From: Bdellovibrionota bacterium
Lineage (GTDB): Bacteria; Bdellovibrionota_C; UBA2361; JBGSMV01
Assembly (NCBI GenBank): GCA_044356455.1
Contig: JBIKWF010000015.1
Coordinates: 1-54,111, forward strand
DNA length: 54,111 nucleotides
Direction: 5' to 3'
Position numbers and translations under genes: made by a program. Under the pieces are notes generated by a model. It was not told where the DNA came from and did not search any database. It saw nothing but the letters and a program-made list of their open reading frames with translations. Below are positions 1 through 54,111 of the stretch, piece after piece. Position 1 is the first letter of the stretch. The number at the start of each line of letters is the position of its first letter.

Positions 1-330
1 GGCATCGAAGATGCCTGGAGGAATTCGAGGGGAAATTGAGGGGAAGCCTGCGCTTCTCTATTATATAGAGAATGAAGACTGAGATCTTCTCTTCCAAAGT
101 AGTCCCCTAAATACTCTGTAGCGAATTCGATAAAAAAATCTGCCCTAGAACATTTATACTAATCATTTCTTCCCGCACCGACTCTGCAACTCATTGAAAA
201 CAAAGAACTAATGATCCCGGCCTCAACTTCCAAGCTTCGAAAATCAAATTCCGTTTCAGAATCGACCAGAACTCCCCGACCATCATAACCAGCAACAAGG
301 AAAGTTGCTTCTTCATAGTGAGGTTTTACC

Positions 331-1197
331 ATGGACGGAAAGTTCGAACTCTTACTCGAAAGCCCATCTCGTTACTCTCCCTCAACCAAGAGCCGTGTAA
401 ATGACATATTGCGCACTAGGTGCGGCATCAGCTCAACTGCAGCAGAACAGTTTTTTGCCGGGGAGCCGCCTCACATCACCGTTATGCGCTCAGATGATAA
501 GCAACAGCTTGAAGTGGTCTGTAATGAGATCACCGCAGTAGGCGGCAAAGTCCTCATTGTTCGCTCTACCCCTCAAACAGAGACGCGCCCTCAGCTAAAC
601 TTTCATGAATTCTATCGTACTTACGCTGACCGTTTAGCGAAGGTCCTTGCGCTTCTTGACGTCGAAGCGGTGCAGAAGCTTGTGGTTGATTTGATTGACG
701 CGCGTGAGAACAACAAACAAATCTTCATCTTTGGAAATGGCGGAAGCGCTGCCAATGCTTCGCATTGGGCTAATGACCTGACCAAGCAAAGATTTGACGA
801 CGAAGAAAAGCTTTTTCGCGTGATGAGTCTCACCGATAATCTTCCTTGGATTACGGCAACCGCTAATGATTTTGGATATGACGCGGTTTTTACCCAGCAG
901 CTTAAGAATCTTCTTCAGCCAGATGACCTTGTTATTGCCATTACTTCCAGCGGAAATTCAGCGAACATCATCCAGGCCCTTGAATATGCAAATCAAAAGG
1001 GTGCCAAAACATATTCAATTGTAGGATTCACCGGGGGACAAGCGGTCGAAGTCGCCCAGCGTTCCGTCTACATTCCCACCAAGGTCGGAGAGTACGGATA
1101 CATGGAAGATGTCTGCTCTATTGTGGGGCACATGATCACTTTGTATCTCGAGATGAACGATCGCAAAGATCTCAAGGGCGAGCAGGCCGGCAAATAG
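331..1197 (+). CDS. SIS-domain sugar-phosphate isomerase (GmhA-like) with ~85-aa N-terminal extension
   Basis: Motifs FGNGGSAANASH, TATANDFGY, ITSSGNSANII, GFTGG and MEDV typical of phosphoheptose isomerase/SIS proteins. Confidence 0.85.
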   Translation: MDGKFELLLESPSRYSPSTKSRVNDILRTRCGISSTAAEQFFAGEPPHITVMRSDDKQQLEVVCNEITAVGGKVLIVRSTPQTETRPQLNFHEFYRTYADRLAKVLALLDVEAVQKLVVDLIDARENNKQIFIFGNGGSAANASHWANDLTKQRFDDEEKLFRVMSLTDNLPWITATANDFGYDAVFTQQLKNLLQPDDLVIAITSSGNSANIIQALEYANQKGAKTYSIVGFTGGQAVEVAQRSVYIPTKVGEYGYMEDVCSIVGHMITLYLEMNDRKDLKGEQAGK

Positions 1198-1210
1198 GGC
1201 CTTGTCCCTG

Positions 1211-1326
1211 GGATTCTCTCTTCCTTTCCTTTGTGGTCTCTGTGGTCTTAGTGGTTAATGAAGACAACCACAGAGGCCACGAAGGGACAGGACATTCGCC
1301 AACCCTTTGGATTTTTCAGAAGTTCC
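1211..1326. mobile_element. Degenerate MITE family A copy
   Basis: Internal hairpin (ctctgtggt...accacagag) and right end TTTTTCAGAAGTTCC followed by CTAA, as in the 4945/15454/51549 copies; left end eroded, so the boundary is approximate. Confidence 0.5.
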
Positions 1327-1351
1327 CTAAATATAAATTCTTAGAAACACA

Positions 1352-2923
1352 TCACCGCGAACTCTGCACCTGCTGCAGAAGAGCCTGAGTCTCAGGACGC
1401 TGGGGGTATTGCACTAAGAGAGAGTTAAGTCGCGAGACGGCTTCGTTCTGAAGCCCACACTTGTATTCAAGAAAGGCTACGGTCTCGCATAAAGAAGCGT
1501 CCTCGGGCTGACAGTTCAACGCAGCTCGGGCATGGCGTAGCCCCTCGTCGTACTTGCCCTCGCGAGAAACAATAATTGCCATGTTGAAGTAAGAAGCGGG
1601 GTTGTTGCTATCAAGAATAATAGACTGCTGATAGTGCCGTTTTGCTTCGGCATGTTCCCCGAGCCTAAAGAGAAGATTCCCCAATCGCAAACTAAAGGAC
1701 GGGGTCTTTGCTGAGCGGGACTGAATATACTTTAGGCACTTCTTTGCCACGTCATTCTTCCCAAGGCTCGCGGCCGCCTCGGCCCAACCAAAGTAGGCAT
1801 CCACAAGATTGGGATATTTCTTCACCGCCGCTTGAAAGAGGGTTGAGGCTACTTCATAGTCACCGCGCTTAAGCGCATCTTCGGCCTCAGTAATCTCTTC
1901 ATCGACGATATCGTGTACCGAGTGAAATTCGACCAGTGCCTCCCGCACAAACTGAGCGACACCTGCGAGCTCTTCCACTCGTGCTGAATCAATCTTTTGC
2001 CCACGCTCCTGAGCGAAATGAGCAAAGATGGTTCGTAGAAGCTGAGCCCCGTCTACTCCTTGTTTTGTCACCAGCGTAAGGAAATCGATGTGAGCAAGAA
2101 CTGTGGGAGTGAGATACTTAGTATAACACGGGGAGATTGAGGCAAGGCGAAGCAGATCAAGCGGCACCATTACCGCATGTGCAAATGCAAGTATATCCTC
2201 TTGCTCAGCTTGAGAAGACCACCAGTCAAGCGCCCAGCCCATGCCGTAAAGTAGGCGACGTTTAAAATCGTCGCTCTCAGCATCCGGATCATGTTCCAGA
2301 GGCGAATTGTATGTTCTTAGGATGAGATCCGAGCGATTGAGACAAATTCCTGCTCGTGCGGCTAGTGTCGGAAGAGCCGAAACGACGGAGGAGTCATCTG
2401 CCCCAGGCGGGGGTGGGACTCGAGGAATTGCAGACCGCCGAAGGAAGAAGGTACCCGCCTTTGCACGCAGCCCACTGATACCAGAATTTCGCACAAACCC
2501 CCGAAATTCAGCCCCTGTAATCTGCTTATTGATAGTCCTTAAGAATGAACTTCGCCGAAGATCTCTCTTTTCGCGGGAGTGAAAGGTATTTGCGTTATCG
2601 AGGAGTGATGAGACAAACAGCAACGTGGCTTCGGGAGTCGCAGTAAAAGACTCAAGGACAGAACGATACTCACTGCTAAGCACCCACGTATCGGGGGTGG
2701 TGATGCAATGAAGCACTGTACCGCTAACTTCAAAGAGTGCATACCCAAGGGACGGGATTCTACGCAACGATAACGTAGGGGTAGCCTGTTCAGTGTCGTA
2801 GGGGCCTGAGTCTTGCACCACGAAGATCTCACAAGGCACCTCTTGGAGACCTGCCTTAAGCTCTTCGAGAACCTCAGGTCTAAGGTTTGCGCCCGCGCAG
2901 TAAATGATAGAGAGCGATTCCAT
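1352..2923 (-). CDS. TPR-repeat protein with degenerate glycosyltransferase-like N-terminus
   Basis: 523-aa ORF; C-terminal TPR helices (AYFGWAEAAASLG, LRLGNLLFRLGEHAEAKRHYQQSI, SYFNMAII). Confidence 0.7.
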   Translation of the reverse strand: MESLSIIYCAGANLRPEVLEELKAGLQEVPCEIFVVQDSGPYDTEQATPTLSLRRIPSLGYALFEVSGTVLHCITTPDTWVLSSEYRSVLESFTATPEATLLFVSSLLDNANTFHSREKRDLRRSSFLRTINKQITGAEFRGFVRNSGISGLRAKAGTFFLRRSAIPRVPPPPGADDSSVVSALPTLAARAGICLNRSDLILRTYNSPLEHDPDAESDDFKRRLLYGMGWALDWWSSQAEQEDILAFAHAVMVPLDLLRLASISPCYTKYLTPTVLAHIDFLTLVTKQGVDGAQLLRTIFAHFAQERGQKIDSARVEELAGVAQFVREALVEFHSVHDIVDEEITEAEDALKRGDYEVASTLFQAAVKKYPNLVDAYFGWAEAAASLGKNDVAKKCLKYIQSRSAKTPSFSLRLGNLLFRLGEHAEAKRHYQQSIILDSNNPASYFNMAIIVSREGKYDEGLRHARAALNCQPEDASLCETVAFLEYKCGLQNEAVSRLNSLLVQYPQRPETQALLQQVQSSR

Positions 2924-2928
2924 GCGAG

Positions 2929-4860
2929 TTACCTTAGCTCCGTAGGGGATGAATGAGTGGTTGCGTAACGCAGCATGTCGGCGAGAGATACTCTGCTGAG
3001 AGCATCGAGCGGAAGCATGCCCTCAAAAAACGTAGATCGATTGAGACTAAGAGCAAGCATGGTCTCGAGCATGGGACCGACTGCCGGATTGAGACTTCTG
3101 TCGAGCGCATTTGCAACCTGAGGAGCAAGTGCCCGCACAAACTTTTTTTGAACGTCAACATCTTGCCGTAGCTGAAGGGGGTCTTGCGCGGCAATGCCAT
3201 CTTTCGCCAGAAGGCACATTTCGTTGATATATACGCTGTGATTGACCAGGCCCAGGAGCTGAGTGAGAAAGGAGAAAATGCCTTGCTGTAGGGGTAGGTC
3301 ATTGACAAAGACTTTATGCAGCGCACCGGTGCGGTAGACCGTAGGCTGCGGGTGAGCGAAAAGATGAAAGATCCCGTAACGACGTATAAGCTGAAGGAAC
3401 TCTGCCGGAGAGAGATCTGCTTCCGAGTGTGCAATAAAATTACCGAACATCTCGGGCTGACCTGACTTATCAAGGGTGACGACATTCCCTAAACATATTT
3501 GAGCCTTGGGATGCCTTGCGAGCGCGCTCGAAGCCGCTTCAAGCCATTGGCTGCTAGGAGTGAACCCCTTCTGGAGAAAAGCACAGCACTCCTGAGAAAA
3601 CAGCGGCACCGCGGAGCGGACATGCTGTCCCAGCGGTAAGGTGGCATCGACGGGAACATGGCGAACCTTAAACTTGCTAGAGGTATGCCTGGTAAGCGAG
3701 AGGTCCTCTCGATTTGATAGAACAATCACTTCACGCGGTGGCCGGAGATTCCCCTCAAGAGCCGCTATCATCTCTTGAAGTTCAGCGCTGCTCGCACCAG
3801 GCATGATGCCTACGGAAACCTCTGGTCGTTCCTCAATCGAAATACGAATGTCGCTAGGCTTGGCACATTGCATTTGCCCCACAATAGCCTCGGCCTCTTT
3901 CTCTATTTTATGCCAGGCAGGCGAGAGTGGGCCCCAGTGATAGCGCACTGACTTAGCTACGGACATTCTTTGATGTACGTGCGCATATGCTCTGGTCCAT
4001 ACATCCACAAGTTCTGGGGTAAGTGGGGTTCCCGAGTGTGTAAGCGTGTAGGCCTCATCGGTAAAGGAGAAGCCACAAAGCTCGTCACTATCCGTCACAA
4101 AATGAATATCTTCGAAGCGTGGGCACGCACGGAGCACATAGAGCGCATCCATCGTTCCCCAGGAAGTGATGCCTTTCATGTAGGGCTGAATAACCAATGG
4201 GTGATAATGAAGCGTATGTGCTATCAGTCCCTCATTTGGCACCTTCCAATTGAGCACCGAAGGCCAGGTCGTACCGCACTCCGAATTCCATTCTTGAACT
4301 TGAAACATCGGATGAAGATGCTTGACTCCTAAATATGCAAGATCTCTGGGTGCGATAGTAAGGGAGTCTTCTGTTCTAACCGAATGCTGAGGAAGCTCTG
4401 AAATAAAGGAATGCTTGAGCACAGAAAGCCCCGTGCAGGCAATCATCCGCTTCCCCTGACTCAGTCGTTCATGGGAGGCAGCTAAGGAACCGTCACTAAA
4501 CACACAATCGGGAACCGCAATAACGAGCCCGGTATCAGAATCGACAAAGTTTCGGATACAGTGATTCGTGCATGACGCCACTCGATAATACTTGTTCAAG
4601 TCCTTGGCTTCGGCCCCACACGCCTCGGATATTGGAATAATTTTGACGGAAACGAGGGACTCCAGACGTTTGAACGAGGGGGCTGCTCTGATAAAATCTA
4701 TGTCTTGCTCTTCGGTGTAGAGCACATAAGTAGTGTCTGCACGTGAGGCGATATGAGGAATGTTTCCCGCAGATAAAAAGCTCGGAAGCGAGATCTGAAG
4801 AAAGGGCTCGAGATAGGGCCTTCCCCAAACAGCGTTATATATGCAGTATTTTCCTGGCAT
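2929..4860 (-). CDS. Uncharacterised 'VWG' family putative glycosyltransferase (paralogue 1) with second GT2-like domain
   Basis: N-terminal AVWGRPYLEPFLQISLPSFLSAGNIP, PDCVFSDGSL, HLHP and DSDELC motifs shared with 11591..13999 and 22436..24760. Confidence 0.65.
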   Translation of the reverse strand: MPGKYCIYNAVWGRPYLEPFLQISLPSFLSAGNIPHIASRADTTYVLYTEEQDIDFIRAAPSFKRLESLVSVKIIPISEACGAEAKDLNKYYRVASCTNHCIRNFVDSDTGLVIAVPDCVFSDGSLAASHERLSQGKRMIACTGLSVLKHSFISELPQHSVRTEDSLTIAPRDLAYLGVKHLHPMFQVQEWNSECGTTWPSVLNWKVPNEGLIAHTLHYHPLVIQPYMKGITSWGTMDALYVLRACPRFEDIHFVTDSDELCGFSFTDEAYTLTHSGTPLTPELVDVWTRAYAHVHQRMSVAKSVRYHWGPLSPAWHKIEKEAEAIVGQMQCAKPSDIRISIEERPEVSVGIMPGASSAELQEMIAALEGNLRPPREVIVLSNREDLSLTRHTSSKFKVRHVPVDATLPLGQHVRSAVPLFSQECCAFLQKGFTPSSQWLEAASSALARHPKAQICLGNVVTLDKSGQPEMFGNFIAHSEADLSPAEFLQLIRRYGIFHLFAHPQPTVYRTGALHKVFVNDLPLQQGIFSFLTQLLGLVNHSVYINEMCLLAKDGIAAQDPLQLRQDVDVQKKFVRALAPQVANALDRSLNPAVGPMLETMLALSLNRSTFFEGMLPLDALSRVSLADMLRYATTHSSPTELR

Positions 4861-4944
4861 AGCAGAATATTGGATGCAGGAGCCTCGCTGATAGAAGCGC
4901 CTACACGAGGAAGCTGGGGTCTTATCCCCTCTCTGCGTTCCTAG

Positions 4945-5073
4945 GGAACCTCTGAAGAACCTGCACTTTTAATACACCTCTGTGTACCTCCGTGTCCTCT
5001 GTGGTGAATTCCTTGATGAAATTTCACCACAGAGGACGCAGAGGTACACAGAGGTGAGTTTTTCAGAGGTTCC
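4945..5073. mobile_element. MITE family A (IS5-like ends)
   Basis: TIR GGAACCTCTGAA...TTCAGAGGTTCC with CTAG on both sides (4941-4944, 5074-5077); long internal hairpin CTCTGTGTACCTCCGTGTCCTCTGTGGTGAA...TTCACCACAGAGGACGCAGAGGTACACAGAG. Confidence 0.8.
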
Positions 5074-5280
5074 CTAGAAGAGTAATTTTTTCAAGCTCAC
5101 ATTTCATACTAGCGACGAGCTAAACCCCTGTTACAATAGGGCTCGCGTTGAATTGATTATGTGGACACGCCGCTTCTAGAAGAATCCTTTACCTGGAAGG
5201 TCATGAGGCGCTTAAGTGACATGAAGCCTTCTGTTTCATTCTCGCATCACGACAAGTAGGACCAAAGAAAGGGCACACCA

Positions 5281-6111
5281 ATGGAACCCGGAACCCTTGC
5301 AAGCACCCCCCCAAAGAACTCCTTTAATCCTGAGTTCTTGGACCTCGCTCCCGGCTTCGACCCAGAGCATGCCGCGCAGCTTGTCCGTGAACACGGCGTC
5401 GTCGTGCTGCGACAAGTGCTCGACCCCGCCCGGGTTAAGGCGCTAGCCGAACAAGTCACCGCCGCTTTTAATGATCTTGATGCCAGAAAAGAAACCCTCA
5501 ATGAGGCTGATAAGCGGTTACTCGAACGCATGGAGATGCCGGTTCCCGACCGCGACCGGTCCTTTCGGACACGGGTCGAAAATTTTGGTTTGCTTGACTC
5601 ACCCAAACTGATCCAAACGATTGAAAAAATCGCTGGTCCGTATGTTTGGCATTTCCCCCCTCAAGTCCGAAGGCAAAATCCTAAGGCGCAGCATGCGTTC
5701 CTGCCCTACCACCAGGATGCTCTGTATACGCGACATTATAATGAGTTTCGCGTCTGCTGGGTGCCCCTTACGCCTTGCGGCGCAGACGCCCCTGGGCTTG
5801 AGATCGCAATTGGTCACATTGATTATCTGGTGAAGCACGAATCTAGCGGGTCTTGGGAAGAAGGCCTTGCGGAAGAGGAATATAAGCGTCTCGAGTCTCT
5901 CCCGGTTTTTGCACCGGTGCTCTTTCCCGGTGATGTGGTGCTGTTTGATGACAAGACGTTCCATAGGACCTATGTCCCACCAAATGTTTCCAAAACGCGC
6001 TTGAGTTTTGATTTCCGCGCGCCGCCAAGAAACAGTATCAAGGACGAGCCAAAAAAATCCCGCAAATTCGTCGACCCCTATACGAGAGATTATGTCAAAA
6101 AACTCGACTAA
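5281..6111 (+). CDS. Phytanoyl-CoA dioxygenase (PhyH)-family 2OG-Fe(II) oxygenase
   Basis: YHQD (HxD), WVPLT, PGDVVLFDDKTFHRT and RLSFDFR. Confidence 0.8.
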   Translation: MEPGTLASTPPKNSFNPEFLDLAPGFDPEHAAQLVREHGVVVLRQVLDPARVKALAEQVTAAFNDLDARKETLNEADKRLLERMEMPVPDRDRSFRTRVENFGLLDSPKLIQTIEKIAGPYVWHFPPQVRRQNPKAQHAFLPYHQDALYTRHYNEFRVCWVPLTPCGADAPGLEIAIGHIDYLVKHESSGSWEEGLAEEEYKRLESLPVFAPVLFPGDVVLFDDKTFHRTYVPPNVSKTRLSFDFRAPPRNSIKDEPKKSRKFVDPYTRDYVKKLD

Positions 6112-6877
6112 CACGGCGACCTTCGATGGTCGGCCCAACTTAATTAGCCTCGATGACACCATTGAAAAGCGCCTCGAGGAATTTATCGAGAAACACGGGA
6201 TCTCAACGCGCTTGCTGCTTCGCAACTTCCCACTCTTCATGAGAAGAGTGGCGTTAAAGCGCATGCTCACGCACTACGAGCTCTTCCGTATGGTCGTTGA
6301 CCTCCCGGGTGACCTGGTAGAACTAGGCGTATACCGCGGCACGTCCCTTCTCTCCTGGGCTAATTTTCTCGAATCTCGGAATATCGGCGACCGAACTCGC
6401 CGAGTGATTGGGTTTGACAACTTTAAGGGCTTTCGAGAATTAAGCCCCCAAGACGGCCCACCAAGCGAGAAAGCAGGAAAAGTCCCAAGCGGTTTTGATT
6501 GTTCGGATCTTGAAGAACAACTCGAGGAAATGATTTCCATTTTTGATGCCGACCGCTTCGTGCCTCAAAAGCCACGTATCCACCTGATCAAGGGGGACAT
6601 TGAAGAGACAGTCCCAAAGTTTGTGGCAGAACAGCCTGGAACACGAATTTCACTTATTCACTTCGACTGTGACGTATACAAACCAACGCTGTGCGGTCTG
6701 CGCCATCTCTGGCCTCTGGTAGTCGCTGGCGGCGTGGTAATCTTTGATGAGTATGGAATCGAGCCGTGGGCCGGTGAAAGTAAGGCCGCTGACGATTATT
6801 TTGCGGAGATCGGATACCGTCCGAATTGGCGAAAGTTCGACTGGCACGCCACGCCTGGGGCTTATCTAGTCAAATAA
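6092..6877 (+). CDS. TylF/MycF/NovP-family sugar O-methyltransferase
   Basis: PGDLVELGVYRG, GFDNFKGF, HFDCDVYKPT, GGVVIFDEY and WAGE; ATG at 6092 preferred as start. Confidence 0.85.
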   Translation: MSKNSTNTATFDGRPNLISLDDTIEKRLEEFIEKHGISTRLLLRNFPLFMRRVALKRMLTHYELFRMVVDLPGDLVELGVYRGTSLLSWANFLESRNIGDRTRRVIGFDNFKGFRELSPQDGPPSEKAGKVPSGFDCSDLEEQLEEMISIFDADRFVPQKPRIHLIKGDIEETVPKFVAEQPGTRISLIHFDCDVYKPTLCGLRHLWPLVVAGGVVIFDEYGIEPWAGESKAADDYFAEIGYRPNWRKFDWHATPGAYLVK

Positions 6878-6898
6878 TGCTTCACGAGGTAACGAGCA

Positions 6899-7810
6899 GT
6901 GGCTAAGCGCGGGCCGGTTCTAATAATTGGCGGCGATGGTCTTGTCGGGCGTTCACTTGAGATCCACCTTACCCAGGCCGGATATGAAGTGGTCGCTACT
7001 ACGCGCCGGCGTTCAGAACCTACTTCTTCGAATCGGATATTTCTTGATCTTGAGGAGGATCCAACCTCCTATGCGCTCCCCCAAGCCGAGGTCGCCTTTA
7101 TCGCAGCAGGCTGCTCTGGTTTCGAGATGTGCCGAGCCAACCAGGAGCTAAGCACCAAAGTTAATATTACGAATACCGTGGCCTTAGCTTCGCGGCTGAG
7201 CGCGGCCGGCACTTTCATAGTCTTCCTCTCTTCAAGCGCCGTGTTCGATGGGTCTGTGCTTTCGCCTACGGAAAGTGCCGCACCAAACCCAACGAGTGTC
7301 TATGGAGAGCAAAAGGCAGCAGCCGAGGAGCTCCTTCGGCAACTCACGGATCGGCTTGCCATTGTCAGATTCGGCAAAGCAATTCCCCATACCTATCCTA
7401 GATTCATGGCATGGCACGAGCAGCTAGTCGCAGGAAAACAAATTCAAGTCTTACGCGATCTCCTTTTTGCACCGCTCAGCACGAGCTATCTTGTAGAGGC
7501 GCTTCGGAGGATTCACGAAAGGGGGCACTCCGGCGTGTTCCACCTCTCCCCTGAGCACGCAATATCCTATGCCCAAGTCGCTGAGTATATGTGTCACAAG
7601 TACCACCTCGACCCTGCGCTGGTGATCGCAAAGACTGTGCAAGAGAGTGGTCTCTCGATTGAGTATGTTCCAAAGTACGCAACGCTTGGTTGCACAGATA
7701 CTTTTAAGCGCCTTTCACTTCCTGTGCCCCAGGTATGGGATGCGGTTGATGTGGGGCTACCCCCTCGTAGCGCGGCGCCAAGACTCGTTCACGAAGGAGG
7801 CCTGAGGTGA
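6899..7810 (+). CDS. RmlD-like NDP-4-keto-sugar reductase (extended SDR)
   Basis: GGDGLVG Rossmann motif, LSSSAVFDG and YGEQK (YxxxK). Confidence 0.8.
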   Translation: MAKRGPVLIIGGDGLVGRSLEIHLTQAGYEVVATTRRRSEPTSSNRIFLDLEEDPTSYALPQAEVAFIAAGCSGFEMCRANQELSTKVNITNTVALASRLSAAGTFIVFLSSSAVFDGSVLSPTESAAPNPTSVYGEQKAAAEELLRQLTDRLAIVRFGKAIPHTYPRFMAWHEQLVAGKQIQVLRDLLFAPLSTSYLVEALRRIHERGHSGVFHLSPEHAISYAQVAEYMCHKYHLDPALVIAKTVQESGLSIEYVPKYATLGCTDTFKRLSLPVPQVWDAVDVGLPPRSAAPRLVHEGGLR

Positions 7811-8958
7811 GTTCAAACAATTGCGCGCAAGAAGCGTGTCATATCTGCCCGTGCGGGACCGTGGAAGAGATAGCTTCCTACCCCTCGCTTACACGCATAG
7901 CTTCGGACTCCACAGTCTGGAAAATGGGTGGGCGTTTAGGAATATGCACCTCCTGTGGGGCAGTTCAAAAGCCCATTACTCCCGAGTGGAAAGCAGAAGC
8001 GACTGAAATTTATCGGCGCTATAATATCTACCACGTCAGCGGGGGGACCGAGCAGCAGGTATTTGCAGACGGAGCGAGTCTCTCGCGATCGGTGCTCTTG
8101 GTTGAGTTTCTTAAGCAGAACGCACCAGCGCTGCCCGAGAAAGCGAGGCATCTCGACATCGGCTGCGGAAACGGAGCCTTTCTGAGGGGCTTAAGCTCAG
8201 TCTTCCCCTCATGGGATCTCTTCGGCAGTGAAGTCTCAGAAAAATATAAATCCACGGTGACTTCTATCCCTGGAGTAAGAGACTTCTACACACAAGACCT
8301 TCGTGAGATTCCAGGACTCTTTGATTCGATTAGCTTAGTGCACGTGCTTGAGCATATTGCCTCTCCTGTTTCTTTCCTTGCTGAGGTCAGGTCCAAGCTG
8401 GCCCCAGGAGGCGTGCTCTTTGTCGAAATTCCTTATTTTATCGACAACCCATTCGACCTTCTGATTGCGGACCACAGCACCCATTTCACGCCTAAGGTTC
8501 TCGCCGCAGTGTTGAACCGATCTGGCTTTAGCGTGAACGCTCAGAGCCACCGCTGGGTAGCAAAGGAACTTAGCCTTGTCGCAACTCCGGGCCCCACGAC
8601 GGTGCCTGCGGGAGAAGATCCCCAAGCACTTAAGGAGCGCATAGAAGTATCGATTGAGTGGCTACGCAGCGTGCTCTCTCTCGCTCGCTCAGGGAAAGGC
8701 AAAATCGGCATTTTTGGGACGTCGAATGCCGCGGCGTGGCTCTATGGGGAATTACGTGGAGAAGTTCAATTCTTTGTAGATGAGGATAAGACGAAGATTG
8801 GGAAGCTCCTTCACGGGAAGCCAATTTTTTCGCCCGAGGAAGCGCCGAGGGATGCTCCCGTAGTTTTTCCGCTGCCGTACCCCATTGCCTCTGAGGTGTC
8901 TCAGAGACTTGAAGCAAGAGGAGTCAAATTTGAAAAGCTGCTACCCCCTCGCCTTTAA
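7807..8958 (+). CDS. Class I SAM-dependent methyltransferase with N-terminal Zn-ribbon (sugar C-methyltransferase-like architecture)
   Basis: CHIC/CTSC Cys pairs, LDIGCGNG, HVLEH, and a C-terminal IFGTS...FFVDED Rossmann-like domain. Confidence 0.8.
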   Translation: MSSNNCAQEACHICPCGTVEEIASYPSLTRIASDSTVWKMGGRLGICTSCGAVQKPITPEWKAEATEIYRRYNIYHVSGGTEQQVFADGASLSRSVLLVEFLKQNAPALPEKARHLDIGCGNGAFLRGLSSVFPSWDLFGSEVSEKYKSTVTSIPGVRDFYTQDLREIPGLFDSISLVHVLEHIASPVSFLAEVRSKLAPGGVLFVEIPYFIDNPFDLLIADHSTHFTPKVLAAVLNRSGFSVNAQSHRWVAKELSLVATPGPTTVPAGEDPQALKERIEVSIEWLRSVLSLARSGKGKIGIFGTSNAAAWLYGELRGEVQFFVDEDKTKIGKLLHGKPIFSPEEAPRDAPVVFPLPYPIASEVSQRLEARGVKFEKLLPPRL

Positions 8959-9017
8959 GACGCGGGGTGCCATAAGAAGGATACGATTACTCAGAACTTC
9001 CAATCAGGGAGGAGCTT

Positions 9018-9578
9018 GTGCCCACTAAATCTGCGCTACATGAACAACGTCCCGCCCAAGCTGAGTTTAACACAGAGGACATCTTCGTGGTCTCTCCGGC
9101 CTATCTCGAGAATCTTAAAGCAAAAGCCCTGCAAACCGCGAATGGACGCTATCGCGTATGCCTGCATTCCTCTACGGAAGAGCTCGTACAGAATATGGTC
9201 ATTGTTTTGGCAGAGAATTCTTACGTTCAGCCGCATCGCCAACGACCCGGGAAATCTAAAGCGTACCATGTGATGGAAGGCCAACTCAGCGTTGTCTTAT
9301 GGAACGACAAAGGAGAAATTGACCGAGTCCTTGAGCTTGGGGCGAAAGGTACTGGGCTTCCCTCTCTCTACCACCTTTCCAAAAGCATCTGGCATATGCC
9401 CGTGCCCATGTCCTCTGTTGCCGTATACCAAGAGACTTCTACCGGACCATTCGTAAAGAACTGGGACGTCGAGTATTCACCGTGGGCTCCTGCTGAGGAG
9501 AACATCAGTGCAGCCGCTCAATTTCTTAGCGCCACAAAGAGTGCAATCAAATCTCGGCAAGGAGCCGCAGCGTTATGA
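9018..9578 (+). CDS. WbuC-family cupin-fold metalloprotein
   Basis: RYRVCLH, VQNMVIVL, YVQPHRQ and IWH pattern, in a polysaccharide gene context. Confidence 0.75.
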   Translation: MPTKSALHEQRPAQAEFNTEDIFVVSPAYLENLKAKALQTANGRYRVCLHSSTEELVQNMVIVLAENSYVQPHRQRPGKSKAYHVMEGQLSVVLWNDKGEIDRVLELGAKGTGLPSLYHLSKSIWHMPVPMSSVAVYQETSTGPFVKNWDVEYSPWAPAEENISAAAQFLSATKSAIKSRQGAAAL

Positions 9579-10711
9579 GCATCGTGCCACCAGCTTCGAA
9601 CCAAGCTCGCATCCCCTTCTGCGACCTCCGCGTTACGGATCCGGAAATGCTGCAGCGATTACTTGCGAGAGTTTCCACCGTGCTCACACACGGCAGACTG
9701 CTTCTTGGCCCCGAAGTTGAGCAATTAGAGGCAGCAGTTGCGACGTATTGCGAGAAGCGCTTTTGCGTGGGAGTCGGCTCAGGAACGGACGCAATCTATG
9801 TAGGACTTAAGGCCCTCGGCATTGGCCCCGGAGATGAAGTGATAGTTCCTGCCCTCTCATGGATTGCCACCGCAAATGGGGTGCGCATGACGGGAGCAAC
9901 CCCCGTTTTCGCTGATATTAAGGAAGACCTGAATATTGACCCTGACTCGGTGCTATCTCTGATTTCCCCCCGAACGAGGGCAGTAATGCCAGTGCATTAT
10001 ACCGGCTTACTCTGCGAGATAGAAAAACTTAGAGAGCTCTGCAAGCCGCGCGGCATAACCCTGGTAGAAGATGCCTCGCAATCTTTTGGAGCCACGCGTC
10101 ACGGCGCTCGCGCAGGGAGCTTTGGTGACATGGCCTGCATTAGCATGAACCCGATGAAAGTTTTTGCCGCCTGCGGAGAAGCGGGCGTCGTTCTTACCGA
10201 TGACCCCACGATTGTCGACAAGCTCAAAGCTCTCCGATACAACGGCATGATAAATCGCGAGCTCTGCAATGAGCCGGGGTTAAATTGCCGAATTGATACT
10301 CTCCAGGCCGCAATTCTGCTGGAACGTCTTCCTCTTGTTGATGGAATCATAGAACGCAGACGCGAGATTGCCGCCCTCTATCGCTCGCTGATAAAGGCCC
10401 CCGTGGTGCATCCGCTTGAACCGAAAGGAGATAGGCATGCCTTCTACGTCTATACGGTGAGCGCTCCGCGCCGAAAGGAGCTCTCAGATCACTTGGAGCG
10501 CTATAATATTGAGGCGAAGGTGCGAGATCCCATCCTTATGCCTGACCAGCCTGCCTATCGAGTGGGGGTACAAGGAACTTTCCCGCGCGCACAGCGCCTC
10601 GTGGGAGAGCTAATTTCATTGCCCTGCTTTGAGGGCCTTAGCGACCTTCAAGTTCGTAGAGTGTGCGAAGTGGTCAATGATTTTTACCACGCGACCTCTG
10701 TTTCTCGGTAG
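9575..10711 (+). CDS. DegT/DnrJ/EryC1/StrS PLP-dependent sugar aminotransferase
   Basis: SGTDA, GPGDEVIVP, PVHYTG, EDASQS, SMNPMK (PLP lysine) and GEAG. Confidence 0.92.
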   Translation: MSIVPPASNQARIPFCDLRVTDPEMLQRLLARVSTVLTHGRLLLGPEVEQLEAAVATYCEKRFCVGVGSGTDAIYVGLKALGIGPGDEVIVPALSWIATANGVRMTGATPVFADIKEDLNIDPDSVLSLISPRTRAVMPVHYTGLLCEIEKLRELCKPRGITLVEDASQSFGATRHGARAGSFGDMACISMNPMKVFAACGEAGVVLTDDPTIVDKLKALRYNGMINRELCNEPGLNCRIDTLQAAILLERLPLVDGIIERRREIAALYRSLIKAPVVHPLEPKGDRHAFYVYTVSAPRRKELSDHLERYNIEAKVRDPILMPDQPAYRVGVQGTFPRAQRLVGELISLPCFEGLSDLQVRRVCEVVNDFYHATSVSR

Positions 10712-10742
10712 TGGTTCACTTCAGAAGGTAGGGAATTTAGCC

Positions 10743-11639
10743 ATGGCAATCACGGACTATTACGGCAACAAGCCAGGAACCACCTATCTGGAGATGTACG
10801 CCGAGTCGAATTCCGGGACAGGAAAGATTATTCATAGGCAACTGAAGGATCAGGAGGCCTATGACGCGTGGCATCTTCAATACTATTTCAAGGAGCTTCT
10901 CAATGATCGTGAGCTCTTCAGAAGAGAATCGCTCACGTTTTCTGAGATTCCCCGAAAAGAGAAGAATATCTTCCTCTATTTACTCCTTCTGACCACACCT
11001 CACGCAGTCGACATTGCGGAACTGGGAAGCTCCCTTTTTGAAATGATAGATGGACTCTACGTTGCCCAGAAATATTTTCTCAGTGCGAGGCCCGACCTTC
11101 CCGCACTTGACCTCGGAAGGCTCCGCTTTCACGGAATCGAACTCTCCGAATTGCTTGCACGCGCATCCAAGGAGCTACACCCCTCAGCCGCCATCACCAC
11201 CTATCCCCATGTCAATGCCTATCAGGGCAAACCAGATATTTTGTACGACCGCAGCGTTTCAAATTATGCGTTCGAGAATTCAGCAGAGGTGGCTGAGTAC
11301 TTCAATCGGGCTCAGGTGACCTTCGCCAATATCTATGTCTCCAAAAATGAGACTTTCTCGGTTGAACGCGTCGGAAAACAGATGGTGTATTTTTCGCTTA
11401 AAGAGCTGCTCGGGCTCCTCAACAAGCCTCTTTTCCACCTCTTCGGAGAAAAAGTCCCCGGCCCCCTCTCCGGTCAGGAACTGAGTAAAGGTCGGCCCGT
11501 AGTTGAAGGATTCTTTCTATGTGCAGAACACGAGGTAGCGCAAAGGATGATGTCTCTCGCAAAGAGCACTCCTGATCTCGCCCACTATTTTCAGGAAAAG
11601 GGCATCGCGCTGCGTGAGGCGCAAGTGCTCCTTAGTTGA
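10743..11639 (+). CDS. Hypothetical protein, possible divergent SAM-methyltransferase fold
   Basis: Long ORF in operon position; IAELGSS and FHGIELS resemble methyltransferase motifs I and II. Confidence 0.55.
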   Translation: MAITDYYGNKPGTTYLEMYAESNSGTGKIIHRQLKDQEAYDAWHLQYYFKELLNDRELFRRESLTFSEIPRKEKNIFLYLLLLTTPHAVDIAELGSSLFEMIDGLYVAQKYFLSARPDLPALDLGRLRFHGIELSELLARASKELHPSAAITTYPHVNAYQGKPDILYDRSVSNYAFENSAEVAEYFNRAQVTFANIYVSKNETFSVERVGKQMVYFSLKELLGLLNKPLFHLFGEKVPGPLSGQELSKGRPVVEGFFLCAEHEVAQRMMSLAKSTPDLAHYFQEKGIALREAQVLLS

Positions 11640-13999
11640 ACACTTAACGCTTCTAGTGATTGACGCACCTCATGATGGGCATTGTTTTCTCCAAAGAGAT
11701 TAAGGAGCACTCGAGCTGCGGTTCGAATGTCCCCCATCTCTGCGTACAGCATTGCCGCGGCATGCAGGACCTCCACACGCCACGGCTGGATGGCGCAGAG
11801 CTTATCGAGATGCCTGCGTGCCTCTACATAATTGCGCTGACATGAATACGCGAGTGCCGCAACAAGTAGCGGCTCTGGCACATCGGTGACAAACGCGAGA
11901 AGCGGCGGCAGCCGTTGCAGAGCGGCTTCTATTTGCCCAGCCGATACTAAGGCTCGAATCGCTTCGGTTTCCGCAACATATTCTGGATTGCACGCCCGCA
12001 CATTTTGAAAATAGCTAAGAGCTTGTACTGTCAACCGATGAGCTTCGCTTGACTCGGGGAAGATCCTGAGCAGTCTCTCCGCAACGGGGTAAATACCGCC
12101 TGCGACGAGAAGCGTGGGCAAGAGAGGTTGGTATTTCATGGTCAAAGGAGCCAGCGCGTGGACATGGATATGCTGAGGTAGAAGTGCAATGGCTCGGTGC
12201 AGTACTCCTTCCGCAATTGACGTGGGGAGCTCGGTGAGAAGCTGGTCAAGGGGAGCGAGGATGTCGCACAAATCTATCGAAGTGCTGCGATGAGGTAGTT
12301 GAAAGATGCTCGTTCTGCGTACCTTTTCATGACCGACGACCAACCCACGGGGTACTGAAACTGCTCCGGACCTAAGAATGGTGCTAAAGAGCAGCGCCAA
12401 AGAGCCATAACAACCTACTCCGTAGCTCCACGTACAGTGCTCAAGAGCACTGCGCTTCAGAAGTGCCTGGCTAAGCGCGAAAGGAACGTCAGAGAGGTCG
12501 CTACGGCCTAAGGTAAGCATGACTCTAAGGGGATCTAAATAGGCTTCTGCACCGGAGAGTACGCGGTCAATGAAATGAGCCATCTCGAATTCTGACTTCT
12601 CCAAGCCTATACGATTTGCGAATGCCGCCTCCGCTTCAGGGAAACATTCAAGCGCCGAAAGAAGCGCAGGGATGAATCGCGGCCTGCGAGAAAGAGTGTG
12701 TCTATCAGCAAACATGAAAAATGCCGCGTTCGATTGATTGAGGGCAGATTGAGCAAGCTCTCGCGACATACTTCGAAAAATACCTGGAATAACTTTGCAG
12801 TGCGAGGGAAGTCGCGCAAGGCTCGCGGCCGAGGACTCGTAGCCTCTAACAATAAGTATCTCCGTGTCCGGGGGGCACCAGGTGGCGAGTTGATTCCACA
12901 TGGCGTGAGTGCACTCTGCCTCAGTCTCAATCCAGAAGAGAAGCGCGGTAGAGCGTGGTGCCAGAGTTTTCGGACGCGGTATAGGGGCCTCGATTAAAGA
13001 CAGGGCTTCTTCAAAAGTTTTCTTAGCGTCCTGTTCAATGGCAAGCCACTCTGCATCGATTTGGTCGGCATGATACCGAATAGGCACCCTGACAGATGAA
13101 AGCTGCTCGGGAGATGCTTCCGTTCTTGCAAGCAGCGCTATCTGAGCCTTGCAAAGCGGAGGGCAATTCATATCAGGCAGCATGTACTCTGGATTCGACA
13201 GCTCGTAGGCGCAGTAGTCGTCGGAGTCGCTGATGACTAGTGGCGCAATTCCAGGACAAGCCTCATAGAGGTAATCCCTATCAATCGTAGAGGTGAGAGG
13301 AACTTCGGGATGAGTGGGATAGATATAGATAGGCTGTAAGTGAAAAATGTATATTAAATGCCCATTCGTCCCCATGTTCCACCATACCAGCGAGGGGTAC
13401 GCGTTACCGACGGGATTCCCCCAGCGGAGCACCTCGGTGGCAGGATGAAGATGATTTGAGGCAAAGCGAACCAGCTCACGAGGAGAAAACACTTTGAGCG
13501 ATCCACCGGGCATGAAGCGAGATCTAAGTTCCTCGGTTATCGAAGTACGGTTAAGTCGTTGTGCAGCAACACCAACAACCCGATTTCCCTGCAAGCCTTT
13601 CATGGCAATGCCTACAAGAGCGCCATCGGCATACAGCACGTCGGGGGCAAGAAAAGAAAACGCAGCATTAGACGCTCGTCCCTCTTCGATGAAGGCTGCA
13701 TGGCAGAGAGAAAAGTTTAGGTGGTGATGTTTCTTCTCCGTATCTACCCCTTGAATGTCCTCGAGGAAGCGTATGACGACCGGGAGAGTTGAAGATAATT
13801 TTTGGAATGAGGGGGTAGCCTCAAGCGCGGCAAGGTCTTCTTTCTTGGTGTAGAGCCAAAATGAGCAGGGATACATAGTGCGCACCGCCGGCAAATTGCT
13901 AGGGTAGAGCATGGTTTGGAGCCCAAACTCCGCGAAGTACTTCGTAAAGGTCGCCCCCCAGACGACACATACGAATCTTATTTCGGCCGGTGAATTCAT
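11591..13999 (-). CDS. 'VWG' family putative glycosyltransferase (paralogue 2) with C-terminal TPR
   Basis: VVWGATF...PSNLPA, APDVLYADGAL, HLHP and DSDDYC; TPR-like helices at the C-terminus. Confidence 0.65.
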   Translation of the reverse strand: MNSPAEIRFVCVVWGATFTKYFAEFGLQTMLYPSNLPAVRTMYPCSFWLYTKKEDLAALEATPSFQKLSSTLPVVIRFLEDIQGVDTEKKHHHLNFSLCHAAFIEEGRASNAAFSFLAPDVLYADGALVGIAMKGLQGNRVVGVAAQRLNRTSITEELRSRFMPGGSLKVFSPRELVRFASNHLHPATEVLRWGNPVGNAYPSLVWWNMGTNGHLIYIFHLQPIYIYPTHPEVPLTSTIDRDYLYEACPGIAPLVISDSDDYCAYELSNPEYMLPDMNCPPLCKAQIALLARTEASPEQLSSVRVPIRYHADQIDAEWLAIEQDAKKTFEEALSLIEAPIPRPKTLAPRSTALLFWIETEAECTHAMWNQLATWCPPDTEILIVRGYESSAASLARLPSHCKVIPGIFRSMSRELAQSALNQSNAAFFMFADRHTLSRRPRFIPALLSALECFPEAEAAFANRIGLEKSEFEMAHFIDRVLSGAEAYLDPLRVMLTLGRSDLSDVPFALSQALLKRSALEHCTWSYGVGCYGSLALLFSTILRSGAVSVPRGLVVGHEKVRRTSIFQLPHRSTSIDLCDILAPLDQLLTELPTSIAEGVLHRAIALLPQHIHVHALAPLTMKYQPLLPTLLVAGGIYPVAERLLRIFPESSEAHRLTVQALSYFQNVRACNPEYVAETEAIRALVSAGQIEAALQRLPPLLAFVTDVPEPLLVAALAYSCQRNYVEARRHLDKLCAIQPWRVEVLHAAAMLYAEMGDIRTAARVLLNLFGENNAHHEVRQSLEALSVQLRSTCASRSAMPFS

Positions 14000-14100
14000 G
14001 TACTGAGCTTTGCCCGCTTGGAAAAACCTCGATCGCCTCTGAAACTCTGTAGGGCAATGAAGCGTTACTCCCTCTTCGGAGCTTTACAGCTCATTAGGAC

Positions 14101-14128
14101 AACCACTAAGACCACAGAGACCACAAAG
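14101..14128. repeat. Solo fragment of MITE family A hairpin arm
   Basis: Exact 28-bp reverse complement of 1229-1256. Confidence 0.7.
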
Positions 14129-14428
14129 AACAAGTTCCTCTGTAGCTCTCTCCGCGGGGGGAGTGCCCCGTTGCTTCTACCGCATCTCGTGCCAGAAATT
14201 TCCTGCGGGGCAGACCCCTAGAGTACGTTGACCCGCTGGCCTTTGAGTGAGATGACTCTACGAGGTCTTTCGCCGCATTAAACTGGTGCAAAGACAGGGT
14301 ATTTTCTGTAGAATTCCCGCTACTAAGCCTCTTCTTACGGCATCAGAAGAGCAGGGGTAACGGGTAGGACCGCTCAGGGCTCCTTTGGCAAGTAGTTCCC
14401 CCATTCAAGGAAATCCCAAGGAGGGACT

Positions 14429-15436
14429 ATGATTGATTCACCGGATGGAGTGACCGCTCAGAACTTAGCAGCAGAGTTCAAGGACATAGAAGCCAACCTC
14501 AACTTCAAATCGATCGATGAGGCCCTTCATTTCCCCCGCTTCGTGCAAATTGAGACCACCAGGCTTTGCAACGCAAAATGCCCCTTTTGTGCCATTGAAA
14601 AATGGGACAAATCGGTGCCGCTCATGTCGGATGTTCTATTCGACAAAATTGTAAATGAAATTAAAGATTACGCGCCCTGGATTCGCTGGGTAAACATCCA
14701 GAAAGCTGGCGAACCAATGATTGATAAAAAGATCTGCAAGAGAATTAAACAGGTCAAAGATGCAGGCATTAAGATGGTCACCCTTTCGACCAATGCTTCG
14801 CTACTAAACGATAAACGCTCCCGTGAACTTATTGCCTCAGGCCTCGACGAGATCATGTTCTCCATCGATTCCATCGAGAAGAAAGAATATGAGGAGATGC
14901 GCGTGGGGCTTAACTACGAAGAGGTTATGGAGAATATCCACAACTTCTTTAAACTGCGGAATGAGCTTCGTCCTGAAATGATGATCCGCGTGCGCGGCGT
15001 TTCTTTCTTCGACCTTACCGATGCACAAGAGAAAGCAAAACTTGAAGCCTGGGAACGATATTGGGCTAAGCTCATGAAAGACAACGACCGCGTCTACATG
15101 AAGAAGGCTCATAACTGGGGAAATCAGAAAGCCTGGGACGGCCATACTCCTCAGTACCACGATATTTATCACCCCTGCATTATTCCCTGGTCAACTATTA
15201 CCATTTCCGCCATGGGCATCGTGGGACTATGCGTGCAGGATTACGATTCGACCCACAACCTTGGCGACGTCAACAAGCAAACTATTGCAGAAATCTGGAA
15301 GGGCGAGGGCTGGCAGCGCATTCGTGAGCTGCATGCGACTGGTCGACGAAATGAAATCGAAATGTGCCGTGGATGCAGGTTGTACGACAAAGCGCACAGC
15401 ATGGAGAAGGACAACGTAATTTTGCGAGGACTGTAA
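14429..15436 (+). CDS. Radical SAM / SPASM(twitch) domain protein
   Basis: CNAKCPFC (CxxxCxxC), GEP, STNA, and C-terminal CIIPW...GLC...CRGC. Confidence 0.9.
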   Translation: MIDSPDGVTAQNLAAEFKDIEANLNFKSIDEALHFPRFVQIETTRLCNAKCPFCAIEKWDKSVPLMSDVLFDKIVNEIKDYAPWIRWVNIQKAGEPMIDKKICKRIKQVKDAGIKMVTLSTNASLLNDKRSRELIASGLDEIMFSIDSIEKKEYEEMRVGLNYEEVMENIHNFFKLRNELRPEMMIRVRGVSFFDLTDAQEKAKLEAWERYWAKLMKDNDRVYMKKAHNWGNQKAWDGHTPQYHDIYHPCIIPWSTITISAMGIVGLCVQDYDSTHNLGDVNKQTIAEIWKGEGWQRIRELHATGRRNEIEMCRGCRLYDKAHSMEKDNVILRGL

Positions 15437-15453
15437 GGCCTTCGTGAACTTAG

Positions 15454-15582
15454 GGAGTCTCTGAAAAAGTCCGCTCTGTGAACTCTGTGCCCTCTGTGGT
15501 TGATTTAAATTGTTGAAAAACCACAGAGGACACAGAGAACACGGAGAGAAAAAATATAATATCGAGGTTTCTCAGAGGTTCC
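15454..15582. mobile_element. MITE family A
   Basis: GGAGTCTCTGAAAA...CTCAGAGGTTCC with TTAG on both sides (15450-15453, 15583-15586); internal CCTCTGTGGTT...AACCACAGAGG hairpin. Confidence 0.75.
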
Positions 15583-15661
15583 TTAGGTAGAAGTTGTCCA
15601 GGGTTGATCTCCCCATTCACCTTCCGTGATGAAAGGGCAGATCGACTGAAGGCGCCGCCGC

Positions 15662-16597
15662 TTGTTGAAAGAGCTTATGGAACATCCCTCAAGCGATGAC
15701 CTCGCGATGATGCTGCTCATTCGGCGAGCTGAAGAAACTCTTCTACAATTATTCTCGGAAGGTCGTCTCAACGGCACGGTACACACGGGCATCGGCCAAG
15801 AGTCATGTGCCGTCGGAGTCCTCTCTGCTCTTGAACTTTCCCGCGATATTGTCGTTTCAAATCACCGCTGCCATGGGCATTTTCTCGCTTACGGTGGCCC
15901 TCTTACAGGTCTCTTTGCTGAGATTATGGGAAGAGTATCAGGAATTTGCCATGGCGTTGGGGGAAGCCAGCATCTTCATTTCCGCAACTTTTATTCAAAC
16001 GGAATCCTTGGCGGAACGATTGGCATGGCGACCGGCATGGCCTTCGCTGAGAAACAAAAGGACACGGGCGCACTCACCTGCGTCTTTATGGGTGATGGTG
16101 CCCTCGGAGAGGGACTCGTCTACGAGTCCTTCAATATGGCAGCGCTTTGGAAATTGCCAATACTTTACGTGATTGAAGCAAATGGCATCGCGCAAAGTAC
16201 GCATACGCTGCGGACGACAGCAGGCAACATCGCGGATCGCCCCCACGCGTTCGGGATTCCCACGCAAGAACTTCCTCCCTCACCCCCGAAGACTATCGCA
16301 AACACCGCGCGAGCACTCGCCACTGAAGCGCGAAAGGGAGTTGGTCCGCAGTGCCTTATCCTACAAACCTACCGATTAGGCCCTCACAGTAAGGGGGATG
16401 ACGACCGCAGTAAGGAAGCACTTCTGCAGGCCCGGGAACAGGATATCCTGACGCGCCTGCTCAAGGAGCTTTTGCCTGAACAAGTGGATGCACTTGAGAC
16501 ACAAGTCGCAAGTCTCATTACGACGGCCCTACTCGAAGCTGAAAAGGGAGAGATGCTCAGCGAGAGCGCTATGCGGGGGCTCTTCCATGGCGCCTAG
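15662..16597 (+). CDS. TPP-dependent 2-oxoacid/acetoin dehydrogenase E1 alpha subunit
   Basis: HTGIGQE, SNHRCHGH, GGSQH, GDGALGEG...N TPP motif and HSKGDD. Confidence 0.92.
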   Translation: MLKELMEHPSSDDLAMMLLIRRAEETLLQLFSEGRLNGTVHTGIGQESCAVGVLSALELSRDIVVSNHRCHGHFLAYGGPLTGLFAEIMGRVSGICHGVGGSQHLHFRNFYSNGILGGTIGMATGMAFAEKQKDTGALTCVFMGDGALGEGLVYESFNMAALWKLPILYVIEANGIAQSTHTLRTTAGNIADRPHAFGIPTQELPPSPPKTIANTARALATEARKGVGPQCLILQTYRLGPHSKGDDDRSKEALLQAREQDILTRLLKELLPEQVDALETQVASLITTALLEAEKGEMLSESAMRGLFHGA

Positions 16598-17600
16598 CAA
16601 AGTCACCTTTCTTTCATCTTTAAATGCAGCCTTGCATGCCCTGTGCGCAGCCGACCCGTCCGTATACCTTCTAGGAGAGGACATTACCGACCCCTATGGC
16701 GGGGCATTTAAGGTAACGAAAGGCCTTTCATCGGCGTATCCTGAGCGCGTCTTCTCAACCCCAATCAGCGAGGCCGGAATTGTGGCTCTTTCGGGAGGCA
16801 TGGCCCTTAGGGGCCTGCGCCCAATTGTAGAAATTATGTTCGGCGATTTTATTGCCCTATGCGCCGATCAGATTCTAAATCACCTCAGCAAGTATCCTTT
16901 CATGTATGGGCAGCCAATCAAGGTACCTGTCGTCATCAGAACTCCCGTGGGAGGTGGCCGCGGCTACGGTCCCACCCATAGCCAGTCTCTTGAGAAACTT
17001 TTTTTGGGGGTTCCAGGCCTTAAGGTAATTGCGCCCTCCGTCTTTCATGTCCCTGGCCAATGCCTTATCGCAAGCACAAAACTCAATACCCCCGTACTCT
17101 TCCTTGAGCATAAACTTTCCTATCCCGAGGAGCTTTTCACTACGGAGAGCGCTCCAGAGCTTACCTTTGAGCGTGGGGAGGAAGAAGCCTTCCCCACTGC
17201 TCGGCTTAGAAATTTTTCCTCTGGCAGCGCTGAAGTTTCCTTCGTGTGCTACGGCGGGAGTGCCCTGCTCCTTAGGAAAGTTCTTACCCGCCTGGCTCAG
17301 GAAGAGATCTCTGCCCAAGCTTTTGTGCCTTCGCTCCTTAACTCGAAGAATCCCTCTTTTATCCAGGAATGCGCAGCTACTACGACCCGCGGCTGCATAC
17401 TCGTTGAAGAGGGCACAGAAGGGTTTAACTGGAGCTCAGAAATTGCCAGCCGCATCCAAGGAAGCAGCACGCAAAAGCCCATAGCTATCACTCGCATCTG
17501 CCCCACCATGCCGATTCTACCAACTTGTAAGAGCGCAGAGAGTGCCATCTTGCCCTCTGCCGAGAAGCTCGTGCATGCTGCCTTCAAATTAATTTCCTAA
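16587..17600 (+). CDS. 2-oxoacid dehydrogenase E1 beta subunit (transketolase C-like)
   Basis: GEDITDPYGGAFKVTKGL, TPISE, EIMFGDF and GPTHSQS; ATG 16587 overlaps the end of E1 alpha. Confidence 0.92.
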   Translation: MAPSKVTFLSSLNAALHALCAADPSVYLLGEDITDPYGGAFKVTKGLSSAYPERVFSTPISEAGIVALSGGMALRGLRPIVEIMFGDFIALCADQILNHLSKYPFMYGQPIKVPVVIRTPVGGGRGYGPTHSQSLEKLFLGVPGLKVIAPSVFHVPGQCLIASTKLNTPVLFLEHKLSYPEELFTTESAPELTFERGEEEAFPTARLRNFSSGSAEVSFVCYGGSALLLRKVLTRLAQEEISAQAFVPSLLNSKNPSFIQECAATTTRGCILVEEGTEGFNWSSEIASRIQGSSTQKPIAITRICPTMPILPTCKSAESAILPSAEKLVHAAFKLIS

Positions 17601-17612
17601 GCGGTGCGCGGC

Positions 17613-18725
17613 ATGAAGCAAATACCTGTTCCGCAGATTAATGCGAATGAAACTTCAGCCAAGCTTGCGCGAATTCGCGCAGCCGGACCTGTGGAAGCAG
17701 GGGAAATCGTCGCCGAACTTGAGAGCTCAAAGTCTCTCGTTGATGTTCACACCGATACGAAGGGCTTCTTTCAGCCAGTCGCTCTTGTGGGCCAAATGGT
17801 CGAGGTAGGCTCCCTACTTGGAGTAGTGAGCCAAGAACCGCTTTCCCAGGATGAGCTCCTCAAGCTATGCGCGCCTCCCACTCCTTCGGTAACGGGCGCC
17901 AATGAATCCCTGCGCTGGACAAAAAAGGCTGAGCTGCTCGCCCAAGCCAATGGGATAGATATTGCATCTCTGGTTACGGAGTCAGGTACCGTTAAAGAAG
18001 CCGACGTTCAGAAGGCCCTCAAGTTAAAGGCTTCGAAAACAACCGACATGCCACTGCGCTATGCGGGAAGCACGAATCCCGATGCCAAGCGGCTGCTTAT
18101 CCTGGGCTCCGGCATGGCAGCGATGCAGGTGCTTGATGCCGTGAGCCGCATTCCCACCCTTGTGCCTTGCGGGATTCTTGATGACGACCCCAAGAAGTTG
18201 GGAAGTAGCGTCTTTGGAGTGAAGGTCTTGGGCCCACTTTCTCTTGCCGACGAGCTCTGGAGCAGTGCTCAGTTCGATGTTGCCGTATGCTTGCTCACGA
18301 ATAACCGTGAACTTCGCCGCAGCCTATTCTCCAGGCTTCAAGACAAGAAGATTCCTTTTGCAAATGTGATTGACCCTTCGGTGCTCATACAATCTCAAGT
18401 TAACTTCGGGCAGGGAAATGTAATCCTGGGTCAGAGTTTTCTTGGGCTTTGCTCCGAGGTAGGGAACAACAATTTCATGAGCGGTGGAACACACCTCGAG
18501 CATCACAATAAAATTGGAAGTCACAACACCTTTGGTCCGGGCGTCTTCACTTCTGCGGCAGTTCACATAGGAGATAACGTAAAATTTGGCACAGGGATTT
18601 TCATCGAGCCGCACGTTGAGATAGGCAATGAATGCGTGGTGGCATCGGGAAGCATTCTCACAAAGTCAGTGCCGCCTCACAGCATTGTTAAGATGAAATC
18701 TGTAACCACTGTGGTGAGCAAATAA
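17613..18725 (+). CDS. Lipoyl-domain + peripheral-subunit-binding domain + PglD/NeuD-type left-handed beta-helix sugar acyltransferase fusion
   Basis: VPQINANE...GEIVAELESSKS...G (lipoyl hairpin Lys); TKKAELLAQANGID...GTVKEADV (PSBD); LLILGSG...GILDDD...GVKVLG (PglD N-domain); hexapeptide repeats with LEHH. Confidence 0.8.
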   Translation: MKQIPVPQINANETSAKLARIRAAGPVEAGEIVAELESSKSLVDVHTDTKGFFQPVALVGQMVEVGSLLGVVSQEPLSQDELLKLCAPPTPSVTGANESLRWTKKAELLAQANGIDIASLVTESGTVKEADVQKALKLKASKTTDMPLRYAGSTNPDAKRLLILGSGMAAMQVLDAVSRIPTLVPCGILDDDPKKLGSSVFGVKVLGPLSLADELWSSAQFDVAVCLLTNNRELRRSLFSRLQDKKIPFANVIDPSVLIQSQVNFGQGNVILGQSFLGLCSEVGNNNFMSGGTHLEHHNKIGSHNTFGPGVFTSAAVHIGDNVKFGTGIFIEPHVEIGNECVVASGSILTKSVPPHSIVKMKSVTTVVSK

Positions 18726-18771
18726 GCCGGCGATGGGCACCAAGGAGGACTCTTTAAGAGACCTCTTAGTA

Positions 18772-19536
18772 CTATCCCCGCTTCTTCACCAGCAACGTGA
18801 GTTCCATACTTACTCGCGTCCTTTGACCTTGGTGAGGTACGCCGCCGTGTAGAAGATTCTCGTGGAACACGAGGCAATCTCCGGGCCGGCTATTAAAAAT
18901 ACGAATATCTATTTTGCTTTCATCTTCTAGAATCTGAGGTTTCATCACGCCGTGGCGATGCTCAGCGCGGTATTCCCACTCCCTAAGATGCGAACCCGGA
19001 ACATACTTGAGGCCACTTACCCCCGTTTCGACATGGATTGCGGACCAAACTTTCACGGTCTCGGTCCCCGCGGGCCACGTTACGTTTGAAACTCGGTGGA
19101 ACCAAATGTCGGCGTGAAGGGGTCCGACATCTTCAGGGTGATGCGGCCTCACCAGCCTCCATATCAGCTCTTCATGCCCAACATTCTCTTCATCAGAAAT
19201 AGCAAAGGGGCCGAATTCTTCGGTCAATCTCTTGAATACTGAGAACTCGCGAATTTCATTCTTGGCACTTTCAGGCAAAATGCGCTCAACCTTGGGCCAC
19301 GTCTTTACGTGATCCAAAAGATGAGCCTTTTCATGATACCTATCGAGCCCAAGGGCTGCGAATTCATCGACGTGTTGGGGAGCACAAACCGAAATGCGCC
19401 GAAGATACTGGGCCGTAATAAGCTCTCGCACGCGGGCAAGCTCCTCGGGTGTAAAACTCAGCATGAGCGAGCAGCCCATGTCCCCAAATACGGCTTCCCG
19501 GACCGATTCATGTTTCATTTCTGCTGGAATTGCCAT
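18772..19536 (-). CDS. PhyH-family 2OG-Fe(II) dioxygenase
   Basis: WRLVRP, GPLHAD, PGSH, LLHGG and RVSMELT; start uncertain (19518/19536/19584). Confidence 0.8.
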   Translation of the reverse strand: MAIPAEMKHESVREAVFGDMGCSLMLSFTPEELARVRELITAQYLRRISVCAPQHVDEFAALGLDRYHEKAHLLDHVKTWPKVERILPESAKNEIREFSVFKRLTEEFGPFAISDEENVGHEELIWRLVRPHHPEDVGPLHADIWFHRVSNVTWPAGTETVKVWSAIHVETGVSGLKYVPGSHLREWEYRAEHRHGVMKPQILEDESKIDIRIFNSRPGDCLVFHENLLHGGVPHQGQRTRVSMELTLLVKKRG

Positions 19537-19608
19537 AGATGCTCCGAAACAAACATAAGCTGCAGGCGTATCTCCCACTATCACGAGAACTATTATTCTG
19601 AAAACTAT

Positions 19609-19739
19609 GGAATCTCTGAGAAAGCCCCCCTTCGTACTCTTCGTGTCCTTCGCGCCAAACCCAAATATTTCGGGTTCGCCTTACATTCGGAGATAACGCG
19701 AGGGACACGAAGGGGAAAAAGAGGTTCTTCAGAGGTTCC
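19609..19739. mobile_element. MITE family A variant
   Basis: GGAATCTCTGAG...TTCAGAGGTTCC flanked by CTAT/CTAA; internal CTTCGTGTCCTTCGCG...CGCGAGGGACACGAAG hairpin. Confidence 0.65.
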
Positions 19740-20024
19740 CTAACTTTCGGTAGTAGGTTCAAGGTACCACATTGCTAGGCCTCCCAGGCGGCACAGACAG
19801 CCCCAGATTCCCCTCTTCTCCGGGCGAGATTTATCCCACCTGGGCTAGTGTACCTTGGATACGCCGCATCCTGTCTATATTTTTTTGTACTCGAAATAAC
19901 TGATGAATGGTAAACATGAGTAAATAACTCGGCGCCTCAGTCGTAGCAGGAGGTCCCTGAAGGCACGGGGATTGGCGCCAGTTTTATAGTTAGATTCAAG
20001 TTTAGTTAGAGAACGGAGTTCAGT

Positions 20025-20747
20025 ATGGGCGAGAAGAATCTTAGGCATCATGAAATACTTCTTCCTGTTCAGCCTGCCATACTGAGAAACAACGATGCCT
20101 CAAGGCCGGAGTTCTATCCTGAGTTGTTGAACTTTCTTCTCTTGAATAGCCATATAAAATTTCCGGAGGAGCGCTTTAAACTCACGCTCCCGGAAGGAAT
20201 CACGCACGCGGACTTCGGTTCAAACCTTGTGACGCTTCAATTCCTTGAATTCCTCGCGCGACTGCTGCAGCCCAAGCGCGTTCTTGAGATTGGCGCATTT
20301 GTTGGTGTCTCAAGCATGATTCTCGCTTCCGCACTGACCGGAACGGGCAAGTTGGTCACACTCGAGAAATTCTCGAAGTTTGCGGATGCGGCCCGAACCA
20401 ATTTCCGCGACAATAAATTGGACTCTCGGATTGAGCTTCTTGAAGGGGACGCCGCAGCACTCACCGGAGAAATCGAGAAGCGTGGCCCCTACGATTTCAT
20501 TTTCCTTGATGGCGATAAGGGGAACTACGAGTTTTACTACAAGACCTTCTTTCCTCAGCTCTCAGTCGGAGGACTGTTCATCGTGGATGACGTGCTCTTT
20601 CATGGGGACACCCTCAACGCCACACCTGAAACAGAGAAGGGAGCGGGAGTAAAGAATTTTCTTGCTCTTGCTCGGGAGCAGCCTGGAATCTTTTCGGTCA
20701 TTCTCCCCTACGGCAACGGAATTATGCTCATTCGAAAAGAGAAGTAG
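20025..20747 (+). CDS. O-methyltransferase (caffeoyl-CoA/COMT-like family 3)
   Basis: VLEIGAFVGVS, FIFLDGDKGNY and VDDVLF. Confidence 0.88.
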   Translation: MGEKNLRHHEILLPVQPAILRNNDASRPEFYPELLNFLLLNSHIKFPEERFKLTLPEGITHADFGSNLVTLQFLEFLARLLQPKRVLEIGAFVGVSSMILASALTGTGKLVTLEKFSKFADAARTNFRDNKLDSRIELLEGDAAALTGEIEKRGPYDFIFLDGDKGNYEFYYKTFFPQLSVGGLFIVDDVLFHGDTLNATPETEKGAGVKNFLALAREQPGIFSVILPYGNGIMLIRKEK

Positions 20748-22089
20748 AGCTTGTGCTACTGCACCGAGCTCGTGAGGGTATCGGAAAGGAGTCCCCTATC
20801 CCAGCAACTCCCTGATAGAAGCGAATGAGCCTGCGTGCCTGGCGGTCGATACCATACCTCTCCCGCCCACGTTCAGCGTGTTGAGCCAAAAGCTCGAGAC
20901 GGCCGGGCTGCAGCATCACATTCAGCGCTTCAGATATGTTATCGAGAAATGAGACCTCCGCTGCCCCAGTACGATTCATTAAGAAATGGACGAGGCGTCC
21001 GGCACCCACGAGCGAAGGAATACCCGCATCAAGGTAGTCAAAAATTTTGTTCGCGGTGTAAATGTTAAAATAGGCTGGGATATAGGTCTTATCGCCTTCG
21101 CGTAAACTTCCCTGAGAGATTGAGAAGATCCCAAGATGGTACTGACTCATTTCTCGCATAAGCTCGGTGGGGGTGAGCGGAGCGTGGAGGTGGAAAAGAG
21201 GATTCTGTCTCGCCAACTCTGCATACTCTGGATGCGCTTCTTCTGCTGTTTGACCAAAAGGCAAGAAGGGATACATATGATAATGTATCCCATGATTCGT
21301 AATGTCCTCGATACATACGCGAGAGTTGGGGCCCGCCTTGTGTCGAGCGGCATGGAAATAGACAGATCCAAGGCCTCCCGCGTACACGGCATGGATACCA
21401 TCAGAGCGCTTTGGCAATCGAGAGCAGAGATGCTCAGTTAAATTCCAGCAATAGTCAGGGAAGAACAAGACCTGTCTTGGAATTTTGTAGCCCAGCGTGC
21501 GCTTCGCATAGCGAACTTGTAAGCTTCGAGAGGTCACCGCATCTGCAGACTCAAAGCAGAATTTTTCTTGTGTAATCTGTTTCGCATACTCTATGCGGAG
21601 ATTATCTTGGAGAAATCCTCCCATCACATCATACGATTCGAAAACAATCTTACCCGGCCGACACTGCATAAACAGTTCTGCCACCTCGAAATTCCAGCTA
21701 GAGAAGACGTGATAAACTGCGGGAGATACCATGCAGGCAAAGAGGAGACACTCCTCCCGGTCCTTAAACTGAAGGATCTTCGAGAAAAATCGGCGCTGGT
21801 CTTCGGGAACTTGCCCTTGATGAAGGAGAACAACCGACCAGCCATTTCTCTGCAAACCGGAAGCAATCTTAAAGTGCCGCGCGGAGGGCACATCTATTAC
21901 AAAAACTACTAAACGCTCATCACGTGGGCGGGCGCGCGCAAGCGCGCAAAATTCTTTCAGACGATCGAGGGCGCGAACTCTGACCAGAAGCTGCGTGAGC
22001 AACTCGCAGCGCGTTGCCGCTTCGCTTAAGGCGTCCTTAATTGCATCGGGAGCCATCTCCCATTCCTTGGGGCTAATTTTGATCTCCAT
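20728..22089 (-). CDS. GT-B fold (GT4-like) glycosyltransferase
   Basis: VYAGGL, ELMREMSQYHLGI and NKIFDYLDAGIP signature; ATG 22089 preferred as start. Confidence 0.65.
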   Translation of the reverse strand: MEIKISPKEWEMAPDAIKDALSEAATRCELLTQLLVRVRALDRLKEFCALARARPRDERLVVFVIDVPSARHFKIASGLQRNGWSVVLLHQGQVPEDQRRFFSKILQFKDREECLLFACMVSPAVYHVFSSWNFEVAELFMQCRPGKIVFESYDVMGGFLQDNLRIEYAKQITQEKFCFESADAVTSRSLQVRYAKRTLGYKIPRQVLFFPDYCWNLTEHLCSRLPKRSDGIHAVYAGGLGSVYFHAARHKAGPNSRVCIEDITNHGIHYHMYPFLPFGQTAEEAHPEYAELARQNPLFHLHAPLTPTELMREMSQYHLGIFSISQGSLREGDKTYIPAYFNIYTANKIFDYLDAGIPSLVGAGRLVHFLMNRTGAAEVSFLDNISEALNVMLQPGRLELLAQHAERGRERYGIDRQARRLIRFYQGVAGIGDSFPIPSRARCSSTSSTSLFE

Positions 22090-22435
22090 CCCTAACCTCG
22101 AAAACTCTTGGCCCCGCCCTCTGCCGAAGTAATCCCTTCGCAACTTCGCTTACTTGGGTATGATGCACTCGGGCCGCGAGATGGTCCCTTCGAGCTGGAA
22201 CTTCCCCTGCCCCTGTTCCTGCGGTCTCATGGAATGGGCGGCCTGTGGCTGAGGTTAAGGCGACCAAAGGCGACTATGGGGTACGGGCGTGAGTGCCTAT
22301 CTACCTGTAAACACTCACGACTTTGGCACTTTTTCTCGCAATCTTTGATGAACCATTAGAATTGGCAAATTCATCGAATTTACTGGGGACTACGACCTTT
22401 GAGACTCTGAGGAAGTAGGTTCATCAGGAAGGCAT

Positions 22436-24760
22436 ATGAGTTATCCGCAGCGAGTGAAGGTAGTAATGGTGGTGTGGGGTACGCGCTTCACCCGCTTTTT
22501 CCTTGACTACGCACTCCCTTCCCAACTCTCTGAGGGCAACCTTCCCGCTCTCGCGCGTGGAACCAATTGCTCGTATCACTTGTACACCAGGTCGGCTGAC
22601 CTTGCGCTCATAGAAAGTTCAGACGCGTTCACTCGGTTACGCTCCTTGATGCCTATCGAGATAGTACCGACCGAGCGCTTCCTTACCGATGAATTCTTAA
22701 ACACGAAATCACATCAGGCGATGAATGCCTGTCACGCGCATTTTACTTCTACCCAATTTGAGCAAGGGGTCGCCTATATTTTCATGGCTCCTGACGCGAT
22801 CTGGGCTGATGGCAGTCTTCAACACATTGTTGACGTACTTCCCGATTATGATCTTCTTTTCGGCGCCGCTCCTCGCATCGATTCGACCTATTTTCCGCAG
22901 AATCTTGACTCACGTTTTCCGCTCATCGCCGGCGTGCGCACGATACCTCCGCGCGGTCTTGTGAGCGTCGCAGTGCCGCAGCTTCACCCCGAGCCAAGAA
23001 GTCTTCTATGGGAGCGCGAGGAGACGAACCCCCATTGTGTATTCCTGCTTTCTGAAGTTCCAGAGAACGGAATCGTCGGAAGAGTTTTTCACGCCGCCCC
23101 CTACGTGGTGAAGCCGCTTCGAAGCGGCGGCCCCAGCGGGACCTACGATTATGAGTACGCCTTTGGCGCAAACCCACGAGGCCGCGTCTACTATTTTCAA
23201 GACTCTGATGACTTCTGCGTGTTCGAGGTCTCGTCTCCCACGTACGGTTGCATCAGTGTTGAACCACGAGGAAAAACTACTTCTGATTATCTACGCTTCG
23301 CTCGTGCAGCGACCAATGCCACACATCACAAACTGTTCACCTACCAGAATCGTTGGCATGCGAAAGAAATGGATGGTGAATGGTACCGAAAGGAATTAGC
23401 TCTCGACCGGGTCGCGGACGAAGTCCTTACGGCCATAGAAACGAGCCAGCGCGAAAGTCCTAGTTCTCCAGCCAGCGCTCCGCGCATCGTGGTCGTGGTT
23501 GACTCGAAAGGCAGCGCTGAGGAGGGAATTAACTGTTTCAGGCATCTTCTCTCGCAGGAGATCCTTCCTACCACAATCCTATGGCGGCGCTCACTACCAC
23601 TGGATCCAAGATTTCTTGCCCATATTGAATCTTACGTACAGTCAGGCTTTATCAAGATCTGCGAAAGTTCCGATTCACTTCTCACCTTGGCGCTCAAGGA
23701 GCAGGAATCTTGTCCCTACCAATTCCTTTGCATAATTGACGACGCCACCTTGCTGCATCAAGATTTCTTCTCGGTGGGAACAACCGAAGTAGGTGCATTA
23801 ACGCGTCCCCCGCTTTTCGTAAGTGGTTTCACTTCTCAGGCGCGCATGCCTCTTCAAGAGTGGACCGCGGACAACGACCTTCCTTTGCAGAAACCAGAGA
23901 GAGCAGTATGGCTTCCCGCAGACATTGCGAAAGAACTTCTCAAGGTAGGCTTAGCGGAGTTCTTCATTGAACCAAGTACCTGCCTTTTGCGGTCCGATGC
24001 GATACCCATGATTGCTTCACTTGGTGAACTCAACGACGCCGAGGCACAAGTAGTACTGCCCCTCGCTCTTGCACTCTCACAGGGACTGGTCTTTAACAGA
24101 AGGTGCCTTGCAGGAAGACTCTCCGCTTCCGTGGCATCCACCTGCGCTCGCACCAAGGCGCTGGGGCTCGCACCTTGGAGAATTGCCCATTTTCTCTCGC
24201 AATCTTCTATTCTTGCAGCCATGCCCTCCCATGAGTTTGTGCGCATCAGGCCTGAGATAAATCAAGATCTTTCTCCCCAATTTGCGAGTTTCCTCATGGA
24301 ATCTCTCCCCTATGTCATGCAGAAGCAGACACCCGCTCTCAATAATGATGAAATTTTTGTCAGATTCGCCGAAAGCTTCCAAGATCCTGAACCTACCTCT
24401 TTGCTCTTTTTTTCGGCCGAGCTCATTCATCGCAACTACCAAACGGCATGGGCCTACCTAGGAATGGCGCAAGCCTCCCTACGACTTGGGCAAATTCCCC
24501 TTGTTCGAAAGAATATAGCGGCTGCGGAACAACACAGCGCGGGAAATCCTGACGTACTCAATGGCGCAGCCATGATCCTTTTAAAGTCAGGAGAAGTGGA
24601 GCCTGGTCTTAGGCGATTTCACGAACTGATTGAAAAGTTCCCAAATCATTCCGGAATTAGGACCAATATCACGGGAGTCCTTTCTTCTTTTGACTGGGGA
24701 GCGGTACAGGAAATACCGGCCTGGTTAAGCGATCTTCGCTCACGCGCTTTCCAATCCTAG
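22436..24760 (+). CDS. 'VWG' family putative glycosyltransferase (paralogue 3) with C-terminal TPR
   Basis: VVWGTRFTRFFLDYALPSQLSEGNLPAL, APDAIWADGSL, QLHP and DSDDFC; TPR-like AWAYLGMAQASLRLG. Confidence 0.65.
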   Translation: MSYPQRVKVVMVVWGTRFTRFFLDYALPSQLSEGNLPALARGTNCSYHLYTRSADLALIESSDAFTRLRSLMPIEIVPTERFLTDEFLNTKSHQAMNACHAHFTSTQFEQGVAYIFMAPDAIWADGSLQHIVDVLPDYDLLFGAAPRIDSTYFPQNLDSRFPLIAGVRTIPPRGLVSVAVPQLHPEPRSLLWEREETNPHCVFLLSEVPENGIVGRVFHAAPYVVKPLRSGGPSGTYDYEYAFGANPRGRVYYFQDSDDFCVFEVSSPTYGCISVEPRGKTTSDYLRFARAATNATHHKLFTYQNRWHAKEMDGEWYRKELALDRVADEVLTAIETSQRESPSSPASAPRIVVVVDSKGSAEEGINCFRHLLSQEILPTTILWRRSLPLDPRFLAHIESYVQSGFIKICESSDSLLTLALKEQESCPYQFLCIIDDATLLHQDFFSVGTTEVGALTRPPLFVSGFTSQARMPLQEWTADNDLPLQKPERAVWLPADIAKELLKVGLAEFFIEPSTCLLRSDAIPMIASLGELNDAEAQVVLPLALALSQGLVFNRRCLAGRLSASVASTCARTKALGLAPWRIAHFLSQSSILAAMPSHEFVRIRPEINQDLSPQFASFLMESLPYVMQKQTPALNNDEIFVRFAESFQDPEPTSLLFFSAELIHRNYQTAWAYLGMAQASLRLGQIPLVRKNIAAAEQHSAGNPDVLNGAAMILLKSGEVEPGLRRFHELIEKFPNHSGIRTNITGVLSSFDWGAVQEIPAWLSDLRSRAFQS

Positions 24761-24818
24761 GAAGCTCTGAAAAAGTCTACTCTGTGAGATAGGAAGTTGA
24801 GGGCGCCGCTCAATGGGG

Positions 24819-25574
24819 TCATGTTTTTATCACTGCGTCTACCGCAAGCGTCATTTCTAAGCTGACCCGGCACCTCTCTCCCGTGCTTGGAATTCCCCCA
24901 TGTACCAGGTGATAGTTAAACATCACCGCCTCGCCCGGTGCACTGGGGAGGTTGACGATCTCATACTTGCTTTCATCGATGCTGATGACAGGTCGCTTGC
25001 GACCTCCGCTCTCCGCTATGCCGTAAGGGAATTCCATGCGGTGGGAATCAGGAATTACCCTTAGTCCTCCCTTTCCCGTTTCGTTAAATATCGGCACCCA
25101 CACCTAAACTAGTTCCTTACCTGCAGGCGTATTTTGTCCATACACATCGTAGAACCATACGTCCGCGTGAAGTGGCCCCACATCTGATGCCGCGCATGGT
25201 CGCACAAGCCTCCAATTAAACTCTTCATGCCCGAGATTCTCCACGTCGGTAATGTAATAATCCCCAAACCATTCCTTGAATTTCTGAAAGATGGAGCAGT
25301 TTTGGATAAAACGGGCGGACCTTTTTGCATTGAGCAGCCGCTGCTCTTTAGGCCACAGCGCACTATGGTCAATGAGGTGCGAAAGCTCATGATAGTTTTC
25401 AATGCCGAGGGACTCAAATTCTGACACCAATTCTGGGTGCACTGCAGCGATGCGCTCTAGCCAACTCTCTGTTATGAGCGAACGAACGGTGGCGAGTTCT
25501 TCTGGGAGCAGAATCGCCCGAAGAGAATAACCAGGAGATTGAAACACCTCCGTTACGATTGCATCTTCTTTCAT
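24819..25574 (-). pseudogene. PhyH-family dioxygenase interrupted by in-frame TAG
   Basis: Two ORF-track pieces lie in one frame: ...KELV*VWVPIFNETG (TAG at 25104-25106); the paralogue at 18772 reads ETVKVWSAI here. HAD and HGG motifs are intact. Confidence 0.75.
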
Positions 25575-25758
25575 ATACTCTCCTCAACGAGGCGCTCGGT
25601 CGCACTATTTGCCCTTATAGTGTAGTCAAAATTACAGTCTCTAAGAGCGAGCGCAACTCCTGTTGGGAGGGTGCGTGGCAGCTCTCAGAGGTCATCAGTA
25701 CCGTCGGCTCGATGCTCTTAACCGCGCTAAGATGAGGCTAAATTTCAACACTATCTGC

Positions 25759-26970
25759 TCAACTCTTGAAGGGCCTTGAGACGGAGCAAGTCATTCCGGT
25801 AACCATCGCATCATCAAAATTGGGCCGAGGCTGCACGGCTTCAACAAGACTCCGAACCCTCGCGCTATCTACAGGTTGGGCAAGGCAAAATATTACGGCT
25901 TTAAATAAATCTGCCCAACGCGGATCCGAGTAATGCGCGCTTGGGTGAAGGGATGAATTGAGAAGATCCGAAACAAGTCTGTCCGCAAGTTGAACCATTT
26001 TACAACCAAAGCGTGAGGTCTCTCGCACCGCTTCTTGGTAGGCCTCCCCGAAGCTGCTCTGCATGAGGTGGGCGGTTACGTTGTGGGGCAGCGATTCTCC
26101 GCAGAATGATTCTATGAGCTGAACTACATACCCCATGGGCATCTTAGAGAATGAAAGATCTCCTTCTCCCTCGAAATGTCCCATTACCATTTTTGGGGCG
26201 CCGCTCAGCAATGAGTCCAGTTCGGCATTCCACTCCTGCCGAAACTCATCGGGGTCTCCGGCTCGGTAGTATCGATTCCACCCCGGAGCATTTTTAAGAA
26301 GACCCTTCACCTCAGAGGCCCTCACCGCTTCAAGTATCGCTTCGTCGCTCGCCTCAATATTCATGAAGGAGAGAACCGATCGAACCCCTACCAGCGGATT
26401 TTTCTTACAGAAATCAAATGAAATAGACATGCCGCGATTGCCATTAAACCCAGCAATCCAGAGGCTATAATAGAGGGCCCATGCATCAACATAACTAAGC
26501 CCGAGCCAAGAGAGGCGCTGGGTCAAAAACTCATATACCGTGCGACCTTCCACTTCATTGGGATGACGTCGAAAGGTTGAGTACAAAGTACCTGCAAGAT
26601 GGCGGTACCAAAGAATGGTATCTATCGATAGATAGTGGCCCGCTGGGGCACAGTGTGAAAAATTTACCGCTACCCCCTTCTCTAGAATGCGACCCTGTTT
26701 CTGCGCTAACTTCTCGATGCCAGGCAGCCCCGTTTGATAATTGTCGCGAAAATGGAAACTTCCCTCCTTGGGCCTGCCAGAAGAAGGGTCAACCCAGGGA
26801 CCGTGGCCCGCATAGAAGCAATAGACACCTCACTCAAGGAGAATATTGTAAATCCAGTTCTGTCCACTCGGAAGAATACAAGAGATCACTTGAATGTGAC
26901 GCAGAGGCTCACGAGTAGGACTGAGTGCCTTCGCCCTCCCACCAAGCCATCGTGCCCCAACTAAGTCCAT
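25759..26970 (-). pseudogene. Sulfotransferase-domain protein with in-frame TGA
   Basis: Frame extends from ATG 26970 through ISCILPSGQNWIYNILLE*GVY (TGA at 26830-26832) and LWYRHLAGTLYS into ORF 25759..26586; these resemble the 5'-PSB and 3'-PB motifs, plus YRAGDPDEF. Confidence 0.55.
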
Positions 26971-27007
26971 GCGTAGTTCCGATTTTGAACATTCCTAATA
27001 AAAGTTG

Positions 27008-27760
27008 CTACGCAAGCTTTCGCGCTGCCCAAATTCGAGTGGTGTAAGGAATGCGAAGTGATTTCTGTGGCAGACCTTTGAGTAACGTCTCAATTTTCTC
27101 AACCACGGCCTTAAACTTTGGCCCCGCCTGACGCTGCAAAGTAGCATGTGAACGCCACGCCTCCACGCAGGCGTCAACGGATTGTTCGTGAACTACCGTC
27201 CCTTCGATATAAATGGGCTCCGAAAAGAGCTTTGAAGACCTGATAATTTCGGTCTGGTCTTCTCTTCGAGACCCGTAGACGTAGCCTGCAACTTCCTGCG
27301 AAATAGCGCCTTCAATTGCTTGTTGAATGGGGTCGTTAAGGTCGCGGTGATTCCACATGCAGGCAAACCAACCATGCGAGACTAAAAGTCGTGCAGTCTC
27401 TGCAAGCGCCGCGGCGCGGTCTGTTACATTGAAGGAAGATCCAAAGGTTACCAGTTCATAGTGCGCAGCCGGACGGCCGGTATGTTCCCCAGTTCCTTCG
27501 GACCAGGAAACATTCGTGAACGATTTGGTAACCATGATACCATTATTCCGCATGGCATCATTTGGTTCCACGGCATCCACGCGAAATCCCTTCGCCGCGA
27601 GCATTTTAGTAAGATGCCCGGTGCCCGCACCGACGTCACACACGTTTCCGCCTTTGGAGACGGCAGCGAGTGCGAGGAGCTTATCGATTCCCTCGCTCGA
27701 GTAATCGGGGCGCTGTAAATAGGCGTTCGCGAGTTCAGTATAGTCCCACTCTGTCTTCAC
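27008..27760 (-). CDS. Class I SAM methyltransferase (Cj1419/Cj1420-like)
   Basis: KTEWDYT...RPDY, DVGAGTG, FGSSFNV, WNHRD and AWRSHATL; adjacent to the glutamine-kinase-like gene. Confidence 0.8.
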   Translation of the reverse strand: MKTEWDYTELANAYLQRPDYSSEGIDKLLALAAVSKGGNVCDVGAGTGHLTKMLAAKGFRVDAVEPNDAMRNNGIMVTKSFTNVSWSEGTGEHTGRPAAHYELVTFGSSFNVTDRAAALAETARLLVSHGWFACMWNHRDLNDPIQQAIEGAISQEVAGYVYGSRREDQTEIIRSSKLFSEPIYIEGTVVHEQSVDACVEAWRSHATLQRQAGPKFKAVVEKIETLLKGLPQKSLRIPYTTRIWAARKLA

Positions 27761-27848
27761 ACTTAGCCTTCGATAAGAGTTCCTACCACTATCACGCAGA
27801 ATATGTTCTGCAGAATTATATTCCTGCTTAGTCCTGTTCTGACAGCTC

Positions 27849-30217
27849 TTAATCTACCTGCAGAACCTGCTTATGAGCACAGTCAATATCAAGGACTCTC
27901 GCACGTTTCCAGGCTTCGAAATAGGACTCTCCGCAGCCTATTACTGCGGGAATTTTAAGCTCTGCGCAGCGAATCGCCATATGCGAATTGGAGCCACCAT
28001 ACATCGTTACAAGACCTGCAATGCCGCGCGAGAAGATCCAATCATAGCCAGGGTCGGCGCTTTGGATAAACGCAATTTTCCCCGTGAGGTCAACTCCCGG
28101 GAACTCCTCCTCTGTCACGAGAATCGCCGTGACTCTGCCTAGGGTCACGTAGTTGGGCTCAACCGCACTAAGATGGAAGTCATACACCTCATTCTCATGA
28201 GTGATAAGCTGCGGCAGTCGAACCAGATTGGTAATCGCGTACAGCTCCTTATTCTTCTCGATATCTGATTGGAGAATTTGTGGAAGGTCGAGGTGCGACA
28301 CACCCGCATAGAGATCGAGGATTGCACGAATATTGAGGTGCGCGAGCTCTGAGTTATCTACCCCAAAGCGTGCTCCTAGCCCCTCCACAAGACGTAAGAT
28401 TTCGCTGATATTTTTGGTGAACACGAACATGCTGTACTCACGTCCTTCGATGGCCTTCGCAATAAAGGAGAGAAGCGTCTCAGCAGTTGCGTCAATACCA
28501 TTTGCTTTGAGAGACCGGTCTATTTGAGCGCGCTGCTCTGCGGAGAATGAGAATGCCTCTTCATTTGCAAAGTGAGATCCTGCGCCAACGCCTTGGGCCT
28601 TTCCAAAGTAGCGCTCAAAGGCTTCGTCATAAGCGGGGATAGTAAATCGTAGGTCCCTGGCCGAAGATGACCGTAACGTCCAAGAAACTCCTCTTGTTTG
28701 AGACGCCCTTCATGAAGGGATCGCGTGTCTGTGGAAAGTCTCTTCGCGACGGTGTTGAGGGATGCCATAAAACCTTGAAAATCAGCAGCGGACAGAATCC
28801 CCACTTCAACAAAGGAGCGAAGAAACTGCACCGCGATGAATCCCGCGCGCGCGAGTCCCGCAAATGGCAAGGTTCCATATCGTTTACAGTCTTCAACTAG
28901 CCAGTAGATTTTATCGATGGGAGGAAGAGAACTTGAAAGGATAGTAGCAAGTCGCCGCTCAAGCTCATTAATTCTCGATAGGTCTGAAGGAAGCTTCTGA
29001 GAATGCTCCCCCACGATATGATTCGTAAGATCGAGCAGCGCAAATTTAATTCTATCTAACTCAAGGTCATTAAATCCGGCGGCCTTAAGCGCCGTAAGAC
29101 GCTGCGGAAGGTCCAAGTAGTAGCAAGAGAAAACGACGTTGAATTCAACTTTGTCATGGTCCGTGGGTGATTCGAGCAACTTATCGGTATAGTAGTTGAT
29201 GAGCTTTGAGCTAAGTTCTTCAGAGAGCGTAGCAGGAACGAAAGAATTGAGACTTGCTCTCACGTCGACATAGGGCAGCCCCATAAAGGAGACCACGAGA
29301 GGGAAGCTTCTTAAATCGCGGTAGCCATAGTTATGGCGCTGGTATGCCCAAATGCAGTCAGTGACGAGCTCCTTATAGAGCGAGAGAGAAAGTGCCCGCG
29401 GTCTAATCCCGATAATTTCCGCAGGATTCCAGTCTGTCATGACACTATAAATCGCCTTGTCTCCATGGAGACCGGGATGCGGCGCATTAAATTTTTGGAT
29501 CTTGCGATGAATTTTCAGAAGATACGAGTCGAAGGTCTCACGAGGAGTCCTGATTTGAACCTTCGCTTGGGTGAGCGGGCGCACCTGCAGCAGATGTACA
29601 TCCCCGGCACTATCAACGGCAAATTCAATATCGAGAGCATGGGTTCCGGTGACCCGTTCTAGTTCCTGGCACGTTCCCACAACCTTTTCTAGGTTTGAAG
29701 AGAGTGGTGAGAAGGGGGAATTTCTGTAACGAACGTACGTGCGCAGTTCTTTTCCCTTTCCGCTGGTAACTGAGTCAGTAGAACCCGTACAGTCGTCATA
29801 GTTGATGACAAAGTAGGGAGCCCTCGTATCGAGGTCTTGGGAGAAGATGACCCCACTAAGAGTCACGTTTTTTACGAGCGACTGAGCAAAAAACTGATTC
29901 TCAGGTGAATCTGATTTGTAGGAAGCGATTACTTTCTCGATTGCCTGCTCAAGTGCCTTTTCCTCTTGAGGCATCACTCCCGCTACCGAGGCAAATTCTC
30001 CCGCGTGAGATGAGTCTCGGCTGTCTTCTCCCAGAACCGAGCTCCTTACAATTATTGCTTCTTGAAACACTGCTTTGATTCGCGCCGCTACGGCACGCGG
30101 GTTTTCCCTCCATTGGCCCACAGTAAAGGTCTCAAGAGTGGGAATAGTTGCCGAAAGTAATTTACCCGACAAAACACGCAGGGTTTCCGCTTTCGAAGTG
30201 AAGGCCATGGGGGTCAT
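27849..30217 (-). pseudogene. PEP-utilising-fold L-glutamine kinase (Cj1418-like), frameshifted near 28632
   Basis: FTSKAETL, VRSS..EDS, DIEFA, MTDWNPAEIIG, YGHLRPGTY; a 1-nt shift (CCG CTT ATG versus CCG CxT TAT) restores YDEAFERYF...AIEGREY, running into ADPGYDWIF...SHMAIRCAE (phospho-His domain). Confidence 0.8.
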
Positions 30218-30318
30218 AGAGTCTCTTGCCGCAAGAATCGACCCTATTTAGATGCGGTAAAGGAGTGCCTCGGTGCATGAACACGGGGGGTAAACCGAAA
30301 GACCAAAAGCGACACAAC

Positions 30319-30864
30319 CTACTGTAATTGCGATGGAAAATGCTTCTGCAAAGCCTGAGCAATGCCGCTCGCGTTACTCGCCACAACCTCGCCCTTACCA
30401 GGCTCACCCGAAAGGACAAGGTGGGGATTCTTGGGCTCATGCAGCGAAAGAGTTACGCCTACAACATCCTTTCCTTTGCCATAGTGACCCTTCGGGTCAC
30501 GCAAACGCGCAGTCTCAAGACTTACCTTCAGAAATACTTCAAAGTAATTCTTAATATGGGCACGGTTCCATTCCCAAATTTCTGGGTACAGAGACATCGT
30601 GGAGCACACCACCACTAAGCCTTGGTCGTGAAGAAATCGACAAAACCGAGAGAGGCGAAACGCGTTTTGAATACGCTCTGGCTCACTGTGACCTAAGTTG
30701 TCCCCCACTATCTCGCGAACTTCATCGCCATCGAGATGGACCACCGGGTGTCCGAGCGCACGCAGTTCGGCGACAAGGGCCCGCGCGGTAACTGTTTTAC
30801 CAGCCCCAGAGATCCCTGTTATCCAGACTACCAACCCAGCTAGGAGTGTGTCCCGTTGAAACAT
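30319..30864 (-). CDS. Adenylylsulfate-kinase-family P-loop kinase (CysC / Cj1415-like); 5' end altered by MITE insertion
   Basis: VWITGISGAGKT, LDGDEVR and RDPKGHY. Confidence 0.85.
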   Translation of the reverse strand: MFQRDTLLAGLVVWITGISGAGKTVTARALVAELRALGHPVVHLDGDEVREIVGDNLGHSEPERIQNAFRLSRFCRFLHDQGLVVVCSTMSLYPEIWEWNRAHIKNYFEVFLKVSLETARLRDPKGHYGKGKDVVGVTLSLHEPKNPHLVLSGEPGKGEVVASNASGIAQALQKHFPSQLQ

Positions 30865-30952
30865 AAATCCTCATTTTGGACACAATCCGTAGGTAGGCTG
30901 TTCCATTGCCACCACCACATGTAATGCCGGAAATTTTCTGCGGAACAGACTC
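30844..30952. mobile_element. MITE family B (109 bp)
   Basis: Ends GAGTGTGTCCCG / CGGAACAGACTC with CTAG duplication (30840-43, 30953-56); inverted copy at 36092-36200. Confidence 0.8.
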
Positions 30953-31054
30953 CTAGTGAAGACGTGGCCATAAGCGCTATGATACAGAGCGCGCGAGGCA
31001 TGAGCAATCGTATTGAAGACCAACGCGCGCCTCTCTCAAGAGCCAAGGAGATAT

Positions 31055-31849
31055 GTGAAAGGAATTATCCTCGCCGCCGGCATGGGAACTAGAATGGGGA
31101 AGTATACGAAGGATCTCCCCAAATGCATGCTTTCTTTTAATGGAAAGTCCCTGGTTGAATGGCAGATGGCAGCCTTAAGAAAATGCGGTGTGAACGATAT
31201 CGTCATTGTTCGCGGTTACCAGCCGCATACCATCAGCTTTGCGGATGTCGAGTATCGAGATAATCCGAGCTTTGCGAGCACCAACATGGTGGCCTCCCTC
31301 GCGGCGGCGAGGGACGCGCTCCTCAATGATAAGGATGGATGTGTTGTTTGTTACGGCGACATTATTTATGAGCCCCGGCTCATCGAGGCCATGCTTCAGG
31401 TGAAAGATTCCGTCGGCGTACTTGTTGACGAGGAGTGGCAGGCGCTTTGGCAAGCTCGCTCCTCGAATTGGCGGGAGGATGTTGAAAGCCTTGCCTTTAG
31501 CACTACAGGGAAGGTTGTTGAAATTGGATCTCCCCATGTGGCCCCTGAAAAGTGCATGGCGCGCTACGTGGGAATACTCTCTTTCTCCGCTCAGGGGATA
31601 AAGGAGTTCTTTAAGATTTACGACGAGCTCTCACTCGCGCATCAGGGCTCCGCCCAAAGGTGGAGACACTCACGCTCCTTTTCGCAGGCCTACATGACGT
31701 GCATGCTCCAGGAAATGATCGATCGCAAGGTTGCGGTGCAGGCGGTCCCCGTAAAGCATGGCTGGCTTGAGTTTGATACGGCTGAAGATTACGAGGTCTA
31801 CCTCGCGCTTCTCGAAAATCGCAAACTAGAGCAGTTCTTCCGATTTTAA
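31055..31849 (+). CDS. LicC/Cj1416-like CTP-dependent nucleotidyltransferase
   Basis: IILAAGMGTRM, PKCML, TNMVASL, YGDIIYE and WLEFDT; GTG start after AAGGAG. Confidence 0.88.
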   Translation: MKGIILAAGMGTRMGKYTKDLPKCMLSFNGKSLVEWQMAALRKCGVNDIVIVRGYQPHTISFADVEYRDNPSFASTNMVASLAAARDALLNDKDGCVVCYGDIIYEPRLIEAMLQVKDSVGVLVDEEWQALWQARSSNWREDVESLAFSTTGKVVEIGSPHVAPEKCMARYVGILSFSAQGIKEFFKIYDELSLAHQGSAQRWRHSRSFSQAYMTCMLQEMIDRKVAVQAVPVKHGWLEFDTAEDYEVYLALLENRKLEQFFRF

Positions 31850-32328
31850 TCGCGTGACTCGGGTCGCTCGAGAAGTTTGAGCATATCGAGAGCGGTAATA
31901 ACTCCGAAAAGCTGCGCGTTCCTCGCCACAAGCACACGGTGAATACCGTGGGATCGCATTGCGGAAGCAATCTCCGGTATCGGCGCTTCAGGCTCAACAG
32001 TTATCACGTAGGGGTTCATCACCTCCTCAACTTTGACCGATCCAAGCTTTGCCAGGCTATCTTCAAGAACAGGAGCGCCCTCTTCGGACCAGGAAAGGGC
32101 CTGGTAAAATGACGAAGCATGGTGGGGGTCAAAAGTATCTCGAAAGGCTTTTCGTGCGAGGTCTACCTGGGAGACGACTCCCACTAAAGCCCCTGAGGAT
32201 GAAACAACGGGAGCGCCACTAACCTGCGCCGTACTTAAGAGCTGCCAGGCACTCCGAAGAGAGGTCTCCGGAGCGAGGGTTTCAACACGAGAAGACATAA
32301 TGTCTTGAGCAGTGAGGGTCTTGGTCAT
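31846..32328 (-). CDS. CBS-domain protein
   Basis: AQDIMS, SGAPVV, GVVSQVDL, VEEVMN, IHRVLV and GVITALD. Confidence 0.88.
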   Translation of the reverse strand: MTKTLTAQDIMSSRVETLAPETSLRSAWQLLSTAQVSGAPVVSSSGALVGVVSQVDLARKAFRDTFDPHHASSFYQALSWSEEGAPVLEDSLAKLGSVKVEEVMNPYVITVEPEAPIPEIASAMRSHGIHRVLVARNAQLFGVITALDMLKLLERPESRD

Positions 32329-32471
32329 AATTCTTTCTCCTCGGAGGTGTTCTGAGTAGAGTAGCTCGGAAGCTCGAATTTTCAAGCACTCTTTCAAGAC
32401 TTTCAATTTGGGCTGAGGAAGTTGAATATTTCGTTCATTCTCTTCTTGCGGGAATTCGCCAGAAGCACGTC

Positions 32472-33668
32472 TTAGATGCGCCCATTCTGCGGTGCCTGAA
32501 CGAAGGGCGCGTATTTCTGCGAAAGCTTATCACTTAAAAGCTCAGCCAGGGAACCACTCTGACTGAGAAAGGACATGGTGCTGTTGATAAGATCACACAG
32601 CTCTGGAATATCAGGCCTCACGGCAATCGCGTCTTCATAATACTGCAGCGCCCTGCCCTGCTCAGCAAAGAGCAGCGAAAGTTTCTGCGCATGGGCCGTT
32701 GCAAGTTCAAGGGCAATATTCGAATCACAGATGAGCAAATGTGCCGGACGCCCCACGGTCGACATGGCAACGCGCTCCAGTGACTCTTCGCTAGTCTCAC
32801 AAATCAGCAGCTGCTCATCAGGCAATGCAAGCTCGGTAGTGACAAAGTGGTGCGCTTGCGACTCTTTGAGTACCGCGATTTGATAGAAGCGGTTGCGCAG
32901 GTCATTTCTCGTCGTGGGCTCTGGTAAGGGCGCAAGACGCGGGTGAGCCTCCTTTCGATAGAGCGCCGAGAGCCCCACACTACAAAAGGCGCGGGTATAA
33001 CGCGCACCCTCTAAACGCCGCGGGGTGGTGAAAACTGGTCCAAATAAATCAAGCTTATCGCGGGCAAACAGATCTGTGTAATCAGTGTGAGAGATATCTT
33101 TCAGCTCTACATCGCATTGCAAAGAAGAGGACAACACTCTTAGCAATGTCGGGAAGAATCCTCGCACCTCATTCGCGCTTGCATTTCGGGAATCAAAGAA
33201 CATGGTCTGAAGTCTGTTAAGCCCCACGCGAAGCGGTCTGCCTGAGGTAATATCTCGAAAGCGTTTGGGCCCAAGCTCTGCGCGTACTACCTGTGCTATA
33301 GCATCGCGAAATCCGCGCATGTCGAGCTTGACGCTTAGCAGTCCATCATCGGCTTCTTTGCGCGGTCCAAGAGCAACGGGCTCTTCGTAGGGCCATGGCA
33401 AACTTAGCCCCGCTGCTCGAAAAATTTGGGCAGGGTCTTCAAGCTTAAAATTGAGGGCGAGAAGAATGAGGCTCGAACGACCCGGCACTCTTCCATAGCG
33501 CCCGATCTGCGCCAGATAGGAACGGCTTAGGCCGACTCGGCCCGCCAATTCATCCAGCCCTAACCTCTCGCGTCTTTTCCATACGCTTACCTGTTCGTTA
33601 AAAAGCTGCTGGAGTGCCTTCGAGCGCGCAAAAGAGGGTGGAGGAGTGTTTTCGCCGGCGTTATCCAT
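32472..33668 (-). CDS. XRE-type HTH fused to periplasmic-binding-protein (SBP family 3-like) domain
   Basis: N-terminal LGLDELAGRVGLSRSYLAQI; C-terminal LRVG, GF...L, TPRR...YT and IAVLKES; no signal peptide. Confidence 0.65.
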   Translation of the reverse strand: MDNAGENTPPPSFARSKALQQLFNEQVSVWKRRERLGLDELAGRVGLSRSYLAQIGRYGRVPGRSSLILLALNFKLEDPAQIFRAAGLSLPWPYEEPVALGPRKEADDGLLSVKLDMRGFRDAIAQVVRAELGPKRFRDITSGRPLRVGLNRLQTMFFDSRNASANEVRGFFPTLLRVLSSSLQCDVELKDISHTDYTDLFARDKLDLFGPVFTTPRRLEGARYTRAFCSVGLSALYRKEAHPRLAPLPEPTTRNDLRNRFYQIAVLKESQAHHFVTTELALPDEQLLICETSEESLERVAMSTVGRPAHLLICDSNIALELATAHAQKLSLLFAEQGRALQYYEDAIAVRPDIPELCDLINSTMSFLSQSGSLAELLSDKLSQKYAPFVQAPQNGRI

Positions 33669-33905
33669 TGTTCAATAATATGTATTATTTAGACTTAGGC
33701 AACTTATTATGAAACGTTGTGGCTACACTGTGCGCGCTTAACAAGTCTATGTGGCGTATATTGAGCACTTAATACGCATTATGGCGCACTAATTTGGCCC
33801 AATTGTGCAATATGTGCTAGATCTCGCCTTTGAGTAGGAAACAAAATGGGGCGATTCTTAGTGAGTCGGTAGGCATTGTGCCCACCTCTCGAAAAGGAAT
33901 TAGCC

Positions 33906-35651
33906 ATGAAGAAGTACTGTTCAAAGCCCCCTCGTTCAAAGCTCTTACCTGCCACTTGGATACTTGCTGCTAGCCTTATCGCCTGCCCTGCTTTCGCAGA
34001 ATCACCTTTGGTGATGCCTGGGGAGTACCTTGTCATGCGGCCCCACTCGAGTGCCCTGCAAGCTCAGGTCTCAATCCAAGGAGCTCAGTGGCTCAAGAAA
34101 GCGGGAGACGCCAACCTTTACCGCTTCCCCACCTCGCAGTCAGCCATGAGCGCTCAAGCGACGGGTCCTGTCCCCTACTCTGCAAACACCGACCGCTGCG
34201 CTGAGATTAAAGCTCAGTCTCCTGGTGTTCTCTGTTCGCCCAATTTCATTCGTAAGGCGAGCGCTATGCCCAATGACCCGGGATTCTCCTACCTCCACGG
34301 CCTAGAGAATGGTTCAAGCTATGACATTGATGCGCCCGAGGCCTGGGACACGACCGTTGGCGGCAACGCCCCTGTAGTGGCAGTAGTCGATACGGGCATT
34401 GACTACCTCCATGAGGACCTTGCCCAGAACATGTGGCGTAACCCGGGAGAAGTAGCCGCAAACGGCCTTGATGACGACGGCAACGGGGTTATTGATGACG
34501 TGCACGGCTATAACGCCGTCGCCGACTCAGGCGACCCTATGGATGACCAGTATCATGGGACCCATTGCGCCGGAACCATTGGCGCAGTCGGCAACAATGG
34601 GATTGGAGTTACCGGTGTGAACTGGCGCGTGAAGCTCATGGGCGTCAAGTTCTTAAACTCTGAAGGTAGTGGCGGCTCAGAAGAAGAGCTCCGTTCGTAC
34701 GACTATGTACTTCGTATGCGCCAACGCGGCGTTAATATAGTTGCTATTAGCGCTTCTTATGGTGGAGGCGGCGCGAATGAGATTGCCCTCGACTACATCC
34801 GCAGACTTAGAGACGCAGGAGTGCTCTTTATCGCCGCTGCCGGGAATGAATCAGAGAACAACGATAGCAACCCCTCCTATCCCGCTAACTATGCCTCAGA
34901 GAACGTAATCTCCGTGGGCGCAGTCGACCAGAATGGAAACTTGGCGGGTTTTAGTAACTACGGCCAGCAAACCGTGGACATCGCCGCGCCTGGCGTATCC
35001 ATTATTTCAACGGTCCCCGGTAACCAGTACGGAGAGCTTTCTGGAACTTCGATGGCAACTCCGCATGTTTCGGGAGTTGTCGCGCTCTTGGCTTCGGTCG
35101 GTTCAAATCGTTCGTGGCTTGATATCAAGAACGCCCTTTTGGGGGGAAGCGTCCAGCTTTCTAGCCTCTCTGGCGTGATAGCAAATGCCCGTGCGCTGAA
35201 TGCCCGTATTGCAATTGATGCTCTCATCGCAAGTCAGCCGAGCCCCCAGCCAACGCCGGCACCTGAGCCTTCTCCGGAATCTTCGGATCTTGATATCCGA
35301 GTTGGTGGCGGCGCAAATGGTTTGAGAAAGTCCGTGCGCGTTGGAGAGCAAATTGGCGTCACAGTTTTCCCGCAAGAAGGTGGGCAGGCTGAGGGCATTC
35401 TCGCTCTCTTTGTAGGCAGGACTCAGTGTCCACAGCTTTTCAAGGTAGTCACTAATGAGAATGGTCTACGACTTAGCAGTCGCTTGACCGGAGTAACTCG
35501 AGCGACGCAAGTCACCTATGTTGTGGCAAATGCTGACCGGCAGATTACTGGCGCGGATGCGGTGGTGCTCAGCCCTCGGCGTGCGAGTCGTGGGAGAACG
35601 AGAGTGAATGTGGTGTGCAATTCTTTTGCCCAAACACTTCGGGTTCGCTGA
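33906..35651 (+). CDS. Secreted S8 subtilisin-like serine peptidase
   Basis: Signal peptide; catalytic triad motifs VVDTG, HGTHCAG and GTSMATP; AAAGN oxyanion Asn. Confidence 0.92.
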   Translation: MKKYCSKPPRSKLLPATWILAASLIACPAFAESPLVMPGEYLVMRPHSSALQAQVSIQGAQWLKKAGDANLYRFPTSQSAMSAQATGPVPYSANTDRCAEIKAQSPGVLCSPNFIRKASAMPNDPGFSYLHGLENGSSYDIDAPEAWDTTVGGNAPVVAVVDTGIDYLHEDLAQNMWRNPGEVAANGLDDDGNGVIDDVHGYNAVADSGDPMDDQYHGTHCAGTIGAVGNNGIGVTGVNWRVKLMGVKFLNSEGSGGSEEELRSYDYVLRMRQRGVNIVAISASYGGGGANEIALDYIRRLRDAGVLFIAAAGNESENNDSNPSYPANYASENVISVGAVDQNGNLAGFSNYGQQTVDIAAPGVSIISTVPGNQYGELSGTSMATPHVSGVVALLASVGSNRSWLDIKNALLGGSVQLSSLSGVIANARALNARIAIDALIASQPSPQPTPAPEPSPESSDLDIRVGGGANGLRKSVRVGEQIGVTVFPQEGGQAEGILALFVGRTQCPQLFKVVTNENGLRLSSRLTGVTRATQVTYVVANADRQITGADAVVLSPRRASRGRTRVNVVCNSFAQTLRVR

Positions 35652-35764
35652 TCTAGTAGATGCAGACTCTAAGCAGAGGGGGGGGGCAAAGCTCCCCCTC
35701 TGCCATTTTAGGCAAAAGATCTTCCTTCGACAAAAGCCAAGCGCTCACCTATTCACGACATACG

Positions 35765-36091
35765 ATGAAATGGTTCCTTCCAATCTCTCTCCTCATTCGC
35801 TTTGAACTTGTCGCTGATATCTTTGCAAAAGAATGGCAGCTTAAAAGCGGCGCGTGGCGGGCCGCATGCGCCTTGGGCGCATATGTGGTTGCGAACTCTT
35901 TTTGGCTCTTTGCGCTACGCAGCGGCGCGGGCTTGGCGCGAGGCGGTCTAATCTTTGCAGTTTCGTGTGCAGTTATGGCGGTCGTGGTTGGAGTGTGGAT
36001 GTATAAAGAGCCTGTCTCAAACCTTCAGATGCTTGGAATTGTGCTGGGAATTTTTTCACTGGGTTTGATTTGCTGGGAGGAGCAGGCTTAG
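35765..36091 (+). CDS. Small multidrug-resistance/DMT-type membrane protein
   Basis: 108 aa, four hydrophobic segments, ELVADIFAK and YKEPVS..QMLGI. Confidence 0.65.
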   Translation: MKWFLPISLLIRFELVADIFAKEWQLKSGAWRAACALGAYVVANSFWLFALRSGAGLARGGLIFAVSCAVMAVVVGVWMYKEPVSNLQMLGIVLGIFSLGLICWEEQA

Positions 36092-36200
36092 GAGTCTGTC
36101 CCGTAGAAAAATTCTACCACTACAAGTTGTGGTGGCAACGGGACAGCCCCCCTACGGATTGTGTCCAAAATGAGGATTTATGTTTCTACGGGACACACTC
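36092..36200. mobile_element. MITE family B (109 bp), inverted relative to the 30844 copy
   Basis: Flanked by TTAG/CTAG; closely matches the reverse complement of 30844-30952. Confidence 0.8.
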
Positions 36201-36257
36201 CTAGCCTGGTCTTCTCGCGAATCCGATAGGTATCCCGTTAGACATGGCGGTTAGCGC

Positions 36258-36946
36258 GGGGCGGGATGCGGCGTCCTGGGGACAGGACGCCCTACCAAGA
36301 TGTCTCGCCAATGGGTAGGGCGCGCTGTCCTCAGCGCGCCGAATCAAATGTCCCGGGTTGTCCTCTGGGAGCTGTGATTCCCCAATTAGCACTAGGGCAA
36401 TACACACACCACGTGCTGGGGCGAGAGATCATGCGGCACGCCGAGGACGGCGCGCCCTACCGATGGGCGCGCAGCATTGGTAGGGCGCCGCGTCCTCGCG
36501 GTGCCGAAAGATTTCGCGGCCTATTCCAATTGATTCCGATTTTCCACCACGGGGCGGGACGAAAGATCATGCGGCGCCCTGGGACAGGACGCCCTAGCAA
36601 AATGTCTCGCCAATGGGTAGGGCGCGCTGTCCTCAGCGCGCCGAATCAAATGTCCCGGGTTGTCCTCTTGCAGCTGTTATTCCCCAGTTAGCACTAGGGC
36701 AATAACACACCACGTGCTGGGGCGAGAGATCATGCGGCACGCCGAGGACGGCGCGCCCTACCGATTGGCGCGCAGCATTGGTAGGGCGCCGCGTCCTCGC
36801 GGTGCCAAAAGATCTCGCGGCCTAATCCAATTGATTCCGATTTTCCACCAACGGGGCGGGACGAAAGATCATGCGGCGCCCTGGGGACAGGACGCCCTAC
36901 CAAGATGTCTCGCCCATGGGTAGGGCGCGCCGTCCCCGGCGTGCCG
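36258..36946. repeat. BIME/REPIN-like array of GTAG-type REP palindromes (~302-bp unit x ~2.3)
   Basis: Alternating GTAGGGCG-hairpin / hairpin-CGCCCTAC units; whole unit repeats at ~36266, ~36569 and ~36871. Confidence 0.85.
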
Positions 36947-36973
36947 TGTTCGAACCAGCAGGATCCGTGATCC

Positions 36974-38020
36974 CTATTTCGGCTCCGACTCCTGCACATG
37001 GAAATACACCCCACGCACTCGTGAGCAGTTCACGCTAGATAATTCGAGCGCCTTGCCGAAGAGTTCTAGTGCTTGATTCCGCAGTTCAGCCTCGGCTGGA
37101 AGTGCGACAATAATGGCGCCTTGCGCCGCGGCGATTTTCAATAGCCGCTTATGTATTTCAGAATCGGAGGAGATAAAGGAGCTTAGGAGGCCTCGAATTT
37201 TCCCTGCATAATCCTCGGGCGCTTTATCGGCCTCAGAAACAACACGATCAATCGCGATATCATTGGTTCTGTCTCCGTGCACCGACAGATAATAGAAGGT
37301 GGAAAGGCTCAAATTCACTATGAGACAGGGCGGAGCCGCGCGCTCGCCATCACGCCCTGCCGCCACCGCATCAGCGACATGGCTCGTATTCTTAAAGTAC
37401 CTGATAGCATGAGGTGTAATGTCCTCGCGGTTTGGACCTAGTGCCAGTTTTAGTTGATCGGCATCCGTGGTGTCGAATCCCCCCTGGCGATTTTTGAGAA
37501 CATTGTGAAAGGCCCCGTACTCGGCAAGCGCGATTCCTCGTGCTTGCGGATTTCCTATACGAGACAAGTGCTCAATAAGAAGGCCTCGCTTTATACTTGC
37601 AAGCTTTAGGTACTCAACCACTTGGGGGTCAAGGGATTGGATCCAAGCTCCCACCGCCTCAAGGTGCGCATCTCGCACCACCGTGTTTGAAGGCGAGGGG
37701 CTCGTCAAACTCCAAGGAGCCTCCGGATCGGAGCCGTCATGGTAAAAGATTTTCGTATTTTGGGCTAAATTGACGGCAACTAGTTCGCCTCTGTGAAAAG
37801 AGCGAAGAGGAGTTTCAACGTTTTTTTGAGCAAGTTTCTGAAGAGGAAGCGAATTTGCCATAAGGCGCGCAAGCTGGTCGCCCTTGCCTTCCACTGGTAT
37901 ACCTCCCTCTGGAATTGCCGGCGGCATTACGAGCGCAGGCGGCAGTCCTTGCATCTCTGCTGGGGTAGCTCGTCCGAGTCTTGCGAGCATTCGAACAACT
38001 TGAGTGAAACCAAAAGCCAT
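36974..38020 (-). CDS. Hypothetical protein
   Basis: 348-aa ATG ORF filling the gap; no recognised motif. Confidence 0.55.
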   Translation of the reverse strand: MAFGFTQVVRMLARLGRATPAEMQGLPPALVMPPAIPEGGIPVEGKGDQLARLMANSLPLQKLAQKNVETPLRSFHRGELVAVNLAQNTKIFYHDGSDPEAPWSLTSPSPSNTVVRDAHLEAVGAWIQSLDPQVVEYLKLASIKRGLLIEHLSRIGNPQARGIALAEYGAFHNVLKNRQGGFDTTDADQLKLALGPNREDITPHAIRYFKNTSHVADAVAAGRDGERAAPPCLIVNLSLSTFYYLSVHGDRTNDIAIDRVVSEADKAPEDYAGKIRGLLSSFISSDSEIHKRLLKIAAAQGAIIVALPAEAELRNQALELFGKALELSSVNCSRVRGVYFHVQESEPK

Positions 38021-38115
38021 AGGCTCGTAGTGTAGGCAAGTTTAGGCGCTATTCAACTGTGATGCGCACCCTTGGGGTGAATTTCTCAGGGCAAAATGCT
38101 TCAAAGCTTGGAACC

Positions 38116-39978
38116 TTATGCCACGCTAAGCTTTTGCTGCTGAATCCATTCGTCAAAGTCAGGGAAAAGAAACAGCTTTACGAGCCTTTCCTCTATTCCA
38201 TGCTCGACGGTTTCTTCGAAACGCTTGGGAGAGATGAGCGAACGTAGCTTCGCAAGGGCACCCTCTACTTCGCTGGTAATCTTAGCGAGCATACTAGGCT
38301 CTACATCAAGTTTCATCTGCTGAACGGCTCTGCGGCGCGCTTCTAAGTACGAGGCCTGAAGTTCCGCCAATCGGTCTCTTCCCACCGTGGACTTTAGATT
38401 GTTGGTGCCCGAGGAAGAAGTGGCCTGCGCATTCGAGGCCGAGCGTGCCTCTGGCCCCACATATAGGGCTCTTGCCGGATCGCCACGGGGAGATTCCCCG
38501 CGGAAGGCAAAGGCCGACTGCGAATGACTCGCCTTCGAAAAATGTGCCTGCGCATTCTTATCTGAGGGAAGAATAAACGCCTCGGGATGTTCAACGGCTC
38601 GATACAAAAAGCCGATGGGACTTCTGCTTACGAGTTTGCTCTTATTGCTGCAAAGTCGATCGTAGTAGGCAACGATGTCCAGGATACGCTGCAATGACGC
38701 AGCTGGGCGTCCCCGAACAAGCCTAAGGGCCTGCTGCGGAGTAATTCCCCGGGCAGCGAGAGCATCGCGTGCACTTGCTTCCAGCGTCTCTACATCAAGG
38801 GAAGCAGCCTCCTGCGGAATATTGCCGGCGATCTCTCTGCTCGGAATTTCTGATTTCCCTAAGGGGCGCTCAGCTGATCGCTGGCCACCCTGGCGAGTGC
38901 CGCGAGGAGTAAATGTACTTGCTGAGTTGGTGTCTGAATCAGCTCCATCAACATGAGCGCGGCGGGAAAACTGACCACGAAGCGGAGTTCCAAGAGCAGC
39001 GTGGTTACCAATTGCTTCAAGTTCTTCCGAGTACGCAGGAAGAATTTCCGGCTTACTCGAACGAGAGTCAACTTCGTCACGCTGTGGGCTTCGTACTTTA
39101 GAAGTAGCGCCCGACGAAGAGGCACTTTGCACCGTTATCTCTGTTCCCCTGCCCTTGCCCTGATAGTCATAGCTCGCAATGAATCCCTGCTTGATGAGTT
39201 CATCAAAGGCCGGGTCAAGCTGCTGACGCAGTGAGCTTGCATACTGATAGTTGCGAGAGATTCCAATCTTCTCATGCGCAAGCACGAACAAATTCATCGT
39301 GAGACGAGACTTGTACCAGAAGTGCTTATCGAGGAAACGATACAGGCGCTTCGAAACAGCACTTTCAAGTCCCAGATAGAACTGCAGGTCGAGCTTCTTT
39401 ATAAATCCCACTTGGAACGACTTAAACATGACGTCGCTCCAAGAGAAAAACGAAGGTTTTGCTTCTATCGTTCTTCCATCATTGATCTCATAGGCATCAA
39501 TGATGCCGAAATTTCTTGTACTGTGTGATTTGGATTCGTTGTCGTAAAAAGCGTTCGTGGCCTTAATACGCACGCCGCTTAAGCGATCCAAGGCGCGCTG
39601 AAGCCGGGTGTAACTTCGTCCCTCGGTGGTCCAGCGCAAAATTTTCAAGAGCTCATAGCGGCTGAAAAAAACTTTGCGATCTTTAAAGCCGCTATCTACC
39701 GTGAGTTTCATTAATCCAAGCAGCACCTCATCGTCTGACGCAGTGGGAAGTCCAAATTTATCTGCGCCTGTGATGATCCATTTACGCTCAATGGAGTCTC
39801 CATTCTTCGAGAACACACTGTCGGTAAACTCCAGTGTCTTGATGGTAGGATCCACTCGCGTAGAGAGGACGGTGAGAGGGAACTCAGCAAGATTCATCTC
39901 GTCGCGTGAAATCACGCGTCTTGAACTTGCGAGTAAGTTTCCCCCAAGGAGCGCTTCTGGAAATAACAATTGAGTCAT
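38116..39978 (-). CDS. repA: Plasmid-type replication initiator protein A (RPA-like) with long C-terminal extension
   Basis: DEMNLAEFP, WIITG..KFGLPTASDDEVLLGL, FSRYELLKILRW..EGRSYTRL..ALDRL and KRLYRFLDK; divergent from parA. Confidence 0.78.
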   Translation of the reverse strand: MTQLLFPEALLGGNLLASSRRVISRDEMNLAEFPLTVLSTRVDPTIKTLEFTDSVFSKNGDSIERKWIITGADKFGLPTASDDEVLLGLMKLTVDSGFKDRKVFFSRYELLKILRWTTEGRSYTRLQRALDRLSGVRIKATNAFYDNESKSHSTRNFGIIDAYEINDGRTIEAKPSFFSWSDVMFKSFQVGFIKKLDLQFYLGLESAVSKRLYRFLDKHFWYKSRLTMNLFVLAHEKIGISRNYQYASSLRQQLDPAFDELIKQGFIASYDYQGKGRGTEITVQSASSSGATSKVRSPQRDEVDSRSSKPEILPAYSEELEAIGNHAALGTPLRGQFSRRAHVDGADSDTNSASTFTPRGTRQGGQRSAERPLGKSEIPSREIAGNIPQEAASLDVETLEASARDALAARGITPQQALRLVRGRPAASLQRILDIVAYYDRLCSNKSKLVSRSPIGFLYRAVEHPEAFILPSDKNAQAHFSKASHSQSAFAFRGESPRGDPARALYVGPEARSASNAQATSSSGTNNLKSTVGRDRLAELQASYLEARRRAVQQMKLDVEPSMLAKITSEVEGALAKLRSLISPKRFEETVEHGIEERLVKLFLFPDFDEWIQQQKLSVA

Positions 39979-40407
39979 GCTGACAACGAACCTAGCCTAC
40001 TTTTAGTTAGTTAAACAATTAAGGTTTGTTTCACTAGTTTAAAGTGAGCGGGGATTATTTTCAGTGATTTTAATTGGTTAGCTCGATATATTTATGTGAA
40101 TTCACGTGGATCTTTGGCTCGAAACACGATACTTACTGTTTTCGATTCCCGTGAATCCTTATCTAGATGCGCGAGAAGTTTTTTCCCGGCGCACGTGTTA
40201 TTTCGGGTTCTAAGTGGATTCACGAGAAAAATAGGCCTCATTTCACGATTTTTGAGTCCTTTTTGTGTGAAGTTCTTGGTTCTGAGTGGCTCGTGTCTGG
40301 AGATAAAGAATCGTGGGCTTGGTTAAGGTAATGATGGATTTTGGGGCTGAATTTTGCCAGATTCAGCTTCATATCTCGGGATTTTTTACATGAATGCTCG
40401 ATAGCGT

Positions 40408-40467
40408 GCAGTGATATAAGCCGCAGTGATATAAGCCGCAGTGATATAAGCGCGCAGTCACATAATT
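40408..40467 (+). repeat. 15-bp tandem direct repeats (candidate iterons/operator)
   Basis: GCAGTGATATAAGCC twice, GCAGTGATATAAGCG, then degenerate GCAGTCACATAATT, in the repA-parA intergenic region. Confidence 0.8.
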
Positions 40468-40522
40468 CGTGTAGATTTTTCGGCCAAGTTAGCAGTTAAC
40501 CTTTTGAAATAACTGAGATTTC

Positions 40523-41308
40523 ATGATTATTGGGGTAGTTAATCAGAAGGGCGGAGTTGGTAAAACCACAACAACAGTGAACCTTGGGGCGGCAATTGCT
40601 CAGAAGGGTAAGAAGGTTCTGCTGATTGATATTGATGCCCAGAGTAATCTCACTACTCACCTTGGCCTTGGGGCTAAGGATGAAGAATCCCCAAGCATTG
40701 AAAAGCCCCCTATTCCTGAATTCTCTATCTACGATGTGCTCAAAGGCGTAAAGACGCTTAAGGAAGTCGTCATTCATCGTTCCGATCACCTTGATGTTGT
40801 TCCCTCGAGCTTGTTACTCAGCGCTGCTGATCTTGAACTTGGCGGCGTAGTCGGCCGCGAGCTGATTCTTAAGCGCGCTCTTCAGTCAGTCGCAGGGATG
40901 TATGATGCAATTTTAATTGATTGCCCCCCTGCCCTTGGTTTGCTCTCGCTTAACGCGCTCGCCGCAGTTGAGAAAGTTGTTATCCCCGTGCAGAGCGAAT
41001 ATCTCGCTCTCCACGGAGTAAGGCAACTGCTTGATACCATTGATCAAGTGCGTAGCATCTACAATCCTTCGCTTGTGGTGGGAGGTGTTCTCATTTGCCT
41101 TCACGATAGCCGTAAACGCCTAGCCCGAGCCGTTGCGGATACGATCCGAGCTTATTTCGGAGATCTTGTATTCGATACTATCGTACGCTCGAATGTAGCG
41201 CTCGCGGAGGCACCTGCACACGGCCAGTCGATTTTCGAGTATTCGGCAAAGTCTTCAGGGGCCGAAGATTATCTTTCGCTCGCGGAAGAGGTTTTGTCGG
41301 ACAATTAG
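40523..41308 (+). CDS. parA: ParA/Soj partition ATPase
   Basis: NQKGGVGKTTT, DIDAQSN, IDCPPALG, PVQSEY and LAEAP. Confidence 0.95.
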   Translation: MIIGVVNQKGGVGKTTTTVNLGAAIAQKGKKVLLIDIDAQSNLTTHLGLGAKDEESPSIEKPPIPEFSIYDVLKGVKTLKEVVIHRSDHLDVVPSSLLLSAADLELGGVVGRELILKRALQSVAGMYDAILIDCPPALGLLSLNALAAVEKVVIPVQSEYLALHGVRQLLDTIDQVRSIYNPSLVVGGVLICLHDSRKRLARAVADTIRAYFGDLVFDTIVRSNVALAEAPAHGQSIFEYSAKSSGAEDYLSLAEEVLSDN

Positions 41309-41423
41309 CTGACTGAATCGGTGCCTTATATATAGATATAGATAGATTTTATTCTAGGGACTGTATCTTCCTGCAAGAAGGTGCATTTTCGGGCTGATTC
41401 CTGCTTTATTTGGAGTTTGGACT

Positions 41424-42293
41424 ATGAGCAAACGTAAGCTCGTTCTCGCTAACAATCCCCTACTCTCAGGTCCTGCACTTGGCGAAAGGGATCGCGGTGG
41501 TATCCCCTACCGTGTCTTGCCACTTGCTTCCATTGATCGCGATCCGAATCAGCCGCGTACCATGTTCGACGAGGAGCGGCTCAATGAGCTTTCAAGTTCA
41601 ATTAAGGCCTATGGAGTTCTTAGCCCAATTCTCGTGAGACCCAGCGAAACACCAGGTCGGTACACGCTTATTTCGGGTGAACGCCGCATGCGCGCCGCGC
41701 ATCTTGCTGGCCTATCCTCAATTCCGACGATTGTAGACCAAAGAGAAGAAGGGCCTGAGGACAGAACGCTGGCAATTCAGCTCGTAGAGAATCTGCAGCG
41801 CGCTGATTTGAGCGCTTTAGAGCGTGCTCATGCGATTGGAGCGCTCCGAGACACCTATAAACTAAGCGTTCGAGATATTGCGGAGAAGCTTGGTATCTCA
41901 AAAAGCATGGTGCAGAGAAGTTTGGAGATTCTGGAGTTGCCAGATGATCTATTGAGCGCCCTAAGGGACGGTGCTTCTGAGTCAAAAGTCTTATTACTCG
42001 CAAAAATCTCGGATCCCGATATTCGGGCGAGCTATCTTCGAGACCTCGAATCTCTCACGCGTAGTGAGCTCGAGAAGAATATGCGGAAGGGGACTTCGCA
42101 AGAGGATCGCACGGCTTCTGTTTCTGACGTTGATCCTGAAGATAGACGCATCACCGAGGAAATCCAAAGGGCCATTGGATTGAAGGTAAGAATGATGAGA
42201 AGCGCCCCGCAGTCAGAATCAGGGCGCTTGGTAATCGATTTCTATTCTAATCAGGACCTGCAAGAGCTATTTCGCCGGCTCGTTAACCAGTAG
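41424..42293 (+). CDS. parB: ParB/Spo0J partition protein
   Basis: DPNQPR, GVLSPILVR, SGERR CTP-binding motif, ENLQRADL and an HTH. Confidence 0.93.
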   Translation: MSKRKLVLANNPLLSGPALGERDRGGIPYRVLPLASIDRDPNQPRTMFDEERLNELSSSIKAYGVLSPILVRPSETPGRYTLISGERRMRAAHLAGLSSIPTIVDQREEGPEDRTLAIQLVENLQRADLSALERAHAIGALRDTYKLSVRDIAEKLGISKSMVQRSLEILELPDDLLSALRDGASESKVLLLAKISDPDIRASYLRDLESLTRSELEKNMRKGTSQEDRTASVSDVDPEDRRITEEIQRAIGLKVRMMRSAPQSESGRLVIDFYSNQDLQELFRRLVNQ

Positions 42294-42320
42294 GGCATTA
42301 TATCCATTCGCGGGCGAATT

Positions 42321-42409
42321 TGTCCCACGGTGGGACAGTCTCCTGTGGATTACACGGGTAATGAATTAAGGTAAGTAGAGCGGCTTCCCACATGTCCCAC
42401 GGTGGGACA
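42321..42409. promoter_or_regulatory. Two identical 17-bp palindromes TGTCCCACGGTGGGACA (candidate parS)
   Basis: Copies at 42321-42337 and 42393-42409, just downstream of parB; 8-bp perfect arms resembling the TGTTTCACGTGAAACA parS. Confidence 0.6.
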
Positions 42410-42432
42410 GAGGTAGTGCTGAAATAATCCTT

Positions 42433-42708
42433 CGGCACCCCGGGGACGGGGCGCCCTACCATGTGTGCCCATGGCGTCACACCCTTGGCGATGCAGTCCG
42501 GTAGGGCGCCTCGTCCCGAGGTGCCGAATCAAATGCCGCAAGTCGCCAACTTATCGGGCTCGACACGGTAGGGCGCCCCGTCCCCCGGGGCGCCGAAGAT
42601 AAGGCTACAAATCGCCAATCAGGTTCGCATCTGCACAGGCGAAAGATACCCATTAACGAGCGCCCCAATTGTGGTAAAGGGTGATTGCCGCGGCGCCCTG
42701 AGGACAAC
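42433..42708. repeat. GTAG-type REP palindrome cluster
   Basis: CGGCACCCCGGGGACGGGGCGCCCTAC, GTAGGGCGCCTCGTCCCGAGGTGCCG and GTAGGGCGCCCCGTCCCCCGGGGCGCCG, plus a degenerate fourth copy. Confidence 0.75.
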
Positions 42709-42740
42709 GCTCAAAAATAAACGCTTAACCATCGCCCCTT

Positions 42741-44024
42741 ATGGGATTCAATCTTCCCGGAATCGAATACTTGAAGACGCTCAGCCCATGGACAGGGAAG
42801 GGGGGCTTTGGCCTCGATGCAATTAAACGTGCTGCCGAAGCCTGGGGGAATCCGCAGGATTCTGTAAAGAGCATTCACGTTACCGGAACAAACGGAAAGG
42901 GGTCGGTCTGTGCCTATCTTGCGACCATCCTCGGGTATTCAGGTAAGAAAGTAGGGCTCACGACTTCACCTCACCTTTCGAGAATGAATGAGCGTCTGAT
43001 CTTCGATGGCCTTCCTATTGGAGATGATGAACTTTCGGGCTACGGGCTCGTCCTTCACGCTCTTCTTAAGAGGCATTCAATTGAGCTCAGCTTCTTTGAA
43101 GCCATTACGCTGATATTCTTTCACGCCTGCCGCGAAAGGAAGCTCGATTGGATGGTTGTTGAAGTCGGGCTGGGGGGTAGAACCGACGCGACAAACATTA
43201 TAGGCCGCCCAGAGGTCTGTTGTGTGACAACAATCGACCTTGAGCATCAAGATATCCTGGGAGATTCTCTCGATAAAATAGCCCGTGAGAAGGGAGGCAT
43301 AGTCAAAGCTGGATGCTCTCTTGTTATTGGGGAACGCAAAGACTCCCCGAGAAACGTGCTCTTAGAGATTGCCAAGAATCTAGGTGTGAGAGCCCAGGCT
43401 ATTGAACGAGACTTCGGCTGGAGAGCAGAAGTCGGTAACGATGCCATCGAGTTTTGGAATAAGTCAGAGAGTAGGGGGAGCTTTACTCCAGGTTTAAGAG
43501 GCCGCTATCAGTTTGATAACGCTGCAGTTGCCTTCGCCGCAGCGGAACTCATGGCTATTGAACCGGCAGTTATCGCTAGAGGTATTGCGAATACGCGCTG
43601 GCCAGGACGCTTAGAAGAACTTTCGATTGATGGCAGATACTGCCTCTTGGATGCCGGGCATAATCCTGCAGGAATTCTTTCTCTCACTAACTATCTGAAA
43701 GAAAACAATATTACCTCAGTTGAACTTGGCTTTGGGGTTCTCAGAACAAAAAATTGGAAGGAAATGGTCAACGAGCTTCTTCCCTTTGTAAGCTCGTGGA
43801 ATTTATTGAAGCCTGATGCCGGGCCTGCGGTTGAGCCAGAAGAGATAGCGGACTATCTATCGAGTCTTGGGATAAGTTCTCAATGCTTTGGGCAGGACTA
43901 TGCAGCGTTCTTTTCCTCCATGGCCGGTAGAAAAATCTCAGCTCCACTACTCCTCACAGGATCGATTTACTTGATAGGAAAGCTTCGCGAGTATCTCGTG
44001 AAACAAGATAAGCCGATGTGGTAG
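42741..44024 (+). CDS. folC: Folylpolyglutamate synthase/dihydrofolate synthase
   Basis: HVTGTNGKGS, TSPHL, EVGLGGRTDATN, WPGRLE, LDAGHNP and TGSIYLIG. Confidence 0.95.
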   Translation: MGFNLPGIEYLKTLSPWTGKGGFGLDAIKRAAEAWGNPQDSVKSIHVTGTNGKGSVCAYLATILGYSGKKVGLTTSPHLSRMNERLIFDGLPIGDDELSGYGLVLHALLKRHSIELSFFEAITLIFFHACRERKLDWMVVEVGLGGRTDATNIIGRPEVCCVTTIDLEHQDILGDSLDKIAREKGGIVKAGCSLVIGERKDSPRNVLLEIAKNLGVRAQAIERDFGWRAEVGNDAIEFWNKSESRGSFTPGLRGRYQFDNAAVAFAAAELMAIEPAVIARGIANTRWPGRLEELSIDGRYCLLDAGHNPAGILSLTNYLKENNITSVELGFGVLRTKNWKEMVNELLPFVSSWNLLKPDAGPAVEPEEIADYLSSLGISSQCFGQDYAAFFSSMAGRKISAPLLLTGSIYLIGKLREYLVKQDKPMW

Positions 44025-44125
44025 GAAGCTTCCCTTTGTCTCTGTGTAATTGTCGCTTGCTATGGTTTAACAATAGCAGGTCGGTAGTCACGCAGGATGT
44101 TTGTTTAATATTATCAATTAGTTAG

Positions 44126-44977
44126 GTGTTTTTCTTGGAGCCCCAATCAATTGCCTCTCTAAAAAACTTGGGTGTCCACTTTGAAGAGACGCTGACCCGC
44201 GAAATTGAGGCGCTTCCCATTGATGGGACGCTTAAGGAAGCGGTGAGATATGCGCTACTCTCTGGCGGCAAGCGAATTCGCCCACTCTTTGCGCTGGCTC
44301 TCGCCTCAGACCTAAATGGCTCTCCATCTGAGCAGGTGCTGACTCTTATGGTGCCCCTGGAAATGGTGCATGCCGCCTCTTTGGTTCACGACGACCTTCC
44401 GGCCCTTGATAACGACGACGTGCGGCGCGGGAAACCATCTCTGCACCGTGCCTTTAACGAGTCTGCTGCCATTTTATGCGGTGACTATTTAATTCCAGCG
44501 GCATTTTCAATCTGTTGCTTCGCCACCAACGATCAAAATTGCACTGCGCGACTTACTCGCGCGCTCTCCCAGGCGTATGGAGCTGTCTGTTATGGCCAGC
44601 AGTTAGATCTTGCTCCCGATCTTAACGCCGAGGCACTTATTACTGTGCATCGAAATAAGACAGCCGCTCTTTTCGCCTGCGCAGCCGAATTTGCAGGCAT
44701 CGTGACCAAGCAAAGTGAAGCAGTGATTCAAGCTCTCCATGCGTGCGGCGAGACGCTCGGAATGTATTTTCAATTCGTCGACGATTTTCTTGATAGAGAC
44801 GACGACCGCCCCAATCTCGCGCGCGGATTGTCTTTGCAGCAAGCGCTTGATGCGCTTGACGCGGCATTCATTCGTGTTGAGCAAAGTTTTGTGGCCCTTG
44901 AGGCACTACATCAAAATTGCTCGCTTAAACTTACGCGCGAAATTGTGAATTCTGTGCGGGCGCAGTTGGCGAGTTAA
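44126..44977 (+). CDS. ispA: Polyprenyl (farnesyl/geranylgeranyl) diphosphate synthase
   Basis: GGKRIRP, SLVHDDLPALDNDDVRRGKP, GQQLD, KT and FQFVDDFLD. Confidence 0.9.
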   Translation: MFFLEPQSIASLKNLGVHFEETLTREIEALPIDGTLKEAVRYALLSGGKRIRPLFALALASDLNGSPSEQVLTLMVPLEMVHAASLVHDDLPALDNDDVRRGKPSLHRAFNESAAILCGDYLIPAAFSICCFATNDQNCTARLTRALSQAYGAVCYGQQLDLAPDLNAEALITVHRNKTAALFACAAEFAGIVTKQSEAVIQALHACGETLGMYFQFVDDFLDRDDDRPNLARGLSLQQALDALDAAFIRVEQSFVALEALHQNCSLKLTREIVNSVRAQLAS

Positions 44978-44991
44978 GGGACGCGTAACTC

Positions 44992-45588
44992 ATGGATGAG
45001 AAATCTTTGATCAGTAGTGTAGCAATTGTTTTAACCTTTGTTGGATACGCTCCTTATTTTGCCGATATTTTTAAAGGAAAGACCCGGCCGCACATGTTTT
45101 CATGGCTGGTGTGGGGGATCGTAACTACCATTATTTTTGCGCTCCAAGTAAGCGCAGGGGCAGGGCTTGCAGCCTATGTTACGCTGAGCGTGGCGCTCAT
45201 TAGTCTCTCTATTTTTTTTATTAGTTTAAAGAATGGCACGCGAGATGTTTCTAGAATCGACGTTGTCTTTCTTGCGTTGGCACTGCTTTCGATTCCGCTC
45301 TGGCTTGTGGTAAAGCAGCCGGTGCTATCCATTATTCTTCTTTCAACAATCGATATGCTTGGGTTTCTGCCCACGGTTCGTAAGTCCTGGAACGATCCTC
45401 ATTCCGAGACCCTCTCGCTTTATGTAATCACCACAGTGCGGCACGGGCTTAGTATTCTGGGCTTAGTGGAATACAATATTGTCACCATGCTGTTTCCTCT
45501 CACCTGGGTTTTTGCAAACGCGGGGTTTTCGGTGTTGCTGGTGGTTCGACGAGGGGTTGTGGGGAAGGGTGGGGGAGAGACGCGCTAA
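44992..45588 (+). CDS. Hypothetical multi-pass membrane protein (PQ-loop-like duplicated halves)
   Basis: About seven hydrophobic helices; PY..DI.KGKTRP..FSW and PTVRKSW.DP.SE. Confidence 0.65.
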   Translation: MDEKSLISSVAIVLTFVGYAPYFADIFKGKTRPHMFSWLVWGIVTTIIFALQVSAGAGLAAYVTLSVALISLSIFFISLKNGTRDVSRIDVVFLALALLSIPLWLVVKQPVLSIILLSTIDMLGFLPTVRKSWNDPHSETLSLYVITTVRHGLSILGLVEYNIVTMLFPLTWVFANAGFSVLLVVRRGVVGKGGGETR

Positions 45589-45589
45589 T

Positions 45590-45945
45590 GGGTAGGGCGC
45601 GCCGTTCCGCCTCTGCCAGTAGGCGACGGCGCGACGCGCGCCCCGGCGTGCCGAATCAAATCTCCCGGATTTGTCATCTGGCGGTGGAGATTCCCCAAGC
45701 AGCAATGGGAGTTAATAAACACGCCACGTGCCGGGGTGGGAGATTGTTCGGCACCGCGAGGACGCGGCGCCCTACCAAGATGATGCGCCAATGGGTAGGG
45801 CGCGTCGTTCCGCCTCTGCCAGTAGGCGACGGCGCGACGCGCGCCCCGGCGCGCCGTGTTCGAATCAACAAGCTGGTGGCGAATGGGGTAACATTTCAGA
45901 AGAGTCGAGAGATCTTTCGGCACCGCGAGGACACGACGCCCTACC
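45590..45945. repeat. GTAG-type REP cluster with duplicated long variant
   Basis: ~65-bp GTAGGGCG...GTAGGCGACGGCGCGACGCGCGCCCCGGCG unit at ~45590 and ~45794, alternating with CGGCACCGCGAGGAC..CGCCCTACC. Confidence 0.75.
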
Positions 45946-46008
45946 TAATCAATTGGTCTAATACGAATCATGGTCGGGCGCCGTGAAATCATCAAAATCG
46001 GACTAACT

Positions 46009-46377
46009 TCACGCCTTAACCGGCTTAGGGCTAAAAAGAACTTTCTCTAATTCTGCAATTTTATCTCCATGCACGCGCACACCTTCACGCACGAGAAGTT
46101 TCTTCTTCTCTTCTGCGCCATTCGCAAAGCCTCCAAGCGACCCATCGCTTCGCACCACTCGGTGACACGGGACTTTCGGGGCAAAGGGATTTTTGTTAAG
46201 CGCATTACCCACCGCACGAGCGCCTCGCGTTTTCATGGCCTTTGCAAGAAGTTGATACGTGGTGACTTTGCCTTTGGGCACCTGACAAAGAATGTCATAA
46301 CAGAGCAATTCAAATCTGGTGGGCTCTCTTAAAACATTCTTTGAGCTTACATCTTTGCTCTTACGGCGAGAGGTCAT
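46009..46377 (-). CDS. MGMT-family O6-alkylguanine DNA alkyltransferase
   Basis: VPKGKVTTY, ARAVGNAL and VPCHRVV active-site motif. Confidence 0.9.
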   Translation of the reverse strand: MTSRRKSKDVSSKNVLREPTRFELLCYDILCQVPKGKVTTYQLLAKAMKTRGARAVGNALNKNPFAPKVPCHRVVRSDGSLGGFANGAEEKKKLLVREGVRVHGDKIAELEKVLFSPKPVKA

Positions 46378-46465
46378 GCGGTGCTCCTAGGAAAAATGAT
46401 ATCCGGTGAGCAAGTACCGCAACCATGCGGGAATTTCCACCCTAAACTTCATTTCCTGCCTCAGG

Positions 46466-47323
46466 TCACCCGCGGCTAAAGGCATTCGCCAAATCTTCAA
46501 GATTACGCTGAAATTCAATTACATCAGCACTTACAGGCGGGCTGCTTGGCGCAAGGGCAGGGTACGCAGGCATAAAAATAGCCATGCAGACTCCTAGCGA
46601 GACTCGGGCATAGAGATATGTGCTTACTATCACTCCAAGACAGAAGTTGAGTCGATACCCTGCCGGCACAAGATTTAAGTTCTGAGTCCCTTGTGCAAGC
46701 AAATAGAGACAGTAGAAAACACCAAAACTCAAGCTCAAAAGCGATCTGAGCGACTCAAAAGGGACTAGCGTCAGTAGGCCACTTAGCAGGAAAGGAGTAA
46801 GAGAAAAGAACGCCACTCCAAGCGCGAGAGAATCGTCTATTTCTCCCGAAAAGGCTCGCACCAACTTTCTGAGGATCCATGCGCTCGCAAGTACTACGCT
46901 GACCATCCATCCGCCAAGGATCAAGTAGTAACTGAGCCCATCAAAAAGAGGCATGCGCCATTGGCCATAAATTGGAACATAGACTCCGAGTGTGATGCTA
47001 CGAATAAGCCCCGCACATACCGAAACCAGGGATAGGGCAGCCGCGTATTCAATGAAACGAAAGCGCTTCACTTGGGACGGATCACTAAGCCAGTTCCAGC
47101 AAAGAATGGGGTGCGTAAGCACATAGACTGCGAGCGCGAGTCCGGCCGCAACACGTGCTTTCGGCGGAATTCTGGTTCGCATGCGACTTTGCTCGCTGTG
47201 CTCTGAGGAGGACCGCTCTGAGAAGGACCGCTCTGAGAAGGACCGCTCTGAGAAGGACTCTGAGTCTTTTGTGTGGGGGGTGCTCTCTTGGCTCATGACT
47301 TCGGTAGACTCCAACGTCTCCAC
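46466..47323 (-). CDS. Yip1-like multi-pass membrane protein
   Basis: VLTHP...W, five hydrophobic segments, FSLTP..L.G and YCLYLL..G. Confidence 0.55.
   Translation of the reverse strand: METLESTEVMSQESTPHTKDSESFSERSFSERSFSERSSSEHSEQSRMRTRIPPKARVAAGLALAVYVLTHPILCWNWLSDPSQVKRFRFIEYAAALSLVSVCAGLIRSITLGVYVPIYGQWRMPLFDGLSYYLILGGWMVSVVLASAWILRKLVRAFSGEIDDSLALGVAFFSLTPFLLSGLLTLVPFESLRSLLSLSFGVFYCLYLLAQGTQNLNLVPAGYRLNFCLGVIVSTYLYARVSLGVCMAIFMPAYPALAPSSPPVSADVIEFQRNLEDLANAFSRG
47200..47258. repeat. 15-bp coding VNTR (x4) encoding SFSER repeats
   Basis: GCTCTGAG(G/A)AGGACC tandem; translates as SFSERSFSERSFSERSSSE on the minus strand. Confidence 0.85.
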
Positions 47324-47406
47324 TATACCAACAAATAGTGGTGCTGTCCCACGGTTGAGTGGAATGAATCGCGTATATAGTTGAGAGGCCCGGCCTAAAG
47401 GCTGCG

Positions 47407-48411
47407 TTATACGAACTGGTCTTCCGCTCCTCCGCCGCCGACTGCAATCTTTCCCTCTGCTTCGAGGCGCCGAACGGTGTCGACGATGGATTGTTGGGCT
47501 TTTTCCACGTCCTTGAGTTTGACAGGGCCCATTGCCGACAAGTCTTCGGTGAGCATTTGAGCCGCACGTTGTGACATGTTGCGGAAAAGGAGATCGCGAA
47601 GTTCTTCGCTCGCTGTCTTGAGAGAAATAAGGAGCTGGTCGCGCGGGATTTCCTTGAGAACAGTTTGAATTCCGCGGTCGTCGATCTTCTTGACGTCCTC
47701 GAAAGTGAACATGAGGTTTCGAATATTCTCCGCCAGGTCAGGGTACATTTCCTCGATTTCAGAGAGAATGCGCTCTTCGTTCGTACGTTCGACGAAGTTA
47801 AGGATATTGGCGGCCGACTTCGGACCTACTACCTCTTCTTCCTCTGAGAGTCCGCCGCCTCGAAGCTGGGAGCGCAGCACCTCACGCACCTCATCAAGCA
47901 CGTCTGACTTCACGTTGTTAAGGTGAGCAATTCGTATGAGAACGTCCGTTTGGCTCTCTTCCGGCATGCGCTGAATAATAGAAGCTGCTTGGTCCGGGTT
48001 CATCTTCGTCATCAAAAACGAGATAGTCTGGGGATGTTCGGCTGCGATGAAGGAATTAAGAATCTTCTCAGGAACGTCTTGGATAATGGTGCTAATAGGT
48101 TCCTTCTTTGAACCTGAGATATACTCAAGCAGGCCCTCGCCCGCTTGGTCACCAAAGGCGCTTGCAATAACGTCTTTTGCGAATTCACGACCATCAACGA
48201 GCATCGTTGAAGTCGCTTTAATCATTTGGTGGAATTCTTTGCAGATCTGGAACTGCGTTTCGCGGTCAACCTCGTGCACGGCCATGAAGGCGCGGCTTAT
48301 ACGCTTTACTTCTTGTTCCTGAAGGTTCTGCAATACAGCTGAGGCGAGCTCCTTACCAAGGGTAAGAAGCGTGAGGGCAGCTTTTTCAGTATTTGATAAC
48401 TCGCGCGCCAT
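47407..48411 (-). CDS. fliG: Flagellar motor switch protein FliG
   Basis: EKAALTLLTLG, EHPQ, MFTFED, NMSQRAA, GPVKLKDVEKAQ and RRLEAEGKI. Confidence 0.95.
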   Translation of the reverse strand: MARELSNTEKAALTLLTLGKELASAVLQNLQEQEVKRISRAFMAVHEVDRETQFQICKEFHQMIKATSTMLVDGREFAKDVIASAFGDQAGEGLLEYISGSKKEPISTIIQDVPEKILNSFIAAEHPQTISFLMTKMNPDQAASIIQRMPEESQTDVLIRIAHLNNVKSDVLDEVREVLRSQLRGGGLSEEEEVVGPKSAANILNFVERTNEERILSEIEEMYPDLAENIRNLMFTFEDVKKIDDRGIQTVLKEIPRDQLLISLKTASEELRDLLFRNMSQRAAQMLTEDLSAMGPVKLKDVEKAQQSIVDTVRRLEAEGKIAVGGGGAEDQFV

Positions 48412-48556
48412 GACGTCAGCTGTTTCTTAAAATTCCCTAATGACCGGTGCTTACTCCTATGGAGTATCGTAGAAGTTGAGATGAAGACTTGATGATTCTG
48501 GCCGCAGATAAATTAAGCTCTTGTAACCATCTGAAAAGATAGGCTTGTTTTGATTT

Positions 48557-49285
48557 ATGCGAGCAATGATTCTTGCTGCGGGCAAGGGAACGCGCCTTAA
48601 AGACATAACTAAGACAACTCCCAAGTGCCTGGTCGAGGTTGCCGGGCGGCCCATGCTTGCTCATGTGGCAGACCAGCTGCGCGCAGCCGGGGTACAGGAG
48701 GTGGTTATTAACCTGCATCACCTCGCGGAAGTCGTCAGAGAGAGAGTAGTAAGGGAGGCTGGTTTTGGGCTCAAGGTGGAGTTCAGCCTTGAGCGCGAGC
48801 TACTTGGAACCGGAGGGGGATTGCGGAGGGTTAAGCAGTTCTTTTCCGGACCCGAGCCCTTTTTACTTCTTAACGCGGACATCTATTCCGAATTCCCTCT
48901 TAAGTCACTGGTAGAGTCGCATCAGGGGCCAGGCGCTCTTGGAACGCTTTTGACCATGCAGCGCGAGGACACTAGCTATCTTTTGTTTGACCGCGAGCGA
49001 GTCCTCAAGGGTTACGAGATTGTGGGAAAACGTCTCGAGCGAGTAGATGCCGAGGTAACGGGGCAAGGGCTCACGCGCGGCGCGTTTTGTGGGGTGCAAA
49101 TGTTAAGCCCTAGAATTTTTGATTTTATGGAAGGGTTTCCGGAAGAATTTTCTCTGATTGATGCGTATCTCAAGGCTGCGAGGGCAGGGGAGAAAATAGT
49201 CGCTCAGGACATTGGGAATGAGTTCTGGATTGATATGGGAACGCCTGAGAAGCTCGAGAGCCTGGGGAGGCATTTGCAGAGGTGA
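48557..49285 (+). CDS. Nucleotidyltransferase family protein (MurU/mannose-1-phosphate guanylyltransferase-like)
   Basis: MRAMILAAGKGTRL, PKCLV, LGTGGG, NADI and WIDMGTPE. Confidence 0.88.
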   Translation: MRAMILAAGKGTRLKDITKTTPKCLVEVAGRPMLAHVADQLRAAGVQEVVINLHHLAEVVRERVVREAGFGLKVEFSLERELLGTGGGLRRVKQFFSGPEPFLLLNADIYSEFPLKSLVESHQGPGALGTLLTMQREDTSYLLFDRERVLKGYEIVGKRLERVDAEVTGQGLTRGAFCGVQMLSPRIFDFMEGFPEEFSLIDAYLKAARAGEKIVAQDIGNEFWIDMGTPEKLESLGRHLQR

Positions 49286-49301
49286 GATTTTAAGAGATTC
49301 C

Positions 49302-49718
49302 CTAACCTAAAACCTTTGCTGAGCTATGCTGAGCGCCCAACTTCTTATCGAAGGTCCAGAGGGGGACCGCATTCTGAAGCTCTGCGTATGCCGCAAGACA
49401 GCAATCAACCAGCGATAATTTTGGGTGCCCTACATAATACGGCACGGCGACCGAGAACAGCCCTTGATTAGATCGCATCTGTTGATGATCAATAATCTGA
49501 AAGAGGTTGTCAGAAATTAGTTCACGATCGAACCCCAGAAGCTTTTCCAAAATGAAGGCGACCTCAATTATTGCGAGGTCGCTTACATGGAAGCACGCGC
49601 CTTTACTCAAGAGCTTGTCGACTGATTTTTGCTGCTCGGGAATATCCCCTAATAACCAGCGCAAAAGAATATTTGCATCCAGTGAGCCGCCTACTGGTAC
49701 AGAGGGTTTATTTCTCAT
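49302..49718 (-). CDS. PIN-domain (VapC-type) toxin
   Basis: LDANILLRWLLGD, IIEVAFIL, LSLVDC and WTFDKKL. Confidence 0.85.
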   Translation of the reverse strand: MRNKPSVPVGGSLDANILLRWLLGDIPEQQKSVDKLLSKGACFHVSDLAIIEVAFILEKLLGFDRELISDNLFQIIDHQQMRSNQGLFSVAVPYYVGHPKLSLVDCCLAAYAELQNAVPLWTFDKKLGAQHSSAKVLG

Positions 49719-49977
49719 CCAGCCCACCCCCCAGAAAATACTCACCCGCGTCGGTGATGGGCTTATAGTCCTTGGGTAGATGGGCTTTGTTCCGTGTCCG
49801 TACCTCGTCTAGGGTTTGGCGCTTGCGCAGAGTGATCACATTCGTTTCTGGATTAAACTGCAAGGTTAATTGGTCACCCTGACCAGAAATCTTCATTATC
49901 CGCCGCACAGCGGCAGGAAGTGTAAAAGTCCCCTTATTGGTAGCGGCGATAGTGAATTCGATTACACGTTTTGACAT
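49708..49977 (-). CDS. AbrB/MazE-type antitoxin
   Basis: KGTFTLPAAVRR swapped-hairpin motif; overlaps the start of the PIN gene. Confidence 0.8.
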   Translation of the reverse strand: MSKRVIEFTIAATNKGTFTLPAAVRRIMKISGQGDQLTLQFNPETNVITLRKRQTLDEVRTRNKAHLPKDYKPITDAGEYFLGGGLDEK

Positions 49978-49984
49978 ACATTAC

Positions 49985-50013
49985 ATTTTAGCGAGTGTAA
50001 TACGTCTCGTCAA
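49985..50013 (-). promoter_or_regulatory. Sigma70-type promoter of the TA operon (probably leaderless)
   Basis: TTGACG (50013-50008), 17 nt, TAAAAT (49990-49985), 7 nt, then ATG; overlapped by ATTACA/TGTAAT inverted repeats. Confidence 0.65.
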
Positions 50014-50241
50014 ATGTAATATGCCGCGCGCATAGACAGGCAACCAGGTGTTTATGCAGGAAACGCCAAAGACCTCCCACAAGAACCGTAACTATTTGAA
50101 TGTAAATGAATAAAAGAGATGACCCAAGCATTCTCACGCCACTCTCGAGCATGGAGCCCCTAAACGAAAAAGCCCCGAACAAATATCCATCGCTGGATTC
50201 TGTTCGGGGCCTTCTCGTAACTTTGGAACGTATACTAGAGC

Positions 50242-50535
50242 TTAGCTCTTGGCATGGGTCGTTTCACTTCCCTTTACCTTTGAGAACTCAGCATCAGCCT
50301 TCTTTGTATTTGCAGTGGTGTCCTTAGCCCAGTTGGTCTTGGCTTCGTCTGAGCTAAAGCAATAGGTCTTGTGGGAGGTTGAGTCCGTCCAGTTGATCTT
50401 GCAATCCGTGGCGACCTGTTTGCCCATGGTGAGGCCCCAAGCGCAATGATTGCCGTACTCGCCCGTGGTTGGGGAAGCGAAAGCTGAACCAGCAACAAGC
50501 AACGAGGCAATCGCAGCGGCGACAATCTTCTTCAT
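50242..50535 (-). CDS. Small secreted YHS-like protein
   Basis: Signal peptide MKKIVAAAIASLLVAGSAFA; C..G...G....C and KTYCFSS.EAK..W pattern. Confidence 0.65.
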   Translation of the reverse strand: MKKIVAAAIASLLVAGSAFASPTTGEYGNHCAWGLTMGKQVATDCKINWTDSTSHKTYCFSSDEAKTNWAKDTTANTKKADAEFSKVKGSETTHAKS

Positions 50536-50760
50536 AAGTATCTCCAAGAGAATGTATCTTTTAAAATTGCGGCTCTTCGCTGCCTTCCCAAAGGGATGGC
50601 ATTCCCAAACCGCGCGCTATTGACGCGTATACTCTTGGAATATTCAGAGACCAAGCAAATAATTAGCTAGAACAGCGTTTTTAATAATTGCCTGTTCCTA
50701 TAATCAGGGTAAGTCTAGGGCCAATGGTGACCAGAAAGTTGGGTGAAGGAGCTGAAAGCA

Positions 50761-51543
50761 ATGGCAAAGGTTAATCTAGAAGTCGGTAAGGATGGCGTAG
50801 GGATTATTACTCTTAATGACCCAGATAGCCTCAACGCAATGAGTGAGGCCATGGCGTCTGACTTTCGAGCCGTGGTTGAAACTCTTCGTCCCAAAGCCAA
50901 AGATCTCTGTGCTCTGATCCTAACTGGAGCGGGACGGGCGTTCTCTGCAGGTGGTGATCTAAAGATGCTGGATGGGAAGAGGGCACTATCGGGAGAGGCG
51001 AATCGGCTTCTCATGCTTGGGTTCTATGATTCGTTTTTGTCGCTCAGAGACCTTGGGGTTCCTCTCATCGCTGCAATAAATGGCGCTGCGGTAGGGGCTG
51101 GGCTCTGTGTGGCAAGTGCCTGTGACATTCGCCTCGCGGCAACAGGAGCAAAACTTGGGTTTACCTTTGTGCGCCTTGGGCTGCACCCCGGCATGGGGGC
51201 GACATATTTTCTTCCCAAAGTTATTGGGCACGCGCACGCAGCAGAGTTGCTTCTTACGGGGAGAGTTGTTGAGGCTGACTATGCGCTGCGGATTGGTCTT
51301 GTCTCGAGGGTAGTGGCGCCTGACCAAGTCCTGCCTGAGGCGCGAGCCATCGCAGCGGAGCTTAGGGAAGGAGGGCCGGAAGCTATTCGGCAGCTTTTAG
51401 AGAGTATTCGAAATCCGCAGGCAACTCTGGATCAAGCATTACAGCGCGAGGCGCTTTGCCAGGCCGTAAATTATGGCGGCGAGGAGTTCGCGGAGGGCGT
51501 CAAAGCAGTCATGGAGAAGCGAAAGGCCAATTTCAGGGCGTAA
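50761..51543 (+). CDS. Enoyl-CoA hydratase/isomerase family protein
   Basis: ITLNDP..LNAM, AFSAGGDL, AAINGAAVGAG, ACDIR and FVRLGLHPGMG. Confidence 0.92.
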   Translation: MAKVNLEVGKDGVGIITLNDPDSLNAMSEAMASDFRAVVETLRPKAKDLCALILTGAGRAFSAGGDLKMLDGKRALSGEANRLLMLGFYDSFLSLRDLGVPLIAAINGAAVGAGLCVASACDIRLAATGAKLGFTFVRLGLHPGMGATYFLPKVIGHAHAAELLLTGRVVEADYALRIGLVSRVVAPDQVLPEARAIAAELREGGPEAIRQLLESIRNPQATLDQALQREALCQAVNYGGEEFAEGVKAVMEKRKANFRA

Positions 51544-51548
51544 GCTAA

Positions 51549-51679
51549 GGAACCTCTCAAAAGCCGCCATACTTAATACACATCTGTGTACCTCCGTGCT
51601 CTCAGTGTTGAATTTTCTCATAAAAAATTTCACCACAGAGGGCGCAGAGGTACACAGAGGTGAAATTTTCAGAGGTTCC
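51549..51679. mobile_element. MITE family A
   Basis: GGAACCTCTCAAAA...TTTTCAGAGGTTCC flanked by CTAA/TTAA; internal sequence closely matches 4945-5073. Confidence 0.8.
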
Positions 51680-51762
51680 TTAAGACAGGGTGTCACCCAT
51701 GTTTTTGGAGACGAAAGCAGGGTGGAAAGGAATCAAACCGGGTGCTGGGTTGGGAGATCTTG

Positions 51763-51790
51763 CGGCTCCCTGGGGACAGGGAGCCCTACC
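51763..51790 (-). repeat. Single GTAG-type REP
   Basis: CGGCTCCCTGGGGACAGGGAGCCCTACC, matching the REP family at 36 kb. Confidence 0.6.
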
Positions 51791-51797
51791 GAGGAAC

Positions 51798-52784
51798 CTA
51801 CCGCAAGCGTTTCGCAAGCACCGCAGCCCCTAGCAAGGCGGCTTGATCGTCTTTAATTACATACAGAGGTGTATTCTCGACTACTTCGCTCCAGCGCTGT
51901 TTCTCGAGATATGATTTTACAATCGCACCTTCCTGAAGCTTCTCAAGAATTTTTGGTGCAATTCCTCCTCCTAAATACACTCCCCCCGTTGCAAGGAAGG
52001 TGAGGACAAGGTTTCCAGCGTGGGCGCCCAAGATTGCGATGAACATGTCGAGAGCTTTCTCACACAAGGCATCGCCTTTCTCTGTCGCGAGATTTGAGAT
52101 TACCGCCGCGGGAAGTTCTGTTTTCATGCGCTCTGCGACTGCGGCTGATTCCTTGGCAAACCCGGAGTCTTTGAGAAATCGATAGATATTAAGAAGCCCG
52201 GGACCACAAAGTATTCTCTCGTAGCTCACCGAGATGGGAAATTCGCGCTTGAGATACTTGAGCAGGTCAATTTCTAAGTCATTGTTAGGAGCAAAATTTG
52301 CATGTCCGCCCTCTGAGGCGAGGGGGTGAGGTACGCCGTTAATAATGTGCAAAAAAGCCATGCCAAGACCTGTTCCTGGGGCGAGCACGCAAGAAAGAGA
52401 GGTCTCTCTTTCCTTTTTCCCTTCATGCAGGACCGCAAGGTCTGAGCGGCTAAAGAAGGGAATGGCTGCCGTAAAAGCCACCAAGTCATTCACCAGACGC
52501 ACCCGTGGAATACCGAGATCTCTCTTTAGTTCGCTTTCTGAGAGGGTCCAAGGCAGATTGGTTATCTGGACATTCCCCTTCTGTACTGGTCCAGGAACAC
52601 CAAAGCAGGCCGTTTCGACGTCTGAGGCGTTAGATTCCGACATGAACTTCTTGGCCAGCTCTTGAAAAGAGCCCGCAGAGGCGCTGTCGTAGCGTTTAAC
52701 TTCCTTGCGGACGAGCTGGCCACCTGCCGTTTCATAGAGTGCAAACCGCGTCTTAGTCCCGCCTACGTCTCCCACAAGTATCAT
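51798..52784 (-). CDS. glk: Glucokinase
   Basis: GDVGGTKTR, GVPGPV, TNLPW, LVND, PGTGLG, SEGGH and GGVYLGGGIAP. Confidence 0.93.
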   Translation of the reverse strand: MILVGDVGGTKTRFALYETAGGQLVRKEVKRYDSASAGSFQELAKKFMSESNASDVETACFGVPGPVQKGNVQITNLPWTLSESELKRDLGIPRVRLVNDLVAFTAAIPFFSRSDLAVLHEGKKERETSLSCVLAPGTGLGMAFLHIINGVPHPLASEGGHANFAPNNDLEIDLLKYLKREFPISVSYERILCGPGLLNIYRFLKDSGFAKESAAVAERMKTELPAAVISNLATEKGDALCEKALDMFIAILGAHAGNLVLTFLATGGVYLGGGIAPKILEKLQEGAIVKSYLEKQRWSEVVENTPLYVIKDDQAALLGAAVLAKRLR

Positions 52785-52855
52785 GCTGCAATTCCTTAAA
52801 AATGAGGTCTCATGGCTCTCTAACACAAACCAGGGCAAGAGCTCACGTCAAATAA

Positions 52856-52884
52856 TGGACTTTGATAAAATCGGTCGTTATACT
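52856..52884 (+). promoter_or_regulatory. Possible sigma70 promoter for the GT4 gene
   Basis: TGGACT, 17 nt, TATACT. Confidence 0.35.
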
Positions 52885-53031
52885 CCCGCTGCTTTATCAA
52901 TTTGAAGTCATTAGTGTTTTCATCTCTTCTTCCGATCCCTTCGCAGCCCACCTAAAGGGCTGGCATTGTGGGTTCTGGCCTTTGGGAAGTAGTTTTTCTG
53001 AGTGAAGGAGAGCTGAGCGAGGTGGTGTGCC

Positions 53032-54111
53032 ATGCGTGTGTTCATGTTGGGATGGGAATTCCCCCCGCATATAAGCGGCGGTCTTGGCACTGCGTGCGAA
53101 GGCCTTACCTCCGGGCTCGCGCGCCATGGCGTTGATGTTACCTTTGTCGTTCCCGAGTTATTTGGCGGAGAGAAGGCAAGTCACGTAGAGCTGATTGACT
53201 CCCATGGTCGTAAGACCGACGAGCGAGGGCAACTCCTCATTTCAGAAGATACGGAGAGCGAGGACCTTCTTACTAGTTTTCCGGCGCGCGGCGGGAAGAT
53301 CTCGGTGAAACGCGTGCCTGCCATGCTGCAGCCCTATTTTACTACTCAGAGTTTTCGAGATTACGTGACAGAGCTCCAGGAGCTTGCTCGTCAGTCGAGC
53401 GCGCGCGGCGCGCAGGTCCGGGCAGATTTAAAGGCGATTGGCCTTGAGGCTTCGGGCGGCTTTGAAGAGGCAGACGAAAAGCCGCAAAGCCTGCAGCCTG
53501 CGGCAAATCGAAAACCCGGTGCGCATTATACCTGGGACATGTTTGGTGAGGTGAGTCGCTATACCGCGCGTCTCACAAGCCTCTTTGCCGCGGATCCATT
53601 TGACGTGATCCATGCGCACGATTGGATGACGTTTCCTGCAGGCGTGGCGCTTAAGCAAGTCTCGGGAAAGCCGCTGGTGGTGCACACCCACAGCCTCGAA
53701 TTCGATCGTAGTGGCTCGCACGTTAATCAGCAGATTTTTGAAATCGAGCGACTAGGGCTTGAGGCTGCCGACGTTGTTGTTGCGGTTAGTTATTACACGC
53801 GCCGCATTATTCACGAGCAATACAAGATTCCACTTGAAAAGGTCACGGTAGTTCATAATGGCGTGTACTCTGAACCGCTGCGTGCTCGTTACCGTGCCAT
53901 TAAGAAATGGCCTTCCCGCGTGGTGCTTTTCCTTGGCCGCATTACGTTTCAAAAGGGGCCAGATTACTTCGTTGAGGCTGCTGCCAAAGTAATTCCACAT
54001 GTACCAGATGTTATCTTTGTGATGGCGGGTACCGGTGATATGCGCCAGCGCATGATTGATCGAGTGAATGAACTGGGCCTAAGTCAGCATTTCTTTTTCC
54101 CTGGTTTTCTT
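53032..54111 (+). CDS. GT4 glycosyltransferase (glycogen-synthase-like), truncated by window end; absent from the ORF track
   Basis: Translated by hand: MRVFMLGWEFPPHISGGLGTACEGL..., DVIHAHDWMT, HTHSLEFDR and FLGRITFQKGPDYF. Confidence 0.9.
   Translation, partial: MRVFMLGWEFPPHISGGLGTACEGLTSGLARHGVDVTFVVPELFGGEKASHVELIDSHGRKTDERGQLLISEDTESEDLLTSFPARGGKISVKRVPAMLQPYFTTQSFRDYVTELQELARQSSARGAQVRADLKAIGLEASGGFEEADEKPQSLQPAANRKPGAHYTWDMFGEVSRYTARLTSLFAADPFDVIHAHDWMTFPAGVALKQVSGKPLVVHTHSLEFDRSGSHVNQQIFEIERLGLEAADVVVAVSYYTRRIIHEQYKIPLEKVTVVHNGVYSEPLRARYRAIKKWPSRVVLFLGRITFQKGPDYFVEAAAKVIPHVPDVIFVMAGTGDMRQRMIDRVNELGLSQHFFFPGFL

Follow-up and report, generated by a model that had tools for sequence, protein, structure and literature searches.

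Described systems and the architecture of the cassette

To our knowledge, the lipoyl arms known so far give their acyl group to a thiol, that of CoA or of an ACP. The PDH, BCKDH and AcoABCL systems combine heterotetrameric-type E1 genes with a lipoyl domain, a linker, a PSBD and an E2 core, have an E3 at the locus, and deliver acyl-CoA. The systems for quinocarcin (QncN/QncL/QncM), scleric acid (SclQ1-4) and renieramycin (RenH/RenI) retain the E2 acyltransferase core (DHR motif in loci L079-L082 and L085), have no E3 in the cassette, and pass a glycolyl group to ACP and NRPS. Two papers describe E1 enzymes of the QncN/L-RenH type as two-component transketolases acting on ketose sugars, report that the Qnc type turns ketose phosphates into glycolyl units, and let a lipoyl arm carry the C2 unit derived from the ketose (PMC6335953, PMC13249901); the function of RenH itself is given there as a homology-based assignment (PMC13249901). 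The sugar N-acetyltransferases PglD, PerB, VioB, PglB-ATD and Pcryo_0637 act on C-4′ amines.

In the window (the whole stretch of 54,111 nt that was analyzed, from a Bdellovibrionota bacterium), elements of these systems occur in one cassette. The features discussed are the following:

5281..9578, + strand: sugar-tailoring genes (PhyH dioxygenase, TylF methyltransferase, RmlD-like reductase, methyltransferase, WbuC cupin)
9575..10711, + strand: DegT aminotransferase of a C-3′-type clade, the likely maker of the acceptor
14429..15436, + strand: radical SAM/SPASM gene directly upstream of the cassette, a non-core member
15677..16597, + strand: E1alpha-like ThDP-binding subunit, Qnc/Ren clade (GGSQH and HSKGDD motifs)
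16587..17600, + strand: E1beta-like subunit, Qnc/Ren clade (GGGRGYGPTHSQ motif); its start overlaps the end of the alpha gene
17613..17849, + strand: lipoyl domain, fusion residues 1-79, with Lys40 in E-S-S-K-S
17910..18047, + strand: PSBD, fusion residues about 100-145, following a Pro-rich linker of low pLDDT
18084..18725, + strand: Rossmann plus left-handed beta-helix acyltransferase domain (PerB/VioB/PglD fold), catalytic His297 kept

This order, E1alpha and E1beta followed by one protein that joins lipoyl domain and PSBD to an acyltransferase of PerB/VioB fold, had been proposed in a sequence-only reading and was confirmed by Pfam, a family profile and an AlphaFold model. The longest E1alpha ORF spans 15662-16597 from a TTG at 15662 (PF00676, E = 1.8e-48), the E1beta ORF spans 16488-17600 with ATG 16587 as the likely start (PF02779, E = 2e-27), and the fusion ORF spans 17604-18725 with ATG 17613 as the likely start. 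The E1alpha/beta pair has the ThDP motif, in which GDG is invariant. As the same reading had stated, the window fusion contains neither an E2 catalytic domain (PF00198) nor a DHRxxDG motif, and a scan of 43 window ORFs turned up no E3. The E2 core is missing, and the cassette therefore has no cubic or dodecahedral scaffold. Unlike PDH, BCKDH and AcoABCL, it lacks a locus E3 as well, and its predicted output is an amide rather than acyl-CoA.

The fusion family comprised 78 phylogenetically clustered loci from about 11 phyla, and the fusion is not a peculiarity of one assembly. Gene order was fixed: E1beta lay directly upstream of the fusion in all 71 loci reaching its N-terminus, and E1alpha was in place in all 65 with enough DNA, as expected of the dedicated cassette suggested earlier. 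With positive controls in use, no E2 core, ACP or E3 was detected in any of the 78 loci (the ACP screen consisted of three queries, which divergent ACPs could escape). The fusion was not found in a plasmid collection at E = 1e-15. The cassette occurs in many unrelated bacteria and is a family, with cultured carriers in Chryseobacterium, Actinoplanes, Micromonospora, Catellatospora and Pelagicoccus. Current annotations of its members go no further than "biotin/lipoyl-containing protein" or "NeuD family acetyltransferase", and no description of the fusion was found among the top-ranked open-access papers of the literature searches. This census refuted the idea of an artefact of assembly or gene calling, or of a fusion by chance, which has a negligible probability: although the lipoyl score of the single protein is borderline and the gene is split across frames in 3 of 71 loci (L025, L035 and L075), the architecture was present in 324 distinct proteins (out of 362 retrieved; all residue counts below refer to these 324), and 68 of 71 loci, isolate genomes included, have the gene in one frame.

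Genes for lpdA (E3), lipA and an LplA/B-domain protein lie elsewhere in the source genome. The lpdA gene is on another contig, adjoined by the LplA/B-domain gene (a PF21948 match). The single genome match to PF03099 was rejected as a lipoate ligase, its motifs resembling those of BirA.

The lipoyl arm and the E1 pair

Taken alone, the N-terminus of the window fusion was borderline for PF00364 (20.4-22.0 bits, cut-off 22.1), and its PSBD had zero Pfam matches. Among 30 family N-termini, PF00364 matched 29 and E3_binding matched seven. The family profile spans the lipoyl domain, linker and PSBD of Escherichia coli E2p (7b9k) and also matches an isolated PSBD (1w4i, E = 4e-4); because it matches both domains, their identities, as read earlier from the letters, can be considered settled. 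In the AlphaFold model of the fusion (pLDDT 91), residues 1-79 match lipoyl domain L2 (3crk_C; Z 11.8, rmsd 2.1). A biotin-carrier identity was rejected, since the hairpin (consensus E-[TSG]-[STA]-K-[AST], Met following Lys in 3 of 324) is not of the MKM form and lipoyl domains outscore biotin carriers (isolated E2 lipoyl domains up to 47 bits, biotin-carrier entries 22-34 bits, with the family profile). The PSBD was detected in 284 of 324 fusions. The lipoyl Lys was retained in 322 of 324 despite approximately 30% N-terminal identity, and these comparisons support the view that the lipoyl arm is kept under selection. The lipoyl-PSBD profile preferred RenI (115 bits) and Qnc-type E2s (78-97 bits) over other E2s (54-74 bits), and the ETSK hairpin is common to the cassette and the Qnc, Scl and Ren systems.

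The E1 pair points in the same direction. Judged by its sequences, it is of the QncN/L-RenH type and not pyruvate-dehydrogenase-like. The cassette E1 profile (alpha/beta) scored 368/388 bits on RenH, 301-329/321-348 bits on four ACP- or E2-linked Qnc-type pairs, and 222-225/176-204 bits on two PDH-type pairs. In a FastTree phylogeny, the cassette, RenH and Qnc-type pairs formed one clade (0.985) with RenH nested inside, relative to an outgroup of only five pairs that left out AviB1/B2 and verified AcoAB; for the Qnc/Ren assignment, RenH and context-defined relatives stood in for QncN/L. Residues Q97, K238 and D241 of alpha and R125, Y127 and T130 of beta mark this clade and were absent or nearly so in the five outgroups. 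Across 124 genomes, a clean gap separated cassette-type alpha subunits (348-392 bits) from housekeeping ones (238 bits or less). An ordinary PDH was rejected on the E1 clade and the lack of an E2 core. The earlier comparison with AviB1/B2 is also not the best precedent because the E1 pair groups with the QncN/L-RenH type. The AviB1/B2 type is a stand-alone E1 pair; in the cassette, a lipoyl partner is present.

The sequence-only reading had assumed that E1 decarboxylates a 2-oxoacid, which is probably wrong. A CoA-free lipoyl relay of that kind, with pyruvate or a different 2-oxoacid decarboxylated by E1 and acetyl or a different acyl group installed, is unlikely. ThDP enzymes are often promiscuous, the top curated matches of the E1 pair are PDH E1 models, though below threshold (TIGR03182, 213 of 394 bits), and human PDH is the solved structure nearest to E1alpha. 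Against these points, the pair shares with the Qnc/Ren type the clade residues that the outgroups lack or nearly lack. The source genome carries further E1 pairs, housekeeping alpha subunits are cleanly separate, and a private acetyl route would be redundant. Glycolyl, one of the acyl groups suggested earlier, is likely given this E1 type, and as the product of the cassette it is what we infer.

The transferase domain and its acceptor

Residues 158-362 of the model match VioB (Z 28.4, rmsd 1.4), and the fold, the Rossmann plus left-handed beta-helix of type I sugar N-acetyltransferases, is common to PglD, PerB, VioB, PglB-ATD and Pcryo_0637 (Z 24-28, rmsd 1.4-2.2). The catalytic His, aligned to PerB His141, was present in 324 of 324 fusions, and equivalents of Asp32, Arg72, Gly106, Gly164 and Gly184 are found in the fusion. 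Unlike that group, the fusion has an N-terminal lipoyl-PSBD segment, and Gly182, Gly199/Pro201, Asn128 and Gly11/His12 are replaced.

The turn at VioB Gly182 and Gly199-x-Pro201 are both tied to CoA binding (PMC9271549, section 3.3), and both equivalents are lost in the window transferase. The GxP turn occurred in 2 of 324 fusions vs. 24 of 29 stand-alone homologs, controls that were the top TIGR03570 scorers, a choice favoring the motif; Gly at the Gly182 position occurred in 26 of 324 vs. 27 of 29. TIGR03570 scored 135 bits on the window transferase (cut-off 160.8), its match stopping at 196 of 202. For the CoA bypass proposed earlier, the loss of CoA-associated motifs is what was observed, and the bypass itself we infer. 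The fusion might instead use an ordinary acyl-CoA, with the lipoyl-PSBD segment as scaffold or relic and the E1 pair acting like AviB1/B2, which builds a branched sugar through C-C ligation. Stand-alone E1 pairs do occur in sugar clusters, and motif loss need not end CoA use, given that the VioB proline does not switch CoA binding on (PMC9271549). We consider this alternative improbable, because Lys40 is so widely retained in a variable N-terminus and because, among the 78 loci, the fusion never occurred without an adjoining E1beta where this was visible. In favor of a lipoyl donor, there is precedent for protein-tethered thioesters among beta-helix acyltransferases: LpxD with ACP (4ihf) was one of the structural matches. 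LpxA and LpxD draw acyl from a carrier protein, as proposed for the fusion, but theirs, a phosphopantetheinyl ACP, is a protein of its own and bears a long acyl chain, whereas the carrier here would be the fused lipoyl domain.

On the sugar side, the position of VioB Asn128 ("strictly conserved") was Ser in 284 and Asn in 5 of 324 fusions, the Gly11-His12 pair was replaced (K, R, L and N being commonest at Gly11), and the Gly67 position was changed. The oxyanion Gly153 position is Ala in the window transferase. Family-specific residues are S290, H298, E332 and S345, the last three near-invariant. Because the sugar-side residues differ from those of PglD, PerB and VioB, the acceptor may be other than an NDP-amino sugar. 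These changes, together with the new near-invariant residues, would suit a beta-helix domain that takes the place of the E2 core as a transthiolase, moving glycolyl from lipoyl to either CoA or an ACP acting in trans, or one whose acceptor is a hydroxyl or is not a nucleotide sugar. NeuD, namesake of the family model, is an O-acetyltransferase, and Chloroflexota copies adjoin PanK-family and aldo-keto reductase genes without nearby glycan genes. Such a role is nonetheless rather unlikely: the whole N-terminal NDP-binding domain is retained, including the ribose-binding Asp (D in 311, E in 13 of 324) and the Arg72 equivalent (319 of 324), the CoA-associated motifs are lost, and no ACP was detected in the 78 loci. 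In addition, the cassette of Chryseobacterium loci L050 and L055-57, the last from Chryseobacterium hispalense, is flanked by WbpE-like and WbpB-like genes, and no second beta-helix acyltransferase was detected within 10 kb there.

Gene context, which unlike that of the Qnc, Scl and Ren systems is mostly surface glycan, gives comparative support to the suggested link with a DegT-made amino sugar. Of 45 full-length loci, 34 had a DegT gene within 10 kb and 11 had none. Of 25 DegTs within 1.6 kb, 21 fell in the clade of the window DegT, whose tested members had best structure matches of the DesV/QdtB/WbpE type; NCBIfam typing was below cut-off for all 34 DegTs. The aminotransferases adjoining cassettes are mostly of the C-3′ type, in contrast to the C-4′ amines used by PglD, PerB and VioB. 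The window DegT is 4.9 kb from the cassette with an antisense gene in between, and in L069 its sister sequence precedes E1alpha by 53 bp. Only in L023 and L069 does a homolog of the radical SAM/SPASM gene adjoin the cassette.

A proposed lipoyl-to-amine relay and its implications

We regard as fairly probable a route from ketose phosphate through glycolyl-lipoyl to an N-glycolyl NDP-3-amino sugar that is free of CoA and ACP and in which a host E3 resets the arm. By homology, the ThDP-dependent E1alpha/beta, held by the PSBD, would cleave xylulose-5-P or a similar ketose phosphate in the manner of QncN/L and load the lipoyl-Lys40 of the fusion by reductive acylation, giving S-glycolyl-dihydrolipoamide; hydroxypyruvate as substrate would give the identical glycolyl group. 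The arm would then swing into the groove of the trimeric beta-helix that CoA fills in PglD, PerB and VioB, where His297 would activate the amine of the NDP-amino sugar, mostly the C-3′ amine from DegT, and the N-glycolyl sugar would be released without a CoA or ACP step. Housekeeping E3 would reoxidize the arm, its lipoate being attached through host LipA and a LipB/LplA-type enzyme. When the lipoyl domain was modeled together with a transferase trimer, the predicted complex scored 0.00, which counts neither for nor against this relay. The cassette may have arisen from a Qnc-type E1-E2-ACP cassette in which a sugar acyltransferase domain replaced the E2 core and ACP.

A 2008 survey of bacterial glycans describes N-glycolyl substitution as mainly mammalian (PMC2543016), and the N-glycolyl routes found in the literature searched are hydroxylations. 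The CMAH and NamH routes end in the same N-glycolyl group but start from an N-acetyl group already in place, which they hydroxylate with O2, whereas the cassette would transfer preformed glycolyl. In Micromonosporaceae, NamH makes the glycolyl of peptidoglycan. Tannerella forsythia UB4 has a 350-Da legionaminic acid that may be N-glycolylated (PMC5378307). The T. forsythia genes BFO_1068-1072 are named neither in the main text nor in two supplements of that paper, and no Tannerella name occurred among the 113 matches (mostly nameless) of the mainly Bacteroidota fusion profile.

The chances seem evenly balanced that the family represents a new class of enzymes, sugar N-acyltransferases that depend on lipoyl, with the lipoyl arm instead of CoA as direct donor to the amine. 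With its transketolase-like E1, the family would then give bacteria of about 11 phyla a route to N-glycolyl amino sugars that needs neither O2 nor a hydroxylase; for the WbpD slot of wbp-type clusters, the predicted products are 3-glycolamido-hexuronic acids. If true, acylation of an amine straight from lipoyl by a beta-helix enzyme would be chemistry new to both folds, and it would be a new way to N-glycolyl sugars, which are rare in bacteria. The cassette predicts which bacteria carry N-glycolyl and which residue bears the group, and its cultured carriers make that prediction directly testable.

Architecture and distribution of the cassette

Three genes made up the cassette.

Cassette genes in the window
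15662-16597, forward strand: gene 1, E1alpha (likely start 15677; Pfam E1_dh)
16488-17600, forward strand: gene 2, E1beta (likely start 16587; Pfam Transket_pyr)
17604-18725, forward strand: gene 3, fusion (likely start 17613; database gene call of 370 aa, protein P0001)

In the fusion protein, Pfam gave Hexapep matches and a lipoyl match under threshold, and TIGR03570 NeuD scored 135 bits, under its cut-off. These weak single-protein parts were resolved by family profiles: an N-terminal profile built from 30 sequences aligned with E. coli E2p across lipoyl domain, linker and PSBD, and favored lipoyl domains over biotin carriers. The predicted structure (pLDDT 91) matched PDH lipoyl domain L2 (Z 11.8) and VioB (Z 28.4). 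Pfam, profile and structure matches all agreed with the sequence-only reading, in which E1alpha and E1beta are followed by a lipoyl-PSBD-sugar acyltransferase fusion; its claim that the E2 catalytic core is missing also held, with no such core found in the fusion protein.

Three protein searches returned at least 362 distinct homologous proteins, and among those listed 324 had both the lipoyl domain and the full transferase domain (284 of the 324 with a detectable PSBD). One 865-aa homolog (P0172) showed four matched stretches, that is, a rearranged or repeated architecture, and another (P0108) was labeled as an archaeal MAG protein. At least 78 cassette loci were found in GTDB, a lower bound because the scan used one pattern. 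The fusion was not confined to this assembly, a restriction that would have counted against the earlier reading. The loci came from Planctomycetota, Chloroflexota, Bacillota, Acidobacteriota, Armatimonadota, Eisenbacteria, Bacteroidota, Pseudomonadota, Actinomycetota, Bdellovibrionota and Verrucomicrobiota, as judged in part from record titles.

Seven of the 78 loci, in which a contig edge falls before the lipoyl domain, were dropped. E1beta ended at most 400 bp upstream of the fusion in all 71 informative loci, and E1alpha lay ahead of E1beta in all 65 loci with enough DNA. Alpha and beta were fused into one gene in 21 loci, and the fusion gene was split between frames in 3 of 71. Queries for E3, E2 core and ACP, all of them positive in control loci, gave no match in the 78 cassette loci. 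Cassette-type alpha occurred in 4 of 124 genomes of the window's phylum and was absent from the one same-genus genome, a patchy distribution that is expected for glycan genes.

Affiliation of the E1 pair

When the window's alpha was compared with annotated plasmids, RenH (renieramycin cluster) and several actinobacterial/Paenibacillus genes ranked above or beside annotated pdhA. Two such relatives sat in annotated ACP-E1-E2 gene sets adjoining NRPS-type genes, and two more were unannotated, each with an adjacent E2. QncN/L has been described as a transketolase of two components whose substrates are ketose sugars (PMC6335953), and RenH/RenI have been given a QncN/L/M-like glycolyl-forming role by homology (PMC13249901). 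Cassette E1 profiles (alpha/beta) scored RenH at 368/388 bits, the other four Qnc-type pairs at 301-329/321-348 and two PDH-type pairs at 222-225/176-204. In a FastTree phylogeny of concatenated alpha and beta (596 columns; 40 of approximately 66 cassette pairs, 5 Qnc-type pairs and a small outgroup of 5 that left out AviB1/B2), cassette and Qnc-type pairs formed a single clade of 45 (support 0.985), in which seven cassette sequences were the sister group of RenH (support 1.0). The proposal that the E1 pair decarboxylates a 2-oxoacid is, on this placement, probably wrong.

Several cassette residues (among them alpha Q97, K238 and D241 and beta R125, Y127 and T130) were common to all five Qnc-type pairs and absent or nearly absent in outgroups; our guess is that alpha K238 and beta R125 might bind phosphate. 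Against the lipoyl-PSBD profile, RenI reached 115 bits and other E2s 54-74, and the ETSK hairpin was present in four of the five E2s of Qnc type; by these resemblances, the module points to the same kinship as the E1 pair.

The transferase domain and its acceptor

Residues conserved in VioB, PerB, PglD and Pcryo_0637 (listed in section 3.3 of PMC9271549) were mapped by alignment onto 324 fusions and 29 stand-alone controls. The catalytic His was present in all fusions and all controls, and the fusions kept Asp32 (as D/E, 324), Arg72 (319), Gly106 (322), Gly164 (320) and Gly184 (309), as well as the lipoyl Lys (322). Gly182, which packs against CoA pantothenate (PMC9271549), was Gly in 26 of 324 fusions vs. 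27 of 29 controls. The G-x-P turn, linked with CoA binding in the same paper, occurred in 2 of 324 fusions vs. 24 of 29 controls (by script; 27 of 29 by eye in control tails), the controls being top TIGR03570 scorers and thus biased toward the motif. The Asn128 position was Ser in 284 of 324 fusions, Gly11-His12 was replaced, and the window's fusion had Ala at Gly153, changes that count against a simple PglD analogy. H298, E332 and S345 (numbered as in the window's fusion protein) were near-invariant and new to fusions. By these counts, donor and acceptor sides are both remodeled.

The acceptor had been proposed to be a DegT-made amino sugar. A DegT gene lay within 10 kb of the cassette in 34 of 45 full-length loci, and 27 of 43 treed DegTs formed a clade with the window's DegT (support 0.942), including 21 of 25 located within 1.6 kb of a cassette, although these loci are not independent. 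The window's DegT is 4.9 kb away from the cassette, but in locus L069 its sister sequence (support 1.0) precedes E1alpha by 53 bp, with the same cupin adjoining. For four clade members compared with the PDB, 2oga, 7b0d, WbpE and QdtB were better matches than either perosamine synthase or ArnB. 2oga is DesV, and these better matches are C-3' enzymes. A Gfo/Idh oxidoreductase (WbpB family) was also present in 20 of 26 loci holding this clade. The cassette of four Chryseobacterium loci is immediately flanked by a WbpE-like gene on one side and a WbpB-like gene on the other. Three of these loci have a UDP-sugar dehydrogenase upstream, and in none was a further beta-helix acyltransferase detected within 10 kb; by gene order, the cassette occupies the WbpD slot. 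A separate WbpD-like gene was found in L016 and L017. Counter-evidence came from the 11 of 45 full loci with no DegT within 10 kb and from eight Chloroflexota loci (L013, L019, L020, L022, L026, L036, L042 and L044), where the cassette adjoins PanK-family (Fumble) and aldo-keto reductase genes and the fetched DNA held no DegT.

Other features of the window
2929-4860 (reverse), 11591-13999 (reverse) and 22436-24760 (forward): three large unannotated proteins with a common N-terminal VWG-type motif, by appearance paralogous and glycosyltransferase-like; Pfam found nothing in them beyond weak TPRs
5281-6111 and 18772-19584: two PhyH-family dioxygenases flanking the cassette, with several methyltransferases
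14429-15436: Radical SAM/SPASM gene, immediate upstream neighbor of the cassette
27849-31849: genes for PEP-utiliser mobile domain, PPDK-N, APS-kinase-like and nucleotidyltransferase proteins
38116-42293: replication initiator of the RPA family (PF10134) adjoining parA and parB

The flanking dioxygenases and methyltransferases suggest that the glycan is likely heavily tailored. The genes at 27849-31849 resemble those of the phosphoramidate (MeOPN) pathway in Campylobacter capsules. Radical SAM/SPASM homologs recurred with TylF, RmlD or cupin genes in L023 and L069. The contig with PF10134-parA-parB also carries fliG and housekeeping genes.

Proposed route and known systems

Architecture, gene order, conservation pattern and E1 clade membership are established. 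By homology with Qnc-type systems, the E1 pair would cleave a ketose and load glycolyl on lipoate. We infer that a sugar amine, in most cases the one at C-3', would then take glycolyl directly from the lipoyl thioester, and that host E3 would reset the lipoyl arm (lpdA, lipA and an LplA/B-domain gene are present in the host genome). We consider a CoA-free lipoyl relay, whatever the acyl group, quite probable, and lean more mildly toward the whole chain.

A glycan locus in a related genome (L135:11010-16461, G113:C79) held a Qnc-type E1 fusion, a lipoyl-PSBD-E2 core split by a frameshift, an ACP, a DegT and an acyltransferase of the AAC(3) family. This gene set looks like an unshortened version of the cassette and fits an origin by domain replacement; it might also lead to the same N-glycolyl sugar by way of an ACP relay. 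The cassettes of L010 and L011 likewise have an AAC(3)-family gene downstream. Tannerella forsythia UB4 has a legionaminic acid that is possibly N-glycolyl (PMC5378307); five genes between its legC and PglD-like gene are unnamed in the table of that paper.

The first half of the cassette resembles QncNLM and the second half PerB/VioB, but the cassette lacks a defining character of each of these families and of 2-oxoacid dehydrogenase complexes. Among the matches listed by full-text searches of open-access papers, we found no description of the fusion. The odds are even that a new enzyme class is defined by the lipoyl-to-amine step.
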